DNA of 64,000 nt. It comes from Spirochaetales bacterium (GTDB lineage Bacteria; Spirochaetota; Spirochaetia; Treponematales; Treponemataceae). The stretch is taken from assembly GCA_043775705.1 (NCBI GenBank), contig JAYVSC010000150.1, forward strand, positions 1,031 through 65,030. The letters run 5' to 3'. A program made the position numbers and the translations under genes. The notes below the pieces were generated by a model that had not been told where the DNA came from, made no database searches, and saw only the letters and a program-made list of their open reading frames with translations. Shown here piece after piece: positions 1 through 64,000 of the stretch (positions within the stretch are counted from its first letter, which is position 1; every line of letters starts with the position of its first letter).

Positions 1-942
1 TCCCTGATCGCGGGGGGGAGTTTCGAAAAATATTATGTGCGCACGGGTCCTGTTCCGGAGAAACTCGTGTGGCAGCTGACCGGCGGAACGGCCGAACCCA
101 TGGCCAAGGCCGCTTCCCTGCTCCTTCCTCTCGGCGGCATGGGAATGGACCTGAATATGGGCTGTTCGGCCCCCGATATCGCGCGTTTCGGGGCAGGCAT
201 CGCCTGGATGCTCAAGCCCCTCGACGAAGTTGCCTCCCTCGTGCGCGGCGTTCGAACCGTTCTCGATCAATCCTCCTCTTCCTTGTCTTCCCCGGCCCTG
301 CGTCTGAGCGTGAAGCTCCGCCTTGGCGCAGAGGAAAACTACCCCCGCCTTCTCGAATTCTGCCGCATGCTCGTCGGCGAGGGCGTGGAGCTTATTACCC
401 TGCATCCGCGGATCAAGAGCGACAAATACGGGCGCCCTGCGCGGCGTGCATTTGTACGCGCTCTCGCTTTAGACCTGAGCGTACCCGTGTATGGAAACGG
501 TGACGTCGACTCGAGCGAAAATGCCCTCGGCTATATTGAAAAATTCCCCTGCGCAGGGCTTATGATAGGGCGTGCGGCCGTTCAAAAACCCTGGATATTC
601 CGCGATATCAGGGAAAAGGAAGAGGGTATTTCGTTTGCGAAAGCGGAAATCGACCATCTCGAGGTTTCCCGTTTCTTTCTTGAAACCCTCAAAGAATGTC
701 AACCGCCCGAATTCCAGATTTCCCGCGCACGCCGTTTTTTCTTTTACTATTGCGACAATTTCAGTTTTGCCCATCACATCAAGATGCGCATCCAGAATGC
801 AAAAAACCCCGAGGAGATCGGGGTTTTGCTTGATGAATATTTTGACCAGGTTCCCACTGACCGGTATTTACCTCAGCGGGAAAAGGGTCTGGAAGTGTTC
901 CAGGACGACGCCGCTCGCGGGCCGGGCGTCAATGTCCGTTAA
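1..942 (+). CDS. tRNA-dihydrouridine synthase (Dus family), 5'-truncated by the window edge
   Basis: Frame is open from base 1. Motifs WQLTG, DLNMGC, TLHPR, GNGDV and MIGRAA match the Dus FMN TIM barrel. Confidence 0.85.
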   Translation, partial: SLIAGGSFEKYYVRTGPVPEKLVWQLTGGTAEPMAKAASLLLPLGGMGMDLNMGCSAPDIARFGAGIAWMLKPLDEVASLVRGVRTVLDQSSSSLSSPALRLSVKLRLGAEENYPRLLEFCRMLVGEGVELITLHPRIKSDKYGRPARRAFVRALALDLSVPVYGNGDVDSSENALGYIEKFPCAGLMIGRAAVQKPWIFRDIREKEEGISFAKAEIDHLEVSRFFLETLKECQPPEFQISRARRFFFYYCDNFSFAHHIKMRIQNAKNPEEIGVLLDEYFDQVPTDRYLPQREKGLEVFQDDAARGPGVNVR

Positions 943-1500
943 TTTTGAGTCTTTCCGGTAAAAATCGATGAGGGGCGCTGTCTGCGCGCGATATACCTCG
1001 AGCCGTTTTGTGATCGCCTCGATTTTGTCATCTTCCCTGATAAACAATTCCCCGCCGCATTTATCGCAAATTCCCGCGGCGTGGGGCGGCATGAAATCAA
1101 TATGATAATTATGGCTGCATTTTTTGCATACCCTGCGTCCCGAAAGGCGCGCAATCACGTCCTTGTCCGAAATATCAAAATTTATGGCCTTATTTATTGA
1201 GGTAATGCCGGCGAGCGCTACAGCCTGGGGGATTGTTCGGGGAAAGCCGTCAAGGATAAAACCTTTGTGCGCATCATCCTTTGCCAGCCGTTCACGGACT
1301 AATGCAATGGTGATGTCGTCGCTGACAAGCTGCCCTGAATCAATAATCGCCTGAACTTTCAGGCCGAGGGTGGTCTTTTCGCGGATAGCTGTGCGAAAAA
1401 TTTCTCCCGTAGAAATGTGCGGAATCAAATACGTCTCAGAAACGAGGACTGCAAGTGTGCCCTTTCCTGCTCCGGGTGGACCTAAAAAAATTAATTTCAT
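868..1500 (-). CDS. adk: Adenylate kinase
   Basis: LGPPGAGKGT P-loop, HISTG, GFILDGFPRT and a CxxC...CxxC zinc LID. GGAG precedes the ATG at 1500. Confidence 0.97.
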   Translation of the reverse strand: MKLIFLGPPGAGKGTLAVLVSETYLIPHISTGEIFRTAIREKTTLGLKVQAIIDSGQLVSDDITIALVRERLAKDDAHKGFILDGFPRTIPQAVALAGITSINKAINFDISDKDVIARLSGRRVCKKCSHNYHIDFMPPHAAGICDKCGGELFIREDDKIEAITKRLEVYRAQTAPLIDFYRKDSKLTDIDARPASGVVLEHFQTLFPLR

Positions 1501-1647
1501 CAAGAACTCCTTGAAACTGCGTTGGATAATACTTTAAAGCCGCACTGGCGATACAACCAGGAAACTTTGCCAATGATCGGCTCATTGGACGATGCTTGAT
1601 TTGAATAGGAACATGATACTCATAAAAAAGGGGGGAATCAAGGGGGG

Positions 1648-3885
1648 TTATTCTATAATACAGAACAGAATTTCATATTCCCAGTATTGAGGCCCGGCGC
1701 GGATTATTCCTTCCAGTCTCTTTTTGTATGTATCTGTCCGGAGGATTCCTATTTCTGAACGCAACACATCACCGTATGATGAGGTACCCGGATTAAACCA
1801 GCGTTCCAGGTCTGCCTCTGTTATGCGCCTCAGCTCGCGGCAGTGTTCTGTCGAGCAGACGTTCTGCATTCCTTTTTCGCTCAGGGCGGCTGTAAAGGTT
1901 TTTTCATCCCACGCAAAAAGCGGTATCGAGATATCAGTAAACAAGATGTTTTCCGCCCCTGCAATTTCTTTTGTTTCCGGATCATCTTTGGCGAGAAGAC
2001 GCGAAAGACGCATCCCCTTGGAAGGAATGCGTGCGGAAAAGGCGATTTTTCCCCCGCTGGCGCACAGGGCTTTCATTTTTTCGGCAAAGAGGCACAGTTC
2101 TCCGCTTGTAGACGCAGGATCATGGGCAAGGATGCGTTCATAGGAATTTTCCTCGACCTTCAGGACCAGGTGCGGCCGGTCGATTTCGTCGAGGGTGGAC
2201 CCGTATTTTTCAAGGGTGACTTTTGCTCTTTCCGAGAGGCAGATTCCCGTGACCAGCCCTTCAGGTGCCCTTCTTCCCGCTTCCCAGATGAGAAGTCCGT
2301 TATCTGCCCCGTATACAAGCACCCGGTGATGGCGTTGAATTCCCGACATGTCCATTAATGTATTCCGTATCTGGAGGAGGATATCCGATTTTCCGGAATC
2401 AAGACGTTTTGTCCATTCATCCCGCATTTTTCCGCCCGGGCTGAAGGTTAGAATTTCTCCCTTAGGGGCGGCGTACTCTTTTTTCTTGCCCTCCGCTCCG
2501 AAGAAAAAGCGGTCGTAGATACCGTCGGTTTCACCGGCGACAGGCTCCTGTTCCCCGATTATCGAGGCAATCTGGAGTTCCCTCCGTGTGAGCACCGCTT
2601 CCCGGATGTTTCCCTCATATCCTTGAACTGACGGGGTATAAAATACCCTGCCCACCAGGGTATCCGGCAGGTACTGCTGCGCTGCCCAGTGTTCCCGGTA
2701 GGAATGGGGATAGATATAGCCCTGGCCGTGGCCGAAGCCCTCGGCATCGCGGTTGCCGTCGCGAAGGTGGTTTGGTACTTCCGAATCTTCCTTTTCTATA
2801 GAGGAAAGTGCGTCAAAAAAAGCCATCGCGCTGTTCGATTTGGGGGCAGTCGCGAGATACAGGGCTGCATGGGTTAAGTGATACCTGCCCTCGGGAAGCC
2901 CCACCCGGTCAAAGGCGGCGGCACAGCTGACGACAACCGTGATCGCGTTTGGGTCCGCAAGGCCCGTATCCTCGCACGCGGAAATGAGCATGCGCCTGAA
3001 GATAAAGCCAGGGTCCTCGCCCGCGGCTACCATGCGTGCAAGCCAGTACATGGCGGCGTCGGGATCCCTTCCGCGAAGAGACTTGATGAACGCGCTTATG
3101 ACGTCATAGTGATAGTCTCCGTCACGGTCGTAGAGCACTACTTTCTGCTGGATGCTCTCCTCGGCTGTTTTCATGTCTATGAGTATTTCGGTATTGTCGG
3201 CGGGGGGCCAGGAAGGCACCGAGGATTCGACGGCAAGCTCCAGCGCGTTAAGGAGGCTGCGTGCGTCGCCCGAGGCCGTATTGACGAGATGCTCCAAGGC
3301 ACCTTCGGTAAAGATGATCCTCCATCTTCCATAGCCGCGCTCGGTGTTGCTCAGGGCAGAAAGGGCTGCCTTCCGCAAATCGTCCGCGGTCAGGGCTTTG
3401 AGCTGGAACACGCGGCTTCGGCTTACCAGGGCCTTGTTCACCTCGAAAAACGGATTTTCCGTGGTGGCGCCGATGAGGACTATGGTTCCGTTTTCAACCC
3501 AGGGAAGGAGGGCATCCTGCTGCGCGCGATTCCAGCGGTGCACTTCATCGACGAAAAGGATAGTGCGCCGGCCGTACACTTTCCGGTGTTCGTCCGCGAC
3601 TGCAATCGATTCCCGGATCTGCTGCACGCCCGAAAGTACGGCGTTGAGCGTAACGAAATTGCTTTTTGTATGATTGGCGACAACCCGTGCAAGGGTGGTT
3701 TTCCCTGTCCCCGGCGGGCCGTAAAAAATGACGGAGGTAAGCTGGTCAGCCTGTATGGCCCGGCGCAGGAGGCGTCCCGGGCCGATAATATGATCCTGTC
3801 CGATATATTCGTCAAGGTTTTGCGGCCGCATTCGAGCGGCCAACGGTTCATGATTTCCGTCATTGACACCCGAAAATAGATCCAT
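1648..3885 (-). CDS. rarA: Replication-associated recombination AAA+ ATPase RarA/MgsA with a ~300-aa C-terminal extension
   Basis: PLAARMRP, Walker A GPPGTGKT, FVDEVHR, GATTENP, SAFIKSLRG and SACEDTG motifs. Confidence 0.92.
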   Translation of the reverse strand: MDLFSGVNDGNHEPLAARMRPQNLDEYIGQDHIIGPGRLLRRAIQADQLTSVIFYGPPGTGKTTLARVVANHTKSNFVTLNAVLSGVQQIRESIAVADEHRKVYGRRTILFVDEVHRWNRAQQDALLPWVENGTIVLIGATTENPFFEVNKALVSRSRVFQLKALTADDLRKAALSALSNTERGYGRWRIIFTEGALEHLVNTASGDARSLLNALELAVESSVPSWPPADNTEILIDMKTAEESIQQKVVLYDRDGDYHYDVISAFIKSLRGRDPDAAMYWLARMVAAGEDPGFIFRRMLISACEDTGLADPNAITVVVSCAAAFDRVGLPEGRYHLTHAALYLATAPKSNSAMAFFDALSSIEKEDSEVPNHLRDGNRDAEGFGHGQGYIYPHSYREHWAAQQYLPDTLVGRVFYTPSVQGYEGNIREAVLTRRELQIASIIGEQEPVAGETDGIYDRFFFGAEGKKKEYAAPKGEILTFSPGGKMRDEWTKRLDSGKSDILLQIRNTLMDMSGIQRHHRVLVYGADNGLLIWEAGRRAPEGLVTGICLSERAKVTLEKYGSTLDEIDRPHLVLKVEENSYERILAHDPASTSGELCLFAEKMKALCASGGKIAFSARIPSKGMRLSRLLAKDDPETKEIAGAENILFTDISIPLFAWDEKTFTAALSEKGMQNVCSTEHCRELRRITEADLERWFNPGTSSYGDVLRSEIGILRTDTYKKRLEGIIRAGPQYWEYEILFCIIE

Positions 3886-3912
3886 CAAAACCTGCCTTGC
3901 TCGGAAAAAAGT

Positions 3913-4962
3913 TTATTCCCGGTTCCATTCATTGCGCGAAGCGGAGTAATAAGCCCACAGGCCTTCATACTTACTGTTGCTGATCGCCGCATAGACCACA
4001 TAGCCATCGCCTGCGGGAACGGGGGATGTCACGGCATATATTGAAGTCAGGTTCCACAAAGCGATGCTGTTTGTGTATTGGTCCTTCGCCGTGGTGGAAA
4101 CCGAAGACTCGTCAGAGGCACCCGGTGCGAGATTGGCCGTCATGACATTTGACGGGTCCAGGATAACTTCGCCGTAGCCTTTGGCTCCGCTGATGAGCAG
4201 CAGATTTTTTCCCGCACCAAGCCAGGAAATGCAAGTCGGGCTGCCTACGTTGTGATTGAATGCACTCTGCCAGACACCGGTTTTATACTGATAGACCGAG
4301 CCCGCGTCGAGCGCGAACAGATCGGTGCCGTCGGTAGTTATGCCGATTACTGTCGTTCCTGGACAGGTCAGGTTAGTTCCCGCAGCATCATAGACGCCGG
4401 CAGTTGTCGCGAAATAGTCGGATAAGGCAGTCACGGCGCTTCCTACGGGAATCGCGAGTGCGGTTGCGCCGGTTATCGCCGTTGCGGTCAAGGCGGTGAC
4501 GGAGTAGGCCGTGAAGCCCTCGGTCTCCTGAGCGAAGCCGAATACGCGGCCTCTGCCGCTTGCGATCCGCACTATCGAAGCGGGAGACACAACCGGTGCC
4601 CAGACGCTTCCGTCAAACATTTGAAAGGAAACAATCTGATAGTCAGCATTCTGGAAAAGGCCGTAGAGGTTGGTCCCGTCTGTCGCAAGTCCTGCGCAGC
4701 GGAAGTAAGGTAATCCGACTTTATTCCAGCTTCCCTGTCCGTCTGTGCGTTTGTATATCCTTCCGTTAGTGGTGTAAATATCGGTGCCGACGACGACTAG
4801 GGAGGAGATTGATCCAATAATTGAAGGATCCTTAAGTTTTACCTCTTGTTCTATCGCAGAAAAAATCGGGTCGTTGGTACAGGCGGTCATCATCAAGGTG
4901 CCTGTTAATAGCAACGCTGCGCCCAAGATTGCCGAAATGCCTGTTTTTATATGTTTATGCAT
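3913..4962 (-). CDS. Hypothetical lipoprotein, probable beta-propeller
   Basis: Basic N-terminus, hydrophobic stretch and lipobox-like MTAC. Repeated (I/L)xTDGTxL(Y/F)-type blades. Confidence 0.65.
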   Translation of the reverse strand: MHKHIKTGISAILGAALLLTGTLMMTACTNDPIFSAIEQEVKLKDPSIIGSISSLVVVGTDIYTTNGRIYKRTDGQGSWNKVGLPYFRCAGLATDGTNLYGLFQNADYQIVSFQMFDGSVWAPVVSPASIVRIASGRGRVFGFAQETEGFTAYSVTALTATAITGATALAIPVGSAVTALSDYFATTAGVYDAAGTNLTCPGTTVIGITTDGTDLFALDAGSVYQYKTGVWQSAFNHNVGSPTCISWLGAGKNLLLISGAKGYGEVILDPSNVMTANLAPGASDESSVSTTAKDQYTNSIALWNLTSIYAVTSPVPAGDGYVVYAAISNSKYEGLWAYYSASRNEWNRE

Positions 4963-4982
4963 GAAAGTCTCCTGTTTGTGTG

Positions 4983-5585
4983 TCAGAAATGATAGCGGAC
5001 GGAAAGCACCACATCGAGGATATTTCCTGTGCGGTTGTACATTCCCTCTTTATAAAACTGGGGGAGGACATTCCAGCCCACACTTGCTCCGTAGGACCAG
5101 TCCGGCGAATATTGAAAATAGGCACCGACTTCTGGTTTGATAATCGGACCGAAAAAATTGGTCGTGTTGTAAGTCTGGAAGGCAAAACCTCCCGAAAGCG
5201 AAACGGGAACATGGATCCGGTTAAAGACAAAGGCATAAGTTGCCTTGAAAGTGATGGGAAGATAAAAATAGAGGTTTCCGCCGAGGGTAGAATTGAAGGA
5301 GAATGCTATTTCACCCCCGAGAGCTACCTTGGAATTGATAAAGCGCGAATACCCGATAGTTCCGGTTCCGCCCAGATTGATGTTGGTTTTTGTCTCGATT
5401 CCGTCTGAAGACCCGTTGAAAAGAGGTAATCCTATTCCCAGTCCCATACGTATAAACTGATCGCCCTTGCGGATGGGTTCATACCCGTAATTTGAATCCG
5501 GCTTGACCGGAGTCTCGGTTGTTTGTGCGTTTAAAAAAGATAGTCCCGCTATGGCTAGGACCAGGGTGATAATCTGACGTTTCAT
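4983..5585 (-). CDS. TP0733-like (OmpW/OprG-type) outer-membrane beta-barrel
   Basis: Signal peptide, alternating aromatic/Gly amphipathic strands and a C-terminal VRYHF barrel signal. Divergent from folD as in treponemes. Start chosen at MKRQ. Confidence 0.75.
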   Translation of the reverse strand: MKRQIITLVLAIAGLSFLNAQTTETPVKPDSNYGYEPIRKGDQFIRMGLGIGLPLFNGSSDGIETKTNINLGGTGTIGYSRFINSKVALGGEIAFSFNSTLGGNLYFYLPITFKATYAFVFNRIHVPVSLSGGFAFQTYNTTNFFGPIIKPEVGAYFQYSPDWSYGASVGWNVLPQFYKEGMYNRTGNILDVVLSVRYHF

Positions 5586-5700
5586 AGTTTCACTATACCT
5601 CATTTTTTCTGCTATTGTCTATCAAAGGCAGTACGTGTTACAACAAAGAAAGCCGTCATCTAGTTACGTGCTTGCAGATTAATTCAATTTCGAGGTATAT

Positions 5701-6579
5701 ATGAGCGCTGTTGTTATTGACGGTTTTTCTGTGGCCGCCTCTGTTCGCGCCCGGGTCGCGGAAGAGGTTGCCGCCCTTTCCGCGACGGGAATCAAGCCCT
5801 GTCTCGCGGTCGTCCTTGTCGGCGAGGATCCTGCCTCCGTTTCTTATGTGACCGGAAAGGAAAAAGCACTCGCAGAGGTCGGCATCGCCGACCGCAGTTA
5901 CCGCTTGAGCGCGGCAACTACGGAATCAGAACTTCTCTCCCTGATTTTCAAACTTAACAGCGATCCCTCCGTGCATGGAATCTTGGTTCAGCTTCCGCTT
6001 CCGAAGCACATAAGCGAGGCGCGGATAATAATGGCCCTTGATCCCGAGAAGGATGTGGATGGTTTTCACCCTGTAAACGTGGGTAATATGGTCATAGACC
6101 GCCCCTGCTTTGTCCCCTGCACGCCTCACGGCGTGATGGCGCTGCTTCGCGAGGCAGGCATCAAGACCGCAGGGGCACATGCAGTGGTCGTCGGCCGCTC
6201 CAATCTGGTCGGCCGGCCCCTTTCCATCCTCTTGTCCCGCCGCGACTGCAACTGTACCGTCACCCTGTGCCATACCGGCACGGCTGATCTTGCGTCGTTT
6301 ACCCGTCAGGCCGATATCCTGATCGCCGCGATAGGAAGACCCCGGATCATAACTGCAGACATGATCAAGCGCGGAGCTGCCGTCATCGACGTCGGAGTAA
6401 ACCGTGTCGAGGACGCAACGAAAAAAAGCGGCTTCCGGCTTGTCGGCGACGTAGATTTTATTCCGGTCTGCGAAGTTGCTTCCTATATAACGCCGGTACC
6501 CCGCGGCGTCGGGCCCATGACCATCGCCATGCTGATGGAAAACACCCTGCTTGCCGCGAAAAATCACAGCGGGCGCTGA
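5701..6579 (+). CDS. folD: Bifunctional methylene-THF dehydrogenase/cyclohydrolase
   Basis: [35 protein letters not shown] and [10 protein letters not shown] motifs. Confidence 0.97.
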
Positions 6580-6630
6580 CCCTAAGCGCCTTGCGATTCG
6601 GGAAAATTTTTTCTGCCAGGAGATTTAAAA

Positions 6631-7410
6631 TTGATTGATATCCAGAGCGAGCAGGATGACCGCGAGATTCCGCTTCAAAAGGTTGGAATCAAGGGCTTGA
6701 AATATCCCGTGCATGTGCTTGACCGTGAACATAAAAGACAGTTCACCACCGCCTCGGTTAACCTCTACGTGAATCTTCCCAAGCATTTCAAGGGTACTCA
6801 TATGAGCCGCTTTATCGAGGTGTTCCATCAGCACCGGGATAACCTGTCCATGCCCCACTTTCTGGACATGCTCGAGGAGATTCGTATCTCGCTCGAGGCC
6901 GCGCGTGCGTTCGGCGAAATGAGCTTTACCTTTTTCCTGGAAAAGGCGGCCCCGGTTTCGCTCCAGATGGGGATGATGTCCTATGAATGTTCCTTCGAGG
7001 GGATGGTTTCCGACGGGGACGAGCGGACCTTCTTCGTTTCGGTCACCGTGCCCGTTCAGACCGTCTGTCCCTGTTCCAAGGCTATCAGCGAGTACGGCGC
7101 CCACAACCAGCGGGGCATAGTCCGTGTCAAGCTTCAGCTCGGCCCTTTTTTCTGGATCGAGGATCTCGTCACCCTCATCGAGGACTGCGCCTCAAGCGCG
7201 GTGTATTCGCTTTTAAAGCGCGAAGACGAAAAATTCGTGACCGAAGCCGCCTACGATAATCCCAAATTCGTCGAGGATCTTGTGCGCGACGTGCTTCTCG
7301 CCATTCCTTCCCTCGGCTCTTTTCCCTGGTACAGCGTCGAGGCCGAGAATTTTGAAAGCATCCATAATCACAGTGCGTTTGCCTATGCCGAGAGCGGTAT
7401 TCCCACATGA
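6631..7410 (+). CDS. folE2: GTP cyclohydrolase I type IB (FolE2)
   Basis: KGTHMSRF, TVCPCSK, AHNQRG, NPKFVED and ESIHNH motifs. TTG start after AGGAG. Confidence 0.93.
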   Translation: MIDIQSEQDDREIPLQKVGIKGLKYPVHVLDREHKRQFTTASVNLYVNLPKHFKGTHMSRFIEVFHQHRDNLSMPHFLDMLEEIRISLEAARAFGEMSFTFFLEKAAPVSLQMGMMSYECSFEGMVSDGDERTFFVSVTVPVQTVCPCSKAISEYGAHNQRGIVRVKLQLGPFFWIEDLVTLIEDCASSAVYSLLKREDEKFVTEAAYDNPKFVEDLVRDVLLAIPSLGSFPWYSVEAENFESIHNHSAFAYAESGIPT

Positions 7411-8771
7411 CCTATTTTTTCGAAACCTACGGCTGTCAGATGAATTCGGCCGAATCATCCTCGGTGGAGCAGCTTCTGGTCTCCCGTTCATGGACCAAGG
7501 CCGAAACTGCCGATATCGCAGACCTCGTGATCCTGAATACCTGTTCGGTCCGCATTACTGCCGAAACCCGCGTTTTCGGCCGTATCTATCATTTTTGCGC
7601 GCAAAAGAGGACCCGTAAACTTAGCCTGATAGTGATGGGATGCATGGCCGAGCGATTGAAAAACGAACTGAAAAAAAAATACCCCAAGCTGGACTATGTT
7701 GTCGGCATGTTCGAGCGTGCCCTTTTTTCCGATATTTTCCAGGCGGTCGAGGAAGAGCGCATATTCAAAAAAAGCGACCGGGAGAGGAATGATGGTGAAG
7801 AGGCGGTCAATTCCTATTTTTTTGCACCTTCTTCTTATGTAAAAGGTGCCTTCCAGGCCAATGTCCCGATCATGAACGGCTGCAATAATTATTGCTCATA
7901 CTGCATCGTTCCTTATGTGAGGGGCAGGGAAATGTCCCGAAAAATGGAAGATATTCTTGACGAATTCGACGCGCTTGCCGATCAGGGAGTGCGCGAGGTA
8001 ACCCTTCTCGGCCAAAACGTGAATTCCTACAATTATATAGAAGCTTCGACCGGAACGGTTATCGGCTTTCCCGAGCTGCTCACCCGCATTGCCCGCCGGA
8101 TCGAGCACAAGAACGTCATCCGCTGGGTGCGCTTTATGTCCAGCCATCCAAAGGACCTGTCCGATGAGCTCCTCGAGGTTCTTTCCCGGGAAAAGGTATT
8201 CTGCCGCCATCTGCATCTTCCCGTCCAGCATGGTTCAAACCGCATTCTCGAGGCAATGAACCGGAAATATACCCGGGAACAGTATCTTGATCTGGTTGCA
8301 CGCATCCGCGCCCGGCTGCCGGATGCAACCCTTACTACCGATATTCTCGTCGGTTTTCCCGGTGAAACCGAGGAGGACGTGCAGACAACCCTCGATCTGC
8401 TGCGCACCGTCCGCTACGAGGCTGCCTTCATGTATCACTATAATCCCCGGGAAGGAACCAAGGCCTACGATATGCCTCTCTGGATAGACGATGAAGTCAA
8501 GAAGGAAAGGCTTGACCGGGTGATTACCCTGCAGCACCGCATAAGCGCAGAACTCATGCATCTCCGTGTCGGCCTGACCGTTCCCGTTCTTGTAGAATCC
8601 ACCTCGCGAAATAATCATGACGAGCTGTTTGGACACACTGAACTTGCCGAAATGGTGGTGTTTGAGGGAGATCAGGATAAAAGCCTTATCGGCCATTTTG
8701 TACAAGCTGAACTGACAAGCTTGCGCGGACGTACATTCCGTGCGAAAATAAACAGTGTTCTTTTTGACTGA
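7407..8771 (+). CDS. miaB: tRNA methylthiotransferase MiaB
   Basis: TYGCQMN and NTCSVR motifs, radical-SAM CNNYCSYC, and a C-terminal TRAM-like region. Confidence 0.95.
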   Translation: MTYFFETYGCQMNSAESSSVEQLLVSRSWTKAETADIADLVILNTCSVRITAETRVFGRIYHFCAQKRTRKLSLIVMGCMAERLKNELKKKYPKLDYVVGMFERALFSDIFQAVEEERIFKKSDRERNDGEEAVNSYFFAPSSYVKGAFQANVPIMNGCNNYCSYCIVPYVRGREMSRKMEDILDEFDALADQGVREVTLLGQNVNSYNYIEASTGTVIGFPELLTRIARRIEHKNVIRWVRFMSSHPKDLSDELLEVLSREKVFCRHLHLPVQHGSNRILEAMNRKYTREQYLDLVARIRARLPDATLTTDILVGFPGETEEDVQTTLDLLRTVRYEAAFMYHYNPREGTKAYDMPLWIDDEVKKERLDRVITLQHRISAELMHLRVGLTVPVLVESTSRNNHDELFGHTELAEMVVFEGDQDKSLIGHFVQAELTSLRGRTFRAKINSVLFD

Positions 8772-8782
8772 TGGAGGCCTTG

Positions 8783-9055
8783 ATGCCCTGGAAATTCATT
8801 TTTTTTCTATTTATGCTGGTGATAACCACGGTGTTTATCGGATTCAACCTCGAAAACCGGTGTGATATCTCGTTGATTTTTTATACCTGGAAGGATGTTC
8901 CCATTTTTGTCAGCCTGCTTTTCGGCTATGTGGTGGGCGCAGTGACCGTTCTCCCTGTTTTTTTCGCCACCCGGAAAAAAAGCCTCAAAAAAGACATTAA
9001 AAAGCCGGGCCCGAAACAATACGGGGGGCAGGGGCATGACTACAATATCAATTAA
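8783..9055 (+). CDS. Small LapA/DUF1049-like membrane protein
   Basis: Two hydrophobic segments around FIGFN...ISLIFY, with a basic C-terminal tail. GGAGG precedes the ATG at 8783. Confidence 0.6.
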   Translation: MPWKFIFFLFMLVITTVFIGFNLENRCDISLIFYTWKDVPIFVSLLFGYVVGAVTVLPVFFATRKKSLKKDIKKPGPKQYGGQGHDYNIN

Positions 9056-10109
9056 TCAGTATAAAAAGTGGGAAAGCGTTTTTTATGCCTCGATGCTGTT
9101 TATTGTATGTTGTTCCTCCCCATTCACCTTTGCGTCTCCCTCTCCTGCGGTCCAGCAGGTGCTCGATTCGTCCTTTGCCCTGAAAGATCAGAACGCGGTC
9201 ATCGCGTCGCTTGTGTCTCTTTCCGCTCAGCTCTCAGCCGTTGCTGATAAAAAGGCGGTTTTTTCGGTACTTGCGGATTATGAGGAGCGGCTCGGTTTGA
9301 CTGTCGAAGCGGCAAAGCACTTTAACGATGCAGCCCTCGCGGATCCATCTGCACGGGACGACGCCCTTTTGCTTGATTCGGCCCGCTGTGCCCTATCCTC
9401 AAATGATGTCGCTCGCGCCGACGGTCTGGTCCGCGCAGTTCTTCTTACCTGCTTTGACGAAAAAATACTGCTGCGCGCGCGTGTATATGCGGCCTGGATC
9501 CTGCTCTCGGCCGGGGATACAAAAAATGCCCTGCCCCTGTTCCGTACCTATTCCCGGAATCCGGTTTTTATTGAATTTACCCCGGCTCTTTTATTTACCC
9601 TTTGGTGGACTGATTCCGACCAGGACGCCCGCTCGAGGCTTTTGTCCTCTTTTCCTTTATCACCGGAAGCCGCGATCATCCGCGGTGAAATGTCGCTCTC
9701 TCCCTCCCCGTTTTGGTATCTGATGGGCAGAAACGACGGCCTCGTGACCGCATTTGCCCGGGAAGGAAATGCCGCAGTTTCCGCATCCGCGGCAAATACT
9801 CCGGACGTAAAAAGTTCAGCTGCAGCGCAAGCTGCGGCGCCGACCGCAGTTCCTTCTGCACCTGTCCCTCCATCTCCGGAAGCCTCAGCGGGAAAGGTAT
9901 GGCAGCAGGTCGGATTTTTCAAGAACCGGGAATATGCTGATGAGCTTGTCGCCCAGCTGAAAAAACAGGGCTTTCAGCCCATAATCCGCAATGAAACCCG
10001 GCCGAGCGGGACGGTGTATCTTTCCGTTCTAGTTCCGGAAGACGCATCCCGTTCGGTAGGCCCCAAGCTCAAGGATGCAGGATTTGAGAGTTTCTTGCTG
10101 ATTGATTGA
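9036..10109 (+). CDS. Exported TPR-like protein with an Ala/Pro linker and a C-terminal SPOR domain
   Basis: Helical repeats, an AAAQAAAPTAVPSAPVPP linker and QVGFFKNREYADELVAQLKKQGF (SPOR pattern). Confidence 0.75.
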   Translation: MTTISINQYKKWESVFYASMLFIVCCSSPFTFASPSPAVQQVLDSSFALKDQNAVIASLVSLSAQLSAVADKKAVFSVLADYEERLGLTVEAAKHFNDAALADPSARDDALLLDSARCALSSNDVARADGLVRAVLLTCFDEKILLRARVYAAWILLSAGDTKNALPLFRTYSRNPVFIEFTPALLFTLWWTDSDQDARSRLLSSFPLSPEAAIIRGEMSLSPSPFWYLMGRNDGLVTAFAREGNAAVSASAANTPDVKSSAAAQAAAPTAVPSAPVPPSPEASAGKVWQQVGFFKNREYADELVAQLKKQGFQPIIRNETRPSGTVYLSVLVPEDASRSVGPKLKDAGFESFLLID

Positions 10110-10127
10110 ACCGGGAAGCCGGGAAGC

Positions 10128-11636
10128 TTATTTGATGCGGTCGAAAACAACCGGCGGGGATCCGGCCAGGTTTACTGCTTCGATGGATACGGTCACCTCT
10201 GTCAGGGTTAGAATCTGCTGCTCGCCGGTGGAAACGGCCCTTTTTTCCGTCGATGCCAGATAAAAAACAGATTTTGATTTGGGCTGATCCGGTCTGAACT
10301 GAAGAATCGGCTTGTCCTTTACGGTCATTATCATAAAAAGACCGCTTTCGCTTCCCCCCGAGCCTGTCAGGGTATAGCGGGTATTATTGATCTGGAATTT
10401 TTGTCCGTCCGGGGAACTCCATTCCTTGGTGCTGGATGAGAGCATAGCTTTCAGCTGTACAATGGACTGTTCGGCTTCTGTTTTGGGAAGTACCGTATTG
10501 TTTGCCATTTTTTTATACACCCCGTCCCAATCCGAAGCAACTCCGATTTTCAATTTGACGTCTTCAAGTATTTTGATCCTGATTTCATCGATTCCGGTGA
10601 GTTCAATGTCTATAAGGCGGCGGATGCTCGGAATCGACTGATTCCGGGTGGTTAAATACGCACCATACCGTCTCGGCGCACCTGATTCGCGCAAATATAG
10701 TTCTTCCGTCGAACCGTTGTGAAAAATTATCTCTTTTTCATTCATATTGAAAAAGATGTATTTTGTATCCTTGGTTGAGCTCGATTCCGGCATATACCAG
10801 AGACCGGTCAGAAAATTCTCGAATGTGCTCAAGTCGCCATTCTGCAGCTGGCGGACCAGCTGCGTCTCTATCTTTTTTCCCGCAATGCGGGATTCGGAAA
10901 CCTGCTCGTACCGCTTGACTGTCCTGTCCCAGCGGTAAATTCTCTCTATCTGGTCAAGGGTTTGCGGAGAATCAGGATCCGAATTATAGGTATAGATGGG
11001 ATAACTGTCGCCGCTGGTCAGCCCGAGATTGTAGGCATCGGATCTTTTGATTTCCTGAATGGTGATCGGACCATCCGAACGGAGGTCCGCAACTGCCGTA
11101 AAGCTGATTTTCCCGTCTTTGTTGCTGACCGGCAGATACACCGCAAGAAGTTGGATATTGTCCGCGGTCATCCCGGAATAAATCAATGCATTTGTGCGGT
11201 CGCCGATGATATCCATGGCATAAAAAAGCAGGGTTCTGGACTGGGTTATACCCGTGCGGATACCCGTTATTCGGGTATATTCGCCGGTAAGTGGATTTTG
11301 AATTCCGGGAATCAGGTAGATATTGGGTTCCGATATTTTTTTGACCGCGCAGATCTGGTCAGCGACGTTATCCTTGTTCAGGTCTACGGTGATAGCCTGC
11401 AGAAAGGTTTCATCGCTGTCGAGTACGATCAGCGGCTGTGTTTTGGATTCGTCATAAACTGTGGCATCCTCGGCTGGAAGCACGTTGACCGGAATGGTAT
11501 TTTTCACGATCGGAACGATAGTGCGTACCGATTTCCTTGTTTCCGGTAAAAAAGAAAGGTCGGACCGGCTGAAAGCGAGCCATATAAAAAGGCCCGTCAG
11601 CGCGGCAATAAACACAATAAGAACTGATCGCTTCAT
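10128..11636 (-). CDS. Pallilysin-related (Tp0751-like) membrane-anchored protein
   Basis: N-terminal anchor and a DLNKDNVAD Ca-binding-like loop. Its position between the SPOR gene and the vWA gene matches recalled treponemal synteny. Confidence 0.55.
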   Translation of the reverse strand: MKRSVLIVFIAALTGLFIWLAFSRSDLSFLPETRKSVRTIVPIVKNTIPVNVLPAEDATVYDESKTQPLIVLDSDETFLQAITVDLNKDNVADQICAVKKISEPNIYLIPGIQNPLTGEYTRITGIRTGITQSRTLLFYAMDIIGDRTNALIYSGMTADNIQLLAVYLPVSNKDGKISFTAVADLRSDGPITIQEIKRSDAYNLGLTSGDSYPIYTYNSDPDSPQTLDQIERIYRWDRTVKRYEQVSESRIAGKKIETQLVRQLQNGDLSTFENFLTGLWYMPESSSTKDTKYIFFNMNEKEIIFHNGSTEELYLRESGAPRRYGAYLTTRNQSIPSIRRLIDIELTGIDEIRIKILEDVKLKIGVASDWDGVYKKMANNTVLPKTEAEQSIVQLKAMLSSSTKEWSSPDGQKFQINNTRYTLTGSGGSESGLFMIMTVKDKPILQFRPDQPKSKSVFYLASTEKRAVSTGEQQILTLTEVTVSIEAVNLAGSPPVVFDRIK

Positions 11637-11643
11637 TATAATC

Positions 11644-12531
11644 CTACAAAACTGTCGGTTTTTCCTTTTTTTGCTCCTGTTCTCTTTCTTTTTTGCGTTT
11701 CAAAAAGATGATCAGAACAACAGCTATACAAAAAGAAATGAGAGCTGATATTATCACAATAATCGTAGAAAGGGGTAGCGGGGCTCCCTTTTCCGCCCCT
11801 GATTTACCTGTGGCACCGGCCGTTGATTCTTGTGATGCGGGATTGCCCGTACCTGCGATGGTTACTCCGGTTTCGTCGAGCGCCGTGCTTCCGTCCTCAT
11901 TAATCCCGGTCAGGTCGGCATTTTTGCCGCGTGTTTCTTCTATTGAAGTGAAAAGTTCTTTACTGGTCTTTACCACCCGGTTCTGGATGTTCATATCCAG
12001 CGTAATTTCATACCAGGCATCATGCTGCAGTATCCGGGCTTCCGCGAGGTAGGGGCTGTCAAATTTCTCGGGAGAGCCGGCATAGCGGGAAGTCCACGGC
12101 GCTTCCTGTTTCAGGTCGGTAAGCAGGAGCATGATTTTAAAACGGTCATTTGTGCCGCGTTTGTCCAGCGCCCGCTTGATAGTGTCGAGCGCAAGTCCGA
12201 TATCGGTATATTGACCGTCCGGCTTGATTAAATCGATGGTCTTTATGATTTTCTGCCGGTCACCCTCATTCTGTACCGTAAAAGTCAGCAGATTTTCTGC
12301 TTTTCCGTAAAAATCATACAGGGTAATCCAGTCACCGTCGATCAGTATCTGGCCGATCAGCTGATCGCGTACCCATTGATGCATGCTTTCAAACTTTCCG
12401 CTTTCAGCCATCGACTGGGATTTGTCAATCATCAAAAATATGTCGACGGGGATGGTCCGTTCCCCGGCCGGGAGGGGGCTAAATATGAAAAGGACTAGAA
12501 TTAACGTGATTATATATCTTGTTTTTATCAT
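11644..12531 (-). CDS. vWA-domain membrane protein (TP0750-like)
   Basis: MIDAS elements DKSQS, GQYTD and LLTD. Signal peptide plus a C-terminal TM helix followed by KRKK. Confidence 0.8.
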   Translation of the reverse strand: MIKTRYIITLILVLFIFSPLPAGERTIPVDIFLMIDKSQSMAESGKFESMHQWVRDQLIGQILIDGDWITLYDFYGKAENLLTFTVQNEGDRQKIIKTIDLIKPDGQYTDIGLALDTIKRALDKRGTNDRFKIMLLLTDLKQEAPWTSRYAGSPEKFDSPYLAEARILQHDAWYEITLDMNIQNRVVKTSKELFTSIEETRGKNADLTGINEDGSTALDETGVTIAGTGNPASQESTAGATGKSGAEKGAPLPLSTIIVIISALISFCIAVVLIIFLKRKKEREQEQKKEKPTVL

Positions 12532-12583
12532 TATTTACACTCCTTTATCAGTTTATACTATTAACTGAAATTTTGCACACTAC

Positions 12584-12596
12584 AAAAAAAAAAAAA
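12584..12596 (+). repeat. A13 homopolymer between the divergent vWA and cfpA starts
   Basis: 13 consecutive A read directly from the sequence. Confidence 0.9.
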
Positions 12597-12599
12597 TGC

Positions 12600-12627
12600 T
12601 TTACATAATCTTAACTATGTTTATAAT
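12600..12627 (+). promoter_or_regulatory. Probable sigma70 promoter of cfpA
   Basis: TTTACA-16-TATAAT. Confidence 0.55.
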
Positions 12628-12677
12628 GATAATATAGATTTATATCAGTTTCACAATAGAAATAAGGAGATAGTAGT

Positions 12678-14756
12678 ATGGGAAGCATAGACCTGCCACG
12701 GAGCCCGAATGTATTTCATCCAGAGAAGCCTAGTGCAGTTGGTTCACGAAACTCGCTTGCGCAGGATTACCGCGATCAGCAAAAAGAAGTAAACCAGCTT
12801 CTTGAAGAAGAAACCAACAAGGTTTTGCATCACTTGAATTCCAAACTTCCCAAGGAAGTTCTCGAACGCCTTGATGTTATGGGCGGAGTCAAGGAAAAAC
12901 TTTACAATTACTTTAACCAGAACTATCAGAATATGTTCAATCGTTACATGGTAACCGCTGAAGATGAAATGGTGAAAAAAGTTCGCGGATTCGTGGATCG
13001 CGAAGAAATGCGTGTTTTGAACCGCTATACCCCGAAAGAAATAGCCACTCTTCTTGACGAAGTAGGCGGAGCTGACAAGTTTAATACCGGTGAAATTGAA
13101 AAATCGATGGTAAATATGTATGGTCACCTTCAGGGCCATATTCAGCGCGGCGTTAATGACCTTGAAACCCTCACCAACTCACTGCTTCGCCAGAAAACTG
13201 ACGTTGGTGCGTTTGTTCGCGGTGAAAATGCTTATTCTATCGTAAAATGCGCATTCAAGGACAATATTTACAAGCCGAAGACCGTTACCGATGTAAAGCT
13301 TTCAGTAAATATCCTTGATGCAGAACTCATCAGCCCGATTTTCCAGTATCAGGCAACAGTTGAATACCTCATCAAAGATCTTCTGTCCAAGCACTATATG
13401 GACGAAATCGATAAAGCCATCGAAAAGATCAAGGACGAACGCATTGATCAGGGTCTTGAAGAAATGTCAGACGGCGAAATCATTTTCGCCCGCATGAACA
13501 AGGTAAAGGAATACGCATCCGACGACGTTGACAATCCCAAGAGCATCCGTTATGGCGTAATTGCCAAGGAACTCATGGAGCGCATCAACAATCTTCGCGC
13601 CGAAATTGATCCTGCTACCTTTGACCAGCTCAATATCCGCGAAAACCTCAAGAAAATCATTGATACCGAAAACATCCGCAACCGAGGATTCAATACCGCT
13701 ATCAATTCGCTTACCTCAATTCTTGATACTTCGAAAATGGGATATCAGTATATTGAAAACCTCAAGAATGCACGCGAGCTCATCCTCCGCGAATATGACG
13801 ATACCGATGCCGCTCATCTTCCGGATGAACGATATCAGATCCGCCTTCGCTACTATGACAACGCGCAGCTGAATGAAGAACGCAAGTCCTATGAAATCAT
13901 GATCCGTTCGTTCGAAACCGAGGTTGAACACCTTTGGGACGTTCTGAACACACGCTACGAGGATTCAAAATTCCTGACCCGCGTTACCGATTTCAATGAC
14001 CTCGCGAGACTCTACAAACGCAAGATCCGCAAGAATTACAAAGAAAAATCCGGTGACCCGGTCTATGAAGACATTGCAAAAGTTTGGGACGAAATTTCGT
14101 TCATCAAACCTGCAGAAACCGAAGTTGAAAAACTGAACAGGACCTTCCTGTTCGAAAAAGACAAGCTCCGCAAGAAAATCATTCTTATGCGAGACAAGCT
14201 CAAGAATATGTATAACTACCAGTATCCGATTGAACGTCGGGTAATGGAAGAACGCCTTACATTCCTTGAGTCCGAATTCAACAAGTTTGATTATATAATC
14301 AACCCTTTCCACCTTCAGCCCGGACTGCTGCTTGATCTTGACATCACCTCGATCAAACGCAAGAAGGCAACGCTTTACGGAATGGCAAACTGCCTGAACG
14401 AATTCCTGCACGGTGTTTCAAAAGGTTTCCAGGACGCGGCATTCGCATCCTTCAGCCGCCGCCGTTCAACTGTTCGTGCCGACATTGCACAGTCTTTCTC
14501 CCTCGACAACAACGAGGAATCAGGCGTTGCAACTCCTCCTCCCGGACGATCTGCCTATCTTGACATGCTGAATGAAGGTTCTGCCCCGGCAGCACTGGAT
14601 GCACCGGTCAAGAAAGCAAGCGCTGCGCCGGCTAAAAAAAGCCGAACCCCAGCGTCTGTTAAGTCTGCCAAAGCTGGCGTTGTTGATTCAGGACGCGGAC
14701 GACGTGGTCGCGCGCCGGTAGCAACAAAGGGCAAAAAGGGCCTCAAAGAGATTTAA
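12678..14756 (+). CDS. cfpA: Cytoplasmic filament protein CfpA with a basic low-complexity C-terminal tail
   Basis: The N-terminus [24 protein letters not shown] is characteristic of treponemal CfpA. ~690 aa with a strong AAGGAG SD. Confidence 0.9.
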
Positions 14757-14781
14757 CGGATTCGGTTTGAATACATGAAAG

Positions 14782-14826
14782 AACCCTCGAAAACAGAAAA
14801 AAAGCTGCGTTTCGGGGGTTTTTTTT
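14782..14826 (+). terminator. Intrinsic terminator after cfpA
   Basis: Imperfect stem AACCC.CGAAA.CAG / CTG..TTTCG.GGGTT followed by a T run. Confidence 0.6.
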
Positions 14827-14877
14827 ACAGTTTTAATCCGAAAATGAGATATACTTGAATAAATTGAGGAGGAAACG

Positions 14878-15954
14878 ATGGTAGAGCCGGCTAATTTTTA
14901 TGTCAGTCTGTCTACGCGGGAAGGATTTAACGCTTCCGTACGACACATTAATAAAACTCTCGAATTGCTTGATGCATGTGGTCCTAAAAAAAACATTGCA
15001 GATGAAATCAACAGGCTGCAGAACGAGAAATTATTGGTTTCCGAAGAGGTTCAATCCGCGGTAAATATGCTGCTGGTAGAAAAGGCCGGATACACCACGG
15101 TTTCCAGAAATATCAGCGCTGTCACCACTAATTCGGATTTAATTGTTCAGGAAACTTCCAAATGGAAAGCGGTCGATGTGGTACTCGGCTATCATCATCC
15201 TGATCTTGGTTTTATCGTTCTCAATCCAAAGAATTCCGAAAGCGTAAGCATCATTTCCGGTTTCCGAAAAAACGAACTGGTAATCATATATGCCGGATCC
15301 CAGGATTCAAGTCCTGCATCCCGCACAAATGCACAAGCCGCAATTGTCTGTCTTTTAGATATGCTTGAAGATAGAAAATCAAAGGTTCCCGCATCCCTCC
15401 TTTCCGGTCCGTATTCTTTTATCCAGCCGAAAAAAGCCCTCAAGGCAAAACCGGCTGCCGCTGTTCTTTCAAGAGGAAAAGCCTCAGGAACTTCGAAAAC
15501 ATCCGCCCGTGTCCCGGTATCTTCCCGTTCGGGAACATCCCTTTTCACCAATCATGAAACGCCCGCATCCGTTCCTGCCGCCCCTGCGGCTGCTGCACAG
15601 CCCGCGGCGGTTATTCCCGGTCAATCAAAACTGACTCCCCTTATTTCCGTCATTGTCTCTAATGAATTGTTCCATAACGGAAACGTCGAAGCCTGGAAAC
15701 GCATAATCCGTAGCTTTAACGCCAAATATCCCAATCTGCAGGTATCGATCTATTATGACGGGGAACGGATCATTGATATCAATACCCTGTTCAAGTGGGG
15801 CAAGGTAAAACACGGAAGCTGCATTCAGTTCCGCGTGGCAGGCGACAACATTCAGGATCTGGCAAAACTTTCCAGGTATTTCAAACAGGGCGCAAGCTCA
15901 CAGTATGAGGCGTTCCTGCACGGCTCTCCCGATACTGTTATGAATCTCTTCTAG
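14878..15954 (+). CDS. Conserved treponemal protein (TP0747-like) with a K/A/P/S linker and a C-terminal HPr-like domain
   Basis: GAGGAGG SD. Residues ~254-345 align by eye to HPr (see findings). Confidence 0.7.
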   Translation: MVEPANFYVSLSTREGFNASVRHINKTLELLDACGPKKNIADEINRLQNEKLLVSEEVQSAVNMLLVEKAGYTTVSRNISAVTTNSDLIVQETSKWKAVDVVLGYHHPDLGFIVLNPKNSESVSIISGFRKNELVIIYAGSQDSSPASRTNAQAAIVCLLDMLEDRKSKVPASLLSGPYSFIQPKKALKAKPAAAVLSRGKASGTSKTSARVPVSSRSGTSLFTNHETPASVPAAPAAAAQPAAVIPGQSKLTPLISVIVSNELFHNGNVEAWKRIIRSFNAKYPNLQVSIYYDGERIIDINTLFKWGKVKHGSCIQFRVAGDNIQDLAKLSRYFKQGASSQYEAFLHGSPDTVMNLF

Positions 15955-15964
15955 GAGTGAATGC

Positions 15965-18900
15965 ATGAAAAGTACTAATGCGATACATTTTTTTACCCAG
16001 AAAGAAACGGTCAATAAAAAAATTGATAAAAATCTGCTTGGTATCCGCGGACGTCAGGCAAACGAGTTCGCCGAACTCGGACTGCCGATTCTTCCCGGAT
16101 TTATTATCGACTCAACTTTGGCACCGGTTCTTGAAGAAGAATCCGTATATCCGCTTGTCCTGCCGTTTCTTAAAAAATGTAGCGAACTGGTAGGGAAGTC
16201 CTATGGTTCGCAGGACAATCCGCTTCTTGTAAAGATTGTTATTTCACCCAATCTTGCGATAGCAAACTATCCGACGCTTCACAACTTCGGTTTGACCAAA
16301 ACAACAATCACCGGATTCGAGAAAAATGTCGGGCAAAATTTCGCTGCTCATGAAGTACTGTTTCTGCTCAATGGTATCCTTTCAATCGAGAGGCAGTGTG
16401 CGGAGCTTGAAGAAAAGGCCGCCGATATTACTGCATTGACGGAGGCCTTGAAGGAAATCTCGGTAACGATACAGAGCGGGAAGGATATTCCCAGCGGCAT
16501 CGACATCATGAACCGGTATGCAGCACTGCTTCCCGCAGGTTTTTTTGATACCGCAGAACAGCAGCTGGAAATTTCCCTCAAGGAGATCAGCCGTCTTCTC
16601 AAGCTTGATGACCAGAATGACGCAGATACAGCGATCCTTGTTCAGCCGATGGTTTACGGAAATTACGGAAAGGGATCCTGTGCAGGATCATTTTTCAGCC
16701 GGAATATCGTAAGCGGCGAGAAAAAACTTCAGGGCAAGTTTTTTGAAGAAAAGTTTGACGACATCAACGCGGTCGGAAAGGATATTAATTCCATTGATCC
16801 CGTTTCCCTGAAAAAGCTTCAACAGATCGCCTGGATGCTGGAAGATGACAGCAAGGATATCAGACAAATTCGGTTCACCATCGAAAATGGTCGGCTGTGG
16901 CTTATCGAACAGAAATCTGTCGTATCGAAAAGCACTATCTCCCTTATTCAGCTTTTGCTCGACCTGAACAAACGAAAAATAGTCAGTGATTCCTACGTGG
17001 TGAAAACAATCAAACCCGGAATCCTGAACGAGATTCTGCACCCTGTCCTTGATCTTTCCAGCATCAAGGAATTTAAAAAATCCTCCGGCGGTATTACCGG
17101 CGCTCCGGGCGCTGCGGTCGGACGGGTGTATTTCAATGTTGACACGCTTATCGATGCACAGCGCATTGCCAGGCAGAATGGCGAAGATACCCGCGGCATC
17201 CTTGTAATGGCCGCAACCTATGCCGGCGACGTGAAAGGAATCGAAGTAGCGACTGGCGTTTTGTCAAATGAAGGCGGCTATTCGGCTCATGCATCGGTAG
17301 TTGCACGTCAGTACGGCAAGATCTCTCTGGTTAGACCTGACATGGTGATCCGGGGTAAAAAAGCTACTCTCGGCGGACTGACTATCAATGAGGGCGATTT
17401 TATTACGCTTAACGTTCCTTACTATGGAGAATCGACTGTATTTCTCGGAAAGGCTTCATTGATCGAACCTGATCCTGAAACATCCGGGCTGCTCGAGTTT
17501 ATCAGGATAACCCGTTCTTTCGTTCAGAATTTTCATGTGCGTGCGAATGCTGACAGTCCCCGTGATGCCCAGCTTGCGCTGCAGTTCGGCGCAGAGGGCA
17601 TAGGACTTTGCCGGACTGAGCATATGTTTTTTAATGAAAAACGCATCAATGTCTTCCGCGAAATGATTCTGTCGGAGGATATGACCGAACGGAAAAAGGT
17701 ACTTAAAAAACTGCAGAAAATGCAGAGTGAGGACTTTTACGGCATCCTCAAGGTGATGGGTGAACGCGAAGTGACGATCCGTCTTCTGGATGCGCCTCTG
17801 CATGAATTCCTCCCTCACAATGCTACAGAACTTGACGGATTTATTGCGCACCTGGCGGCGAAGACATCTGCCAAGATCAACAAGGCTGAGGTTCTCGAAA
17901 AAATCAATGCCCTATCCGAAATTAATCCCATGCTTGGACACCGCGGCTGCCGTATTGCAATTTCATATCCAGAAATCTACGAAATGCAGGTTCGCGCGCT
18001 TTTTGAGGCAGCCTATCAGCTTCAAAAAGAAAAACTCTCCGTGCATCCGGAAATCATGGTGCCCATCGTGATGAACTACCGGGAACTGAAGCAGATTGTG
18101 TATGGCAAGAAAATAGAAGGACACACCTATCAGGGTATTGTATCGATCGCAGAATCTGTCCGTGAGGAGCTTGGAGCCAAAGCGCTCGATTACAAGATCG
18201 GAACCATGATCGAGCTTCCTGCCGCGGCCCTCAGCGCAGGTGAAATAGCCCGATATGCCCAGTTTTTCTCGTTCGGCACGAATGATCTGACCCAGACAAC
18301 CCTCGGGCTTTCGCGCGATGACTTCAATTCTTTCATGCCCGATTACACCATGTATGACTTGATCGACGGGAACCCTTTCGCGGTCCTCGATCCCCGTGTG
18401 CGTGAACTAATTGATATTGCCGTCAAGCGCGGTACTGCCGCCCGTCCCGACCTGTCGAAGGGTCTGTGCGGAGAGCATGGAGCCAGACCAGAAAACATCC
18501 GCTTCTGCATGGAAGCCGGTCTCGATTATGTGTCGTGCTCCTCGTATTCGGTTCCTATCGCACTTCTTTCTATCGCACAGCTTGAGCTGGAGAAAGCGGA
18601 GAAAGAAGGCAGGGTACTCGTTCAGAAGACTTTAAAAGATGCATCCCCGGCAAAGGCCGATAAACCGGTCCAAGCCGCAAAAACCGCGTCAGCAAAGTCT
18701 TCAAAAAGCGTCCCGGCGAAATCCGCTGCAAAGAAACCGGCAGCAGCCGCAAAACCGGTAGTGAAGAAGGCCGCTTCTGCAAAACCGGTAGTTTCTAAAA
18801 AACCTGCTGCAGTAAAAAAACCGGCAGCTCCCAAGAAACCTGCTGCGGCAAAACTGCCAGTCAAGAAGGCATCCGCGAAAAAACCGGCAGCAACGGTCAA

Positions 18901-18979
18901 ATCTGCTAAGCCTGCAGCGAGCAAAAAAGGGGCAAAGCCGGATACAGTAAAAAAACCGGCAGCCAAGGGTAAAAAATGA
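15965..18979 (+). CDS. ppdK: Pyruvate phosphate dikinase-like protein with a degenerate ATP-grasp domain and a KPAA-repeat tail
   Basis: Phospho-His motif GGYSAHASVVAR and PEP-domain motifs GLCRTEHM, NPMLGHRG, GTMIELP, GTNDL and LCGEHG. The last ~120 aa are K/A/P-rich. Confidence 0.85.
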   Translation: MKSTNAIHFFTQKETVNKKIDKNLLGIRGRQANEFAELGLPILPGFIIDSTLAPVLEEESVYPLVLPFLKKCSELVGKSYGSQDNPLLVKIVISPNLAIANYPTLHNFGLTKTTITGFEKNVGQNFAAHEVLFLLNGILSIERQCAELEEKAADITALTEALKEISVTIQSGKDIPSGIDIMNRYAALLPAGFFDTAEQQLEISLKEISRLLKLDDQNDADTAILVQPMVYGNYGKGSCAGSFFSRNIVSGEKKLQGKFFEEKFDDINAVGKDINSIDPVSLKKLQQIAWMLEDDSKDIRQIRFTIENGRLWLIEQKSVVSKSTISLIQLLLDLNKRKIVSDSYVVKTIKPGILNEILHPVLDLSSIKEFKKSSGGITGAPGAAVGRVYFNVDTLIDAQRIARQNGEDTRGILVMAATYAGDVKGIEVATGVLSNEGGYSAHASVVARQYGKISLVRPDMVIRGKKATLGGLTINEGDFITLNVPYYGESTVFLGKASLIEPDPETSGLLEFIRITRSFVQNFHVRANADSPRDAQLALQFGAEGIGLCRTEHMFFNEKRINVFREMILSEDMTERKKVLKKLQKMQSEDFYGILKVMGEREVTIRLLDAPLHEFLPHNATELDGFIAHLAAKTSAKINKAEVLEKINALSEINPMLGHRGCRIAISYPEIYEMQVRALFEAAYQLQKEKLSVHPEIMVPIVMNYRELKQIVYGKKIEGHTYQGIVSIAESVREELGAKALDYKIGTMIELPAAALSAGEIARYAQFFSFGTNDLTQTTLGLSRDDFNSFMPDYTMYDLIDGNPFAVLDPRVRELIDIAVKRGTAARPDLSKGLCGEHGARPENIRFCMEAGLDYVSCSSYSVPIALLSIAQLELEKAEKEGRVLVQKTLKDASPAKADKPVQAAKTASAKSSKSVPAKSAAKKPAAAAKPVVKKAASAKPVVSKKPAAVKKPAAPKKPAAAKLPVKKASAKKPAATVKSAKPAASKKGAKPDTVKKPAAKGKK
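18700..18976 (+). repeat. Degenerate repeats encoding seven KPAA motifs (histone H1/AlgP-like)
   Basis: Recurrent aaaccggcagc / aaacctgctgc DNA units. Seven KPAA counted in the translation. Confidence 0.85.
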
Positions 18980-19015
18980 TCTTTTACTGATTTTTACAAA
19001 AAAGATCAGTTATCC

Positions 19016-19046
19016 AGCCGGTCCGATCCAGGACCGGCTTTTTTAT
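19016..19046 (+). terminator. Intrinsic terminator after the ppdK-like gene
   Basis: AGCCGGTCC-gatcca-GGACCGGCT followed by T's. Confidence 0.85.
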
Positions 19047-19104
19047 TTTTGTACGGCGGGAATAGTACCCTCATCTGGCTGCCCGGGGGATGAGTATTCC
19101 TGCG

Positions 19105-19133
19105 TTGACAAATTCACTATCATTCTCTACTAT
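19105..19133 (+). promoter_or_regulatory. sigma70 promoter of alaS (very short leader)
   Basis: TTGACA-17-TACTAT. The ATG lies 9 nt downstream with no SD. Confidence 0.7.
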
Positions 19134-19142
19134 ATAGCAATC

Positions 19143-20945
19143 ATGACAGCAAATGAACTCCGCTCCAAATACGTAGAATTTTTTAAGAGTAAGGGACATT
19201 CCGAGATTTCCGGCAAGTCGCTGATTCCGGAAAACGATCCGACAGTTCTTTTCACCACCGCGGGAATGCATCCTCTTGTTCCCTATTTAATGGGGGAAGA
19301 ACACCCGGCCGGTAAGAGGCTGACGAATTATCAAAAATGCATCCGCACGGGAGATATCGATTCCGTTGGCGACCCGAGTCATTTGACCTGTTTTGAAATG
19401 CTTGGAAACTGGTCTCTCGGGGATTATTTCAAGAAAGAAGCCATCAATTTCAGCTTTGAATTTCTGACCAGCCCGAAGTATCTCAATATTCCTCTGGATA
19501 AGCTTTCGGTCACTGTATTCGCCGGCGACGCTGATGTTCCCCGCGATGAGGAATCCGCAGGCGTGTGGAACGGGCTTGGCATACCAACCGAACGCATTCA
19601 TTTTCTGCCGCGCGAGGATAACTGGTGGGGCCCTGCCGGTGAGACCGGTCCCTGCGGCCCCGACACCGAGATGTTCATAGATACCGGAAAGACTGCTTGC
19701 GGGCCTGATTGCCGACCCGGCTGCCGGTGCGGGAAATACATTGAAATATGGAATGACGTTTTCATGCAGTACAGCAAGCAGAAAGACGGTACCTACCTGA
19801 AGCTTGACCGCACTTGTGTCGATACCGGAATGGGAATCGAGCGCACCGTAGCTATGCTCCAGGGAAAAAAATCCGTATACGAAACTGAAATTTTCAAGCC
19901 GATAATCGCCAGTGTAGAAGCGCTGACCGGAAAAAAATACGGTACCAATGAAGCCGATGATATGTCCATCCGCATCATATGCGACCATGCCCGTGCCTCA
20001 TCCTTTATTCTCGGAGACGCAAAAGGGGTAACTCCCTCCAACGTCGGAGCGGGTTATGTGCTCCGACGCCTGATCCGCCGCGCGGTCCGTCACGGGCGTA
20101 AGCTCGGCATCGACGGCCTCTTTCTCTCGATACCCGCCCAGGTGGTGATCGACATGTTCAAGGGACCCTATCCCGAGCTTGGCGAAAAAGCCGCTTTTAT
20201 CATCGCCGAACTGAAGGCAGAAGAGCAGAATTTCCTTGAAACCCTTAAAAAGGGCGAGGCCGAATTCGAGAAAATGCTTCCGAACCTCCTGAAGAATCCG
20301 CAGCGGACAATGGCCGGACGGCTTGCATTCAAACTTTATGATACGTATGGTTTTCCCATCGAGCTTACCGAGGAACTTGCCCGCGAAGGCGGATTGACGG
20401 TTAACCGCGAGGAATTCGACGAAGCCTTCAAAAAGCACCAGGAATTGTCGAGAGCCGGCAATGAACAGGTATTCAAGGGCGGTCTTGCCGACCACTCTGA
20501 AGAAACCACCGCTTATCATACCGCGACCCATCTTCTACAGAAAGCCCTGAAAATGGTACTTGGGGAACATGTCGCGCAAAAGGGTTCGAATATAACTGCG
20601 GAACGAATGCGGTTCGATTTTGCCCATACAGAACCGATGACACCGGCACAAATAGCCGAGGTGGAACGGATCGTGAATGAACAAATCAAGGCTGATCTGA
20701 CCGTAAAAATGGAAATGATGAACCTCGAAGAAGCGAAAAAAAGCGGTGCGATGGCCCTTTTCGGCGAAAAATACGAGAATACCGTCAAGGTGTATTCAAT
20801 CGGTGATTTTTCAAAAGAAGTATGCGGCGGACCTCATGTGGAAAAAACCGGCGGAATGGGAATATTCAAAATTCAAAAGGAACAGTCTTCTTCAGCTGGA
20901 GTCCGGCGTATCAGGGCTATCCTCGAGAAAACTGTCAGCGCGTAA
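19143..20945 (+). CDS. alaS: Alanine--tRNA ligase (short form without the C-Ala domain)
   Basis: LFTTAGM, FEMLGNWS, DTGMGIER, IICDHAR, LYDTYGFP and editing motifs HTATH and CGGPHV. 600 aa. Confidence 0.96.
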   Translation: MTANELRSKYVEFFKSKGHSEISGKSLIPENDPTVLFTTAGMHPLVPYLMGEEHPAGKRLTNYQKCIRTGDIDSVGDPSHLTCFEMLGNWSLGDYFKKEAINFSFEFLTSPKYLNIPLDKLSVTVFAGDADVPRDEESAGVWNGLGIPTERIHFLPREDNWWGPAGETGPCGPDTEMFIDTGKTACGPDCRPGCRCGKYIEIWNDVFMQYSKQKDGTYLKLDRTCVDTGMGIERTVAMLQGKKSVYETEIFKPIIASVEALTGKKYGTNEADDMSIRIICDHARASSFILGDAKGVTPSNVGAGYVLRRLIRRAVRHGRKLGIDGLFLSIPAQVVIDMFKGPYPELGEKAAFIIAELKAEEQNFLETLKKGEAEFEKMLPNLLKNPQRTMAGRLAFKLYDTYGFPIELTEELAREGGLTVNREEFDEAFKKHQELSRAGNEQVFKGGLADHSEETTAYHTATHLLQKALKMVLGEHVAQKGSNITAERMRFDFAHTEPMTPAQIAEVERIVNEQIKADLTVKMEMMNLEEAKKSGAMALFGEKYENTVKVYSIGDFSKEVCGGPHVEKTGGMGIFKIQKEQSSSAGVRRIRAILEKTVSA

Positions 20946-21007
20946 CTTATTGCCAGTAATACTGTTGTAATAGTACATAATCCGAGAGAGATCAAAGAGG
21001 GAAATAT

Positions 21008-22090
21008 ATGAAGCGTATAGTGTTCAGTGTGTTTTTTTGTGTAATGATGGCCGGTCTTGTTTCAGCCCAGTCGGATTTACAGCCGATCGCAAACGTCAAA
21101 CTTCAGAAAAGCGAGCCCATTACCCTCAAACAGCTGAAATCCCGGATAGAAGCGTATCAAAAGGAACTCGGCCGGATAATGAATATCGATGAAAAGAAAA
21201 AAGTTCTCGATACTCTGATAAACGAGCGTTTGGTAGTACAGGCTGCCGACAAAGACGGCATCAAGGTTACCGATTCCGAAGTCACACAGAATTTTAACCA
21301 GATGATATCCCAGCAGGTCGGAAAGGCGGTCACGGAAGTTGAGTTCGCCCAGATGATCAAGACGCAGACCGGTATGGCGCTCGATGATTTTATGCGCGCG
21401 CAGAACGGCATGAGCCTTGCGGAGTATAAAACCTTTTTGAAGAGCCAGCTGATCGCTCAGCGCTATGTAATGACAAAAAAACAGGCTGAACTGCAGAATA
21501 TCGCGGGGCCCTCAGATGCAGAAATCAGGTCTTATTATGAGCTGAACCAGCAGAATTTCGTTCAGACGGAAATGGTCAAATTATTCCTTGTTGTCGTGCC
21601 GAAAGGGGACGCCTCGACCGCTGCAGACACAAAGCTTCTCGATTTTCAAAAGCAGCTAAAAGATAAACCGCAATCGAGCACCGAAATCAAGATCAAGTCA
21701 CAGGCGGCAAATTCGGGTTTTCAGGCAGGTGATTTATATATCAACAAAAATTCGACCGCCTCGCAGCAGCTGGGCATTTCAATGGAATCCCTCCTGAAGA
21801 TTTTCAAGATGAACGTCAATGAAGTGTCCGACGTAACCGAGACGGCTACTGATTTTCAATGCTTTATCGTCCAGGAAAAATACCCGGCCAAAATTCTGAG
21901 CATCGCTGACGTCGTGAAACCCGGCACAACGGTAACCGTATACGAATATATCAAGAATAACATGATGGCTCAGTCCCAAAATGCGGCTGTCAACGACGCT
22001 CTCGTTCAGCTCATAAATGACCTGCGCAAACCCGAAAATTTCCAGATTCTGAAAAGCGGAGCGGAACTCGATAAAGTTCTGACGTGGTAA
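21008..22090 (+). CDS. Exported SurA-like/peptidyl-prolyl isomerase-family chaperone
   Basis: Signal peptide and a SurA-N-like LDTLINERLVVQAA segment. Lies between alaS and nusB. Confidence 0.6.
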   Translation: MKRIVFSVFFCVMMAGLVSAQSDLQPIANVKLQKSEPITLKQLKSRIEAYQKELGRIMNIDEKKKVLDTLINERLVVQAADKDGIKVTDSEVTQNFNQMISQQVGKAVTEVEFAQMIKTQTGMALDDFMRAQNGMSLAEYKTFLKSQLIAQRYVMTKKQAELQNIAGPSDAEIRSYYELNQQNFVQTEMVKLFLVVVPKGDASTAADTKLLDFQKQLKDKPQSSTEIKIKSQAANSGFQAGDLYINKNSTASQQLGISMESLLKIFKMNVNEVSDVTETATDFQCFIVQEKYPAKILSIADVVKPGTTVTVYEYIKNNMMAQSQNAAVNDALVQLINDLRKPENFQILKSGAELDKVLTW

Positions 22091-22094
22091 TCTG

Positions 22095-22526
22095 ATGGCA
22101 GGACGACGAAAAGGCCGAATTTTGGCGTTCCAGGCTCTCTATGCCTGGGACGTATCCCGTCTCTCTCTCTCTGATTTGCTTGATTTTGGATGGATTGAGG
22201 AAGAAAAACGCACACGGCTCGGGGAAGACGGTATTGCGTTTCCCCGCTTGATTATTGCTGGCACCATAGAACATATTGAACAGATAGATCTACTGATCAA
22301 GGAAAACGTCACAAACTGGGATTTCGACCGCCTGAACAGGGTCGATCTTGCCATTCTCCGCATGAGCGTGTATTCACTCTTATTCCAGAAAGATATGCAT
22401 CCTTCCATCGTCATAGACGAGGCAATAGATATATCCAAGGAATTCGGATCCGATGAATCCTATCGCTTTGTAAATGCGGTGCTGGACAGCATCCGCATCA
22501 AGTCGGCGGGAAGTCCCGTGCCGTGA
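22095..22526 (+). CDS. nusB: Transcription antitermination factor NusB
   Basis: RRKGRILAFQALY, VDLAILR, IDEAIDISKEFG and FVNAVLD motifs. Confidence 0.96.
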   Translation: MAGRRKGRILAFQALYAWDVSRLSLSDLLDFGWIEEEKRTRLGEDGIAFPRLIIAGTIEHIEQIDLLIKENVTNWDFDRLNRVDLAILRMSVYSLLFQKDMHPSIVIDEAIDISKEFGSDESYRFVNAVLDSIRIKSAGSPVP

Positions 22527-24205
22527 TATCCGGCAGAAGCGCGTTCATCCGTTATTTCCATCCCGCCTTGTTTGTACTGCTGTGCGCGCTTCTTCTCCTT
22601 TCCTGTTCCCCTCAGGATAATTCTCTCTCCTTTTCGCGTTATCTTACGCAAATCGATACAATTTCCGCTTCGGGAGATGCAGAACTGGCCCTGAAAAAAC
22701 TCGTTTCCCTGCGTTCCCGGGCTTCGAGTTCGAGCCAATGGCTTTCTCTCGTGAAGAGGGAACGCGCTTTGCGGGACTTCCCCCAAGCCGCTGATACGCT
22801 TAAAAAAGCACTGAAGCAAATGCCTGCGAGTATAGAACTCACGGCTGTTCTTGCCGATACCCTGATCGAAATGGATCAAAGCGATGCCGCCTGCGCCTAT
22901 TCGCGTGCGCTGACAGATTCCCCCTTTGCATCCACTGCCTCTCTTGCAGAAATAACGCGTGCCGCCAAAGCGGATCCGTATAAAATTGATCCTGTATTTT
23001 GGACCCTTGCCTACCGCGCAACGGGAAATCCTTACTTTCAGCGAAATGCCGTTGTCCTCTACGCCCGAAACGGAAATTTTTCCGAAGCATGCGCGATTGG
23101 TCTGACTGATAATATACTTGCCGATGATGCATATTTTCATGCCCTGCTTTGTTATGACTCGGGGTTTTACGAGAGGGTATTCCATTATCTCGATAAATCG
23201 TCTGTATCGGGAAGAAGTTCGCCTGAACTTGCCCTTATGGCTGACAGCGCTGCACGAATGAACGATACTCCTTCCGCCCGTGTATTCTGGATTTCAGATA
23301 TTACGGTGAATCCCTCTCTTTCTCCGCTTCCCTACTATAATCTTTCGCTGACATCGGACAATTCCCTGGAAGGGAGGGCTAACCTTGAATCCTGCTTCGG
23401 CTATTTTCCCGCGTATTATCCCGCGGTAGTGAGGTATGTCCGGAGCATTCCCCTTAAGACTATGAGCGGACCGGAAAGCCCGATTACCCTGGAACTGGAA
23501 AAGAAGGGGTTCAGGAGCCTTGAGAATGAGGAAAAGCTTCGAAATGCGCCCCTCGATGCGAAGGCGGCGCGTAAAGTGCTTGATGCGGCTCTTTCCAGGC
23601 CTGAAGCAGCCCAGGACAGCCGGTTTGTTCTTGAGGATTTCCGTTTTAACCAGCTTAATTCGGTGGATGCCGTCCGTTCAGCCTCGGAGATGTGGAAACT
23701 TCTTGAAAGAAAACCGGGAGATCCATTTATTCATTCGTATGCGGTATGGTATTTCGCATTCATCAGGAATTTTGATGCCTGCTTTGCCCTGAATAGGGAA
23801 GTCATCAGTACCCCTGGTCCTTCGGTTACATCAGGAGTTCCGGATGACGCTGGTGCTTTTTATCGCGGTCTTGAAGCTGCCTTCCGCGGGGATCTGGTTC
23901 GCTCCGAGGAAGAATTTCGCATTGTTGCTAATAATGAACAGGATGCTTGGTGCGCCCTAGCGAATATTGCGAAACTGCATGTAAAAAAGAATGATTTTGC
24001 CTCAGCCTTCGATGAAATTTCCATTGCGGCAGGTCTTGCCCCTGACAATAAAATAAAAAGTGAATTGTTTTATGAATCGGCTAAAATACTGCTTGAATCG
24101 CGGGAAAATGAAAAAGCGCTGCATCTTCTGGGCTATGCCCTGGAAATCGATCCTTCAAACTATAAAGCTGTGCTGCTGATTCATGAACTGGAAGCAGTGA
24201 AATAA
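22523..24205 (+). CDS. TPR-repeat lipoprotein
   Basis: Lipobox-like LLSC, helical TPR-type repeats and a C-terminal YALEIDPSN. GTG start overlaps the nusB stop. Confidence 0.65.
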   Translation: MISGRSAFIRYFHPALFVLLCALLLLSCSPQDNSLSFSRYLTQIDTISASGDAELALKKLVSLRSRASSSSQWLSLVKRERALRDFPQAADTLKKALKQMPASIELTAVLADTLIEMDQSDAACAYSRALTDSPFASTASLAEITRAAKADPYKIDPVFWTLAYRATGNPYFQRNAVVLYARNGNFSEACAIGLTDNILADDAYFHALLCYDSGFYERVFHYLDKSSVSGRSSPELALMADSAARMNDTPSARVFWISDITVNPSLSPLPYYNLSLTSDNSLEGRANLESCFGYFPAYYPAVVRYVRSIPLKTMSGPESPITLELEKKGFRSLENEEKLRNAPLDAKAARKVLDAALSRPEAAQDSRFVLEDFRFNQLNSVDAVRSASEMWKLLERKPGDPFIHSYAVWYFAFIRNFDACFALNREVISTPGPSVTSGVPDDAGAFYRGLEAAFRGDLVRSEEEFRIVANNEQDAWCALANIAKLHVKKNDFASAFDEISIAAGLAPDNKIKSELFYESAKILLESRENEKALHLLGYALEIDPSNYKAVLLIHELEAVK

Positions 24206-24212
24206 AACGGGC

Positions 24213-24245
24213 AAAAAAAAACAGCCGGAATACGCGATCCCGGCC
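24213..24245 (-). terminator. Intrinsic terminator of groES
   Basis: On the minus strand GGCCGGGA-tcgcgta-TTCCGGCT followed by a T9 run. Confidence 0.75.
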
Positions 24246-24266
24246 GGTTTCTGTAAAAAATAACAG

Positions 24267-24533
24267 TTATTCGATTACTGCAATAATATCGGTTCCCTTC
24301 AGAATCAAATGGTCTTCCCCATCTATCTTAACCTGGGTTCCTGCGTATTTGTCATACATTACTTTTTGACCCACAGTCACTTTGATCTTTTCTTTGTCAT
24401 CACCGATAGCAATTACGACTGCGGTCTGTGTTTTTTCCTGAGCTGTGTCCGGAATAATGATTCCGCTCGCTGTTTTTGCCTCAAGTTTGTCTGTTTTTAC
24501 CAGAACACGGTCCGCCAATGGTTTTAATTTCAT
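24267..24533 (-). CDS. groES: Co-chaperonin GroES (no adjacent groEL)
   Basis: MKLKPLADRV, TASGIIIPD and YDKYAGT motifs. Confidence 0.97.
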   Translation of the reverse strand: MKLKPLADRVLVKTDKLEAKTASGIIIPDTAQEKTQTAVVIAIGDDKEKIKVTVGQKVMYDKYAGTQVKIDGEDHLILKGTDIIAVIE

Positions 24534-24553
24534 TTATATCTCCTGCAATATGA

Positions 24554-24583
24554 AATATACGAAAAAAACCTAGAAGGGGTCAA
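24554..24583 (-). promoter_or_regulatory. sigma70 promoter of groES
   Basis: TTGACC-18-TATATT on the minus strand. Confidence 0.65.
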
Positions 24584-24631
24584 GCGTTTTTGATAGTGTC
24601 TTTTGAATCATATTGATACAGGATTGGGGTG

Positions 24632-24653
24632 ATTTGACATCCCTGTGTCAAAT
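24632..24653. promoter_or_regulatory. Perfect inverted repeat, candidate operator or enhancer
   Basis: ATTTGACA-TCCCTG-TGTCAAAT. Confidence 0.55.
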
Positions 24654-24786
24654 TTACACATTTGTGGGTTTGTAAAAAAGTCAACAAAAAAAGAGAGTGA
24701 TTTTTCGGTAATTTATTGATGTATCAAGTTGTTATACTATAAGGATTTATCAGGAAAAAGTTGCTGTTAACGAAAAACTGAATTGT

Positions 24787-24802
24787 TGGCATGAATGTTG
24801 CT
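24787..24802 (+). promoter_or_regulatory. sigma54 (-24/-12) promoter upstream of the sigma factor gene
   Basis: TGGCATGAATGTTGCT matches TGGCACG-N4-TTGCW at all but one defined position. GG and GC are separated by exactly 10 nt. Confidence 0.75.
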
Positions 24803-24842
24803 TATCATATATATCACTTAATGCAACTAAATAGAGGTTGAT

Positions 24843-25703
24843 ATGGTAAATACATCAGTAAAAAGAGCAACTAACGATGAAAACATTCTCTCCACATATT
24901 TGAAAGAAATCAATACTATTCCACTATTAAGCCGGGAAGATGAATATGCATATGCAGTTTCTGCTTCTGCCGGGGACAAAATGGCGAAAGAAAACCTGGT
25001 AAAATCCAATTTACGGTTTGTGGTTAATGTTGCTAAAAAATACCAAAATCAGGGCTTGCCTTTGATGGACCTGATAAGTGAAGGGAATATTGGCCTCCTG
25101 AATGCCGTGGAACGTTTTGATGCGACGAAAGGATATCACTTCATATCATATGCAGTGTGGTGGATCCGTCAGGCTATCCTCAAGGCTATTTGCGAAAAGT
25201 CACGCATGATCCGCCTTCCCTTGAATCGCGCCAATGAACTGGTTCAGATCGAGAAAGCTCGCAAGGTTATCTCGAACAACAGGACCGAAGAGTCGGAGCT
25301 TAAGGAAATTGCAGGTTTGTTGAACATGAGCCCGGACCATGTCCGCGATATCGTAAATATTTCGCGGGAAATGATATCCCTTGATACACCTCTTTCCGCT
25401 GACCGGGACAGCAACAGCGTGGGCGACTTTCTTGAGGATGATCAGTATGAGCAGCCTGAAGACTATGTGATCGAATCGAATCTCCGCGCTGATATTGATG
25501 ACATTCTGTCATCTCTTACCGGCAAGGAAGCCGAGGTTATTCGTTTCCGTTTCGGCTTGAACGGATATAAAGCGATGTCGCTGAAGGAAATCGGGGACCA
25601 GTTCAATCTGACCAAGGAACGCATCCGCCAGATTGAAAAAAAGGCGATTAAGAGACTGCAGCATCCGACCAGAATGAGCCGTCTTGAAGCCTATGTAGCC
25701 TAA
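24843..25703 (+). CDS. Alternative sigma70-family factor (RpoS-like, lacks region 1.1)
   Basis: NLRFVV, DLISEGNIGL, YAVWWIRQ, SLD and TKERIRQIE motifs. 286 aa. Confidence 0.9.
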   Translation: MVNTSVKRATNDENILSTYLKEINTIPLLSREDEYAYAVSASAGDKMAKENLVKSNLRFVVNVAKKYQNQGLPLMDLISEGNIGLLNAVERFDATKGYHFISYAVWWIRQAILKAICEKSRMIRLPLNRANELVQIEKARKVISNNRTEESELKEIAGLLNMSPDHVRDIVNISREMISLDTPLSADRDSNSVGDFLEDDQYEQPEDYVIESNLRADIDDILSSLTGKEAEVIRFRFGLNGYKAMSLKEIGDQFNLTKERIRQIEKKAIKRLQHPTRMSRLEAYVA

Positions 25704-25731
25704 CAGGCGATTTCGCGGTATATTTCCGCAC

Positions 25732-26394
25732 ATGATACATGCAGTAATTTTTGATATGGACGGGCTTCTGTTTGACACAGAAGCCCTTTATTTAAATTCG
25801 GTGAGGTCGGTTTCGGCCTCTTTGGGTTTTACTGTCAGCGATGAACTGGTGCACTCCACCATTGGACGAAATTATACTGATTCCCGCATTTTGATGAAGT
25901 CCGCTCTGGGGCCGGACTTTCCCTACGACGAACTGATGGCTGCATCGAAGGTGTGGATGAAAGAACAGATGGCCGAAAATGGCCCCCCTGAAAAGAGCGG
26001 TATCAGGATACTTTTTGATTTTCTGCAAACCAAAAATATTCCCATAGCCCTCGCCACTTCAACCAGCGAGAAAACGGCGAGGCACATGATCGAGCGTGCG
26101 GGGCTTACACGGTATTTTTCCGCCTTTGCATTCGGTAGCGAGGTGAAAGAAGGAAAGCCCGCACCCGAAATATTTCTGCTTGCCAGGGACCGGCTTGGCG
26201 GTTTTCCTAGCGGTGACTGTGCGGTCTTTGAGGATTCTCCGGCGGGATTGAAGGCGGCCCATGCTGCCGGAATGAAGAGTGTATTCGTTAAGGATTTGAT
26301 TGAACCCGAACAGGCTGTATTGAATCAAGTCTGGAAGCGGATCGACAGCCTCGAAACAGCCGCTTCCGATTCATTTTTCGGTATTATGCAATAA
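25732..26394 (+). CDS. HAD-family phosphatase (beta-PGM-like)
   Basis: FDMDGLL, ALATS, GKPAPEIF and VFEDS motifs. Confidence 0.92.
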   Translation: MIHAVIFDMDGLLFDTEALYLNSVRSVSASLGFTVSDELVHSTIGRNYTDSRILMKSALGPDFPYDELMAASKVWMKEQMAENGPPEKSGIRILFDFLQTKNIPIALATSTSEKTARHMIERAGLTRYFSAFAFGSEVKEGKPAPEIFLLARDRLGGFPSGDCAVFEDSPAGLKAAHAAGMKSVFVKDLIEPEQAVLNQVWKRIDSLETAASDSFFGIMQ

Positions 26395-26417
26395 TTATGC
26401 AAATAAAAGCGTTTTTA

Positions 26418-26459
26418 TGCATAATTATGCTTGACTCAATTAGTTCATTTAGATATTAT
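26418..26459 (+). promoter_or_regulatory. glnA promoter with an abutting palindromic operator
   Basis: TGCATAATTATGCT overlaps the first T of TTGACT-17-TATTAT. Confidence 0.7.
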
Positions 26460-26472
26460 GAGTTTAGCAAGA

Positions 26473-26518
26473 AAGCAAGGACGTTTCTGCACGATATGTG
26501 CGGAAACGTCCTTTTTTT
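26473..26518 (+). terminator. Leader terminator upstream of glnA with an overlapping ANTAR-type hairpin
   Basis: 16-bp stem 26477-26513 plus T run. The alternative hairpin AAGC-AAGGAC-GTTT has an A1/G4 hexaloop. Confidence 0.8.
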
Positions 26519-26545
26519 ATATGATGGAATCTTCGGGAGGTTTGA

Positions 26546-27889
26546 ATGAGCATATTATCCAAAGCTGACATTATTCTTCTGGTAAAGGAAAATGATGTCC
26601 AGTTTATCCGTCTTCAGTTTACCGATTTATTCGGACAATTAAAAAATGTCGCAATTACGCCGAGTCAGCTGGATAAATGCCTTGATAATAAGTGCATGAT
26701 TGACGGATCTTCCATCGAAGGGTTTGTCCGCATTGAAGAATCAGATATGTACCTGCATCCCGATCTGGATACTTTCGTTGTGCTTCCCTGGAGGCCTCAG
26801 CAGGGAAAGGTTGCACGCTTTATCTGCGATGTGCATATGCCTGACGGAAGTCCGTTCGAGGGTTCTCCTCGCTATATTCTGAAGCGGCAATTGGACAGGG
26901 TCAGAGATATGGGTTACATTTTCAATGTAGGGCCCGAGCTCGAATTCTTTCTTTTTCAGACAAATGATAAGGGTGACCCGACGACGGAAACCCATGACAA
27001 TGCGGGCTATTTTGACTTGGGTCCCACCGATATGGGAGAGAATGCGCGCCGTGAAATGGTGCTGGTTCTTGAACAGATGGGTTTTGAGGTTGAGGCTTCC
27101 CATCATGAAGTCGCGCCAGGCCAGCACGAGATAGATTTCCGCTTTGATGACGCCCTTACCACAGCGGACCGGGTAATGACCTTCAAGCTGGTCGTCAAGA
27201 CGATAGCCCAGAGACACGGCCTGCACGCAACCTTTATGCCCAAACCGATTTCCGGGATTAACGGCTCGGGTATGCATACGAATATGTCCTTGATGAAAAT
27301 CAATGACAAAGGAAACACGAATGTGTTCTGCGATGAAAAAGACCCATTGGGATTGAGTTTGCTCGCGCGCCAATTTATTGCCGGCGTCCTCGCGCACATG
27401 AAGGGGATTACCGCAATTACGAATCCTACCGTGAACTCATATAAAAGGCTCGTTCCCGGTTTCGAAGCGCCAGTCTATATTGCCTGGTCGCCTTCAAACC
27501 GGAGCCCGCTGATCCGCATACCGGCGGCCCGGGGTAAATCGACGAGGGTGGAGTTGCGGAGTCCCGATCCAACCTGCAATCCATATCTTTCATTCGCGAT
27601 TATTCTCGCCGCTGGTTTGGATGGAATCGAAAAGAAAATGGTTCCGCCTTCGACGGTAGAGCAGAATATCTTCCTGATGACCGCGGAAGAGCGCACTTCG
27701 CAGGGTATTTTCAGTTTACCCGGAAGCCTTGAAGAGGCGCTGGGATTTTTTAAGATCAACCCGCTGGCTAAAGACGTGCTCGGCGCGCATGTTTTTCCCA
27801 GGTTTATCGAGGCAAAGGAGAAGGAGTGGGATGAATTCCGCACCAAGGTTACCCCGTGGGAGCTGGATTCATACCTGACCAAATATTGA
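26546..27889 (+). CDS. glnA: Glutamine synthetase type I (GSI-alpha, Firmicutes-like)
   Basis: [46 protein letters not shown] and RVELRSPD motifs. Confidence 0.97.
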
Positions 27890-27890
27890 C

Positions 27891-28463
27891 ATGAAAAGTG
27901 TAATCATAGCTTTTTCAAATCCTTTGCTCACCAATTGGGTATCCACGGTTTTGCTCCGCGGGGGCTACTCGATCGAGTACTCCTGCAAAACCGGCGCCGA
28001 TGTCGCCCGCGTCGCCGATTTCTGCACCAGTCCTGTCGTGGTATGCGGATTTCAGTTTCCGGACATGACCGCCGAGGACCTCACGGAACTCCTGAACGGT
28101 CAGCTTGCGATGATTACAGTGGTACTGCCCCATCAGCGGGATTTGATCGAAAGCGATGACCTGGTCGTAGTCCCTTATCCGCTGAGTTCCATGGAACTGC
28201 TGCAGGCGATTGAACTGGTCGAGAACACCGCGGCCCGGCGTGCCGTGACTGTCAGCTCCTCGCCCAGGGAAATAGGCTTTCATTCAAGGGAGCGGCCAGC
28301 CGAGGAAAAGCTTTTGATTATAAAGGCAAAGAATATGCTGATGGATCAATTTGAAATGACCGAGTCCCAGGCCCACCGGTTTCTGCAGAAATCGAGCATG
28401 GACCGGGGATTGAAGCTGATAGACGCGGCAAATATGGTTATTGAACAATCTTTGGGCTTATAG
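27891..28463 (+). CDS. Pseudo-receiver plus ANTAR antiterminator (NitR/NasT-like)
   Basis: C-terminal IIKAKNMLM...TESQAHRFLQKSSMD ANTAR pattern. The receiver Asp site reads VVCGFQFPD. Confidence 0.88.
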   Translation: MKSVIIAFSNPLLTNWVSTVLLRGGYSIEYSCKTGADVARVADFCTSPVVVCGFQFPDMTAEDLTELLNGQLAMITVVLPHQRDLIESDDLVVVPYPLSSMELLQAIELVENTAARRAVTVSSSPREIGFHSRERPAEEKLLIIKAKNMLMDQFEMTESQAHRFLQKSSMDRGLKLIDAANMVIEQSLGL

Positions 28464-28485
28464 GTATATCGATACGGAGGTGCAT

Positions 28486-28824
28486 ATGAAAAAGCTGGAA
28501 GTTATCATCCGACCGGAGAAGCTTGAAATCGTCAAGAACATTCTTAACGACTCAGGCGCATCCGGCATGATGGTTACGAACATCATGGGATTCGGAAATC
28601 AAAAGGGGATTACACATATCTACCGTGGTACCGAATACACAGTTAATTTATTGCCGAAACTCAAGGTCGAGACGGTCGTGGCTGATGACAAGAAACAGAG
28701 AATTGTAGACGAACTGTGCAAACAGGTCGCGACGGGAGCGCACGGTGACGGAAAGATATTCATATATGACGTTGAGGATGCGGTACGTATCCGCACGGGA
28801 GAGAACGGCAACATAGCATTGTAA
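28486..28824 (+). CDS. glnB: P-II nitrogen regulator
   Basis: IIRPEKL, GFGNQKG, T-loop YRGTEY, GDGKIF and RIRTGE motifs. GGAGG SD. Confidence 0.93.
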   Translation: MKKLEVIIRPEKLEIVKNILNDSGASGMMVTNIMGFGNQKGITHIYRGTEYTVNLLPKLKVETVVADDKKQRIVDELCKQVATGAHGDGKIFIYDVEDAVRIRTGENGNIAL

Positions 28825-28836
28825 TGTTTGTATGCT

Positions 28837-28901
28837 TCACCTTCAAAGGGGATTGGTGATGGGCGTGGTAACGCGCTCATGGTACCAGTTCCCTTTTTTT
28901 T
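28837..28901 (+). terminator. Leader terminator upstream of amtB with an overlapping ANTAR-type hairpin
   Basis: Stem 28848-28893 plus T8. The alternative hairpin TCACCTTC-AAAGGG-GATTGGTGA sequesters its 5' arm. Confidence 0.75.
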
Positions 28902-28923
28902 ATTTCTCATCGACTGGAGGTTT

Positions 28924-30525
28924 ATGATGAAGAAAATTGTTAAATATGTATGTATGGCCGCCCTTATTTCCTTGGGTATCAGCATGTATGCGGCAACGAG
29001 CAATGGAGCAGATCCGACCGGCGCCGGCTATGCGGCGGCGAGCGTCGCTCCGGACGCGACTGTCGCTTCCGTCGCCGCTACGGTTGGCCAGGTTTCCTTC
29101 GGGCTTAATTTTGTATGGATTATGCTCACCGGCTTTGCGGTATTCTTTTTTCAGTGCGGCTTCGCTATGGTCGAGACTGGGCTTTGCAGGACCAAGAACA
29201 GCTCCCATACCATGACAATGAACTTTATGGTGTTCCTTGTCGGCTGTATCGGATACTTTATTTCCGGTTTTGCCTTTCAGTTCGGCGGTATAAGCGCGTC
29301 CGGGCTTGCTCCATCGAGTCTTGGAACGGGCGTCGCAAATGCCCTGAACGGACTCGTTTCGATTCCGGGTCTCGGCGGAATATTCGGGACCAAGGGATTC
29401 TTCCTGAGCAGCGGCGGAACGTATGATGTCGGCATCTATGCGCTCTTTTTCTTCCAGATGGTATTCATGGATACCACGGTCACGATCCCGACCGGCGCCA
29501 TGGCGGAACGCGTCAAGTATTCGGCGATGATCATTACCTCCTTCTTTGTCTCGATGTTCTATTATCCGCTGTTCGGCAACTGGATGTGGGGCGGCGGCTG
29601 GCTCGCAAAGCTCGGCGTAACCTTCGGCCTTGGAAACGGAGGCGTTGACTTTGCCGGTTCCGCGGTAGTTCATGCGATGGGTGGAATGATGGCTCTTGCC
29701 GGCGCTATCGTGATCGGGCCGCGAATCGGAAAGTTCAAAAAGGATGGAACCGCAAGGGCGTTTCCCGGTCACCATTTGCCCATGGCGATCGTCGGAACTA
29801 TCATCCTGTTTTTCTGCTGGTTCTCTTTCAATGCCGGTTCTACCCTGAACGGTTCTGATCTTCGGCTCGCGGTCGTCGCAACCAACACCATGATTGCAGG
29901 CGCCGTCGGCGGTCTTGTCGCAATGTTTTTTGTCTGGACAAAATACGGGAAACCGGATCCGTCGATGACGATTAACGGCGCCCTTGCCGGACTTGTTGCC
30001 ATAACCGCACCCTGTGCTTTCGTTCCCGCTTGGGCCGCGGCATTGATCGGGCTTGTTGGCGGATTCTTGGTCTGTCTGTCCGTGCCTTTTATCGAAAAGA
30101 AGTGCAAGATCGATGACCCCGTCGGTGCGATCTCGGTTCATGCGGTTAACGGTGTATGGGGCGTCATTGCCCTCGGCCTTTTCGCCGATGGTTCCTACGG
30201 CGCCGGATGGGGAGGCGTTTCCACCCCGGTTACCGGGCTTTTTTACGGGAATCCGTCTCAGCTTCTAGCCCAGCTGGCGGTGGTCGCGGTTCTCGTTGTG
30301 TGGGGTTTCGGATTGTCCTTTGTCTGGTTCAAGCTTTTGGACCGGGTTTGGGGAATCCGGGTTTCTCCTGCAGCCGAGCTTGACGGTCTTGATATGCCGG
30401 AGATGGGCGCAGTCGGGTATCCCGAGTTTGCCGTCGCGAAAACCGGTCTTGATTATCCCCATCCGGATAATGCCGAAGTCCGGGAACTGCGGTTTGTGAA
30501 GGATATTTTCAAGAAATTGATATGA
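28924..30525 (+). CDS. amtB: Ammonium transporter
   Basis: FFQCGFAMVE, DFAGS...VHAMGG, RIGKF, WFSFNAGS, NGALAGLVAIT and DDPVGAISVH motifs. Start reassigned to the ATG after GGAGG. Confidence 0.95.
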   Translation: MMKKIVKYVCMAALISLGISMYAATSNGADPTGAGYAAASVAPDATVASVAATVGQVSFGLNFVWIMLTGFAVFFFQCGFAMVETGLCRTKNSSHTMTMNFMVFLVGCIGYFISGFAFQFGGISASGLAPSSLGTGVANALNGLVSIPGLGGIFGTKGFFLSSGGTYDVGIYALFFFQMVFMDTTVTIPTGAMAERVKYSAMIITSFFVSMFYYPLFGNWMWGGGWLAKLGVTFGLGNGGVDFAGSAVVHAMGGMMALAGAIVIGPRIGKFKKDGTARAFPGHHLPMAIVGTIILFFCWFSFNAGSTLNGSDLRLAVVATNTMIAGAVGGLVAMFFVWTKYGKPDPSMTINGALAGLVAITAPCAFVPAWAAALIGLVGGFLVCLSVPFIEKKCKIDDPVGAISVHAVNGVWGVIALGLFADGSYGAGWGGVSTPVTGLFYGNPSQLLAQLAVVAVLVVWGFGLSFVWFKLLDRVWGIRVSPAAELDGLDMPEMGAVGYPEFAVAKTGLDYPHPDNAEVRELRFVKDIFKKLI

Positions 30526-30603
30526 GCGCCCTTTTCGCCCATCTTGCGGCGAAAGGGTAAATCGTGTATATTTCAGTGACACGAGCTTCAAAAAGCTGTT
30601 TAT

Positions 30604-30637
30604 AGAGCCCGGTCGATTGGCCGGGCTCTCTTTTTTT
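30604..30637 (+). terminator. Intrinsic terminator immediately upstream of pyrG
   Basis: AGAGCCCGGTC-gatt-GGCCGGGCTCT followed by CTTTTTTT. Confidence 0.85.
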
Positions 30638-30665
30638 ATTTTTCTTGAAAAACGCGGGGGTGGGG

Positions 30666-32270
30666 ATGAAATCAAAATTTATTTTTATTACCGGTGGTGT
30701 TGTTTCATCACTGGGCAAGGGTATTACGGCGGCATCCATCGGTCTGCTGCTGAAAAGCCGCGGAATCAAGGTCGTAAACCAGAAATTTGACCCCTATCTC
30801 AATATCGATCCGGGCACAATGAATCCCTACCAGCATGGAGAAGTATTCGTCACCGAGGACGGCGGCGAGACTGACCTGGACCTTGGCCATTATGAGCGTT
30901 TTACCGACGTTCCCCTGCACCGGTTCAACAATACCACGGCGGGAAAGGTGTATCTTGCCATCCTCGACCGCGAGCGCGCGGGCGGCTATGCAGGAAATAC
31001 CGTTCAGGTGATTCCCCATGTAACCGATGAAATCCAGAACCGTATTTTACAAACCGCAAAGGAAACGGGGGCCGACGTCATTATTACCGAAATCGGCGGA
31101 ACCGTCGGTGATATCGAGTCCCTTCCCTTTATCGAGGCAATAAGGCAGATAAAGTACAAGGTCGGCAAGGAAGACTGCGTTTTTGTCCATCTCGGCCTTC
31201 TGCCCTACCTGAAGGAATGCGGGGAACTGAAAACCAAGCCGATGCAGCACAGCGTGAAGGAATTGCTCGGGTTCGGTATCCAGCCCGATATCATCATGTG
31301 CCGCAGCGAAAAGCCCCTGACCAAATCGATCCGCGAAAAACTGGGGCTTTTCTGCAACGTAGCCCAGGACGCGATAGTCGAAAACTTGAGCGCGAAATCA
31401 ATTTATGAAGTTCCCCTCATGCTCGAGCATGAAGGGCTTGGTAAAAGCCTCTGCAAGCTTCTGAACCTTCCCGACACCAAGCCGAACCTCGACGAATGGC
31501 AGGCGATGGTGCAGCGGTACTATCATCCCGAAAAGGAAATCACCATTGCCCTAGTGGGAAAATACGTTGAGCTTCATGACGCGTACCTCAGCGTCGCGGA
31601 AGCCCTTACCGCAGGCGGCATATTCCATAACGCCCGCGTCAAGATCGACTGGATAGACGCGGAGAAAATCACGAGCGCGGAGAAAGCCTCGGAGCTGCTT
31701 TCGAAAGTGCAGGGCATCATCGTCCCCGGCGGCTTCGGCGACCGGGGTACTTCGGGCATGGTCCTGACGGCCCAGTTTGCGCGCGTGCACAATATTCCCT
31801 ACTTCGGGATATGTCTCGGAATGCAGATTGCGGTTATCGAGTTTGCGCGCAATATCCTCGGCATGGCCGACGCCAATTCGTCCGAATTCAATACTTCGAC
31901 GGAATTTCCGGTAATCGACCTGATGCCCGACCAGCAGGGCGTCAAGCTCGGCGGAACTCTGCGCCTCGGCGTGTGCCGCTGCGTGATTACCGAGGGTAGC
32001 CTCGCGGAAAAAGCCTACAAGCTGCATGACATACAGGAGAGGCACCGACACCGGTACGAGTTCAATAACCTGTATCGGGACCAGTTCGAAGCCTCGGCCC
32101 TGAGACTGACGGGAAGGAATCCTGAGCGTAATCTCATCGAGATAGTCGAACTTTCAGATCACCCCTGGTTCGTCGGCGTGCAGTTCCATCCCGAATTCGG
32201 CTCGCGCCCGAACCGCCCGCATCCCCTGTTCAGGGACTTTATCGGTGCCTCGGTCAAGCTGCTTCCGTAG
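30666..32270 (+). CDS. pyrG: CTP synthase
   Basis: [40 protein letters not shown] and QFHPEF motifs. Confidence 0.98.
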
Positions 32271-32287
32271 GTTCTTGCGTGCTGCAA

Positions 32288-35266
32288 TTACGGAATGCTG
32301 CCCTGCAGCGCATCGAGTTTTACCGTAAGGTAGATGCGGCTGTTTCTGACCAAATCGATTGATTCCACGCCCTGAAAATGATTTACTGCGCCGAACGCGA
32401 TTCTGCTTCGGCCCGCTTCCGCCTCAAACTCGAAACCCGCATACCAGTTCTTATCTATCAGTATATTGAACATAGTTCCGTTCCTAGGTGTCGCCGCCCC
32501 TGCGGCGGCGGTTCCAGACGAAATCAGTTTTTCCATATAGAAACGGCTGTTTATTCCCTTTGGAAGGACGAGGGCGGCCTGCACAATCGTTCTTCCCGGA
32601 TACAGGCAGTCAAGGCTTTCGCCCTTTGGATTTACGAGGGTGATTGGGAGCGGGGCAGCGGGCGGCAGATCAAACCAGCGCGAACGTATGCTGAGCTCTC
32701 CCTGCAAGTCCTTTGTTCCCGCGGCGGCCGCCGCGTTGACTTCCGCCGAGAGAAAGAGGGAAGTCGATATCGAAGGGAAGCGCGATACGAGCAGAGTCGG
32801 GGTCAGCTTGAATTTTAAAGCGGCATTAGTCCCCCTCATTTTACTTCGGTAAAGATCCAGACCGGCACTTCCCGTTATGCCCGTTTTCCAGGGGATTGCA
32901 TCCGAAGCCTTGAAGACTGTCAGGGCCGACCGTTCGGCGTTTGCCCGGACTCCCGTCACGAGGGAGAAGTCAGTGAGGTCCCGGTAAAAAGAGCGGCGAT
33001 AAAACGGGCACGAAAAAGAGGCGAGCCCCGATGACGATTCCCTGAAGATTTCCGCACGTGAATCGAGCGAGAGCTGCCTCTCGCCGTAGAGCATCAGTGT
33101 GCCTGTCTGAACCGGGAAGGAAGCGAATACGAACGCGTCGGCCTGATTTATTTCCGGATACCACTTTCCCCCGAGGGCGAGCATATTTCCCTGCGAACCG
33201 TTTTGGAGCGGGTAACCTTCAAAGATTGCGAAGGCTCCGGCTCCGAAGGCGTGCTCATTATCTCTCAGGGCAAGGTATCCGATTGACGGCATCCACAACG
33301 AAGGACGGGGAATATTGTAAAAGTTTTTTTCGTCCAGGAGTATGGGCTGAGTTGTGTCCATCCGTATTCCTTCGGTTCTCGGAAGCAGGATTTTATCCTT
33401 TTTTTTCTTTTCGTCTTTTTCTCCGCTCGGGTAGGGGGTGAAAAGGGGATAATCCGAGGCAAGGCCGCCAATGTTATATACGGCACCGGGACTCGACGGG
33501 CCAGGATAGTCAGGAATGGCACCCCATTCAGAGTCTGGTTTCATTTTCAGCACATAGCCGTTGCCGGAATAGGACGCATAGCAAATACCCTGCGCGGTTT
33601 TTTCCGCCCAGAAGGCGCCGACGGGATCGGACACAACCGGAGCCTTTTTGCCGTCACGGTATTCCCATACCTCAAGCCTGCCCCGCTCATTCGACGAAAA
33701 CAAAATGCTGCCCTCGGCGGTCCACACCGGATAGGCGATGTCGATGAGAGGTCCGTCCGCATTCACCAGGGCCTTGACCGCGGAGTCCGGAACGGGATAG
33801 GCGAATTCGTATGCCGGCATGGGCGCCGACGCAAGGATGGCCCGTTTCCCGTTAAGGATCAGAAATGATATTTCTTTTCCGTCAGGGGACAGGGCGGGCT
33901 GAATGTAGCTTTGCTCGTGCGACTCGAGAAGAATGCGTCTCTCTCCCGTCCTGATGTCGACTTTGACCAGGCGGTACCGGGTGTCAGAAAGCTCGACGGC
34001 GACGAGGGTATTTCCCGATCTGCTCAAGGCAGGCTGGAAAAGACTGCTTCCGCGCGTGAGCTGAACGAGACCGCTTTTTTCGCTCCATGAGTACAGATCC
34101 GTTTCCGCACTCGAGCCGGGCATGAGGTCTCTCCGCGCGCTGACCAGGGAGGCAATCACCCTTCCGTTTTCGCTTACGGTAAGGGAGAGCTCGTCCGCAA
34201 AGACGCCTTCGAAGAGAATTTTTTCTTCCCCGGTCGCGGGATCGAGACGGACTGCCGCGCGGTCCTTCCCCTTGATGTCGCGCAAAGTAAAGATGCCGTC
34301 GGAAGCTATAAAGGCCGGCCGGTAATAGTCGGAATTTAATGCTCTCGGGGTAATTGTTTTTCCCTCGGGGATTTTTCGTTCTTCTGCGTATTTTTTGGCC
34401 AGCGACACGCGTACGTCCTGGAAAATTTCTTCAACCGTCATTCCCGTGACGAGCCTGACCGCTTCCCCGTAATCCCTGCCGGCCGTCCGGTTCCGCTCGA
34501 TATCTGCAACGGCGGTTTTCCCCCAGCGATCCGAGATGCTCTGAATCATGAGGTAGCCCATGACGTATATTTGGCCGCGGGGCGGCATCTGCTCAAGCCC
34601 TATCTCATCGAAATGGAGAAAGGAGTTCTCGAGCGCGGGCGCTTTATAGTAGAGCTCGAAAAAGGGACTCCGCCCGCGCCCTCCGTCGGTCAAGGCGGTT
34701 TCAAGGTACGTGGTCAGTCCTTCCAGCGCCCATCCCGGAATTGCGGAGAAATTGACGATGTTCCAGAAAGGACCGAAAATATCCGAAACGGTGTGCTTTT
34801 TCCCCTCAAAGGAAAAATTGGCGATATGGGTCAGTTCATGGGTAAAGAACAGGGTGGACCAGTCTTCCCGGTAGCCGATGTCGGGCGAGAGGGGCGGGGT
34901 GGTAAAAAAGCCCATATACATGCTGAGCCCCTCGGCATAGGCATTCACCATGTCGGTTCTGCCGGTGACGAGCACGTCGGTCATTTCGGGCGGGGTGCTG
35001 TATATTTCGGAGAGTTTGTTCCACGCGGGGTCTGCCGCCGCGGCGAAGGCAGCGGCCTGAGCCTTTGAGGCGTCTTCATAGATAAACCTGAAGTGATTGG
35101 TCGAGGCCTGCTTCCATCCCCTGAATGGAGTTGTTTCCTCGGCTTGGAGCAAAGAGGGGCAGATGAGGGAAGCGCACAGCAGCGATACGCACAGCAGCGA
35201 AGCGTTCATGAGGGAGGCACTTACACGCGGCGCGTGAACACGATATTTATCCGATTGAGTTTTCAT
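32288..35266 (-). CDS. Large exported protein: gluzincin-like domain, TolB-like propeller and beta-rich C-terminus (start uncertain)
   Basis: HELTH...ALEGLT motif, PALSRSG and PALSPDG blades, and a signal peptide ending LLQA. Confidence 0.65.
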   Translation of the reverse strand: MKTQSDKYRVHAPRVSASLMNASLLCVSLLCASLICPSLLQAEETTPFRGWKQASTNHFRFIYEDASKAQAAAFAAAADPAWNKLSEIYSTPPEMTDVLVTGRTDMVNAYAEGLSMYMGFFTTPPLSPDIGYREDWSTLFFTHELTHIANFSFEGKKHTVSDIFGPFWNIVNFSAIPGWALEGLTTYLETALTDGGRGRSPFFELYYKAPALENSFLHFDEIGLEQMPPRGQIYVMGYLMIQSISDRWGKTAVADIERNRTAGRDYGEAVRLVTGMTVEEIFQDVRVSLAKKYAEERKIPEGKTITPRALNSDYYRPAFIASDGIFTLRDIKGKDRAAVRLDPATGEEKILFEGVFADELSLTVSENGRVIASLVSARRDLMPGSSAETDLYSWSEKSGLVQLTRGSSLFQPALSRSGNTLVAVELSDTRYRLVKVDIRTGERRILLESHEQSYIQPALSPDGKEISFLILNGKRAILASAPMPAYEFAYPVPDSAVKALVNADGPLIDIAYPVWTAEGSILFSSNERGRLEVWEYRDGKKAPVVSDPVGAFWAEKTAQGICYASYSGNGYVLKMKPDSEWGAIPDYPGPSSPGAVYNIGGLASDYPLFTPYPSGEKDEKKKKDKILLPRTEGIRMDTTQPILLDEKNFYNIPRPSLWMPSIGYLALRDNEHAFGAGAFAIFEGYPLQNGSQGNMLALGGKWYPEINQADAFVFASFPVQTGTLMLYGERQLSLDSRAEIFRESSSGLASFSCPFYRRSFYRDLTDFSLVTGVRANAERSALTVFKASDAIPWKTGITGSAGLDLYRSKMRGTNAALKFKLTPTLLVSRFPSISTSLFLSAEVNAAAAAGTKDLQGELSIRSRWFDLPPAAPLPITLVNPKGESLDCLYPGRTIVQAALVLPKGINSRFYMEKLISSGTAAAGAATPRNGTMFNILIDKNWYAGFEFEAEAGRSRIAFGAVNHFQGVESIDLVRNSRIYLTVKLDALQGSIP
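35141..35215 (-). repeat. Five degenerate 15-bp tandem units in the signal peptide
   Basis: SLMNA-SLLCV-SLLCA-SLICP-SLLQA. Units 2 and 3 are identical at 13 of 15 nt. Confidence 0.75.
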
Positions 35267-35289
35267 TACCTGCAATGATAGCACACGCG

Positions 35290-37341
35290 CTATCTTTGTT
35301 CGAGGAGAAGGTCGAAGGCGGCCTTTCGGGCATCGAGAAGGATAGCGTAGTCCCTTATGGGATCGGCAAGGCTGAATGCGACGTAGCCTGACTGCTGGAT
35401 TCCCGTAACGTCCCCCGGTCCGCGGATTTTCAGGTCTTCCTCGGCTATGACAAAGCCGTCCGTCGTCTCGTGCATCACCTTGAGCCTTGCCTTTCCGTCC
35501 TCGGTGAGGTTGGCGGCATAGACCAGGAAGCAGTAGGACTGAAGCACGTCTCGCCCGACCCTGCCGCGCAATTGGTGGAGGGCCGAGAGCCCGAAGCGTT
35601 CGGCGTGCTCGATCACCATGCAGGTCGCGTTGGCTACGTCCACGCCGACTTCAACGACGCTCGTGGCGACCAGTATTTTTGTCTTGCCGGAGCGGAAATC
35701 GCTCATGATTTCCCGCTGACCGATTTCGCTTATTTTGGAATGGATAAGGGCGATCGACATTCCCGGGAATACTGTGTCCCTGAGTGTGACGAACATTTCT
35801 TCGGCCGACTTGAGGCTTGCGTTTTCGCCCTCTTCGATAAGTGGATACACGAAATACGCCTGCCTCCCGGATGCGAGCTCCTTGCGTATGAACTCGTACA
35901 CTTTTGCCTCGTTGCCCTCGCGCGCAAGGTGGGTGATGACGGGCTTGCGGCCGGGAGGCATGGTGCGGATGACGGAGATATCGAGGTCGCCGAATACCGA
36001 CAGGGCGAGGGTGCGCGGGATGGGCGTAGCGCTCATCATCAGCATGTGGGGCGGCTTTTTGCCGGGGTTGCTTTCGGTTCCCTTCTCGATGATGGCCGAG
36101 CGCTGGAGGACGCCGAAACGGTGCTGCTCGTCGATGACCACGAGACGGAGATTTTTGTAGCGCACTCCGTTCGAGAAGAGTGCGTGGGTGCCGATGACGA
36201 GGTCTATGTTTCCCTCCGCGAGCTCGGCGAGGAGCCGGGCGCGTCCCGCGGCCTTCACGTTGCCGGTGAGGAACGCGAGGCGCACCCCTATCGACTCGAG
36301 GAGGCGCGCCGCGTTTTCCGCGTGCTGGCGCGCGAGGAGTTCCGTCGGCGCGAGGATGGCGCACTGGCCGCCCTCTTCGATGACGCGGAGACACGAGAAA
36401 AAGGCGATCAGGGTTTTACCCGAGCCGACGTCGCCCTGGAGCAGGCGGGCCATGGCTTCCCCGTGCGAGAGGTCTTTGTTGATCTCGTCAAGCACGGAGA
36501 TCTGGTCTGCTGTGAGCTGGAAGAGGATGCGCTCGGCGAGCCTGAGCTGCAGAGGGCCCAGTGGTTCCGTCTCCAACGGACTTTTAAGCGCGGTCGCGTC
36601 GGGTGGGAGGGGCTCCTCGGTATTGATGTCGGGAAGCTTTCCCCTGCGCTCGAGGGAGCGCTGCCCTATGGCGTACTCGAAAAGAAAAAGCTCCTCGAAT
36701 ATCAGCGCCCATCGGCCCCTCTCCGCGTCCGCAAGGGTTGCCGGATTGTGCATCAGGGCGAGTATTTCCTGCTTTGAGGGAAGTTTCCATGCGAGGCGCA
36801 CCTTCTCGGGAATTTCCGACTCGATGCCGCGGCCGTACTCGGTGAGTGCATGGGAAATAAATTTCCGCAGTCCCGTCTGGGTAAGTCCGGCGGTGAGGGA
36901 ATAGACGGGAAGCACCTTGGCGGCGGCCTCGTCGGCCATTTCTATCTCGAAACTGGAGGACTGGATGTTTCCGTACTTCCACTGAAAGGTGCCGTTTACC
37001 GCCACTTCGGAGCCGACGGGGAAGGCTTTTTCGAGGAAGGGCCTGTTGAAGCAGATCAGTTCGGCGAGGGTATCATCGTCGTCCCTGATGCTGATCTTGA
37101 GGGTTTTCATCCGGCCGAAGCCGAACCAGTCCTGGGAGGTGACCATGGCGCGGGTGTTTATTTTGTGCGCGTCGGCGAAGCGCGAGAGAGGTACCCTGTC
37201 CGTCCGGTCATCCCAGGCTCTCGGCCAATAGGAAAGAAGGTCGCCGACAGTTGTTATGCCGAGGGCGAGAAGCTGGGCTGCGGCGGCGGGTCCGACACCC
37301 CGAATGCGGGATACCGGAACCTGAATCTCGCGGATGAACAT
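35290..37341 (-). CDS. recG: ATP-dependent DNA helicase RecG
   Basis: LLQGDVGSGKT, DEQHRFG, MSATPIPR, VVEVGVDV, LHQLRGRVGR and DLKIRGPG motifs. Confidence 0.97.
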   Translation of the reverse strand: MFIREIQVPVSRIRGVGPAAAAQLLALGITTVGDLLSYWPRAWDDRTDRVPLSRFADAHKINTRAMVTSQDWFGFGRMKTLKISIRDDDDTLAELICFNRPFLEKAFPVGSEVAVNGTFQWKYGNIQSSSFEIEMADEAAAKVLPVYSLTAGLTQTGLRKFISHALTEYGRGIESEIPEKVRLAWKLPSKQEILALMHNPATLADAERGRWALIFEELFLFEYAIGQRSLERRGKLPDINTEEPLPPDATALKSPLETEPLGPLQLRLAERILFQLTADQISVLDEINKDLSHGEAMARLLQGDVGSGKTLIAFFSCLRVIEEGGQCAILAPTELLARQHAENAARLLESIGVRLAFLTGNVKAAGRARLLAELAEGNIDLVIGTHALFSNGVRYKNLRLVVIDEQHRFGVLQRSAIIEKGTESNPGKKPPHMLMMSATPIPRTLALSVFGDLDISVIRTMPPGRKPVITHLAREGNEAKVYEFIRKELASGRQAYFVYPLIEEGENASLKSAEEMFVTLRDTVFPGMSIALIHSKISEIGQREIMSDFRSGKTKILVATSVVEVGVDVANATCMVIEHAERFGLSALHQLRGRVGRDVLQSYCFLVYAANLTEDGKARLKVMHETTDGFVIAEEDLKIRGPGDVTGIQQSGYVAFSLADPIRDYAILLDARKAAFDLLLEQR

Positions 37342-37944
37342 CTACACCGGGAGGGAGGACAGCAGGGTATGCAGCTGGTTTACCCCGAATTGCAAACCAA
37401 GCCACACGAGAATCATGACTGCCAGGGTAAGGATCAGGGAGGCGCGGTAGCTCAGTGTATTGCCGTGATTGAAGAGATTCTTGAAAGCCCTGGTGACATA
37501 GGCGATGGGAGGATTCAGAAAGCGGTCAAGCATGGTCCAGAACTGGGAAAAACCATAGCGGTTGGCCAGATCGTAGATGAGGCGTATTGCCAGAAGAAGG
37601 ATAAAAATAATGAAGAAGAAATTAAAAAAGGACCAGACTACATCCAGCAGCAGCGCGAGGATGAAGCCGACAGTGATCCTTCCGGTTTGGCCAAGGGTAA
37701 AAAACGCCCTTGTTGCGACCGAGAGGACGCCGAGCGCAAGTATCGGAGAAAAATCAACGACCCCGACGCGGGTAAAGGAAAACCGGCGGAACCAGTTCAG
37801 GTAAGGGTCGCAGATACCGGCGATAATGCGGCCTGCCTGGGAGTTTTCGAATTGTGGAATCCAGGTCATGAATATACGCAGGAGACATACAAACGAGTAC
37901 AGGGAGACAAGGTAACTGCAGGTATAAAAGATTGACTGAATCAT
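37342..37944 (-). CDS. YggT-family membrane protein
   Basis: RIFMTWIP...ICDPYL...DFSPILAL pattern, duplicated. Confidence 0.85.
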   Translation of the reverse strand: MIQSIFYTCSYLVSLYSFVCLLRIFMTWIPQFENSQAGRIIAGICDPYLNWFRRFSFTRVGVVDFSPILALGVLSVATRAFFTLGQTGRITVGFILALLLDVVWSFFNFFFIIFILLLAIRLIYDLANRYGFSQFWTMLDRFLNPPIAYVTRAFKNLFNHGNTLSYRASLILTLAVMILVWLGLQFGVNQLHTLLSSLPV

Positions 37945-37972
37945 GGGTTTTTCCTTAAGTTGATAATTTTCG

Positions 37973-40900
37973 CTATTCCTTCCAGGCTTGAATAATGCCC
38001 GGGGTTTCCAACACTCTTTCCATAAAGCCGTCGCTCGAGGAAACCTGGATCTGGGAAGCCGCCTTTATCACATACGGCTTATGGAGAGTATCCATGTGTA
38101 AATATACTGCACAATTGCCGGAAGATTCAAACAAAAAATCACGCAGGGGAAGAAGCTGGTTTTCCTCATGGATGGAAGGATCGAGTTTCAGGTGGACTTC
38201 CCTGATCGCCTTGACCTGAAGCTCGTCGGGATTGATCCATGATTCGACGAGAAAGCTGGGAGAATCCCGCGAGGTGTCGATTTTGCCGACTATGCCCCAG
38301 ACGGTATCCGGCAGGAGCTTTTCCCGGCACTTTTCCCAGGTATTCGGGAAAAAGGTAAGATCTATGCTTCCGTTGAAATCCTCGAAGGAACCGAAACCCA
38401 TCCATTTTCCCTTTTGCGTCTGGTATGGACGCACTGTCCTGATCATGCCGACCAAGGTATAGAGTTTGTCCTTTTGCGCGCGGTCGGGGAAGCGGATATC
38501 GAAGGTGACGGCTTTTTCAAAGGCCTTGCGGTAGGCATCGAGCGGATGACCCGAAATATAGAAACCGATGAGCTCCTTTTCTATCCGGAGCTTTTCTTTT
38601 TGCGGCCAGTCCTCGATTTCCTCGAATATAAAGTCGGTGAATTCCTCGACGCCGGTATCTTCGAAAAGGCTTACCTGGCCGAAACGGGTCGCGTCCTTTT
38701 TTTTGGAGGCGTAGTCAATCACACGGTCCAGGCTTGCGATCAATGTCGAGCGGAATTGGCCGAGAGGGTCGAAACTGCCGGTTTGTATGAGCACTTCGAC
38801 GGCTTTCTTGCTCACGGTGCGGAGGTCTACCCGGTCGAGGAAATCGAGGAAGGAGGCATAGGGGCCTTTTTTCTCTCGTTCCTCGACGATCATGGCGGCG
38901 GCCTGCTCGCCCAGGCCCTTGATGCCGAGGAGACCGTAGACGATTCGGCCGTCGACGACGGTGAAATAGGCGTCCGAGCGGTTTACGTCGGGGGGATCGA
39001 TGGTAAGGCCCATCTTGCGGCCTTCCGCGATATATTCGGGGAGTTTGTCCGTCGAGGTGATTTCGTTCGTAAGGTTGGCGGCGATGAATTCCGCGGGGAA
39101 GTTTGCCTTCAGATAGGCTGTCTGGTAGGCGACGACCGAGTAGGCGGCAGCGTGGCTCTTGTTGAAACCGTAGCCGGCGAAGGGTATCAGAATTTCAAAG
39201 ATGCGGTCCGCGTCCTCGGCTTTAAAGCCGTTCTTGACCGCGCTCGCGGTGAAGGTGACCTTTTCCTTCTCCATGACTTCTTTTTTCTTCTTGCTCATCG
39301 CGCGCCTGAGCAAGTCCGCCTGTCCCAGACTGTACCCGGCTATTTTCTGGGCAACCTGCATAACCTGTTCCTGGTAGACGATAACCCCGTAGGTTTCCTC
39401 CAGGATGCTTTTCAGGCAGGGATCGGGATACTCGATTTTATTGCTGTCGAACTTCGACTCGACGAACTGGTCGATGTAGGCCATCGGGCCCGGCCGGTAA
39501 AGCGCATTGAGGGCGATAAGGTCTTCCATTTTATCGGGTTTCGCGCGCTTGAGGATGTTCTGCATGCCCTGGCTTTCAAACTGGAATACCGCCGCGCTTT
39601 TTCCCTCGCCGAGCATCTTGAAGGTGGTCTTGTCGGTGTCGCTGATTTTTTCGATATCGAACGAGGCGAGCTCGCCCCCGCGCTTGCGGATCAGCTCCCC
39701 GGTATGCTTTATCAGGGTAAGGGTTTTAAGACCGAGAAAGTCCATCTTTACGAGTCCGCAGTCCTCGATCAAGTCCATGGTGAACTGTGAGGCTACCTTG
39801 CCCGTCTTGCTGTCTTTGTAAAGGGGTACATAGTCGGTAAGCGCCGTCTTTCCTATTACGATGCCGGCCGCGTGGAGACTGGTGTTCCGGTTCGCCCCTT
39901 CAAGGGTACCCGCGATCTCGAAGAGCTCGCTGAAGCGGGGCTCGTTCCGGAGCGCGGCGAGCTCGCTTTGGGCCTCGAAGGCCTTGGCAAGGGTTATTTT
40001 CGGATCGTCCGGGATGAGCTTCGTGATCATGTTCACTTCGTTCAGGGGGATCTCGAGCACCCGCGCGACGTCTTTTATCGCGGCCTTCGGCTTCAGTGTT
40101 CCGAAGGTGATGATCTGGCCGACCCGGTCGTCCCCGTATTTTTGGCGCACATACTCGATAACCTCCTGTCTCCGCTCGAAACAGAAGTCGATGTCAAAGT
40201 CAGGCATGGAGACGCGTTCGGGGTTCAGGAACCGCTCGAAGAGGAGATTGTAGCGGAGGGGCTCGATGTCGGTAATCCGCATCGCGTAGGCGACGATGGA
40301 GCCCGCGCCCGAACCGCGGCCGGGGCCCACGGGTATGTTCTGCTCTTTGGACCAGTGGATAAAGTCCCACACGATGAGGAAATAGCCCACAAAGTCCATC
40401 TTGATGATGACGGACAGCTCGAAGTCGGCCCTGGCCCGAATGGCTTCCGTGACCTCCTCATAGCGCGTTTTCAGTCCCTCGTACACGAGATGGCGTATGT
40501 AGTCTTCCTTTGTGTCAAAGCCTTCGGGGATCTCGTAGACTGGAAGGAGGGGACCGGGAGTCGGAATTTCTACCTTGCACATTTCCGCGATGCGGACGGT
40601 ATTCGCGAGCATTTCGGGGTAGTCGGGGAAGAGGGCGGCCATTTCATTGGCATCCTTCAGATAAAACTCCGAACCCTGGAATTTCATCCGGCCCGGCTCG
40701 TTCCGGGTCCGCTTGGTTCCGATGCACAGCAGTATGTCCTGGGCGATAAAGTCCTTTTTCTGCGAATAATGGGCGTCATTGGTCACTACCATGGGTATGC
40801 CGAGCCGCCTTGCCATCGCGATGAGCAGGGGAGCGACCCTTTTCTGTTCCATGATGCCGTGGTACTGGAGCTCGATGTAGTAGTTTTCGTCGCCGAAGAT

Positions 40901-41395
40901 ATCCCGGTATTTCCGCGTGAAGGCTTCGGCTTCTGCATCCTTGCCGGCGAGGAGGAGGGCAGGGAGCTGGCCGGCCAGGCACGCCGAAAGGCAGACAAGA
41001 TCTGATGAATATTCCCTGATAAGTTCTTCGTCGATGCGGGGTTTATAGTACATGCCCTCGGTAAAGGAGCGGGAGGTCAGTTTTATGAGGTTCCGGTAGC
41101 CTTTTTCGCTTTTTGCGATCAGGATAAGGTGATAATACTTGGTTTTGTTTTCGGCTTCCCCGCGCTCGCTTCGATGGTTCGGCGCCACGTAGAATTCGCA
41201 TCCGATAAGGGGATTTATGCCCTGGGACTTGCACTCCCGGTAAAAATGGAGGGCTCCGAACATGTTGCCGTGGTCCGTGATGGCCAGGGCGGTTTGACCC
41301 AGTTCCTTCGCCCGCGCAATCATTTTCTTATAGGAGGAAGCCCCGTCGAGGAGAGAAAAATCGGTATGTACGTGAAGGTGAACAAAATCCTGCAT
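37973..41395 (-). CDS. dnaE: DNA polymerase III alpha subunit
   Basis: HLHVHTDFSLLDG, GRGSGAGS, MPDFDID, SLHAAG, KMDFLGL and FNKSH motifs. Start set at MQDF from the promoter geometry. Confidence 0.97.
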   Translation of the reverse strand: MQDFVHLHVHTDFSLLDGASSYKKMIARAKELGQTALAITDHGNMFGALHFYRECKSQGINPLIGCEFYVAPNHRSERGEAENKTKYYHLILIAKSEKGYRNLIKLTSRSFTEGMYYKPRIDEELIREYSSDLVCLSACLAGQLPALLLAGKDAEAEAFTRKYRDIFGDENYYIELQYHGIMEQKRVAPLLIAMARRLGIPMVVTNDAHYSQKKDFIAQDILLCIGTKRTRNEPGRMKFQGSEFYLKDANEMAALFPDYPEMLANTVRIAEMCKVEIPTPGPLLPVYEIPEGFDTKEDYIRHLVYEGLKTRYEEVTEAIRARADFELSVIIKMDFVGYFLIVWDFIHWSKEQNIPVGPGRGSGAGSIVAYAMRITDIEPLRYNLLFERFLNPERVSMPDFDIDFCFERRQEVIEYVRQKYGDDRVGQIITFGTLKPKAAIKDVARVLEIPLNEVNMITKLIPDDPKITLAKAFEAQSELAALRNEPRFSELFEIAGTLEGANRNTSLHAAGIVIGKTALTDYVPLYKDSKTGKVASQFTMDLIEDCGLVKMDFLGLKTLTLIKHTGELIRKRGGELASFDIEKISDTDKTTFKMLGEGKSAAVFQFESQGMQNILKRAKPDKMEDLIALNALYRPGPMAYIDQFVESKFDSNKIEYPDPCLKSILEETYGVIVYQEQVMQVAQKIAGYSLGQADLLRRAMSKKKKEVMEKEKVTFTASAVKNGFKAEDADRIFEILIPFAGYGFNKSHAAAYSVVAYQTAYLKANFPAEFIAANLTNEITSTDKLPEYIAEGRKMGLTIDPPDVNRSDAYFTVVDGRIVYGLLGIKGLGEQAAAMIVEEREKKGPYASFLDFLDRVDLRTVSKKAVEVLIQTGSFDPLGQFRSTLIASLDRVIDYASKKKDATRFGQVSLFEDTGVEEFTDFIFEEIEDWPQKEKLRIEKELIGFYISGHPLDAYRKAFEKAVTFDIRFPDRAQKDKLYTLVGMIRTVRPYQTQKGKWMGFGSFEDFNGSIDLTFFPNTWEKCREKLLPDTVWGIVGKIDTSRDSPSFLVESWINPDELQVKAIREVHLKLDPSIHEENQLLPLRDFLFESSGNCAVYLHMDTLHKPYVIKAASQIQVSSSDGFMERVLETPGIIQAWKE

Positions 41396-41402
41396 GGGAC
41401 AC

Positions 41403-41431
41403 ATTGTATCATGCTTTTTTTGTTTGGTCAG
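41403..41431 (-). promoter_or_regulatory. Promoter predicting a leaderless dnaE mRNA
   Basis: CTGACC-17-TACAAT with TGn, then 7 nt, then ATG. Confidence 0.65.
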
Positions 41432-41501
41432 GATGGAAAAGGCCCTTTGGAGGGTAGCATTTTTGCGCGGTACGGGATTATATGAGGTAAGGCAGGCGGC
41501 G

Positions 41502-41984
41502 ATGACGGAGATTAAAAAGACAAATGCGATGCGGATTCTCGAATCCCTTGATATCGGCTACGAAACGGCTTCCTACGAGGTCGACGAGGAGCATCTCGAC
41601 GCAGTCCATGCCGCCAAGGCCCTCAGCGCCGACGCTGAATCGGTATTCAAGACGATAGTGATGAAAACGGACGCGAATGAAATCTGCGTTTTCTGCGTGA
41701 GCGCGCCCTCCGAGGTCAGTTTGAAAAAAGCGCGCGCCGCTTGCGGGGCGAAAGAGATAGCTCCCGTTCGTCCTGCCGATCTTCTTTCCCTTACCGGCTA
41801 CATCCGGGGCGGCTGTTCTCCCGTCGGAATGAAACACCGTTTCCGCACCTTTATCGACGAGACGGTTATCCTTTGCGATAAGGTATACGTGAGCGCGGGG
41901 CTGCGCGGCCTGCAGCTCGTGCTGAAACCGGAAAATCTGGTAAAGGCAACGGGCGGCCTTGTCTGCTCCCTCACCGCGAATTGA
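41502..41984 (+). CDS. ybaK: Cys-tRNA(Pro) deacylase YbaK
   Basis: KTNAMRIL, VFKTIV, TGYIRGGCSPVG and VSAGLRG motifs. Confidence 0.93.
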   Translation: MTEIKKTNAMRILESLDIGYETASYEVDEEHLDAVHAAKALSADAESVFKTIVMKTDANEICVFCVSAPSEVSLKKARAACGAKEIAPVRPADLLSLTGYIRGGCSPVGMKHRFRTFIDETVILCDKVYVSAGLRGLQLVLKPENLVKATGGLVCSLTAN

Positions 41985-42009
41985 CAAGGAAAATAATAAA
42001 GGGCATTAT
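41981..42009 (+). promoter_or_regulatory. sigma70 promoter of the ABC exporter operon
   Basis: TTGACA-17-CATTAT. Confidence 0.6.
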
Positions 42010-42057
42010 TTAGGTACAATTGAAACGGCTGATTGTAAAAAAAAGTAGGGAACCAGT

Positions 42058-43080
42058 GTGGAAAGTTTGATTCATCTCGAGGGCGTGAAAAAGCATTTTA
42101 AGGTACTCAACAGGAGGGAAGGCCTCGGCGGAGCCTTTCTTGATCTTTTTTCCCGGAACTACCGGTTGATCAAGGCCGTTGACGGGATCAATCTTGATAT
42201 CGGACGCGGCGAAATTGTCGGTTTTCTCGGACCCAACGGGGCAGGAAAGTCTACTGCCATCAAGATGATGACGGGCGTGCTTTCCCCGACCGAAGGCATC
42301 ATCGAAATCAACGGCATGAATCCGTTCCGTGAGCGCATCCGTTTCGTGAAGGGCATAGGCGTCGTATTCGGCCAGAGAACCCAGCTCTGGTGGGAACTGC
42401 CGGTCAAGGAATCATTCAAGCTTCTGAAGGAAATTTTCCAGATTCCCGACGACGTGTACAAACGCAACATTTCCCGCTTCGAGGAGCTGGTCAACCTGAA
42501 AGAGCTGTACGGCCAGCAGGTGCGCAATCTTTCCCTCGGGCAGCGGATGCTCTGCGACATCACCGCGAGCTTTCTCCATGAACCCGCCATTATTTTCCTG
42601 GACGAGCCGACGATAGGGCTCGACGTCGCCGTCAAGAGCCAGATACGCAAGCTGATCCGCTCCCTGAACGAGGAAAAAAAGACTACCATACTGCTGACGA
42701 CCCATGACGTCGGGGACATCGAAGCCCTGTGCAAGCGCATCATCCTGATAGACAAGGGCTCGATCATTTATGACGGGGAGACCGCTTCCTTCAACAAACT
42801 TTTCGGGAGCTACCGGACGCTGAAGCTGCTGTGCCGCGAGGGCGAGGGAGAGGCCATGATGGCCCTGCTTCCCGTTGTCAAGGACCGCTTCGAGATCTCG
42901 GCCATAGACACGAGCGAAGCCGAAAGTCAGTGGTACGACATCACGATCGACCAGGAAAAAACGAACCTCTCGGAAGTGCTTTCCTGGGCCCTCAACACCC
43001 TGCCGGTGAAGGACGTGAAGATTCAGGAGATCCGCACGGAATCGGTGATCGCAAAGGTGTACGCCGGAGGCATCTCGTGA
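42058..43080 (+). CDS. ABC-2 type exporter ATP-binding subunit
   Basis: GPNGAGKS, LSLGQ and FLDEPT motifs with an H-loop. Confidence 0.92.
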   Translation: MESLIHLEGVKKHFKVLNRREGLGGAFLDLFSRNYRLIKAVDGINLDIGRGEIVGFLGPNGAGKSTAIKMMTGVLSPTEGIIEINGMNPFRERIRFVKGIGVVFGQRTQLWWELPVKESFKLLKEIFQIPDDVYKRNISRFEELVNLKELYGQQVRNLSLGQRMLCDITASFLHEPAIIFLDEPTIGLDVAVKSQIRKLIRSLNEEKKTTILLTTHDVGDIEALCKRIILIDKGSIIYDGETASFNKLFGSYRTLKLLCREGEGEAMMALLPVVKDRFEISAIDTSEAESQWYDITIDQEKTNLSEVLSWALNTLPVKDVKIQEIRTESVIAKVYAGGIS

Positions 43081-43090
43081 GAGGGTCCTG

Positions 43091-43885
43091 ATGATCATAG
43101 CGAATACCATAAAAAGCTCTTTCACCTACCGCGCTCACGTGCTGTTCCAGATCCTCGCGAGCGCCTTTGCCATACTCATACAGTTCTTCCTCTGGAAGGC
43201 CGTGTACGGCGCGATCGAGGGTGGCGTCGCGTCGGGGCAAATTCACGGGATGAGCTTCGGCCAGACATTTTTATACGTGTCCCTGGCCGCCGCGATAGGG
43301 GTACTCATACGCACCTGGTGCGACTGGGAAATAAATTTTCAAATCCGCTCGGGCGACATCATCATGTTTTTTTTCAAGCCTATGGATTATATGCGTTTGA
43401 TGTTCGCGAACTCGATGGGGTTTATGATAGGAAATTTCATCACGATCACGGTGCCGAGCGTCATCATCATTTTCGCCCTCCTTCAGGCGCCTTTTACGGC
43501 CGGGTGGAATATTCCCTTTTTCCTGCTCACTCTTTCGGGCTCCTGCCTTCTCTCTTTTCTCTTCGACTTCATCGTCGGCACAACCTGCTTTTGGACGCAG
43601 TCCGTGTGGGGCATCAGCGCGGCGAAGGATTTCATCATTCTGTTCCTTTCAGGCGCCCTCATTCCCCTCCAGTTTTATCCTGAGTCGATCCGGGGCATTG
43701 TCCGCTATCTGCCCTTCCCGTATATGTACAATCTGCCCCTGACTATCCTGACCGCGCGAGGGGCCGATATTCCTTCTTGGATAACGGGAGTCGCGATACA
43801 GGCTTTCTGGATAGCCGCGGTATATTTCATTGTCCGCGCGTACTTTACCTTTTCGCTGCGGAAGCTCACCGTGAACGGAGGCTGA
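43091..43885 (+). CDS. ABC-2 family permease (DUF990-like)
   Basis: About six TM segments with IRSGD...KP and SGALIPL...P patterns. Confidence 0.8.
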   Translation: MIIANTIKSSFTYRAHVLFQILASAFAILIQFFLWKAVYGAIEGGVASGQIHGMSFGQTFLYVSLAAAIGVLIRTWCDWEINFQIRSGDIIMFFFKPMDYMRLMFANSMGFMIGNFITITVPSVIIIFALLQAPFTAGWNIPFFLLTLSGSCLLSFLFDFIVGTTCFWTQSVWGISAAKDFIILFLSGALIPLQFYPESIRGIVRYLPFPYMYNLPLTILTARGADIPSWITGVAIQAFWIAAVYFIVRAYFTFSLRKLTVNGG

Positions 43886-43887
43886 TC

Positions 43888-44685
43888 ATGAAACGCTTTT
43901 TCTTTTATTGCTCGCTGTATATAAAGCTCGTCGCGCAGTATGTCAAAACACGGCTGCAGTACCGCTTCGATTTTTTCATTTCCACGTTCAGCATGATTCT
44001 GGGGAGCATCGCCGGGATCATCAGCCTGTGGATCCTCATGTCGAATCTTCCCCTTCTCGCAGGCTGGTCTTTCGAGGAATTGGTTTTTATCTATTCCTTT
44101 TCGCTTCTTGCCCAGGCGCCCATGCAGATCTGCTTTGACCATATATGGCAGCTCCGCAGTCACGTGAACCAGGGAACTTTCATCAAGTATTATTTCAAAC
44201 CCATCAACTCCCTTTTTTATTACGTGAGCGAGATGCTTGACCTTAAGGGTTTCGGACAGCTCGCACTCGGCATTACGGCCTTTGTCTGGTCTTCTCACGC
44301 GCTTGCCATCCAGTGGACCCTGTCGCGGATTTTGTTCCTTCCCTTACTGCTGGCGGGCTCGTCCCTTGTGCTCGTGTCCCTCATGCTGATCGCCTCTTCG
44401 GGCTGTTTCTGGGTCAAGGATTCGTTTGCCATTCTTTCGTTCATCAACAGCTTCCGGGACCACTCCCGCTACCCGATGAGCATATACAACCTGATTTTCA
44501 AATTTCTCTTTACCTGGATTATTCCCGTGGGCTTTATGGCTTTTTATCCGAGCCAGTTTTTTCTCCGCTCGATGCCCCTCGACTGGACGGCATGGGCATC
44601 CCCGCTCTTCGGCATCGTGACTTTTTATATTGCGGTGAAGGTGTGGGACGGCGGCATGAAGGCGTGGGGCGGGACGGGAAGCTGA
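43888..44685 (+). CDS. ABC-2 family permease (DUF990-like), second subunit
   Basis: QYRFDF, GTFIKY..KP and RYPMSIY patterns. Start at the ATG after GGAGG. Confidence 0.8.
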   Translation: MKRFFFYCSLYIKLVAQYVKTRLQYRFDFFISTFSMILGSIAGIISLWILMSNLPLLAGWSFEELVFIYSFSLLAQAPMQICFDHIWQLRSHVNQGTFIKYYFKPINSLFYYVSEMLDLKGFGQLALGITAFVWSSHALAIQWTLSRILFLPLLLAGSSLVLVSLMLIASSGCFWVKDSFAILSFINSFRDHSRYPMSIYNLIFKFLFTWIIPVGFMAFYPSQFFLRSMPLDWTAWASPLFGIVTFYIAVKVWDGGMKAWGGTGS

Positions 44686-44697
44686 TTCCCGGGCGCT

Positions 44698-45330
44698 TTA
44701 TAAGAGCGGGCGGTCGCTGTCCCTGCGCGAGTAGGAACAGCCGCAGTAGTCCTGGCGGTAAAGGCCGTATTCGCGGCTGAATTCGATGGACCTTTTATAG
44801 CCGTCCTTTTTTTTGAAGTCTCCCCACAACCAGGTGACCCGGTATTTTTGGGCGAGCGAACTTCCGATCGTATTGAGCAGGACTGCGTCTTTCATGGGGC
44901 TGATAGAGAGGGTGGTGGTAAAAAAATCCCATTTTCCCTCATGGGCGGTTTTTGCCGTCTTTTCGATGCGCAGGGTGTAGCATATCGAGCAGCGGACACC
45001 GCCTTCCTTTTCGTGTTTGTGGATTTCCGCGATATTTACAAAGTCTCTTGGATGGTATTCCCCTTCGAGGAATTGTACCTGGTGCATGGCAGGCATTACC
45101 CCGATGAGCCGCTCCTGTTCCCTTGCGCGTTTATCATATTCGGTCTTTTCGTCGATATTCGGGTTATAGTAAAAAACGGTTATCTTGAATACCGACGAGA
45201 GGGTCGCGATCACCGCGCTGCTGCACGGCCCGCAGCACGAGTGGAGCAGCAGTGACGGCGCGTTGGCACCGGTTCGACCGTTTTTTTCAAGGCCGGATAA
45301 TTGTTCTTCCATCAATTTTTGATAATTCAT
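44698..45330 (-). CDS. queH: Epoxyqueuosine reductase QueH
   Basis: LLHSCCGPCS, FYYNPNI, RCSICY, TTLSISP, DFKK and YCGCSYS motifs. Confidence 0.93.
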   Translation of the reverse strand: MNYQKLMEEQLSGLEKNGRTGANAPSLLLHSCCGPCSSAVIATLSSVFKITVFYYNPNIDEKTEYDKRAREQERLIGVMPAMHQVQFLEGEYHPRDFVNIAEIHKHEKEGGVRCSICYTLRIEKTAKTAHEGKWDFFTTTLSISPMKDAVLLNTIGSSLAQKYRVTWLWGDFKKKDGYKRSIEFSREYGLYRQDYCGCSYSRRDSDRPLL

Positions 45331-45374
45331 AATGATGTTTCAAGACCTCGAATAAGTATCACACTTTATAGATA

Positions 45375-45403
45375 ATAATAGGTTCAAATTTGTCCTGTGT
45401 CAA
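45375..45403 (-). promoter_or_regulatory. sigma70 promoter of queH
   Basis: TTGACA-17-TATTAT on the minus strand. Confidence 0.7.
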
Positions 45404-45429
45404 CAAATAACGCAGACTCTTAATAGGCC

Positions 45430-47559
45430 TTAAAGGGATTCGATTTTCGTGAGCAAATCGGTGATAAACCTGGAAATGTCGGGAATTTCTTTTTTTGGAA
45501 TGCGGAATCCTATCGCGCCGGGATGGCCGCCGCCGTCCTGGATGGAGAAATCCTTTAAAATCGAGCGTAAATCGATTCCGGTAATATTTCGTGATATGCG
45601 AATTCTGAATTGTATCAGTTCCGAGACTTCCGGCATGTCATAATAGACCGTCAGCCCGAAGGTCCCCGATTTTTCGGAAAGATAGTCCGTTACCGACTTG
45701 ATGACATTCACAAAGATATGATAATCAACACGCGAGACATAGTTTCGTGATTCCTCTTCGTCCAGGGCAACGATTCCGATGCGGCCCGAGTAGCGGGCAT
45801 GCTCAAGGAGCATCTGGTATAAATCTTTTTCCTCGACGGTAAGGGATTGAATGGAATTGAAGATATCAGTCATCTGGGTATAGTTATTGCTTTCCTTGCG
45901 CGCGGTCTCTTCGAGCACTTTCGCGAATTTCTTGGTGAACAGGGAATAAAAGAACATATCCCGGTGAGACTTTAATGTGAGCCCGAATTTCGTGTCTCCG
46001 ATCATTCCGGTAAGCATTGACAATACAAGGTTTCGGGAAAACAAGTCCTTTATGCCCAATGAAGCGAGGAGGTCTTTTCTGTTCGCGAGCTTGCAGCAGA
46101 ACAAGCCGATCAGTTCGCAGGTGCTGGAAGCCCGGCTGACAAAGCAATAGCCTTCGATGCCGCTTAGGCAAGCATCGGCGGACAAGTGATGGTCGAATTC
46201 GACTATCGGGAGCAGGGGTTCCGTGAGATAGGGCAAAATATCCGCATTTGAGGCGATCATCTCGGGTTTCGGCGTGTCGAGGACGAAAATCACGTCCGGT
46301 TTCTTCTCCGTATAGGTTGGTCCCTGAATGAGGGGGATTTTATTATAGGTGCAGATATTGATCAAATATGAAAGCTGCTGGGGCACTTGATCCCGGATAT
46401 AGATTTTTACTTCTTTCCCGAATTTGCCGAGCAGCAGGGCCATCGAGACAAGGGATGATATGCAGTCCTCGTCAGGCAGCTCATGGCCGAGCAGCAGAAA
46501 TGAGTTTTTTTCCTTTATCAGGTTTAGTATATTATCGAATACGCGGTTTTGTTCGGCAATAGTATGGAACGCATGTTTTTGACGCAAATCTTTTTTCGCG
46601 AGAAATGCCTGGTTTCTCCCGTTTTCCTTCGCGTGGTAAAGCGCTTTGTCGGCTTTGGCAGTCAAGTCCTCAACGGTATGGGCATGATCCGGTACTGTCG
46701 CGATGCCGATGCTCGCACTTATGCGAAATTCCGGATGCTCGCTGAATTCAAGGTGCGAAATTTCCTCGCAAACCTTTTCGCATAGCCGCTGCGCCTCGTC
46801 GCCCATGGTAGAGGGAAACAGAAAGGTAAACTCGTCGCCGCCGTATCTGGCGAGGATGTCGCCTGGTCTGAAACCCTTTCGGAAAACTTCGGCCACGCGC
46901 AATATGATGGTATCCCCGAAGGCCTCGCTATAGGTCTTGTTAACCGAGCCGAAATGATCCAGGTCAACCATTGCGATGCTCAGCAGTGTATGTTCGGTGG
47001 CCGCCTTCCGGAATTCCGTTTTCAGGGACTCGTCAAGAAAGCGCCGGTTATAGAGCCCGGTAAATTCATCCGTGATGACGCGGAGCCGTGCTTTTTCGCC
47101 CCATTGGACCATGTCGCTCAGAAGGGCGCTGGTATTGAAAAGCCGCGAACTCGTGGTCGTCAGCATCCGGTACAGAATTTTTTCCGCGATGACGCTGTGT
47201 TTTTCCATGAGAAACAGAAGACTTGCGCTGTCAAGGCTGAGGAAGGTACTGTTTTCGAGCAGGACGCAAGTCGCTGATCGGGGCAGGTTTTCAATCAGCG
47301 ACATTTCGCCGAAAAAACTTCCCCCCTCCATTTCTGCGAGGCGGATTTCCTCGTTCTCCCCGGTCTTTACGGAGACGGCAACCTTTCCCTGCAGAATAAT
47401 GAACATTTCACTGCCGCTTTCCCCCTCGGTAAAAAGAACGGCATTCTTTTCGAGGGCCTGTTCCTTCATAAGGGACCTGGTAGTCTTGATTTCGCCAGGG
47501 CTGAGGTCCGAGAAAATGCTGATTTCCTTGATAAGGGTTTCCGCTTTTTTTGATATCAT
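45430..47559 (-). CDS. cNMP-binding, GGDEF and DHH/DHHA1 phosphoesterase fusion
   Basis: FFGEMSL...PRSAT; RPGD...RYGGDEF; GHELPDED, LDTP, FDHH, IGDT and GGGHPGAIG. Confidence 0.88.
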   Translation of the reverse strand: MISKKAETLIKEISIFSDLSPGEIKTTRSLMKEQALEKNAVLFTEGESGSEMFIILQGKVAVSVKTGENEEIRLAEMEGGSFFGEMSLIENLPRSATCVLLENSTFLSLDSASLLFLMEKHSVIAEKILYRMLTTTSSRLFNTSALLSDMVQWGEKARLRVITDEFTGLYNRRFLDESLKTEFRKAATEHTLLSIAMVDLDHFGSVNKTYSEAFGDTIILRVAEVFRKGFRPGDILARYGGDEFTFLFPSTMGDEAQRLCEKVCEEISHLEFSEHPEFRISASIGIATVPDHAHTVEDLTAKADKALYHAKENGRNQAFLAKKDLRQKHAFHTIAEQNRVFDNILNLIKEKNSFLLLGHELPDEDCISSLVSMALLLGKFGKEVKIYIRDQVPQQLSYLINICTYNKIPLIQGPTYTEKKPDVIFVLDTPKPEMIASNADILPYLTEPLLPIVEFDHHLSADACLSGIEGYCFVSRASSTCELIGLFCCKLANRKDLLASLGIKDLFSRNLVLSMLTGMIGDTKFGLTLKSHRDMFFYSLFTKKFAKVLEETARKESNNYTQMTDIFNSIQSLTVEEKDLYQMLLEHARYSGRIGIVALDEEESRNYVSRVDYHIFVNVIKSVTDYLSEKSGTFGLTVYYDMPEVSELIQFRIRISRNITGIDLRSILKDFSIQDGGGHPGAIGFRIPKKEIPDISRFITDLLTKIESL

Positions 47560-48554
47560 TTGTACCTTTTTGCAATGCCTTCCGGAAACAGAATCAGATT
47601 GCCTCCGCGTTCTCTGCCGATGAGCGGCAGCTTGTGGGCCTGCTCTATAAGAGAGTCGGCATCCTTTGCGTGTTCAGGAAAGGCGGCGATCCCGATGCTC
47701 ACGGTCAAATGAAATCCTTCCTCAGGCAGAAAATTACTCGTATCGAGGGTGTTGTAGAAAAGCCGGATCAATTCGGCTGTCTTGACTGCCTCCGAACGCT
47801 CAAGGCCCCACAGCACGATTGCAAACTCGTTCCCGATATACCGTATCAGCCGGGTGTCCTTGCTCAGGTGTGACGGGAGCAGCCTTGCAATATGAAGCAG
47901 AAGCTTGTCGCCCGCTTCGTGTCCGGCGCTGTCGTTGATCTGCTTGAAGTTGTCCGGTTTGATCATCATGAGGTATACCGGCGGGGGCTTGTTTTTCAGC
48001 CACAGGGGCATGTTTTCCTCAAGGAAGGTTCTGTTGCAGAGATTGGTCAGCTTGTCTTCATAAATCTGGCGGCGCAGTTCCTGGATATTGGGGGAATTGT
48101 TCTTTAAAAGTGCGTTGGCTTCCCGGGTACGTTCGGCGATATCACTGATAAAGGCGTACAGTATTTTAGAGCCGGGGCCGGGATTTGAATCCAGAAACTG
48201 AGGGAAAGTAATATTGGTGGGGGGGAATTGGAGGAGGCTAGTCTTTGTTTCAGCTACTGCAGTGACGCTGTAGTTTTTTCCGGTAATCATGTCGATTTCA
48301 GCGAGGCTGTCACCCTCTATGACTTTCGCGATTTCCCGGCTGTTGCCGTAGTCGTCCATCTTCATGATGGTGATTTTTCCGGACAAGACCATGAACATGG
48401 CTCGTGCCTTTTCACCGATGGAAAAAATCGTTTCATTCGCCTCGAAGGAAACAACAGGAAGCTGGGCAGCAAGAGCGAATATTTCTTCGGGAGATAATGA
48501 CGAGAAAATGTTATGAGCTGAAAAAAGATTGTTTTTTTGTTCAATTACATTCAT
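47556..48554 (-). CDS. Degenerate cNMP-binding plus degenerate GGDEF protein
   Basis: Crp-type barrel with LAE...NYSVT, and IKPDNFKQIND...GHEAGD with RYIGNEF. Overlaps the next gene by ATGA. Confidence 0.82.
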   Translation of the reverse strand: MNVIEQKNNLFSAHNIFSSLSPEEIFALAAQLPVVSFEANETIFSIGEKARAMFMVLSGKITIMKMDDYGNSREIAKVIEGDSLAEIDMITGKNYSVTAVAETKTSLLQFPPTNITFPQFLDSNPGPGSKILYAFISDIAERTREANALLKNNSPNIQELRRQIYEDKLTNLCNRTFLEENMPLWLKNKPPPVYLMMIKPDNFKQINDSAGHEAGDKLLLHIARLLPSHLSKDTRLIRYIGNEFAIVLWGLERSEAVKTAELIRLFYNTLDTSNFLPEEGFHLTVSIGIAAFPEHAKDADSLIEQAHKLPLIGRERGGNLILFPEGIAKRYK

Positions 48555-48760
48555 TTCACATTGTCTCCATTATTATATTATATCAGTTTTTGACTTCTTT
48601 CCTTAAAAAAAATCAAAAATCAGTGATATTATCGGTTCTTTGGAGATTTATTTCACTTGACTTACATTTCAGACCGCTTTATCGTTATATTAACGGTTGA
48701 TTGAGGCTCAATTCAACGAGCTTGCAAGGCGAAATCCCGCATAGTTATAAGGAGTATTTG

Positions 48761-48979
48761 ATGAACAGACTGCTTGGAATGATAGGAACAACCGCTGGCG
48801 GCGGTCTCATAGGTGCCGGAATACAGCGTACGTATTCCGTCGGAAATAAATTAACGTCGGGATTTTCCAAATTATTCGGACAGGGACGCTTCAACTTCGA
48901 CGATACCACCTGGACTCTGCTGATCTGCGGTATCGCGGTTTTGTGCGTCGGCGTATATTTTTCGACCAGAAGAAGATAA
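48761..48979 (+). CDS. Small two-TM membrane protein (DUF3185-like)
   Basis: 72 aa after AAGGAG, with two hydrophobic Gly-rich segments and a basic C-terminus. The family call is by recalled pattern only. Confidence 0.55.
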   Translation: MNRLLGMIGTTAGGGLIGAGIQRTYSVGNKLTSGFSKLFGQGRFNFDDTTWTLLICGIAVLCVGVYFSTRRR

Positions 48980-48980
48980 C

Positions 48981-49010
48981 TTGCATAATTAGTTCTCCTT
49001 GCGATATAAT
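48981..49010 (+). promoter_or_regulatory. Probable sigma70 promoter of the liv operon
   Basis: TTGCAT-18-TATAAT. Confidence 0.6.
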
Positions 49011-49026
49011 CCACAAGTTAGCAAAT

Positions 49027-49058
49027 ACGCCGGAGTGTTGTCATTCCGGCGTTTTTTT
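49027..49058 (+). terminator. Intrinsic terminator just upstream of livK
   Basis: ACGCCGGAGTG-ttgt-CATTCCGGCGT followed by a T run. Confidence 0.8.
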
Positions 49059-49071
49059 GTGAGGAGGCTCT

Positions 49072-50232
49072 ATGAAAAAAGCAGGTAAAATTCTTGCAGC
49101 ACTACTTGTCGCAACAGCTGTTCTTGCAGCGGGTTGCAGTAAATCATCCGCAGGCGCATCGAACGTAATCAAGATCGGCGTGTTCGAACCGATGACCGGC
49201 GCAAACGCGGCCGGCGGCGCAATGGAAGTCGAAGGCATCAAGCTTGCCAACGAACTGTATCCGACCGTTACCGTCGGCGGAAAAGAATACAAGATCGAAC
49301 TTGTTATCGCCGATAACAAGAGCGACAAGGTTGAGGCCGCCAATGCCGCCCAGCGCCTTGTCGACAAAGATAAAGTTTCTGTCGTGCTCGGCTCATGGGG
49401 CTCATCCCTTTCAATGGCTGCGGGTCCCATCGTTCAGGAAGCAAAGGTTCCCGCGATTGGTCTTTCATGCACCAACCCCCTTGTTACCCTTGGTAATGAC
49501 TATTACTTCCGCGTCTGCTTTATCGATCCCTTCCAGGGAACAGTCATGGCGGCTTACGCATTCAACGTAGCCAAAGCCAAGACCGCCGTCATCGTGCAGG
49601 AAGTTTCGAACGACTACTCCGTGGGCCTCGCGAAATTCTTCACCGACAGTTTCAAGAAGCTGACCGGAAACGAAAAATGCATTCTTTCGGTCGTTAACTA
49701 CAACACCGGGGACCAGGACTTTACCGCCCAGCTTACCTCGATCAAATCGCTCAAGCCGGACGTAATCTTCGCTCCCGGAAACTATACCGAAAGCGCACTC
49801 GTCATGAAGCAGGCCCGCGAGCTCGGCATTACCGCTCCTTTCCTCGGCGGCGATACCTGGGAAACCCCCGAGTTCATCGACGTGGGCAAAAACCTCGTTG
49901 AGGGCGCGACCTTCTCCACATTCTTCGCCGCTGAAGGCGCTACCTCCGGCATGGCAAAGACCTTCGTCGACGCCTACACTGCGAAATACAGCAAGGAACC
50001 CGCTGCCGTTACCGCGCTCGGTTTCGACGGATACCTTGTTGCTCTTGACTCGATCAAGCGCGCCGACAGTCTTGACACCGTCAAGATTCGCGACGCGATT
50101 GCCGCAACCAAGGGATTCGAAGGTGCCGCAGGTACCGTGACTCTCGATATCAACGGCGACGCAACCAAGAGCGCGTACATCAAGACAGTTAAAGACGGCA
50201 AGTTTGCCTATTTGACCGTTGTTCAGCCCTAA
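49072..50232 (+). CDS. livK: Branched-chain amino-acid ABC transporter substrate-binding lipoprotein
   Basis: Lipobox LAAGC, IKIGVFEPMTG, DNKSD, FRVCFID and NDYSVG motifs. Confidence 0.9.
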   Translation: MKKAGKILAALLVATAVLAAGCSKSSAGASNVIKIGVFEPMTGANAAGGAMEVEGIKLANELYPTVTVGGKEYKIELVIADNKSDKVEAANAAQRLVDKDKVSVVLGSWGSSLSMAAGPIVQEAKVPAIGLSCTNPLVTLGNDYYFRVCFIDPFQGTVMAAYAFNVAKAKTAVIVQEVSNDYSVGLAKFFTDSFKKLTGNEKCILSVVNYNTGDQDFTAQLTSIKSLKPDVIFAPGNYTESALVMKQARELGITAPFLGGDTWETPEFIDVGKNLVEGATFSTFFAAEGATSGMAKTFVDAYTAKYSKEPAAVTALGFDGYLVALDSIKRADSLDTVKIRDAIAATKGFEGAAGTVTLDINGDATKSAYIKTVKDGKFAYLTVVQP

Positions 50233-50242
50233 TTGACTTATT

Positions 50243-50271
50243 CAGGCCCGGCAGCGTTGTCGGGCCTGTTT
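50243..50271 (+). terminator. Stem-loop after livK (partial terminator or stabiliser)
   Basis: CAGGCCCGGCA-gcgt-TGTCGGGCCTG followed by TTT. Confidence 0.6.
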
Positions 50272-50311
50272 ATCGCGAAAAAAATCCTGATGTTATAAGT
50301 ATGGTAGAAAA

Positions 50312-51205
50312 ATGACTTTTCCATTATTTTTGCAGCATCTGACAAATGCATTGTCTCTCGGCAGCCTGTATGCGCTCATAGCCATCGGATACACCATGGT
50401 CTACGGAATTCTCCGGCTCATCAATTTCGCGCACGGGGACGTGTTCATGCTCGGCGCCTATTTTGCCTTTTACCTTATCACGCTGCTTCTTCTGCCCTGG
50501 TGGGTTGCCTTTCTTGTGGCGATCGCCTTTACCGCGATGCTCGGCATAGGGCTTGAGCGCGTCGCGTACAAACCGCTCCGCGACTCCCCGAAAATTTCAA
50601 TCATGATAAGCGCAATCGGCGCTTCTTTCCTTATAGAAAACCTCGCGACCGTCGTGTTCGGCGGAAGGCCCAAAGGATTCACCGTTCCCGATGTGTTCAG
50701 CCAGGTCCTTCATTTCGGTTCCGTCTCGGTGGTGTCGATCAGCGTGATCATCCCGATTTTTACCTTCGCCCTCCTTGCGCTTCTTTTATGGATAGTGAAC
50801 AAGACGAAGACGGGTATGGCCATGCGCGCGGTCTCCACCGACCTTGACGCCGCGCGTCTTCAGGCTATCGACGTCAACCGCATCGTCTCGTTTACCTTCG
50901 GCCTCGGTTCCCTTCTTGCAGCGTTCGGCGGAATACTGTGGGCCTTGAAGTATCCCCAGCTCAACCCGACCATGGGAATTATGCCCGGCCTGAAGTGCTT
51001 TATCGCGGCCGTTCTCGGCGGTATCGGCAACATCATGGGCGCGGTTCTCGGGGGCTTCCTTCTCGGCATTCTCGAGATAATGATCATAGCCTTCCTTCCG
51101 GAACTATCCGGATACCGCGACGCTTTTGCCTTTATCGTGCTCATACTCGTGCTGCTCCTGAAGCCCTCCGGCCTGCTCGGAAAAAATCAGGTAGAGAAGG
51201 TGTGA
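50312..51205 (+). CDS. livH: BCAA ABC transporter permease
   Basis: GSLYALIAIGYTMVYG...INFAHG, GMAMRA and AAVLGGIG motifs. Confidence 0.93.
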   Translation: MTFPLFLQHLTNALSLGSLYALIAIGYTMVYGILRLINFAHGDVFMLGAYFAFYLITLLLLPWWVAFLVAIAFTAMLGIGLERVAYKPLRDSPKISIMISAIGASFLIENLATVVFGGRPKGFTVPDVFSQVLHFGSVSVVSISVIIPIFTFALLALLLWIVNKTKTGMAMRAVSTDLDAARLQAIDVNRIVSFTFGLGSLLAAFGGILWALKYPQLNPTMGIMPGLKCFIAAVLGGIGNIMGAVLGGFLLGILEIMIIAFLPELSGYRDAFAFIVLILVLLLKPSGLLGKNQVEKV

Positions 51206-51206
51206 T

Positions 51207-52235
51207 ATGAATAAACAAGCAAAGCTCGCCCTCACGATTGTGTCCTGTCTCGCGATCGCCGGAATCATCTTCTCCATGGACAACTTTTTCGGAAACTTCA
51301 CCGTGCGCGTCTTCAATCTTTGCGCCATCTACATCATCCTCGCGCTTTCGATGAATCTGCTGAACGGCTTTACCGGCCTGTTTTCCCTCGGGCACGCGGG
51401 TTTCATGGCGATCGGAGCCTATGTCTGCGCCCTCCTGACGATGAGCCCCGCGCAGAAGACGCTCAACTTTTTTCTCGCGCCGATCGTTCCCTGGCTCGCG
51501 AACGTGCAGCTGCCCTTTATTCCCGCCCTTATCATTGCGGGAAGCGTCGCCGCCCTCTTCGCCTGGGTTATCGGCACCCCGGTGCTGCGCCTCAGGGACG
51601 ACTACCTGGCCATCGCCACTCTCGGCTTCGCGGAGATTATCCGGGTGCTCATCACGAATATGCAGACGGTCACCAACGGCGCCCTCGGCCTGAAGGGCCT
51701 TCCGAAATATTCGACCACCTGGGTTATATGGTCCATCGCGGCGCTTACCGTGGTCTTCATGTATTCCCTCGTGCATTCCGCCTTCGGCCGCTCGCTCAAG
51801 GCTGTGCGCGATAACGAAATCGCCGCAGAGGCCATGGGCATCGACGTCGCGCACGTAAAGATCGTCAGCTTCGTGGTGTCGAGCTTCATCGCCGGCGTCG
51901 GCGGCGCCCTGCTTGGGCACCTGATGACGACCATAGACCCGAAGATGTTCATCTTCGGGCTTACCTACAACATTCTGCTCATCGTGGTTCTCGGCGGTAA
52001 CGGCAGTATTACGGGCTCCGTCATCGCGTCCATCGTGGTAACCGTCCTGATGGAGCTTCTCCGCTTCCTCGACGGTCCGCTCAACCTGATCTTTTTCACG
52101 ACCGAAGGCCTTCCGGGTCTCCGCATGGTCGTGTTCTCCCTCCTCCTGATGATTGTGGTCATCTACCGGCAAAAGGGACTGATGGGTACGCGCGAGTTCT
52201 CTTGGGACATGATTGTCAAGGGAGGCAAGCGATGA
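51207..52235 (+). CDS. livM: BCAA ABC transporter permease
   Basis: NLLNGFTGLFSLGHAGF, LRDDYLAIATLGFAE and VVLGG.GS motifs. Confidence 0.93.
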   Translation: MNKQAKLALTIVSCLAIAGIIFSMDNFFGNFTVRVFNLCAIYIILALSMNLLNGFTGLFSLGHAGFMAIGAYVCALLTMSPAQKTLNFFLAPIVPWLANVQLPFIPALIIAGSVAALFAWVIGTPVLRLRDDYLAIATLGFAEIIRVLITNMQTVTNGALGLKGLPKYSTTWVIWSIAALTVVFMYSLVHSAFGRSLKAVRDNEIAAEAMGIDVAHVKIVSFVVSSFIAGVGGALLGHLMTTIDPKMFIFGLTYNILLIVVLGGNGSITGSVIASIVVTVLMELLRFLDGPLNLIFFTTEGLPGLRMVVFSLLLMIVVIYRQKGLMGTREFSWDMIVKGGKR

Positions 52236-52990
52236 TGCTGATCGCCAAGGGCGCAACCATGAAGTTCGGCGGTCTCACCGCCGTGTCCGACCTGAACATC
52301 ACCGTCGGCAAGAACGAGATCGTCGGCCTCATCGGACCGAACGGGGCCGGCAAGACAACCGCCTTCAACATGATTACCGGGGTCTACAAGCCGACCGAGG
52401 GGACAATCACCTACAAGGGGACTGATATCTCGAAACTCCCCCCGCACAAGATCACATCTTTGGGACTTGCCCGCACCTTTCAGAACATACGCCTTTTCCG
52501 GGCAATGAACGTGATCGAAAACGTGCTCGTCGCGAGCAACCTCAGGATGGGCGTTCAGTTCCTTCCTTCGGTGCTGCACCTTCCGGGGTATTTAAAAAAA
52601 GAAAAGGACGCGCGCGAAAAGGCCATGCACCTGCTCGAGCAGGTCGGCCTTGAAAGCTATGCTCTTGACGCGGCAACCTCCCTGCCGTACGGGAAGCAGC
52701 GCAGACTGGAGATCGTCCGCGCCCTCGCGACCAACCCGAGCATTCTGCTTCTTGACGAGCCCGCTGCCGGTATGAATCCCCAGGAATCCCACGAGCTGAT
52801 GGATTTTATCCTTAAGATCCAGAGACAGTTCGGCATTTCGATTCTTCTGATCGAACATCACATGCAGGTCGTCATGGGCGTGTGCTCGCGGATGTACGTG
52901 CTCGAATACGGAATCACGATCGCCGACGGAACGCCCGATCAGATTCAGAAAAATCAGCGCGTCATCGATGCGTATCTGGGGGTGGAATAA
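52232..52990 (+). CDS. livG: BCAA ABC transporter ATP-binding subunit
   Basis: GPNGAGKTT, ARTFQNIRLF, LPYGKQRRLEI and LLDEPAAG motifs. Confidence 0.93.
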   Translation: MMLIAKGATMKFGGLTAVSDLNITVGKNEIVGLIGPNGAGKTTAFNMITGVYKPTEGTITYKGTDISKLPPHKITSLGLARTFQNIRLFRAMNVIENVLVASNLRMGVQFLPSVLHLPGYLKKEKDAREKAMHLLEQVGLESYALDAATSLPYGKQRRLEIVRALATNPSILLLDEPAAGMNPQESHELMDFILKIQRQFGISILLIEHHMQVVMGVCSRMYVLEYGITIADGTPDQIQKNQRVIDAYLGVE

Positions 52991-53697
52991 TGCTGAAATT
53001 GGAAGGTGTATCTGTCTATTATGACGGCATCCATGCGCTTCAAGAGGTTTCGTTCGAAGTGCCTGACGGAAAAATTGTGTCCCTCATCGGCGCGAACGGC
53101 GCGGGAAAGTCCACGACCCTCAAATCGATCATCGGACTCGTAAAGCCGTCCGCGGGGAAAATATACTGGAACGACACCTGCATTACGGGCCTTGCCACAA
53201 AGGATATTGTAAAGCAGGGCATCGTGCTCGTTCCGGAAGGCAGGCGCATATTCCCGAATCTGACGGTGGAGGAAAATTTGGTCCTCGGCGCCTATTCCCG
53301 GAAGGACAAGGACGGCATCAAAAAGGACCGCGCGATGGTCTACGATTTTTTCCCCCGGCTCGCCGAAAGACTCGGCCAGCATGCGGGCACTCTTTCAGGC
53401 GGAGAGCAGCAGATGCTAGCGGTCGGCCGGGGTCTTATGACCCGTCCGAAGCTGTTCATGCTGGACGAGCCCTCGCTGGGTCTCGCGCCCCTTATCGTGA
53501 AAATGATAATCGCGATCGTCCGGGAGATCAATAAGGGCGGAACCACCGTTCTTCTGGTCGAGCAGAACGCGCGCGCCGCGCTCGAGGTAGCCGATTACGG
53601 CTATGTGCTCGAAACCGGCGCCATATCGTTTTCCGGCACGGGCGGGGCATTGCTTACGGATGACAGGGTGAGAAAGGCGTATCTGGGGGAAAGCTGA
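52990..53697 (+). CDS. livF: BCAA ABC transporter ATP-binding subunit
   Basis: GANGAGKST, VPEGRRIF, LSGGEQQM, LDEPSLG and VEQN motifs. Confidence 0.93.
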   Translation: MLKLEGVSVYYDGIHALQEVSFEVPDGKIVSLIGANGAGKSTTLKSIIGLVKPSAGKIYWNDTCITGLATKDIVKQGIVLVPEGRRIFPNLTVEENLVLGAYSRKDKDGIKKDRAMVYDFFPRLAERLGQHAGTLSGGEQQMLAVGRGLMTRPKLFMLDEPSLGLAPLIVKMIIAIVREINKGGTTVLLVEQNARAALEVADYGYVLETGAISFSGTGGALLTDDRVRKAYLGES

Positions 53698-53717
53698 AAG
53701 AGGAGGGAATGCAGCCT

Positions 53718-54962
53718 TTATACGGCTACCCTGTTTTTTCCGCCGCGTTTGGCCTCATAGAGCTTTTCATCGGCCCGACCGATGATTTTCTCGCTCCTAT
53801 CGCCTTTCTCCCTCACTGCCACCCCGATGGAAACCGTCGTCAGTATTTTCGGATTTGAAAAAACCAGCAGCTCGATTTTTTGGCGGATCTCTTCGGCGAT
53901 TTGAACGGCTTTTTCAAGCCCGGTTTCCGGAAGTATCATGACAAATTCCTCCCCTCCGTATCGGCCGAAAATATCGTTCTCCCGCTTCGTTGTCTGAATG
54001 GTTTTGGCCACCGTCATAAGCGCCTCGTCACCGGCCTGATGCCCTTCCGCATCATTCAGTTTTTTAAAATCATCCATATCAAGCATGAGGACCGTCATTT
54101 CGGTTTTGTTTTTTTCGGCGTCGCGAAGGGTGTTTTCCAGCAAGTGGAAAGAATGCGCATGGTTGAAGGCACCGGTAAGCCCGTCGGTGATCGCGGTTTT
54201 TTTGAGCTTGCTGTTCAGGAGATAGGATCTTATGTTGACTTTTATCCTGGCCATGAAAATATTCGCGTCGAAGGGTTTTGTGATGTAATCATCGGCACCT
54301 GCCATAAGGACATTCGATAGGGTCCTGTCATTGGAAATGGCCGACATGCATATTATGATGGCTTCCGGATTTTTGCGCCGTACCGCTGAAATTACGGCAT
54401 CGCCCGATATTCCGGGAAGAATGTAATCAATTATATATAGATCAAACCGGTTCGTGGATTCGAGAAATAAAACGGGATCAGAAACCAAAACGATTTCTGT
54501 CAGAGAATTCAACTCAAAAATAGTTTTTACGAATGAAATCACCGTCTGTGAATCGTCGAGCACCGCGATTTTAAGCGATTTCAGGTATTGCTGCACTTCG
54601 TCCGTTTTCGCAATCATGTTGAAGTAGCGTGCAAAACGCTCGAAAGTAAGATCGGATTTCAGTATATAATCGAATATACCGAGCTCGAACAATTCCTTCC
54701 GGATGGTTACGGAAAAATTCGAGCTCATGACTATGACCGGAATCGGAATTTTTCGTTTTTTTGTGATCGAGCGGATGAGTTTAAAGGAATTTCCGTCGGG
54801 AAATTCAAGACCCATGATGATCAGGTCGATATACTCACTTTCAATGCTTTTAGCGCCTTCGGTCAGGGTAAATGCCGCAATATAGGTATGACCGCATTCG
54901 GTAACGACCTTTGACATGATATTATGAAGCATTTTCGAACTATCCAGATAAAGTACGTTCAT
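53718..54962 (-). CDS. PleD-like REC-REC-GGDEF diguanylate cyclase
   Basis: The first REC has Gly at the Asp site and the second reads IIDYILP. DMDDFKKLND..GHQAGD, REND I-site and RYGGEEF. Confidence 0.9.
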   Translation of the reverse strand: MNVLYLDSSKMLHNIMSKVVTECGHTYIAAFTLTEGAKSIESEYIDLIIMGLEFPDGNSFKLIRSITKKRKIPIPVIVMSSNFSVTIRKELFELGIFDYILKSDLTFERFARYFNMIAKTDEVQQYLKSLKIAVLDDSQTVISFVKTIFELNSLTEIVLVSDPVLFLESTNRFDLYIIDYILPGISGDAVISAVRRKNPEAIIICMSAISNDRTLSNVLMAGADDYITKPFDANIFMARIKVNIRSYLLNSKLKKTAITDGLTGAFNHAHSFHLLENTLRDAEKNKTEMTVLMLDMDDFKKLNDAEGHQAGDEALMTVAKTIQTTKRENDIFGRYGGEEFVMILPETGLEKAVQIAEEIRQKIELLVFSNPKILTTVSIGVAVREKGDRSEKIIGRADEKLYEAKRGGKNRVAV

Positions 54963-55059
54963 GTATTTTCCTTATTATGAAATCCTGCAATTGTTCTATT
55001 ATCAATATACAAAATTTTGATGGGTAAAAGAGGTGGTATAAAACGATATTACACGCAAA

Positions 55060-55101
55060 TGAATTAAAATGCTTGACAGAATGCATATATATGCATAAAC
55101 T
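55060..55101 (+). promoter_or_regulatory. ilv leader promoter with tandem palindromic boxes
   Basis: TTGACA (55073)-17-TAAACT. Boxes are TGAATTAAAATGCT (55060) and TGCATATATATGCA (55082). Confidence 0.75.
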
Positions 55102-55107
55102 GTGTAT

Positions 55108-55200
55108 ATGAATACAGCATTCAGCCTTTTGACAGTCGTCCTACTCGTCGTCGTCCTTGTAGTCGTTACAGGAAGTGGGCCGGTTCTGTCGTTGGCATGA
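55108..55200 (+). CDS. Val/Leu-rich attenuator leader peptide (30 aa), absent from the ORF track
   Basis: MNTAFSLLTVVLLVVVLVVVTGSGPVLSLA*, with 9 Val, 7 Leu and no Ile, directly ahead of a terminator and ilvB. Confidence 0.88.
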   Translation: MNTAFSLLTVVLLVVVLVVVTGSGPVLSLA

Positions 55201-55217
55201 GTTTTCGTTGATTGACG

Positions 55218-55250
55218 AAACCCTCCGGCAGAACCGGAGGGTTTTTTTTT
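55218..55250 (+). terminator. ilvB attenuator terminator
   Basis: AAACCCTCCGG-cagaa-CCGGAGGGTTT followed by a T run. The antiterminator pairs 55180-55191 with 55226-55237. Confidence 0.9.
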
Positions 55251-55269
55251 GTTTTATGAGGGGGACAGA

Positions 55270-57027
55270 ATGATTGAAGCTACAGGCGCACAGATTATTG
55301 TTACGCTGCTCGAGAGGCAGGGAGTCCGGATAGTTGCTGGAATTCCCGGCGGTTCGGTATTACCCTTGTATGACGAGATCAAGAAGAGCGGCATTCAGCA
55401 TGTGCTGGTCCGCCATGAGCAGGGAGGCGGCTTCTTGGCCCAGGGCATTTCCCGCACGACCGGAGTTCCCGGGGTCTGCATTGCGACGAGTGGTCCCGGT
55501 GCTATGAATCTCCTCACCTCCATCGCCGACGCCCGTTCCGACTCTATTCCCCTGGTCGCCATTACCGGTCAGGTTAATTCCTACCTCATCGGCACCGATG
55601 CCTTCCAGGAGGCAGATACCTTCGGGCTTTCCTTCCCGATTACCAAGCACAGCATGATGATAAAGGCGGCCGAGGAACTGCTGAAGGCGATTCCCCTCGC
55701 GTTTACCCTCGCATCTTCAGGCCGGCCCGGCCCGGTTCTGATAGACATTCCCCGGGATGTACAGCTCGAGAAAATTTCATTCGATGCATGGCCTGCCCCG
55801 GGCATCGGAGTAAAAAGGGCTGAGCAGTTCCGGACACGCGAGAGCGAGTTTCCTCAGATTCTGGGAGAGTCGTCCGTTTTGCTCGCGTCCTCTTTCCGTC
55901 CGGTGCTCTATACCGGCGGCGGCTGCAACAGCCCCGAGGCCGCGAAGGGAATCGCGCGTTTGCTCGAAGTGCTTCCCATGCCGGTGGTGACGAGTCTTAT
56001 GGGCATAGGCTCGGTGCCGTCGGACCACCCTTCCAATTTGGGAATGGTCGGTATGCACGGGAGCAGTGCGGCGAACCGGGCCATGTTCGAGTCGGACGTA
56101 GTGCTCGCCGCCGGTGTCCGCTTTGACGATCGGGCAACAGGCGTGATCAAGAAATTCTGCCCCGGGGCGAGGATCATCCACATCGACATCGATGCAGCCG
56201 AGGTGAATAAAATACTGCCTGCTTTGCATGCCATCATCGCCGACGTCGAGTCAGCCATCCCCGTTCTCGCCGAACTTGTCGGGAGGATTCTCGCATCCGA
56301 TACATCGTCCGCTCCTGATGCAAAGGCGGCACGGGAAAGAAATGAATGGCTTGTACGCGTCCAGATCATGAAGGGCGAGCAGAAAATCCGGGACAGGGCG
56401 TTCGCCGATAAAGCTGCAGGCGAAGGCGGCTTATCCCATCCAGGCACTTTTATCGCCTCCCTTCCCGTTCTTGCCGGGAAAGCAGGACTTGATCCCGCGG
56501 ATATCATCGTCGCTACCGATGTCGGCCAGCACCAGATGTGGACCGCCCAGTATTATCCGGTAACCCGCCCCCGGCAGTTCCTGACCTCGGGGTCCCTGGG
56601 GACCATGGGATTCGGGCTGCCTGTGGCGATCGGGGCTGCCCTCGCGAATCCGGGAAAACGGGTTCTGTGCATTTCGGGCGACGGCTCCATCATGATGAAT
56701 ATCCAGGAAATGGCGACACTCGCCGAGCTGGGCCTTGACGTGACCGTCATCGTTCTCGACAACGGGGCTTTGGGCATGGTGCGCCAGCAGCAGGAATTCT
56801 TCTTCGCGAAAAACTACTCGGCGAGCATTTATGCCAAGTCCCCCGATTTGGTTCGCATTGCCGAGGCTTTCGGCATAACTGCCCTGGACACCGAGAGTCC
56901 CGAATGGGAAAAGATCGCCTTCGGGGGAAAGGGACCCCGCTTTATCCGCTGCAGGATCGGACAGGATCAAAACGTATATCCGTTTGTGCCGGCGGGAAAG
57001 GCGAATGTGGAGGCCGTCACGGGGTAG
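55270..57027 (+). CDS. ilvB: Acetolactate synthase large subunit
   Basis: [41 protein letters not shown] and GDGS...DNGALGMV motifs. Confidence 0.95.
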
Positions 57028-57166
57028 GGGGAACTTGGCGTTCGGCGGCTTAAAAACAATGTGGAATTGAAAAAAACGGCATTATTTTTCCCGATTACCT
57101 GGATTGCTTCATACAATGTGCTATGATCTGTGTATACATAAAAGTCTCTTAGCTTCCCAATCTTTT

Positions 57167-57197
57167 GGGGCTGTCCGGATGGGCAGCCCTTTTTTTT
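57167..57197 (+). terminator. Intrinsic terminator in the ilvB-yihA intergenic region
   Basis: GGGGCTGTCC-ggat-GGGCAGCCCT followed by a T run. Confidence 0.85.
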
Positions 57198-57307
57198 GAC
57201 TTTTAGGCTGAAGGGCAGAGAACGGGATGCGGGAGCACAGCCTGTGACGCTTTTTTATTATCCGGAAAACCGGTATACTCTGGTCTGTAAACAGGAGAAT
57301 AGCCCAA

Positions 57308-57889
57308 GTGATCAGAATTATCTCAGCCGAGTTTATAAAGGGCGCGGTAAAGCCGGAAGACTACGCGAGGACAGGAAAGCCGGAATTTGCCTTTTTCGGG
57401 CGGTCGAATGCGGGTAAATCATCCCTTATCAATATGCTGGTAAACCGAAAATCCCTGGTGAAGACGGGTTCGCGCCCGGGCATGACGAGAGTTATCAATT
57501 TTTTCATGGTAAACAACGCCTTTTGCCTCGCAGACCTTCCCGGTTACGGCTATGCCCAGCGTTCGGGAGAGGAAAACGACACCTTCGACACCATGCTCGC
57601 CGATTATGCCTCGAGCCGGAACGAACTGAGAACCATTTTCTTCCTTATAGATATGCGCAGGATTCCCGACAAGGTCGAACGGGACACTATCGAGTATTTC
57701 GAGAACCTGAATATCGAGGTGGTAATCGTGGGAACCAAGGCAGACAAGCTGAGCGCGAACGAGATACGCGCGACGGTTCAGGAATGGTCGTCACTTTTCA
57801 ACCGCGCCGCTGATTTGATTCCGGTAACATCGGCGACAAAAAACACCGGACGCGATACGCTTCTAAAAATGATCAACGCCCGGTTGTGA
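57308..57889 (+). CDS. engB: Ribosome biogenesis GTPase YihA/YsxC
   Basis: GRSNAGKSS, PGMT, DLPGYG, TKADK and TSA motifs. GTG start after AGGAG. Confidence 0.95.
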   Translation: MIRIISAEFIKGAVKPEDYARTGKPEFAFFGRSNAGKSSLINMLVNRKSLVKTGSRPGMTRVINFFMVNNAFCLADLPGYGYAQRSGEENDTFDTMLADYASSRNELRTIFFLIDMRRIPDKVERDTIEYFENLNIEVVIVGTKADKLSANEIRATVQEWSSLFNRAADLIPVTSATKNTGRDTLLKMINARL

Positions 57890-57905
57890 TCGATCGTACG
57901 GTTAT

Positions 57906-58526
57906 TCAGTGCTGTCTTGATCCGCCCAGCTGAACGAAGCGGTCGACCGGTGTGGTAAACATAATTCCCATGCCGGGGGAAGCGAGGCAGGGAAGGGCGG
58001 TGATCGCGTCCCTGATTGCCCGGGATTTTTCCCGTTCTGCAAGAATCATCACTTCTTCCTTTTCGGGAACTATCGTGATGCCGAAGAATTTCTCGTCATT
58101 CGGTTTTCCGGTTCCCCGCGCGTGCACAATCGTGCCGCCCCGCGAGCCTGCCTTGCGCGCGGCGTCCATCACATCATCGGCAAAGCCCCGGTTCACAATT
58201 ATCGTGATCAATTCATGTTCGCATTCGCCTTCCATCGCTTTTCCTCCGGTTCGTATGATAAATGAAATTCCGCCGTTTTTTTTCGGATAGAGCGGGGCGT
58301 CCCGTATTGCGTTGAACACGGCCTCGAGCTGGTCGTTCGTCACAAGGGTGAGCAGGACGTCCTTTTCCGTGTCTGAAAGCGAGAGCGCGCGCATCAGGAA
58401 GGATCCGCCGGAGCCGCGCCCGACCAGTATAGTTCCCCCGCGCGCGCCTGCGCTCCGGGTGAGGGCCGCGACCTTCTCGCCGAGGCCGTGATTTACAATC
58501 GTAAAAATCTGGTGGCTATATTCCAA
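57906..58526 (-). CDS. Tandem P-II-like protein
   Basis: Two copies of xIVN.G....V....R.AG.RGGT....RG.G...EK. TTG start after GGAGG. Confidence 0.8.
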   Translation of the reverse strand: MEYSHQIFTIVNHGLGEKVAALTRSAGARGGTILVGRGSGGSFLMRALSLSDTEKDVLLTLVTNDQLEAVFNAIRDAPLYPKKNGGISFIIRTGGKAMEGECEHELITIIVNRGFADDVMDAARKAGSRGGTIVHARGTGKPNDEKFFGITIVPEKEEVMILAEREKSRAIRDAITALPCLASPGMGIMFTTPVDRFVQLGGSRQH

Positions 58527-60000
58527 TTTTCGCCTCCTTTCTCATATACAGTTCCTTCCGGTGAAACAAAAAGCCGAGCAGCTGAATGCTTACCGGCGGG
58601 GCAATAGCTATCATCGCGATGAGTCCGAATGCGTCGGTCGCGGGATTTCCGCCCGAGGACAGGGACGCGCCTATCGTCAGGGTGAGGATGAAGGTACTCG
58701 ACATGGGGCCTGTCGCTACCCCGCCTGAGTCGAACGCGATCGCGGTGAAGAGTTTCGGCGAAAAAAAACTGAGCGACAGGGCGAGAGTGAACAGGGGGAT
58801 GAGCAGATACCATATGCTGAACTGCGCGAGAACCCTCCACATTGAAAGGCCGACCGCTCCCGATACTCCGATTGCCAAAGCGGCGAGCAGAAGGGGTTTG
58901 CGAATGTTTCCGCCCGACACTTCCTCGACCTGTTCCGTAAGGACCCAAATGGCCGGTTCCGCGCACACAATGACCGCACCCAGGAGACATCCGACCGGTA
59001 TCAAAATCCAGTTGAAGGAAAGAGCGCCCAGTCCTTTCCCTATTTCCGTTCCTGCGGGAATAAAGGCGGTATAGGCGCCGAGAAAAAAGAGAGAAAGGCC
59101 GATGAAGGTATATCCCATACCCATTGCGATGCGCCGGATTTGCGCGGGCGGCAATTTGAGGAGGGTCATTTGGAACACAAGCAGGAGAAGCGATAGGGGG
59201 CCGAGCGCCAGGGCGACTTCTGCGAGAATCGGCAATATTTTTGCCCTGTATACCGCGAAAAGAGTTTGCGGAACAGCGGCAACGGCAATCACTGGAAGGG
59301 GTAGCGTGTTTCCGTCTCCGCGGAAAAACCCGAGAACGATCACTGCGAGTATCGGCCCTATTGCGGCGATGCCAGTGGAGCCGAAGCTGTCATCCTCGGC
59401 TGTCCTGTCGCTGCGCACGCTGGCCACGCCGATGCCGAGGGCGATAAAAAAGGGGACTGTCAGCGGCCCGGTCGCCGCCCCCGAGGAATCAAAGGCCAGG
59501 GCGACAAAGACGGCGCTCACCCGAGAGGCAAGGAGAAGGGCTGAGCCGTAGGAGAGGATCACTATGATGCGGTAGGGGATCTGGAAGAGGATGCGGGCAA
59601 TCGCGAGAGAGAGGGCGAGACCTATGCCGAGGGCTACGGAGAAAATAAGCGATGACGACTTGATCGTCCCGGTCACTGTCTGGACCAGGTCCCCCTGGAC
59701 GCGCAGATTCGGTTCTGCGATCGTAATGATAAAGCCGACAATGAGGATTACAAGGAGAATGAGGGGCAGTTTCCGGGTTCTCGTAAGGGCCGAGCCGAGC
59801 ATTGAGCCCGCGGGAACGATGGCGAGATCCACTCCGGTCAGGAAAAAACCAAGCCCCAGAATGACGAGAAGGGAGCCTGCGAAAAAAGAAACCAGTATAT
59901 ATGCAGGAAGCGGCGTGACCGTCAGGTGAAGAATGAGTACAATCAGCATGACAGGCACTATCGCGAGGGTTGTTTCCTTGAGTTTTTGCAGTAGATTCAT
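58516..60000 (-). CDS. DUF1538-family membrane protein (internally duplicated)
   Basis: Two halves, each with AEP and AFDS(S/G)G(A/V)ATGP motifs. Highly hydrophobic. Confidence 0.8.
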   Translation of the reverse strand: MNLLQKLKETTLAIVPVMLIVLILHLTVTPLPAYILVSFFAGSLLVILGLGFFLTGVDLAIVPAGSMLGSALTRTRKLPLILLVILIVGFIITIAEPNLRVQGDLVQTVTGTIKSSSLIFSVALGIGLALSLAIARILFQIPYRIIVILSYGSALLLASRVSAVFVALAFDSSGAATGPLTVPFFIALGIGVASVRSDRTAEDDSFGSTGIAAIGPILAVIVLGFFRGDGNTLPLPVIAVAAVPQTLFAVYRAKILPILAEVALALGPLSLLLLVFQMTLLKLPPAQIRRIAMGMGYTFIGLSLFFLGAYTAFIPAGTEIGKGLGALSFNWILIPVGCLLGAVIVCAEPAIWVLTEQVEEVSGGNIRKPLLLAALAIGVSGAVGLSMWRVLAQFSIWYLLIPLFTLALSLSFFSPKLFTAIAFDSGGVATGPMSSTFILTLTIGASLSSGGNPATDAFGLIAMIAIAPPVSIQLLGFLFHRKELYMRKEAKIGI

Positions 60001-60023
60001 CTTGTATCAGACCTTATCATGTA

Positions 60024-60053
60024 TTGACAGAAATAACCAGTTTCTGGCAATAT
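60024..60053 (+). promoter_or_regulatory. Promoter predicting a leaderless purB mRNA
   Basis: TTGACA-18-CAATAT with TGn. The ATG at 60059 has no strong, well-spaced SD. Confidence 0.6.
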
Positions 60054-60058
60054 GGATC

Positions 60059-61492
60059 ATGGAAACACGTAATATCTTTCTGAATATCTCCCCCCTTGAT
60101 CATCGCTATTCCCTGTCAGAGTCTTCTGTGTATGACGCCCTTTCTTCCTATATTTCCGAACAGGCCTCGATAATTTCCTGCGCCCGGGCCGAAATTGCGC
60201 TCGTGAAGGCTCATTTGGCCGTGAGGGGAACCCTTACAGCGAGCCTTGAAAAAGAGCTCGACCTTGTCGCGGAAACGATTGATCCCTCCCTGGTATATGC
60301 CGAAGAAGAAAAAACCAAACATAATGTACGCGCCCTGGTGAATGTCCTTAAAACCCTTGTGCCCGCCGAGGTTGCCCCTCTTGTCCATTTGGGAGCCACC
60401 AGCGTCGATATTCTCGATACCGCCCTCGCGGTGCGCATCCGGGACTGCGTGCAGAAGGTTATCCTTCCCGAGCTGCGCGCGCTGGAAAACCATCTGTGCA
60501 CCATCGCGTCCCGGGAAGCGGCCACGCCCGAAGTCGGCCGTACCCACGGCCAGCATGCAGTCCCCATCACCTTCGGCTTCGCAATGGCGGAATACGTGAG
60601 CCGCCTCGGTAAATCGATCCTCGAGATCGAGACCCGCTCCAACGGCCTGTGCGGCAAGCTTGCGGGGGCAGTCGGCGCCTACAACGCCACCAGCATGATA
60701 GTCCGCGATCCCGAGGATCTTGAAAGACGGTATCTCGCGTATCTCGGCCTCACTCCTTCCGAGCATTCAACCCAGCTCGTCGAGCCCGAGTACCTTTTGC
60801 GCCTCCTTCTCGAACTGAATGTCGCCTTCGGCATCATCGCCAATCTCGCGGATGACCTGCGTAACCTGCAGCGCTCAGAGGTCGGCGAGGTTTTCGAGTA
60901 TTTCAGCTCTACCCAGGTGGGCTCCTCCACCATGCCCCAAAAGCGCAATCCCTGGAACTCGGAGCATGTGAAGAGCCTGTGGAAGGCTTTCGCTCCCCGC
61001 GTCATGACTTTCTTCATGGACCAGATCTCGGAGCATCAGAGGGACTTGAGCAATTCCGCGAGCCAGCGCTTTGTCGCCGACTATCTCGCCGGCTTTACCT
61101 TCGCGGTGGCCCGCATGAAAAGCGTCGTCGCCGGCCTCCAGGCGGACCGCGACGGAATGGCTGCGAATCTCGCAAACGCGGGCGGCAAGGTGAAGGGCGG
61201 CGTCCTCGCCGAGCCTGCCTACATCCTGCTCGCCGAGTCAGGCATCTCGGACGCGCACGAGGTGATACGAAACATCACCCTTGACGCAGAAACGAATAGA
61301 ATCACTTTTTATGAAGCGATCGTGAAAAACGCCGATGCGTTCAAGCGTATTACCGCCCAGCTCGAAAAACTCGGCATTGCCGATCCCGCGGGCTTTTTCG
61401 CCTCTCCCGAGCGTTACCGGGGACTCGCGGTCGAGAAAGCCGAGCGGCTTTCCGCGAAGTGGCGCGACCTGATGAAGAGCGCCGTGAAGTGA
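60059..61492 (+). CDS. purB: Adenylosuccinate lyase
   Basis: SPLDHRY, HLGATSVDI, GRTHGQHA, GAVGAY and the signature GSSTMPQKRNP. Confidence 0.93.
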   Translation: METRNIFLNISPLDHRYSLSESSVYDALSSYISEQASIISCARAEIALVKAHLAVRGTLTASLEKELDLVAETIDPSLVYAEEEKTKHNVRALVNVLKTLVPAEVAPLVHLGATSVDILDTALAVRIRDCVQKVILPELRALENHLCTIASREAATPEVGRTHGQHAVPITFGFAMAEYVSRLGKSILEIETRSNGLCGKLAGAVGAYNATSMIVRDPEDLERRYLAYLGLTPSEHSTQLVEPEYLLRLLLELNVAFGIIANLADDLRNLQRSEVGEVFEYFSSTQVGSSTMPQKRNPWNSEHVKSLWKAFAPRVMTFFMDQISEHQRDLSNSASQRFVADYLAGFTFAVARMKSVVAGLQADRDGMAANLANAGGKVKGGVLAEPAYILLAESGISDAHEVIRNITLDAETNRITFYEAIVKNADAFKRITAQLEKLGIADPAGFFASPERYRGLAVEKAERLSAKWRDLMKSAVK

Positions 61493-61496
61493 CGGC

Positions 61497-61550
61497 AAAA
61501 AACCGGCTGCCCCCGAGATTGCCCCGCAATCGCGAGCGCAGCCGGTTTTT
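61497..61550. terminator. Nested hairpin flanked by A and T runs (bidirectional terminator-like) between purB and guaB
   Basis: AAAAAACCGGCTGC...GCAGCCGGTTTTT with an inner GATTGC/GCAATC stem. Confidence 0.7.
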
Positions 61551-61582
61551 ATATATAGAGTTTATTATGGAGGTTTATTGAT

Positions 61583-63028
61583 ATGATTGAACTGAAAGAA
61601 ACCCTTTCCTACGACGATGTGCTCCTGCAGCCCGGCTATTCCGAAGTGCTGCCCCGTGAAACCGACGTGAGCACCGTACTGGTTCGAGATGTGCGCCTGA
61701 ATGTCCCGGTAATATCTGCGGCGATGGACACCGTTACGGAAGAAAAAATGGCTATTACCCTGGCCCTCGAGGGAGCCGCCGGCGTCATCCACCGGAACCT
61801 GAAACCGGAAGTCCAGGCCGAGCAGGTTTCAAACGCCAAGCGGTATCTCAATTGGGTTATCGAATCCCCCATCACCGTTGAAGATGACCGCACCCTCGGC
61901 GACGTTAAACAGCTTATGCACCGCTACAACGTGTCGGGTTTGCCCGTTATCACCAAGGATGGAAAGCTCGTCGGCATCATCACCGGGCGCGATCTCCGCT
62001 TTTGCCGGGACGACAGTCTCTTTGTCCGGGACGTAATGACCAAGGAAATGGTGGTCACCGAGGGGAAGCCCACTGTGGACGACGCCCGGCAGAAATTCGA
62101 CAAGCACCGCATCGAAAAGCTTCCTGTCATCGACAATGAGGGGCACCTGACCGGCCTCATCACCGTCAAGGACATGGAAAAGCAGGAAATGTTTCCGAAA
62201 GCGGCGCGCGACAAGAAGGGCCGCCTCATCGTGGGCGCCGCCATCAGCAACAATGACTGGGAAGTGCGCCTTCCCCTCCTTACCGGGGCGAAAGTTGACT
62301 TTGTGGTGCTTGACACCGCCCACGGCGACTCGAAGGGCGTGCTCGAGGCTGTCCGCGCCATACGCAAAAAATACCCGGAACTTGCCATAATCGGCGGAAA
62401 CGTCGCGACTAAAGAGGGAACGCGCCACCTGATCGAGGCCGGAGCGGACGCGGTCAAGGTAGGCGTCGGGCCCGGCTCAATCTGCACTACCCGTATAGTC
62501 TCCGGGGTAGGCGTTGCACAGTTCTCGGCAGTGCTTGAATGCGCAGAGGAAGCCTCGAAGACAAATACCCCCATCATTGCGGACGGCGGCATCAAGTTCT
62601 CGGGCGATATTTCCAAGGCAATCGGCGCGGGCGCGAACGCCGTCATGATCGGCAATCTTTTTGCCGGCTTGAAGGAAGCTCCCGGACGCGAAATCATCTT
62701 TGACGGCCGCATCTACAAGGAATACCGGGGAATGGGAAGCCTCGGCGCCATCAAGGACGGCTCGGGCGACCGCTACGGCATCGCAAAGGATGAAACCCCC
62801 GTACCCGAGGGAATCGAGGGCCGCGTTCCGTACAAGGGAGAACTGAAGGGATTCCTCCATCAAATGGTTTCAGGCCTTCGAAAGGGCATGGGATATTGCG
62901 GCTGCGCGACCATTGAGGAATTGAAGAATTATAAAAAATTTGTTAGAATAACGGCGTCGGGACTCCGTGAAAGCCATGCACATGATGTCACTATCACGCA
63001 GGAAGCCCCGAACTATTCCCGTTCCTAA
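61583..63028 (+). CDS. guaB: IMP dehydrogenase
   Basis: SAAMDTVT, a CBS pair, DTAHG, GVGPGSICTTR, IADGG and YRGMGS motifs. Confidence 0.97.
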   Translation: MIELKETLSYDDVLLQPGYSEVLPRETDVSTVLVRDVRLNVPVISAAMDTVTEEKMAITLALEGAAGVIHRNLKPEVQAEQVSNAKRYLNWVIESPITVEDDRTLGDVKQLMHRYNVSGLPVITKDGKLVGIITGRDLRFCRDDSLFVRDVMTKEMVVTEGKPTVDDARQKFDKHRIEKLPVIDNEGHLTGLITVKDMEKQEMFPKAARDKKGRLIVGAAISNNDWEVRLPLLTGAKVDFVVLDTAHGDSKGVLEAVRAIRKKYPELAIIGGNVATKEGTRHLIEAGADAVKVGVGPGSICTTRIVSGVGVAQFSAVLECAEEASKTNTPIIADGGIKFSGDISKAIGAGANAVMIGNLFAGLKEAPGREIIFDGRIYKEYRGMGSLGAIKDGSGDRYGIAKDETPVPEGIEGRVPYKGELKGFLHQMVSGLRKGMGYCGCATIEELKNYKKFVRITASGLRESHAHDVTITQEAPNYSRS

Positions 63029-63039
63029 AGTAGGTAAGC

Positions 63040-64000
63040 ATGAACGTAGTTGTAATCGGTGCCCAATGGGGCGATGAAGGAAAAGGCAAGATCGTCGATT
63101 ATCTCGCCAACGAGTCGCAGACTATTGTACGCTTTTCAGGCGGAGCCAACGCCGGACACACCATTGTAAGCAATGGCGTCCAATACGCACTTCACTTGGT
63201 CCCTTCGGGAATCCTGCATGAAAACAACACCGTTTTTCTCGGTGCCGGCATGGTTATCGATCCTGAGGCCCTGTTTGCCGAGCTTGCGATGCTCAAGGAA
63301 CGGGGAATCAACTGCGAGGGCAGGGTATTCATTTCCGACCGGGCACATATCGTACTGCCCAAGTACCGCGAACTGGACAAAAAGCGGGACGCCGCGCGCA
63401 GCCGTCCCCTTGGAACGACCGGCCGGGGAATCGGCACCACATATGCGATGAAAAGCGAACGCGACGGCATCCGGATCGCCGATCTAACCTGGAAGGAAAA
63501 AATGGACGAGCTTGAAGACGCGGACCGCGCCTTCCTTGCCCCGTTCATGGACCGCCTTCTCGAGATGAAGGTAAACCTCACCACTGAACTCTGGAAGGCC
63601 CGCGGCAAGAAGGTTTTGTTTGAAGGCGCCCAGGGAGCACTCCTTGACCTGGATCTCGGCACCTATCCCTACGTTTCCTCGGGCTTTTCCTCCTCGGCTG
63701 GCGCCGCCATCGGCGGATGCATAGGCCCCCGCTCAATCGACAAGATTCTCGGGGTATTCAAGGCATATTCGACACGTGTCGGAAACGGCCCCATGCCGAC
63801 GGAATTTGATATGAACAGCCAGAGTGAACTCTACAATTACGTGCGCGAAACAGGCCGCGAGTACGGCGTAACGACCGGTCGCCCCCGTCGGTGCGGTTAT
63901 CTCGACCTTGTTGCCCTGCGCTATGCCTGCCGCTCGAATTCGATCGACGACCTGGTTTTGACCCATCTCGACGTGTATGACACCCTCAATGAAATCGAAG
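63040..64000 (+). CDS. purA: Adenylosuccinate synthetase, 3'-truncated by the window edge
   Basis: Read by hand because it is missing from the ORF track: GAQWGDEGKGK, GGANAGHT, GTTGRGIG, FEGAQG and TTGRPRRCG. Confidence 0.95.
   Translation, partial: MNVVVIGAQWGDEGKGKIVDYLANESQTIVRFSGGANAGHTIVSNGVQYALHLVPSGILHENNTVFLGAGMVIDPEALFAELAMLKERGINCEGRVFISDRAHIVLPKYRELDKKRDAARSRPLGTTGRGIGTTYAMKSERDGIRIADLTWKEKMDELEDADRAFLAPFMDRLLEMKVNLTTELWKARGKKVLFEGAQGALLDLDLGTYPYVSSGFSSSAGAAIGGCIGPRSIDKILGVFKAYSTRVGNGPMPTEFDMNSQSELYNYVRETGREYGVTTGRPRRCGYLDLVALRYACRSNSIDDLVLTHLDVYDTLNEIE

What the first reader, a model, noticed from the sequence alone, without database searches (positions are those of the whole stretch)
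14878..18979. PPDK-derived Enzyme-I-like protein paired with an HPr-like acceptor: a candidate undescribed phosphorelay beside cfpA
Seen: the 'PPDK' keeps its phospho-His (GGYSAH442, codon 17288) and the PEP-domain motifs (GLCRTEH, TIRLLD, MIELP, GTND, LCGEH). Its ATP-grasp catalytic positions are all changed. Against C. symbiosum PPDK by eye, K22 is R28, R92 is V92, D321 is Q301, E323 is R303, Q335 is E315 and R337 is K317. The upstream gene, separated by a 10-nt gap, ends in a domain that tracks HPr element by element: ISVIVSNELF-H266 (His15 equivalent, codon 15673), QVSIYYDG, T303-LFKW (cf. E. coli S46-LFKL) and HGSCIQFRVAGDN (cf. QGTVVTISAEGED). Established: PPDK's His and PEP domains are homologous to PTS Enzyme I, and those N-domain residues are needed for ATP/Pi chemistry. 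Inference: the protein runs PEP to His442 to His266 of the partner rather than acting as a dikinase, giving a PEP-sensing relay possibly tied to the CfpA filaments. Arg17/Pro18 of HPr are not conserved (HNGN), so the acceptor is atypical.
Basis: partly seen in the sequence, partly recalled or inferred. Interest (0 to 1): 0.88.

Follow-up and report, generated by a model that had tools for sequence, protein, structure and literature searches.

The report
PPDK-derived phosphotransfer pair beside cfpA
Treponemes, including the syphilis agent, carry next to their cytoplasmic-filament gene a conserved gene pair: a "pyruvate phosphate dikinase" that keeps its PEP and histidine chemistry but has lost its ATP site, and a partner built from two HPr-like domains, which together look like an undescribed PEP-driven phosphorelay rather than a glycolytic enzyme.

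Summary
All three ORFs, every quoted motif and all six ATP-grasp substitutions are present as described.

- **Conservation of the substitutions.** They hold in 74 orthologues (R22 74/74, V92 72/74, R323 74/74, E335 72/74). His442 and the PEP-site residues stay intact.
- **Known species.** T. pallidum TP0746 and T. denticola TDE0844 belong to this clade.
- **Partner C-terminal domain.** It models confidently (pLDDT 93). Its best PDB fold matches are HPr, at weak E-values. Near-invariant His266 sits at the N-cap of helix 1, as His15 does in HPr.
- **New here.** The partner's N-terminal domain also has an HPr-type fold, without the His. In the two assessable lineages where the partner lost His266, the neighbouring enzyme lost PEP-site residues, and in one also its catalytic His.
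- **Gene order.** cfpA, partner and PPDK-like lie in that order in 71 of 80 species loci, every locus whose contig reaches all three genes but one.
- **Not supported.** T303 does not correspond to HPr Ser46.

A PEP → His442 → His266 relay is the best reading (about 0.45). It is untested biochemically. No description was found in the literature searched.

The parts
12600..12627 (+). sigma-70-like promoter candidate upstream of cfpA (TTTACA-16-TATAAT, 11 of 12 matches)
   Evidence: This is a consensus match only.
12678..14756 (+). cfpA, cytoplasmic filament protein A (692 aa), with a K/A/P-rich C-terminal extension
   Evidence: NCBIfam NF040882 cfpA_ASD scores 1217.9 bits against a cut-off of 500. 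It lies upstream of the pair in 71 of 80 related loci.
14777..14826 (+). stable hairpin followed by a run of eight U between cfpA and the partner gene; terminator- or attenuator-like
   Evidence: Fold energy is -22.4 kcal/mol, z = -3.3, and none of 200 shuffles folds as well. Sequence read. The pattern scan missed it because of its long apical part.
14878..15954 (+). partner gene (358 aa), orthologue of T. pallidum TP0747 and T. denticola TDE0843; precomputed Pfam PF27497 'TP_0747_N'
14878..15387 (+). partner N-terminal domain (residues 1-170): three helices followed by a beta-alpha-beta-beta-alpha-beta-alpha core (residues about 72-165) with an HPr-type fold; no His at the His15-equivalent position (N85)
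   Evidence: AF2 pLDDT 88.4, pTM 0.81. Foldseek's top seven PDB hits are HPr, with probability 0.96-1.00 and TM on target 0.55-0.70. No profile-level similarity to HPr or to the C-terminal domain.
15433..15627 (+). low-complexity A/K/P/S-rich linker (residues about 186-250), variable in length and sequence among orthologues
   Evidence: alignment A1
15628..15951 (+). partner C-terminal HPr-fold domain (residues 251-358) with the near-invariant motifs V-x-NELFHNGNVEAWK and LFKWGKVK-x-G
   Evidence: AF2 pLDDT 93, pTM 0.87. Foldseek's top hits are HPr or Crh. hhalign against HPr gives P 3.5e-5 and probability 72%. Conservation table.
15673..15675 (+). codon of His266, the candidate phospho-acceptor, at the N-cap of helix 1 (helix spans residues 267-283)
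   Evidence: Model residue 22 directly precedes helix 23-39. H in 79 of 82 representatives. Replaced only where the neighbouring enzyme is degenerate.
15952..15967 (+). junction TAGGAGTGAATGCATG: the partner's stop codon overlaps an AGGAG ribosome-binding site for the PPDK-like gene, suggesting translational coupling
   Evidence: T. pallidum has the same arrangement, TAGGAGTGCACAATG.
15965..18979 (+). PPDK-like gene (1004 aa), orthologue of TP0746 and TDE0844; named 'putative PEP-binding protein' in current NCBI annotation
15965..16984 (+). remodelled ATP-grasp-like N-domain (residues 1-340): R28, V92, no Gly-rich loop, Q301, R303, E315, K317. It is retained and conserved (mean pairwise identity 57%) but no longer PPDK_N-like.
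17090..17434 (+). swivelling phospho-histidine domain (residues 376-490); the catalytic His442 codon is at 17288-17290
   Evidence: PF00391 scores 32.8 bits. His is present in 74 of 74 orthologues.
17522..18589 (+). PEP/pyruvate-binding TIM-barrel domain (residues 520-875) with R550, R606, E750, N773, D774 and C835 intact
   Evidence: PF02896 scores 242.6 bits. All these residues are intact in every complete orthologue whose partner keeps His266.
18590..18976 (+). Lys/Ala/Pro-rich histone-H1-like tail (residues 876-1004); variable among orthologues and short in T. pallidum
   Evidence: Translation. PF07382 hits on some homologues. T. pallidum sequence.
19016..19049 (+). intrinsic-terminator-like hairpin (9 bp, 7 G-C pairs) plus T-run, directly after the PPDK-like gene

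Best explanation
The two genes downstream of cfpA encode a PEP-driven protein phosphotransfer module derived from pyruvate phosphate dikinase.

- **Step 1 (inferred from intact residues).** The 1004-aa protein binds PEP in its unchanged C-terminal barrel and phosphorylates its swivelling His442, releasing pyruvate.
- **Step 2 (inferred from the substitutions).** It cannot carry out the ATP/AMP-PPi half-reaction. The nucleotide and phosphate site of the N-terminal ATP-grasp domain has been rebuilt: K22R, R92V, Gly-loop lost, E323R, Q335E. The rebuilt site is itself conserved, so it probably serves as a docking and transfer site.
- **Step 3 (inference; the central untested step).** P~His442 passes the phosphoryl group to His266. 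That residue sits at the N-cap of helix 1 of the HPr-fold C-terminal domain of the translationally coupled partner, as Enzyme I does with HPr.
- **Step 4 (speculative).** The partner's N-terminal, His-less HPr-fold domain and flexible linker connect the module to another component. CfpA filaments are the obvious candidate given the conserved gene order. In that case PEP supply would be reported to, or consumed at, the filament.
For: 1. Catalytic His and PEP-site residues are intact, while the ATP-grasp key residues are replaced. PPDK_N scores 15 bits against a cut-off of 27, and TIGR01828 scores 631 against 843.
2. The replacements are fixed in 74 orthologues, and the N-domain is still conserved at 57% mean pairwise identity. 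This indicates selection for a new role rather than decay.
3. The partner C-domain has pLDDT 93. Its secondary-structure order is that of HPr. Foldseek's top hits are HPr or Crh (probability 0.97-0.99, TM on target up to 0.64). hhalign against HPr gives P 3.5e-5.
4. His266 directly precedes helix 1 and is present in 79 of 82 representatives. The most conserved stretches (260-280 and 304-313) are the His loop with helix 1, and helix 2 with its loop. From memory, that is the face HPr uses to meet its partners.
5. Co-loss. In L083 the partner has H266Q, and the enzyme has His->Y, R561K, ND->DN and C831L. In L085 the partner has H266S, and the enzyme has R561K and ND->SN. Both also lose the clade-specific R303/E315. 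All 72 complete loci with partner His266 keep every catalytic residue.
6. The partner and PPDK-like genes are adjacent in 78 of 80 species loci. The gap is 10 nt with an RBS overlapping the stop codon, and T. pallidum has the same arrangement.
7. The pair stays adjacent where cfpA is not next to it (L085).
8. TDE0842-0844 move together in T. denticola arrays (PMC3914990).
9. Precedent: in rifampin phosphotransferase a swivelling-His enzyme works against an HPr-like subdomain (PMC4844700).
Against: - There is no biochemical evidence of any kind.
- Fold matches have E about 1e-2, and none reaches 1e-3. No HPr sequence-family hit was found.
- Helix 1 is five residues longer than in HPr, so spatial equivalence of His266 and His15 is not shown.
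- HPr Arg17 and Pro18 are absent.
- The whole C-domain is extremely conserved, so conservation of His266 is not specific to it.
- The enzyme lacks the helical HPr-binding subdomain of Enzyme I.
- Several changes are conservative (K->R, R->K). E315 could still hold a metal. In RPH, mutating the Mg-binding Glu left the enzyme active. Residual or altered nucleotide chemistry therefore cannot be excluded.
- T. pallidum is thought to need this protein for bulk PEP-to-pyruvate flux. A purely regulatory relay would not supply that flux.
- Co-loss rests on two lineages, both on long branches.
Confidence: 0.45

Rival explanations
1. The protein is still a metabolic PEP/pyruvate enzyme, but with a changed co-substrate at the rebuilt N-domain. 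Candidates are phosphoryl transfer from P~His to Pi (making PPi), to another nucleotide, or to water. The partner would be a regulatory or scaffolding subunit that is not phosphorylated on His266.
For: - The N-domain is retained at full length and conserved, with new invariant residues R28, R303 and E315.
- The field assigns T. pallidum's PEP-to-pyruvate step to this protein.
- T. pallidum is reported to rely on PPi-dependent phosphofructokinase (PMC12097511), so a PPi-linked variant would make physiological sense.
- In RPH, loss of the Mg-binding Glu was tolerated.
Against: - It does not explain why an HPr-fold domain with a His at the helix-1 N-cap is translationally coupled to the enzyme.
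- It does not explain why that His is lost only where the enzyme's catalytic residues are lost.
- The loop and Arg residues that hold phosphate or PPi in PPDK are the ones that are missing.
Confidence: 0.25
2. It is an ordinary pyruvate phosphate dikinase with a divergent but functional ATP-grasp domain. The upstream gene is an unrelated filament-associated protein.
For: - Full-length homology to PPDK over residues 18-874, at 631 bits to TIGR01828.
- The best PDB hits are PPDKs, with E about 1e-146 to 1e-139.
- K22R and R337K are conservative changes.
- Older annotations and the T. pallidum literature call it PPDK.
Against: - The score is below the curated cut-offs of both TIGR01828 and Pfam PPDK_N.
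- R92V, R135L/G, loss of the Gly-rich loop and E323R are non-conservative. They affect positions that are identical in the C. symbiosum and maize enzymes.
- No clade member carries a precomputed PPDK_N hit.
- Current NCBI naming is 'putative PEP-binding protein'.
Confidence: 0.08
3. The pair is mainly structural. Both proteins would be accessory components of the CfpA filament ribbon, with the enzyme fold reused as a scaffold. The conserved His residues would serve binding or stability rather than phosphotransfer.
For: - Gene order with cfpA is conserved.
- All three proteins of the window carry K/A/P-rich low-complexity segments.
- In L083 the operon persists although every catalytic residue is gone, so a non-catalytic role exists at least there.
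Against: - In 72 of 72 complete loci all seven catalytic residues of the His and PEP sites are invariant. This holds at sequence divergence down to about 57% identity. A pure scaffold would not be expected to keep them.
- The pair occurs without an adjacent cfpA in L085 and L059.
Confidence: 0.12

Closest known systems
PTS Enzyme I with HPr (and the nitrogen-PTS pair EI-Ntr with NPr)
   Same: Both have a PEP-binding barrel and a phospho-His domain homologous to those here (TIGR01417 hit of 107.8 bits). The proposed acceptor is a small domain with the HPr fold and a His at the N-cap of helix 1. Both are regulatory relays that can exist without sugar permeases.
   Different: The enzyme lacks the helical HPr-binding subdomain of EI and instead keeps a full, rebuilt ATP-grasp domain. 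The carrier is not a member of the HPr sequence family and lacks Arg17 and Pro18. It is the C-terminal domain of a 358-aa protein that has a second, His-less HPr-fold domain. The module is genetically attached to a cytoskeletal filament gene.
Pyruvate phosphate dikinase (C. symbiosum, maize; TIGR01828)
   Same: It is clearly the evolutionary parent. The three-domain architecture is collinear over about 860 residues, and the catalytic His and the PEP-site residues R561, R617, E745, N768, D769 and C831 are kept.
   Different: The ATP/Pi-site residues K22, R92, D321, E323, Q335 and R337 and the 98-104 loop are changed, and parts of the N-domain are deleted. It scores below the family cut-offs. 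It has an obligate gene neighbour with an HPr fold.
Rifampin phosphotransferase (RPH)
   Same: It is another derivative of the PEP synthase and PPDK lineage. Its swivelling His domain delivers phosphate to a new acceptor site, which includes an HPr-like subdomain (PMC4844700).
   Different: RPH keeps a working ATP-grasp domain and has lost the PEP domain. Here the reverse holds. The RPH acceptor is a small molecule, and its HPr-like part is fused to the enzyme rather than being a separate protein.
Incomplete treponemal PTS (HPr, HprK, EIIA-Ntr; Gonzalez et al. 2005, cited in PMC2937029)
   Same: Same organisms. It is a PEP- or ATP-dependent His/Ser phosphorelay with regulatory rather than transport function.
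   Different: Those are canonical family members encoded elsewhere, and none is in this window. Whether the PPDK-like protein can also charge the canonical HPr was not tested. From memory, the T. pallidum ptsI gene is a pseudogene.

Membership tests
Pyruvate phosphate dikinase (TIGR01828, EC 2.7.9.1) | Whole-protein score at or above the curated equivalog cut-off | tested here: not met
   631.2 bits against a cut-off of 843.45
Pyruvate phosphate dikinase (TIGR01828, EC 2.7.9.1) | N-terminal AMP/ATP-binding domain recognisable as Pfam PPDK_N | tested here: not met
   15.1 bits against a cut-off of 27. None of about 240 clade members carries a precomputed PF01326 hit.
Pyruvate phosphate dikinase (TIGR01828, EC 2.7.9.1) | ATP/Pi-site residues K22, R92, the G101 loop, D321, E323, Q335 and R337 (C. 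symbiosum numbering) | tested here: not met
   R, V, loop lost, Q, R, E and K in the window. The same pattern is seen in 74 orthologues and in T. pallidum.
Pyruvate phosphate dikinase (TIGR01828, EC 2.7.9.1) | Catalytic His455 and the PEP/pyruvate-site residues R561, R617, E745, N768, D769 and C831 | tested here: met
   H442, R550, R606, E750, N773, D774 and C835 are present.
Pyruvate phosphate dikinase (TIGR01828, EC 2.7.9.1) | ATP + Pi + pyruvate <-> AMP + PPi + PEP activity | not testable with these tools
   Needs an enzyme assay. No published assay of a treponemal protein was found.
PTS Enzyme I (TIGR01417) | Whole-protein score at or above the cut-off, and the helical HPr-binding subdomain (PEP-utilisers_N) | tested here: not met
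   107.8 bits against a cut-off of 341.7. No PEP-utilisers_N hit in Pfam.
PTS Enzyme I (TIGR01417) | PEP-dependent phosphorylation of an HPr-type carrier | not testable with these tools
   Supported only indirectly, by co-loss of the partner His and the enzyme's catalytic residues.
HPr (Pfam PF00381 PTS-HPr), partner C-terminal domain | Open-faced beta-alpha-beta-beta-alpha-beta-alpha sandwich | tested here: met
   The model has pLDDT 93 with the elements in that order. Foldseek's top hits are HPr or Crh, with TM on target 0.5-0.64 and probability up to 0.99, but E only about 1e-2.
HPr (Pfam PF00381 PTS-HPr), partner C-terminal domain | Sequence-family membership | tested here: inconclusive
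   No Pfam hit at E <= 0.1. The family profile finds no HPr chain in the PDB. hhalign against a 7-sequence HPr profile gives probability 72% and P 3.5e-5 over beta2 to alpha3 only.
HPr (Pfam PF00381 PTS-HPr), partner C-terminal domain | Active-site His at the N-cap of helix 1 | tested here: met
   H266 is model residue 22, and the helix spans 23-39. H in 79 of 82 representatives. Spatial superposition on His15 was not computed.
HPr (Pfam PF00381 PTS-HPr), partner C-terminal domain | Conserved Arg17 (and Pro18) after the His; Ser46 regulatory site | tested here: not met
   The sequence after the His is HNGN. hhalign places D300, not T303, at the Ser46 position. Position 303 is S/T/A, with 34, 24 and 21 of 82.
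HPr fold, partner N-terminal domain | HPr-type fold, with or without the active His | tested here: met
   pLDDT 88. Foldseek's top seven hits are HPr, with probability 0.96-1.00 and TM on target 0.55-0.70. There is no His at the equivalent position and no profile similarity, so the resemblance is at fold level only.
Pfam PF27497 (TP_0747_N) | Hit to the family model | tested here: met
   Precomputed hit on the window protein and on all listed homologues, and on T. pallidum TP0747. The model is absent from the local Pfam copy.

The most novel reading that the evidence does not exclude
Spirochaetes of the Treponema lineage possess a third kind of PEP:protein phosphotransferase system. Its 'Enzyme I' arose independently from pyruvate phosphate dikinase by converting the ATP-grasp site into a protein-docking and transfer site. 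Its carrier is a tandem HPr-fold protein that reports PEP availability to, or consumes PEP at, the CfpA cytoplasmic filament ribbon. As a corollary, T. pallidum has no true PPDK, and its PEP-to-pyruvate and ATP bookkeeping needs revision.
Probability: 0.35. Interest if true: 0.9.

Novelty: new variant of a known kind. Interest (0 to 1): 0.8.

Why it matters
**Metabolism of the syphilis agent.** TP0746 is treated in the T. pallidum literature as the ATP-yielding glycolytic PPDK (PMC10013896). The sequence evidence here indicates that its nucleotide and pyrophosphate site is gone. That bears on energy-yield estimates and on any metabolic model that counts TP0746 as an ATP-yielding PPDK.

**Function of the cytoplasmic filaments.** What the treponemal filaments do remains poorly understood. 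A conserved enzymatic module encoded beside cfpA in over 500 species genomes gives a concrete, testable handle.

**Evolution of phosphorelays.** It would show a second evolutionary route from the PPDK and PEP-synthase scaffold to a protein-phosphorylating enzyme, parallel to Enzyme I. It would also add a new functional family of HPr-fold domains.

Every step can be tested with ordinary biochemistry and with T. denticola genetics.

Tried and rejected
- **Sequence searches of the partner.** Searches against Pfam, NCBIfam and PDB sequences gave nothing meaningful. The weak RxLR-effector hit covers an all-helical repeat and was dismissed as spurious.
- **CfpA-partner fusion.** P0380 looked like a Rosetta-stone link. 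It is an artefact of a spliced, eukaryote-style gene model on a frameshifted contig: the locus does not translate to the query, and the ORFs are separate.
- **Internal duplication in the partner.** hhalign between the N- and C-domains, and between the N-domain and HPr, was not significant.
- **T303 as Ser46.** Rejected.
- **Second PPDK or pyruvate kinase.** The window itself holds no such gene and no PTS gene.
- **RNA evidence for co-transcription.** The window occurs only in sediment-metagenome DNA runs.
- **N-domain-only partner representatives.** These are fragments or frameshifted products and give no information.
- **Primary mutagenesis paper.** The paper on the PPDK ATP-grasp site (Ye et al. 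2001) is not held. The roles of R92, D321, E323, Q335 and R337 therefore rest on my memory of that work. For K22 there is also the statement in PMC4844700.

Full report
**What is in the sequence.** The region holds three same-strand ORFs:
- cfpA, 12678-14756 (692 aa). NCBIfam cfpA_ASD scores 1217.9 bits.
- A 358-aa ORF, 14878-15954, here called the partner.
- A 1004-aa PPDK-like ORF, 15965-18979.

Signals around them:
- The partner's TAG stop overlaps an AGGAG ribosome-binding site 10 nt before the next ATG.
- A promoter-like site precedes cfpA at 12600-12627, and a strong terminator-like hairpin follows the PPDK-like gene at 19016-19039.
- Between cfpA and the partner lies a stable hairpin plus a U-run at 14777-14826 (-22.4 kcal/mol, z = -3.3). 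cfpA may therefore be partly insulated from the two downstream genes.
- Upstream, on the other strand, are a VWA-domain gene and a pallilysin-domain gene.

This is the arrangement of T. pallidum TP0751-TP0746. The window comes from a sediment metagenome. Its nearest relatives are uncultured Treponematales.

**The PPDK-like protein.** HMMER aligns it over its whole core to solved PPDKs, with E = 9e-146 for maize and 2.5e-139 for C. symbiosum. In addition, the 98-104 loop SMPGMMD becomes AIAN-YP.

Family scores split by domain:

| Model | Score (bits) | Cut-off (bits) |
|---|---|---|
| PEP-utilizers_C | 242.6 | 22.8 |
| PEP-utilizers (His domain) | 32.8 | 23.1 |
| PPDK_N | 15.1 | 27 |
| TIGR01828 equivalog | 631 | 843 |

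The catalytic His (H442) and the PEP/pyruvate-site residues R550, R606, E750, N773, D774 and C835 are all present.

Across 74 orthologues taken from species-representative genomes the pattern is fixed: R at position 22 in 74/74, V at 92 in 72/74, R at 323 in 74/74, E at 335 in 72/74, and the catalytic His in 74/74. Within the clade the N-domain is less conserved than the His and PEP domains (57% against 72-73% mean pairwise identity). It is still clearly under constraint, with 22% of its columns at 95% conservation or more. The ATP-grasp domain has therefore been rebuilt and kept, not abandoned.

The roles of R92, D321, E323, Q335 and R337 in ATP/Pi chemistry rest on my memory of McGuire et al. 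1998 and Ye et al. 2001, which are not held. K22's contact with the gamma-phosphate is stated in PMC4844700. That paper also shows that removing the Mg-binding Glu of the related RPH did not kill it. 'Dead' is therefore a strong inference, not a certainty.

**The same protein in known treponemes.**
- T. pallidum P0390 (901 aa, TP0746) carries R22, V92, R323, E335 and K337, and the same deletions.
- So do the T. denticola, T. phagedenis, T. vincentii, T. pedis and Brucepastera proteins.
- None of the roughly 240 listed homologues has a precomputed PPDK_N hit. Current NCBI naming is often 'putative PEP-binding protein'.
- The T. pallidum literature nevertheless treats TP0746 as the enzyme converting PEP, AMP and PPi to pyruvate and ATP (PMC10013896).

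**The partner.** It belongs to a family restricted to spirochaetes. There are 174 representatives at the 50% identity level, and relatives occur in at least 548 species genomes. The precomputed Pfam family is PF27497, 'TP_0747_N'. It has three parts:
- a moderately conserved N-domain (about residues 1-185);
- a variable A/K/P/S-rich linker;
- an extremely conserved C-domain (residues 251-358).

*C-terminal domain.* With a 61-sequence alignment it models at pLDDT 93 and pTM 0.87. Its elements run beta, alpha, beta, beta, alpha, beta, alpha, plus one extra short helix. Foldseek against the PDB returns HPr or Crh for most of the top 50 hits. Probabilities reach 0.99 and TM on the target is 0.5-0.64. 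The E-values are only about 1e-2, and none passes 1e-3. A profile search of PDB sequences finds no HPr.

His266 is the residue immediately before helix 1 (model residue 22; helix 23-39). It follows beta1 after a six-residue loop, the same topology as His15 in HPr. Helix 1 is five residues longer than in HPr, so exact spatial equivalence is not shown.

H266 is present in 79 of 82 diverse representatives. Position 303 is S/T/A (34/24/21), and hhalign places D300 at the Ser46 position. The proposed Ser46 equivalence therefore fails. The two most conserved stretches are 260-280 (end of beta1, the His, helix 1) and 304-313 (helix 2 and the WGKVK loop). From memory, that corresponds to the face HPr presents to its partners.

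*N-terminal domain.* It models at pLDDT 88. It consists of three helices and then another beta-alpha-beta-beta-alpha-beta-alpha unit. Its top seven PDB matches are again HPr, with probability 0.96-1.00 and TM on target 0.55-0.70. There is no His at the equivalent position and no profile-level similarity to HPr or to the C-domain. The partner is thus a tandem of two HPr-fold domains, only one of which carries the candidate active His.

**Linkage.** cfpA, the partner and the PPDK-like gene lie in that order in 71 of the 80 best species loci. In eight others the contig ends before one of the genes, and one locus (L059) is rearranged. T. pallidum has the same order with a 9-nt gap. In T. denticola, TDE0842, TDE0843 and TDE0844 change together in co-culture arrays.

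The most informative result concerns the three representatives whose partner lacks His266. I fetched their loci:

| Locus | Partner position 266 | Changes in the adjacent PPDK-like protein |
|---|---|---|
| L083 | Q | catalytic His->Tyr, R561->K, N768-D769->D-N, C831->L; clade-specific N-domain residues also changed |
| L085 | S | R561->K, N768-D769->S-N; R303/E315 replaced; His retained; no cfpA adjacent |
| L084 | N | contig ends before the catalytic domains |

By contrast, all 72 complete loci whose partner keeps His266 keep all seven catalytic residues. In both degenerate partners the WGKVK motif has decayed as well. The two partners belong to different subgroups of the family, so the losses look independent. 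The sample is small, and both lie on long branches.

**Interpretation.** The pattern has four elements:
- an enzyme that can still take phosphate from PEP onto a swivelling His;
- an ATP/PPi site converted into something else that is itself conserved;
- a translationally coupled HPr-fold domain with a near-invariant His at the helix N-cap;
- decay of all of these together.

I put this at about 0.45. The rebuilt ATP-grasp cleft is the natural docking site, because it is where the swivelling His domain already delivers its phosphate in PPDK. That placement is an inference.

What happens after His266 is unknown. The His-less N-terminal HPr-fold domain, the flexible linker and the gene order suggest an interaction with CfpA. 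The only apparent fusion supporting this turned out to be an annotation artefact.

The main rival (0.25) is a metabolic enzyme with a new small-molecule acceptor and a non-phosphorylated partner. An ordinary PPDK (0.08) and a purely structural pair (0.12) are less likely. The L083 case shows that a non-catalytic role can persist.

A tension remains for T. pallidum. If this protein carries bulk PEP-to-pyruvate flux, the phosphate must be passed on rapidly to an abundant acceptor. Alternatively, another route must exist. From memory, PEP carboxykinase plus oxaloacetate decarboxylase is a candidate; this was not checked.

**Comparison with known systems and novelty.** The protein works like Enzyme I with HPr but is a member of neither family (see the membership rows). 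It descends from PPDK. It parallels rifampin phosphotransferase, where a swivelling-His enzyme acquired a new acceptor site that includes an HPr-like subdomain. Literature searches on cfpA, TP0746/TP0747, TDE0843/TDE0844 and treponemal PTS found no description of the degenerate ATP site, the HPr-fold partner or a relay. Database curators have evidently noticed that the protein fails the PPDK model and have created domain families named after TP_0747. I classify it as a new variant of a known kind (a PEP-dependent His phosphorelay), unproven biochemically, with interest 0.8.

Noticed in passing
window 18590-18976; also 14505-14753 and 15433-15627: All three proteins of the cluster carry Lys/Ala/Pro-rich low-complexity segments. 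The PPDK-like protein has a 129-aa histone-H1-like tail, and some homologues hit Pfam PF07382. CfpA has a C-terminal extension, and the partner has its linker. The tail is short in T. pallidum. These segments might bind nucleic acid or filaments.
   Followed up: partly
window 14777-14826: A stable hairpin with flanking A- and U-runs lies between cfpA and the partner gene (-22.4 kcal/mol, z = -3.3). It looks like a bidirectional or attenuating terminator. It could set a high cfpA to low enzyme expression ratio.
   Followed up: partly
window 10128-12531 (- strand): A pallilysin-domain gene and a VWA-domain gene lie divergently upstream of cfpA. This is the same arrangement as T. pallidum TP0751/TP0750, yet here it is in a free-living sediment treponeme.
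   Followed up: partly
L085 5714-9345 (Logan SRR31444216): The partner and PPDK-like pair occurs without an adjacent cfpA, next to an Apyc1-like metallo-beta-lactamase-fold gene. Both proteins are degenerate at their candidate active sites.
   Followed up: partly
L086 7001-14467 (GCA_016746295.1): A spirochaete contig inside an assembly annotated with spliced gene models yields artificial 'CfpA + TP_0747_N' and 'PEP-utilizers_C + CfpA_C' fusion proteins in the protein databases. The locus also seems to hold two cfpA copies and several frameshifts.
   Followed up: partly
window 32288-35284 (- strand): A 998-aa ORF with no Pfam hit at E <= 1e-5 lies next to recG. The ORFs at 3913-4962 and 4983-5603 likewise have no hits.
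   Followed up: no
window 45430-48554 (- strand): Two adjacent genes encode cyclic-nucleotide-binding domains fused to GGDEF. The first also has a DHH domain. A response-regulator-GGDEF gene lies at 53718-54962.
   Followed up: no
window 26546-30525: A nitrogen cluster: glutamine synthetase, an ANTAR-domain regulator and an ammonium transporter.
   Followed up: no
window 19143-20945: The alanyl-tRNA synthetase is only 600 aa. It has the catalytic and second additional domains but lacks the usual long C-terminal part. It follows the PPDK-like gene only in the closest relatives (L001-L019).
   Followed up: no

Follow-up and report, generated by a model that had tools for sequence, protein, structure and literature searches.

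Accounts of the Lyme agent usually treat its RpoN-RpoS switch as a Borrelia peculiarity, and the presence of a sigma-54-type motif in front of a short sigma-factor gene in a MAG of an uncultured organism raises the question of whether the same cascade operates in a Treponema-like bacterium, as a first-pass annotation of this DNA had proposed. We analysed the locus within a 64-kb stretch of that genome (hereafter the window) and consider it likely, with a probability of roughly 80%, that positions 24604-24842 are a classical enhancer-dependent sigma-54 promoter region belonging to an alternative sigma-factor gene that is a paralogue of Borrelia RpoS (Table 1). The data indicate that the Borrelia switch is one remaining arm of an older regulatory circuit of spirochaetes, with two different alternative sigma factors under sigma-54 control.

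Table 1 Features of the locus, in window coordinates.
Feature	Position	Strand	Basis and remarks
groES, divergent neighbour	24267-24533	-	NCBIfam, Pfam; locus marker, outside the sigma-54 unit
Divergent sigma70-type groES promoter, TTGACC-18-TATATT	24554-24583	-	Promoter scan; both hexamers conserved in the genus
Putative distal enhancer dyad UAS 1, TGAATCATATTGATACA	24604-24620		7-N3-7; starts 183 bp upstream of GG; genus alignment
Putative proximal enhancer dyad UAS 2, TGTGTCAAATTTACACA	24644-24660		Starts 143 bp upstream of GG; genus alignment
Conserved AT-rich block, TCAAGTTGTTATACTATAAGGATTTA	24724-24749		Between putative enhancer and promoter; contains TGTTATACT
Sigma-54 -24/-12 element, TGGCATGAATGTTGCT	24787-24802	+	Sequence; conserved upstream of orthologues
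Ribosome-binding site, AGAGG	24833-24837	+	5 nt before ATG; GGAGG conserved there in relatives
Sigma70-family sigma-factor gene, 286 aa, family A	24843-25703	+	Pfam, NCBIfam
HAD-family phosphatase gene	25732-26394	+	Pfam HAD_2; 29 nt 3' of the sigma gene

The sigma factor is a paralogue of Borrelia RpoS

The 286-aa protein matched Pfam Sigma70 regions 1.2 (residues 16-46), 2, 3 and 4, begins at region 1.2 and gave no Pfam match to region 1.1, in agreement with its initial description as a sigma70-family protein without that region. It is not a primary (group 1, RpoD) sigma factor: it scored 300.8 bits with the RpoD model against a cut-off of 555 and 264.4 bits with the C-terminal model against 354, and the genome has a separate RpoD in a 591-aa open frame on contig C133. 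It likewise fell short of the proteobacterial RpoS models TIGR02394 (278.7 bits versus 378.7) and NF004207 (267.8 versus 394), and far short of the RpoH and FliA cut-offs. A reading of the sequence places Asn where sigma-S has K173 (sigma70 E458); in region 4.2, K stands conservatively for R584, and E585, R586 and R588 are kept. Since nearly all of the -35-reading residues of region 4.2 are retained, the target promoters are probably sigma70-like. All 61 relatives have an orthologue of this protein (family A), as do 150 of 251 genomes sampled across the phylum.

A second paralogue in the same genome (family B), located at the ends of contigs C37 and C92, proved to be the closer match to Borrelia RpoS. 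In the tree, family A formed a clade (support 95/98) apart from RpoD and Borrelia RpoS, and Borrelia RpoS grouped with family B at 94/88, with long branches and a node that was not starred. An alternative interpretation treats the window gene as orthologous to Borrelia RpoS and the locus as the Treponema version of the Rrp2-RpoN-RpoS cascade: Borrelia rpoS has the same type of promoter (TTGGCACAGTTTTTGCA; PMC1976401), the two proteins are similar in size and both lack region 1.1, the genome encodes an Rrp2 orthologue, and Borrelia RpoS, being a long branch, could be misplaced. We nevertheless consider orthology unlikely because the family-A clade leaves out Borrelia RpoS, because forcing the two together cost 29.7 log-likelihood units and was rejected by the AU test (P = 0.034), because Borrelia RpoS and family B were reciprocal best BLAST hits with 41% identity (192-195 bits) compared with 31% identity (132 bits) to the window protein, on a small panel of 19 proteins and not on whole proteomes, and because Borrelia-like genomes contained no family-A match at E <= 1e-66. 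The shared promoter type does not discriminate between these interpretations, since it is common to both paralogues: a sigma-54 element also preceded family-B genes at 26 of 29 and, additionally, 20 of 20 loci.

Judged from these comparisons, the window gene is a sister of Borrelia RpoS, and the RpoS counterpart is family B, which has a sigma-54 promoter of its own; the label 'RpoS-like' given at first is not supported, and the protein scores below the curated cut-offs for both RpoS and RpoD. Because family B is sigma-54-driven too, the ancestral spirochaete circuit would have had two sigma outputs; Borrelia has only branch B left, and in T. pallidum branch A alone appears to have survived. 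The 7-N3-7 dyads described below were not found upstream of family B or of Borrelia rpoS, and the conserved blocks upstream of family B are different ones (AAAGTATACAC and a TGTATA-N6-TATACA-like sequence). In four Borrelia-like genomes, rpoS is preceded by TTGGCAYnnTTTTTGCn. Gene order was compared between the two groups as well: a FlgJ-like gene lies upstream of rpoS in Borrelia-like genomes, and none was present within 400 nt upstream of the family-B loci examined.

A probable sigma-54 promoter conserved across spirochaetes

The near-perfect -24/-12 element that had been noticed in front of the sigma gene is there exactly as claimed. Its GG (24788-89) and GC (24800-01) doublets are 10 nt apart, the spacing of sigma-54 promoters, a T at 24786 extends its start to TTGGCATG, and its end lies 40 nt before the ATG on the correct strand. 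Transcription is predicted to start at approximately 24813, some 12 nt past the GC. Within the window, TGGCATGAATGTTGCT alone matches TGGCAY-N5-TTGCW exactly; allowing one mismatch gives 3 matches compared with 3.1 expected in shuffled sequence, so the motif in this single sequence is not significant by itself. Across the whole 3.79-Mb genome, only 16 sites agree with TGGCACG-N4-TTGCW at 11 or more of 12 positions, and TGGCATGAATGTTGCT scores 11 of 12.

Conservation upstream of orthologues, which the first-pass annotation had named as a check, settles that the motif is real: in the 200 nt preceding the gene, a -24/-12 element occurred on the sense strand in 102 of 108 orthologous loci and on the antisense strand in 2 of 108, with a background of 0.005 per 200 nt in other parts of these loci. 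Bases not specified by the search pattern (T before TGG, G after CAY and T before TGC) also follow the sigma-54 consensus, and the four spacer bases vary freely among loci. Strict patterns recovered the element in 30/30 and 73/80 family-A loci, and it was present at 15 of 20 family-A loci from other Spirochaetota families and at none of 10 control sigma genes (RpoD, FliA and others). T. pallidum-like and T. denticola-like genomes both carry it before their family-A orthologue; in the cultivable laboratory strain T. denticola ATCC 35405, the orthologue has TTGGCATAGTTTTTGCT together with a dyad at -187. On sequence grounds, we regard the motif as very probably a genuine sigma-54 promoter, by which a second sigma-factor gene is switched on across the spirochaetes. 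Since it is kept far beyond Borrelia, the sigma-54-to-sigma cascade is probably old and widespread in spirochaetes, and the earlier suggestion that it is older or wider than Borrelia is supported. In the full texts searched, no description of a sigma-54 promoter of a Treponema sigma-factor gene was found; Studholme and Buck (2000) may bear on this point.

Transcription mainly from a sigma70-type promoter, with the sigma-54 site acting as a conditional boost or a roadblock, is a further interpretation. The TGn-TATACT sequence reported alongside the -24/-12 element is present as described (TGTTATACT, 24730-24738) and makes a fair extended -10 element, the columns of the AT-rich block around it are partly conserved in the genus alignment, and Borrelia rpoS is reportedly also transcribed in an RpoD-dependent manner. 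We find this improbable, and with it the dual promoters first envisaged, because the TG is unconserved, the would-be -35 region is variable and contains no -35 hexamer, and a promoter scan called no sigma70-type promoter on the + strand before the sigma gene. Family-B promoters, moreover, have a similar AT-rich block in the corresponding position, between the upstream sites and the -24 element, consistent with a structural role. DNA-bending sites usually sit between the enhancer and the -24 element, and we regard the block as a candidate DNA-bending (IHF/HU-type) site.

Tandem dyads accompany the promoter

Further upstream are two 17-bp sites with the consensus TGTGTCA-N3-TGACACA, 40 bp apart, a spacing that is exact in most relatives. 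A dyad PWM trained on the genus and applied to 66 held-out loci and 66 controls found a site in 61/66 and 1/66, respectively, and a pair 39-41 bp apart in 32 of the 66 held-out loci; TGAATCATATTGATACA and TGTGTCAAATTTACACA form the sole tandem dyad pair in the whole genome. These features (tandem dyads, approximately 80-250 bp upstream, conserved with the -24 element) are those by which upstream activating sequences of the NtrC class are recognized. The same combination of dyad and sigma-54 promoter was found upstream of hsp20 in 28 of 28 relatives, and loci in the phylum that lack the -24/-12 element lack the dyad too. No dyad was detected in T. pallidum (best score 3.1) although the -24/-12 element is kept there, so an enhancer is not obligatory everywhere. 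We interpret the two dyads as a putative enhancer of the sigma-54 promoter, to which an activator would bind.

The dyads could instead be operators through which an ordinary sigma70-type regulator acts, such as one of the divergent groES or a general stress repressor, and not a sigma-54 enhancer. Their position is indeed in the interval separating groES from the sigma gene, with the distal dyad approximately 20 bp past the -35 hexamer of groES; TGTGT-type dyads are similar to CRP/FNR-class sites; and the sigma-54 element persists in T. pallidum without a dyad. We consider an operator function very unlikely, however, because the dyads were as frequent where groES was adjacent (23/25) as where it lay 450-1500 nt off (15/16) or where there was none within 1.5 kb (23/25), and thus stay with the sigma-54 promoter; because their presence or absence tracks that of the -24/-12 element across the phylum and they accompany the hsp20 sigma-54 promoter in every one of the genomes above; and because NtrC-class enhancers share their 7-N3-7 build and 40-bp tandem spacing and likewise lie 100-250 bp from the -24 element. 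A TTGACA-N6-TGTCAA palindrome (24632-24653) was also considered as an enhancer and rejected, its left arm being unconserved and the conserved dyad overlapping only its right arm. That the -24/-12 motif itself is a chance match without function, as its one-mismatch count equal to that of shuffled sequence might suggest, is a negligible prospect given 102 sense against 2 antisense occurrences in 108 loci, flanks that follow the consensus and a spacer that varies.

RpoN and candidate activators

The first-pass annotation had pointed to rpoN and enhancer-binding proteins as genes to be sought in this genome, and both are there. RpoN (C196:9899-11326) is intact, with 345 bits against a cut-off of 277 and AID, CBD and DBD domains, and at least six enhancer-binding proteins are encoded, with six strong matches to the sigma-54 activation domain (PF00158) and a C-terminal HTH_8 in all four full-length proteins tested. 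On contig C213, a gene for a receiver-AAA+-HTH_8 protein lies directly behind a histidine kinase gene, an arrangement of the Hk2/Rrp2 type, and its product falls in a clade (support 96-98) with proteins of T. pallidum and T. denticola and with Borrelia Rrp2.

Small genomes narrow the choice of activator: in G194 and G284 the Rrp2-type protein is the only such activator, and both have family A with its promoter and tandem dyads and no family B. In genome G072, an Rrp2-clade gene that ends at 32823 leads directly into this arrangement: one dyad is at 32814 and the other at 32854, the promoter is at 32996, and the sigma gene comes next. The most probable activator of the window promoter, from these patterns of co-occurrence, would be the Hk2/Rrp2-type pair on C213. 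A GAF-type activator (C76) was rejected as the dyad-binding protein, as ten genomes with both promoter and dyads contained no match to it at E <= 1e-95. We caution that Borrelia Rrp2 did not bind DNA near rpoS and activates rpoS without an enhancer (PMC1976401, a study that worked with an E. coli reporter system and an activator made constitutively active by N-terminal truncation), so binding of the dyads by Rrp2-type proteins is putative; control of both branches by a single activator is likewise putative, because the blocks upstream of family B differ and include no 7-N3-7 dyad.

Proposed mechanism

What we observed are the motifs, how they are conserved and occur together, the rpoN and activator genes, and the phylogeny; from these we infer binding, looping, the start site, the identity of the activator, its signal and the sigma regulon. 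RpoN-RNA polymerase would form a closed complex on TTGGCATG-N4-TTGCT (24786-24802), while an NtrC-class activator (receiver, AAA+ and Fis-type HTH) would occupy TGAATCATATTGATACA and TGTGTCAAATTTACACA, 183 and 143 bp upstream of the GG, and reach the polymerase through a DNA loop, probably aided by the AT-rich block at 24724-24749. ATP hydrolysis by the activator would then drive open-complex formation and transcription from about 24813, giving a leader of approximately 30 nt with AGAGG ahead of the ATG, and the resulting 286-aa sigma factor would redirect core polymerase to its own, probably sigma70-like, promoters. As hsp20 is under the same type of enhancer and promoter, the module appears to be a branch devoted to stress or proteostasis.

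Comparison with known systems

The Hk2-Rrp2-RpoN-RpoS cascade of Borrelia burgdorferi resembles this arrangement in having a sigma-54 promoter of the same consensus before a short sigma70-family gene without region 1.1, and orthologues of RpoN and Hk2-Rrp2 are present here, the kinase gene immediately preceding that of the activator. The output sigma differs, being family A here with the RpoS-type gene elsewhere (C37/C92); the promoter here has a conserved tandem enhancer, an element that Rrp2 does not need for activation of Borrelia rpoS, where it did not bind the region (PMC1976401); the neighbour here is groES, as opposed to a FlgJ-like gene in Borrelia-like genomes and flgI-flgJ in B. burgdorferi (PMC1976401); and here hsp20 has the same enhancer. 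Of the Borrelia-style RpoN-to-RpoS cascade originally proposed, what stands is the sigma-54 promoter on a sigma gene; its target is not the RpoS counterpart, and here it has an enhancer.

In architecture the locus also resembles enterobacterial glnAp2, which is controlled by NtrC and likewise has tandem 17-bp 7-N3-7 dyads 100-200 bp upstream of -24/-12, activators with receiver, AAA+ and Fis-type HTH domains, and an AT-rich element between enhancer and promoter. The half-site is TGCACCA there but TGTGTCA here, and the target there is nitrogen assimilation rather than a sigma-factor gene and hsp20; glnA, 800 bp downstream in the window, has no sigma-54 element. Sigma-54 promoters are also known for enterobacterial rpoH, for E. 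coli ibpB and for fliA in flagellar hierarchies of the Vibrio and Legionella type, which are similar in that sigma-54 controls a sigma70-family sigma gene and that an hsp20-family gene is under shared control. The window protein, however, is no orthologue of RpoH or FliA, and the sigma-54 promoter is one of several minor ones in those systems, in contrast to this locus, where no other promoter signal is conserved. As indirect outputs of sigma-54, Francke et al. (2011, PMC3162934) name Sigma-S in Borrelia and Sigma-32 in enterobacteria.

Implications for spirochaete regulation

The spirochaetes that share this promoter include the treponemes of syphilis and periodontitis, and we predict sigma-54 dependence for the single alternative group-2-like sigma factor found in the T. 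pallidum-like genome and for its T. denticola-like orthologue. The link to chaperones, through hsp20 control and the groES neighbour, suggests a role of the circuit in proteotoxic stress. The dyad provides a concrete candidate DNA site for Rrp2-type activators, for which none has been found in Borrelia.

More tentatively, and as a possibility that we would not yet favour, the Hk2/Rrp2-type pair may have been the ancestral master of a two-branched sigma-54 circuit, with TGTGTCA-N3-TGACACA as its DNA site. If so, tandem copies of the enhancer would switch on hsp20 and the family-A sigma factor, and a second branch would drive the RpoS-type family B; family A, usually beside groES, would be a spirochaetal stand-in for the missing heat-shock sigma-32. 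Borrelia would then have lost branch A along with the enhancer, which would explain why its Rrp2 has an HTH without a known binding site, and T. pallidum would have lost branch B and the enhancer while retaining sigma-54 control of its remaining alternative sigma factor.

Gene neighbourhood

A divergent groES lies upstream of the family-A gene in 74 of 103 loci; in T. pallidum, the family-A sigma gene adjoining groES is TP1012. No CIRCE/HrcA operator was seen near groES in the intergenic sequence. On the other side, no terminator was called in the 29-nt gap between the sigma gene and the HAD phosphatase gene, which is possibly co-transcribed with it, and an HAD phosphatase gene is the downstream neighbour of family A in 31 of 103 loci.

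A conserved, probable sigma-54 promoter precedes the sigma-factor gene

A sigma-54 (RpoN) -24/-12 element had been described about 40 nt before a 286-aa sigma70-family gene lacking region 1.1, and sequence, open reading frame and Pfam content (no region 1.1 match in the window protein) bear this out. The protein falls under the cut-off of every curated RpoD, RpoS and RpoH model (RpoS TIGR02394, 278.7 bits versus a cut-off of 378.7); we call it and its orthologues family A. Although TGGCATGAATGTTGCT is the sole exact match to TGGCAY-N5-TTGCW in the whole 64-kb window, matches with one mismatch permitted are as numerous as in shuffled sequence, so the element in a single sequence proves little alone. 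A terminator-like hairpin (25762-25786; 10-bp stem, then a T-rich tail) lies 60 nt past the sigma stop codon, inside the HAD phosphatase open reading frame (within its first 55 nt), where it might terminate the sigma transcript or reduce read-through.

Features of the sigma-factor locus and of the hsp20 gene
Feature	Position	Strand	Remarks
groES	24267-24533	-	Upstream neighbour of sigma gene, opposite strand
groES promoter, sigma70-type	24554-24583	-	TTGACC-18-TATATT, near-consensus; promoter scan; conserved across genus
Distal dyad	24604-24620		TGAATCATATTGATACA; 17 bp; conserved in genus alignment
Proximal dyad	24644-24660		TGTGTCAAATTTACACA; 17 bp; conserved in genus alignment
AT-rich block	24724-24749		Surrounds TGTTATACT; conserved in genus alignment
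Sigma-54 -24/-12 element	24787-24802	+	TGGCATGAATGTTGCT; T directly before; 3' end 40 nt from ATG
AGAGG	5 nt 5' of sigma start codon	+	
Family-A sigma gene	ATG 24843	+	286-aa ORF; Pfam sigma70 regions 1.2, 2, 3, 4
HAD phosphatase gene, glnA	3' of sigma gene		
Hsp20-family gene	C145:2602-3141	-	Outside window; sigma-54 element TGGCATGTTTTTTGCT in front

All 60 relatives searched encode an orthologue of the window protein (57-87% identity); those that are named are uncultured Treponemataceae/Treponematales MAGs and Treponema species. The motif, whose presence upstream of orthologues the first-pass annotation had proposed as a check, is conserved. TTGGCAYG-N4-TTGCW stands 50-115 nt before the aligned start in 30/30 orthologous loci and in 73 of 80 named loci, including T. 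lecithinolyticum, Treponema sp. OMZ 840, T. brennaborense, Marispirochaeta, Alkalispirochaeta and Salinispira. Within 200 nt upstream it was found in sense orientation in 102 of 108 loci versus 2 of 108 in antisense, with a background elsewhere of 0.005 per 200 nt; across these 108 loci the flanks left free by the search pattern match the sigma-54 consensus while the spacer varies. The element also precedes 15 of 20 family-A orthologues from other families of the phylum and those of two T. denticola-like genomes, and it was upstream of none of the ten RpoD, FliA and other sigma genes checked as controls. In a T. pallidum-like genome (G154, 1104663-1105532) the orthologue, which we take to be TP1012, retains ATGGCATGATATTTGCT and adjoins a divergent groES; this genome has two activators, one Rrp2-type and one GAF-like, and returned no match to family B, the second sigma group described below.

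Paired dyads mark a putative enhancer

When the groES-sigma intergenic sequences of the genus were aligned, two dyads of consensus TGTGTCA-N3-TGACACA, spaced 40 bp apart in most relatives, stood out as conserved, as did the -24/-12 element and the ribosome-binding site. A genus-trained matrix recovered the site in 61/66 held-out loci versus 1/66 coding controls, with a pair 39-41 bp apart in 32 of the 66, and the window's pair is the sole tandem pair of its entire genome. An alternative assignment of the dyads is to groES, which has its own sigma70-type promoter; no CIRCE operator was seen in the intergenic region. Dyads are equally frequent where groES is adjacent (23/25), distant (15/16) or absent (23/25) and therefore go with the sigma-54 promoter, not with groES. 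Phylum-wide, loci without the -24/-12 element likewise lack the dyad, the exception being T. pallidum, in which the promoter is present and no dyad was found. Our probability that the sigma gene is served here by a functional sigma-54 promoter that depends on an enhancer is roughly 0.8. A perfect TTGACA-N6-TGTCAA palindrome (24632-24653) is particular to this genome and was rejected as the enhancer: relatives do not conserve its left arm, and its overlap with the proximal dyad is confined to the right arm.

The proposal of dual promoters fared less well: TGTTATACT is present as described, but its TG is not conserved in the genus alignment, it has no -35 hexamer, and the promoter scan made no call on the + strand. 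The surrounding AT-rich block, which has a similar counterpart at the same relative position in family-B promoters, is a candidate DNA-bending site; a weak sigma70 start from it is conceivable.

Sigma-54 machinery and a probable shared target, hsp20

The window's genome (231 contigs) encodes both the rpoN and the enhancer-binding proteins that the cascade proposal called for: an RpoN that passes the curated cut-off and has its three domains complete, and six strong sigma-54 activator domains. Its further sigma genes comprise a separate RpoD, a third sigma gene (343-aa open frame), FliA and one more short sigma gene. Only 16 sites genome-wide match the sigma-54 consensus at at least 11 of 12 positions, and few of these are plausible intergenic sites; the latter include one in front of each of the family-A and family-B genes and another in front of the Hsp20-family gene on C145. 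Near-consensus elements also lie at C166:7384, C215:705, C141:15498, C52:22317 and C115:9196, before genes for a 623-aa lipoprotein-like protein, a 305-aa protein (no Pfam match), an AI-2E-family transporter fragment and two large exported repeat proteins; the family-A dyad is absent from all five.

The Hsp20-family gene carries a dyad of the family-A type, TGTTTCCTTTTGACACA, 160 bp upstream, and its orthologues have sigma-54 element and dyad together in 28/28 relatives. Since hsp20 and the family-A gene share both elements, one activator probably controls the two, as judged from these sequence elements. This sharing, with the frequent groES neighbourhood of the family-A gene (74/103 loci), suggests a role in stress or proteostasis.

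Relation to Borrelia RpoS

The reading of the window gene as the counterpart of Borrelia RpoS is not upheld. Nothing in Borrelia-like genomes matches the window protein better than RpoD does, and their RpoS shares 30-32% identity with it. A second short sigma70-family gene of the window's genome (family B, ~275 aa), split between C37:3555-3810 and C92:1-603 at the ends of the two contigs and lacking roughly one base where they meet, has its own sigma-54 element, TTGGCATGTTTCTTGCT, 42 nt upstream. Family A forms a clade (support 95/98) in a maximum-likelihood tree built from 65 sigma factors, and Borrelia RpoS groups there with family B and with a divergent sigma factor of T. denticola (94/88). 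A tree constrained to unite Borrelia RpoS and family A is worse by 29.7 log-likelihood units (AU p=0.034), whereas uniting it with family B is compatible with the data (p=0.55). BLAST within a 19-protein panel makes Borrelia RpoS and family B reciprocal best matches (41% identity, 192-195 bits); the window protein reaches 31% and 132 bits. The C37/C92 gene is thus the best candidate orthologue of Borrelia RpoS, and the window gene is likely a paralogue, although long branches make the placement of Borrelia RpoS probable, not certain.

Family B occurs in 58/61 relatives, with a sigma-54 element in 26/29 loci of the genus and in 20/20 loci from six families of the order; as both families carry such elements, this lineage probably has two sigma-factor genes under sigma-54 control. 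The promoter already known for Borrelia rpoS, TTGGCACAGTTTTTGCA (PMC1976401), is best read as inherited along with branch B. In family-B promoters (C37:3380-3550 and loci L150-L175) a different set of upstream blocks is conserved: AAAGTATACAC and a TGTATA-N6-TATACA-like dyad, whose half-site resembles the family-A dyad at different spacing. Two T. denticola-like genomes (G245, locus L141; G075, L142) contain yet another short sigma gene, their third (open frames 276-287 aa), whose very long branch lies beside family B; no sigma-54 element precedes it.

The Borrelia Hk2-Rrp2-RpoN-RpoS cascade is the closest known system, and the first-pass interpretation is partly supported: the window circuit shares the cascade's logic, promoter type and activator family but differs in which sigma factor it switches on, in having an enhancer and in the co-regulated hsp20. 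Circuits of this kind are known, since sigma genes elsewhere are established or predicted sigma-54 targets (Francke et al. 2011, PMC3162934). No description of such a circuit was found in the literature on Treponema and other spirochaetes, where older in-silico notes may exist; the window circuit is a variant, previously undescribed in the literature searched, of a known type.

The candidate activator

A GAF-type activator as general dyad binder was rejected on its distribution among genomes. The preferred activator is an Rrp2-type protein, a choice we hold at slightly better than even. The C213 protein combines a receiver with AAA+ and HTH_8 domains, its gene directly following a histidine-kinase gene; the clade in which it falls (support 96-98) also contains Borrelia Rrp2 and the proteins of T. 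pallidum and T. denticola; the small genomes G194 and G284, both without family B, each encode a single activator, of Rrp2 type, and in G194 a family-A gene comes with the promoter and two dyads; and in genome G072 an Rrp2-clade gene (end 32823) is followed by the promoter (32996) and then the sigma gene, with dyads at 32814 and 32854. Two findings temper this choice: Borrelia Rrp2 showed no DNA binding near rpoS (PMC1976401), and the upstream blocks of family-B promoters are unlike those of family A. The G072 locus (L282/L192, C63:31300-33954) has the Rrp2-clade gene directly upstream of the family-A gene, with the stop codon of the activator gene straddled by the pair of dyads; a further dyad at 31394, near the 5' end of the activator gene, hints at autoregulation.
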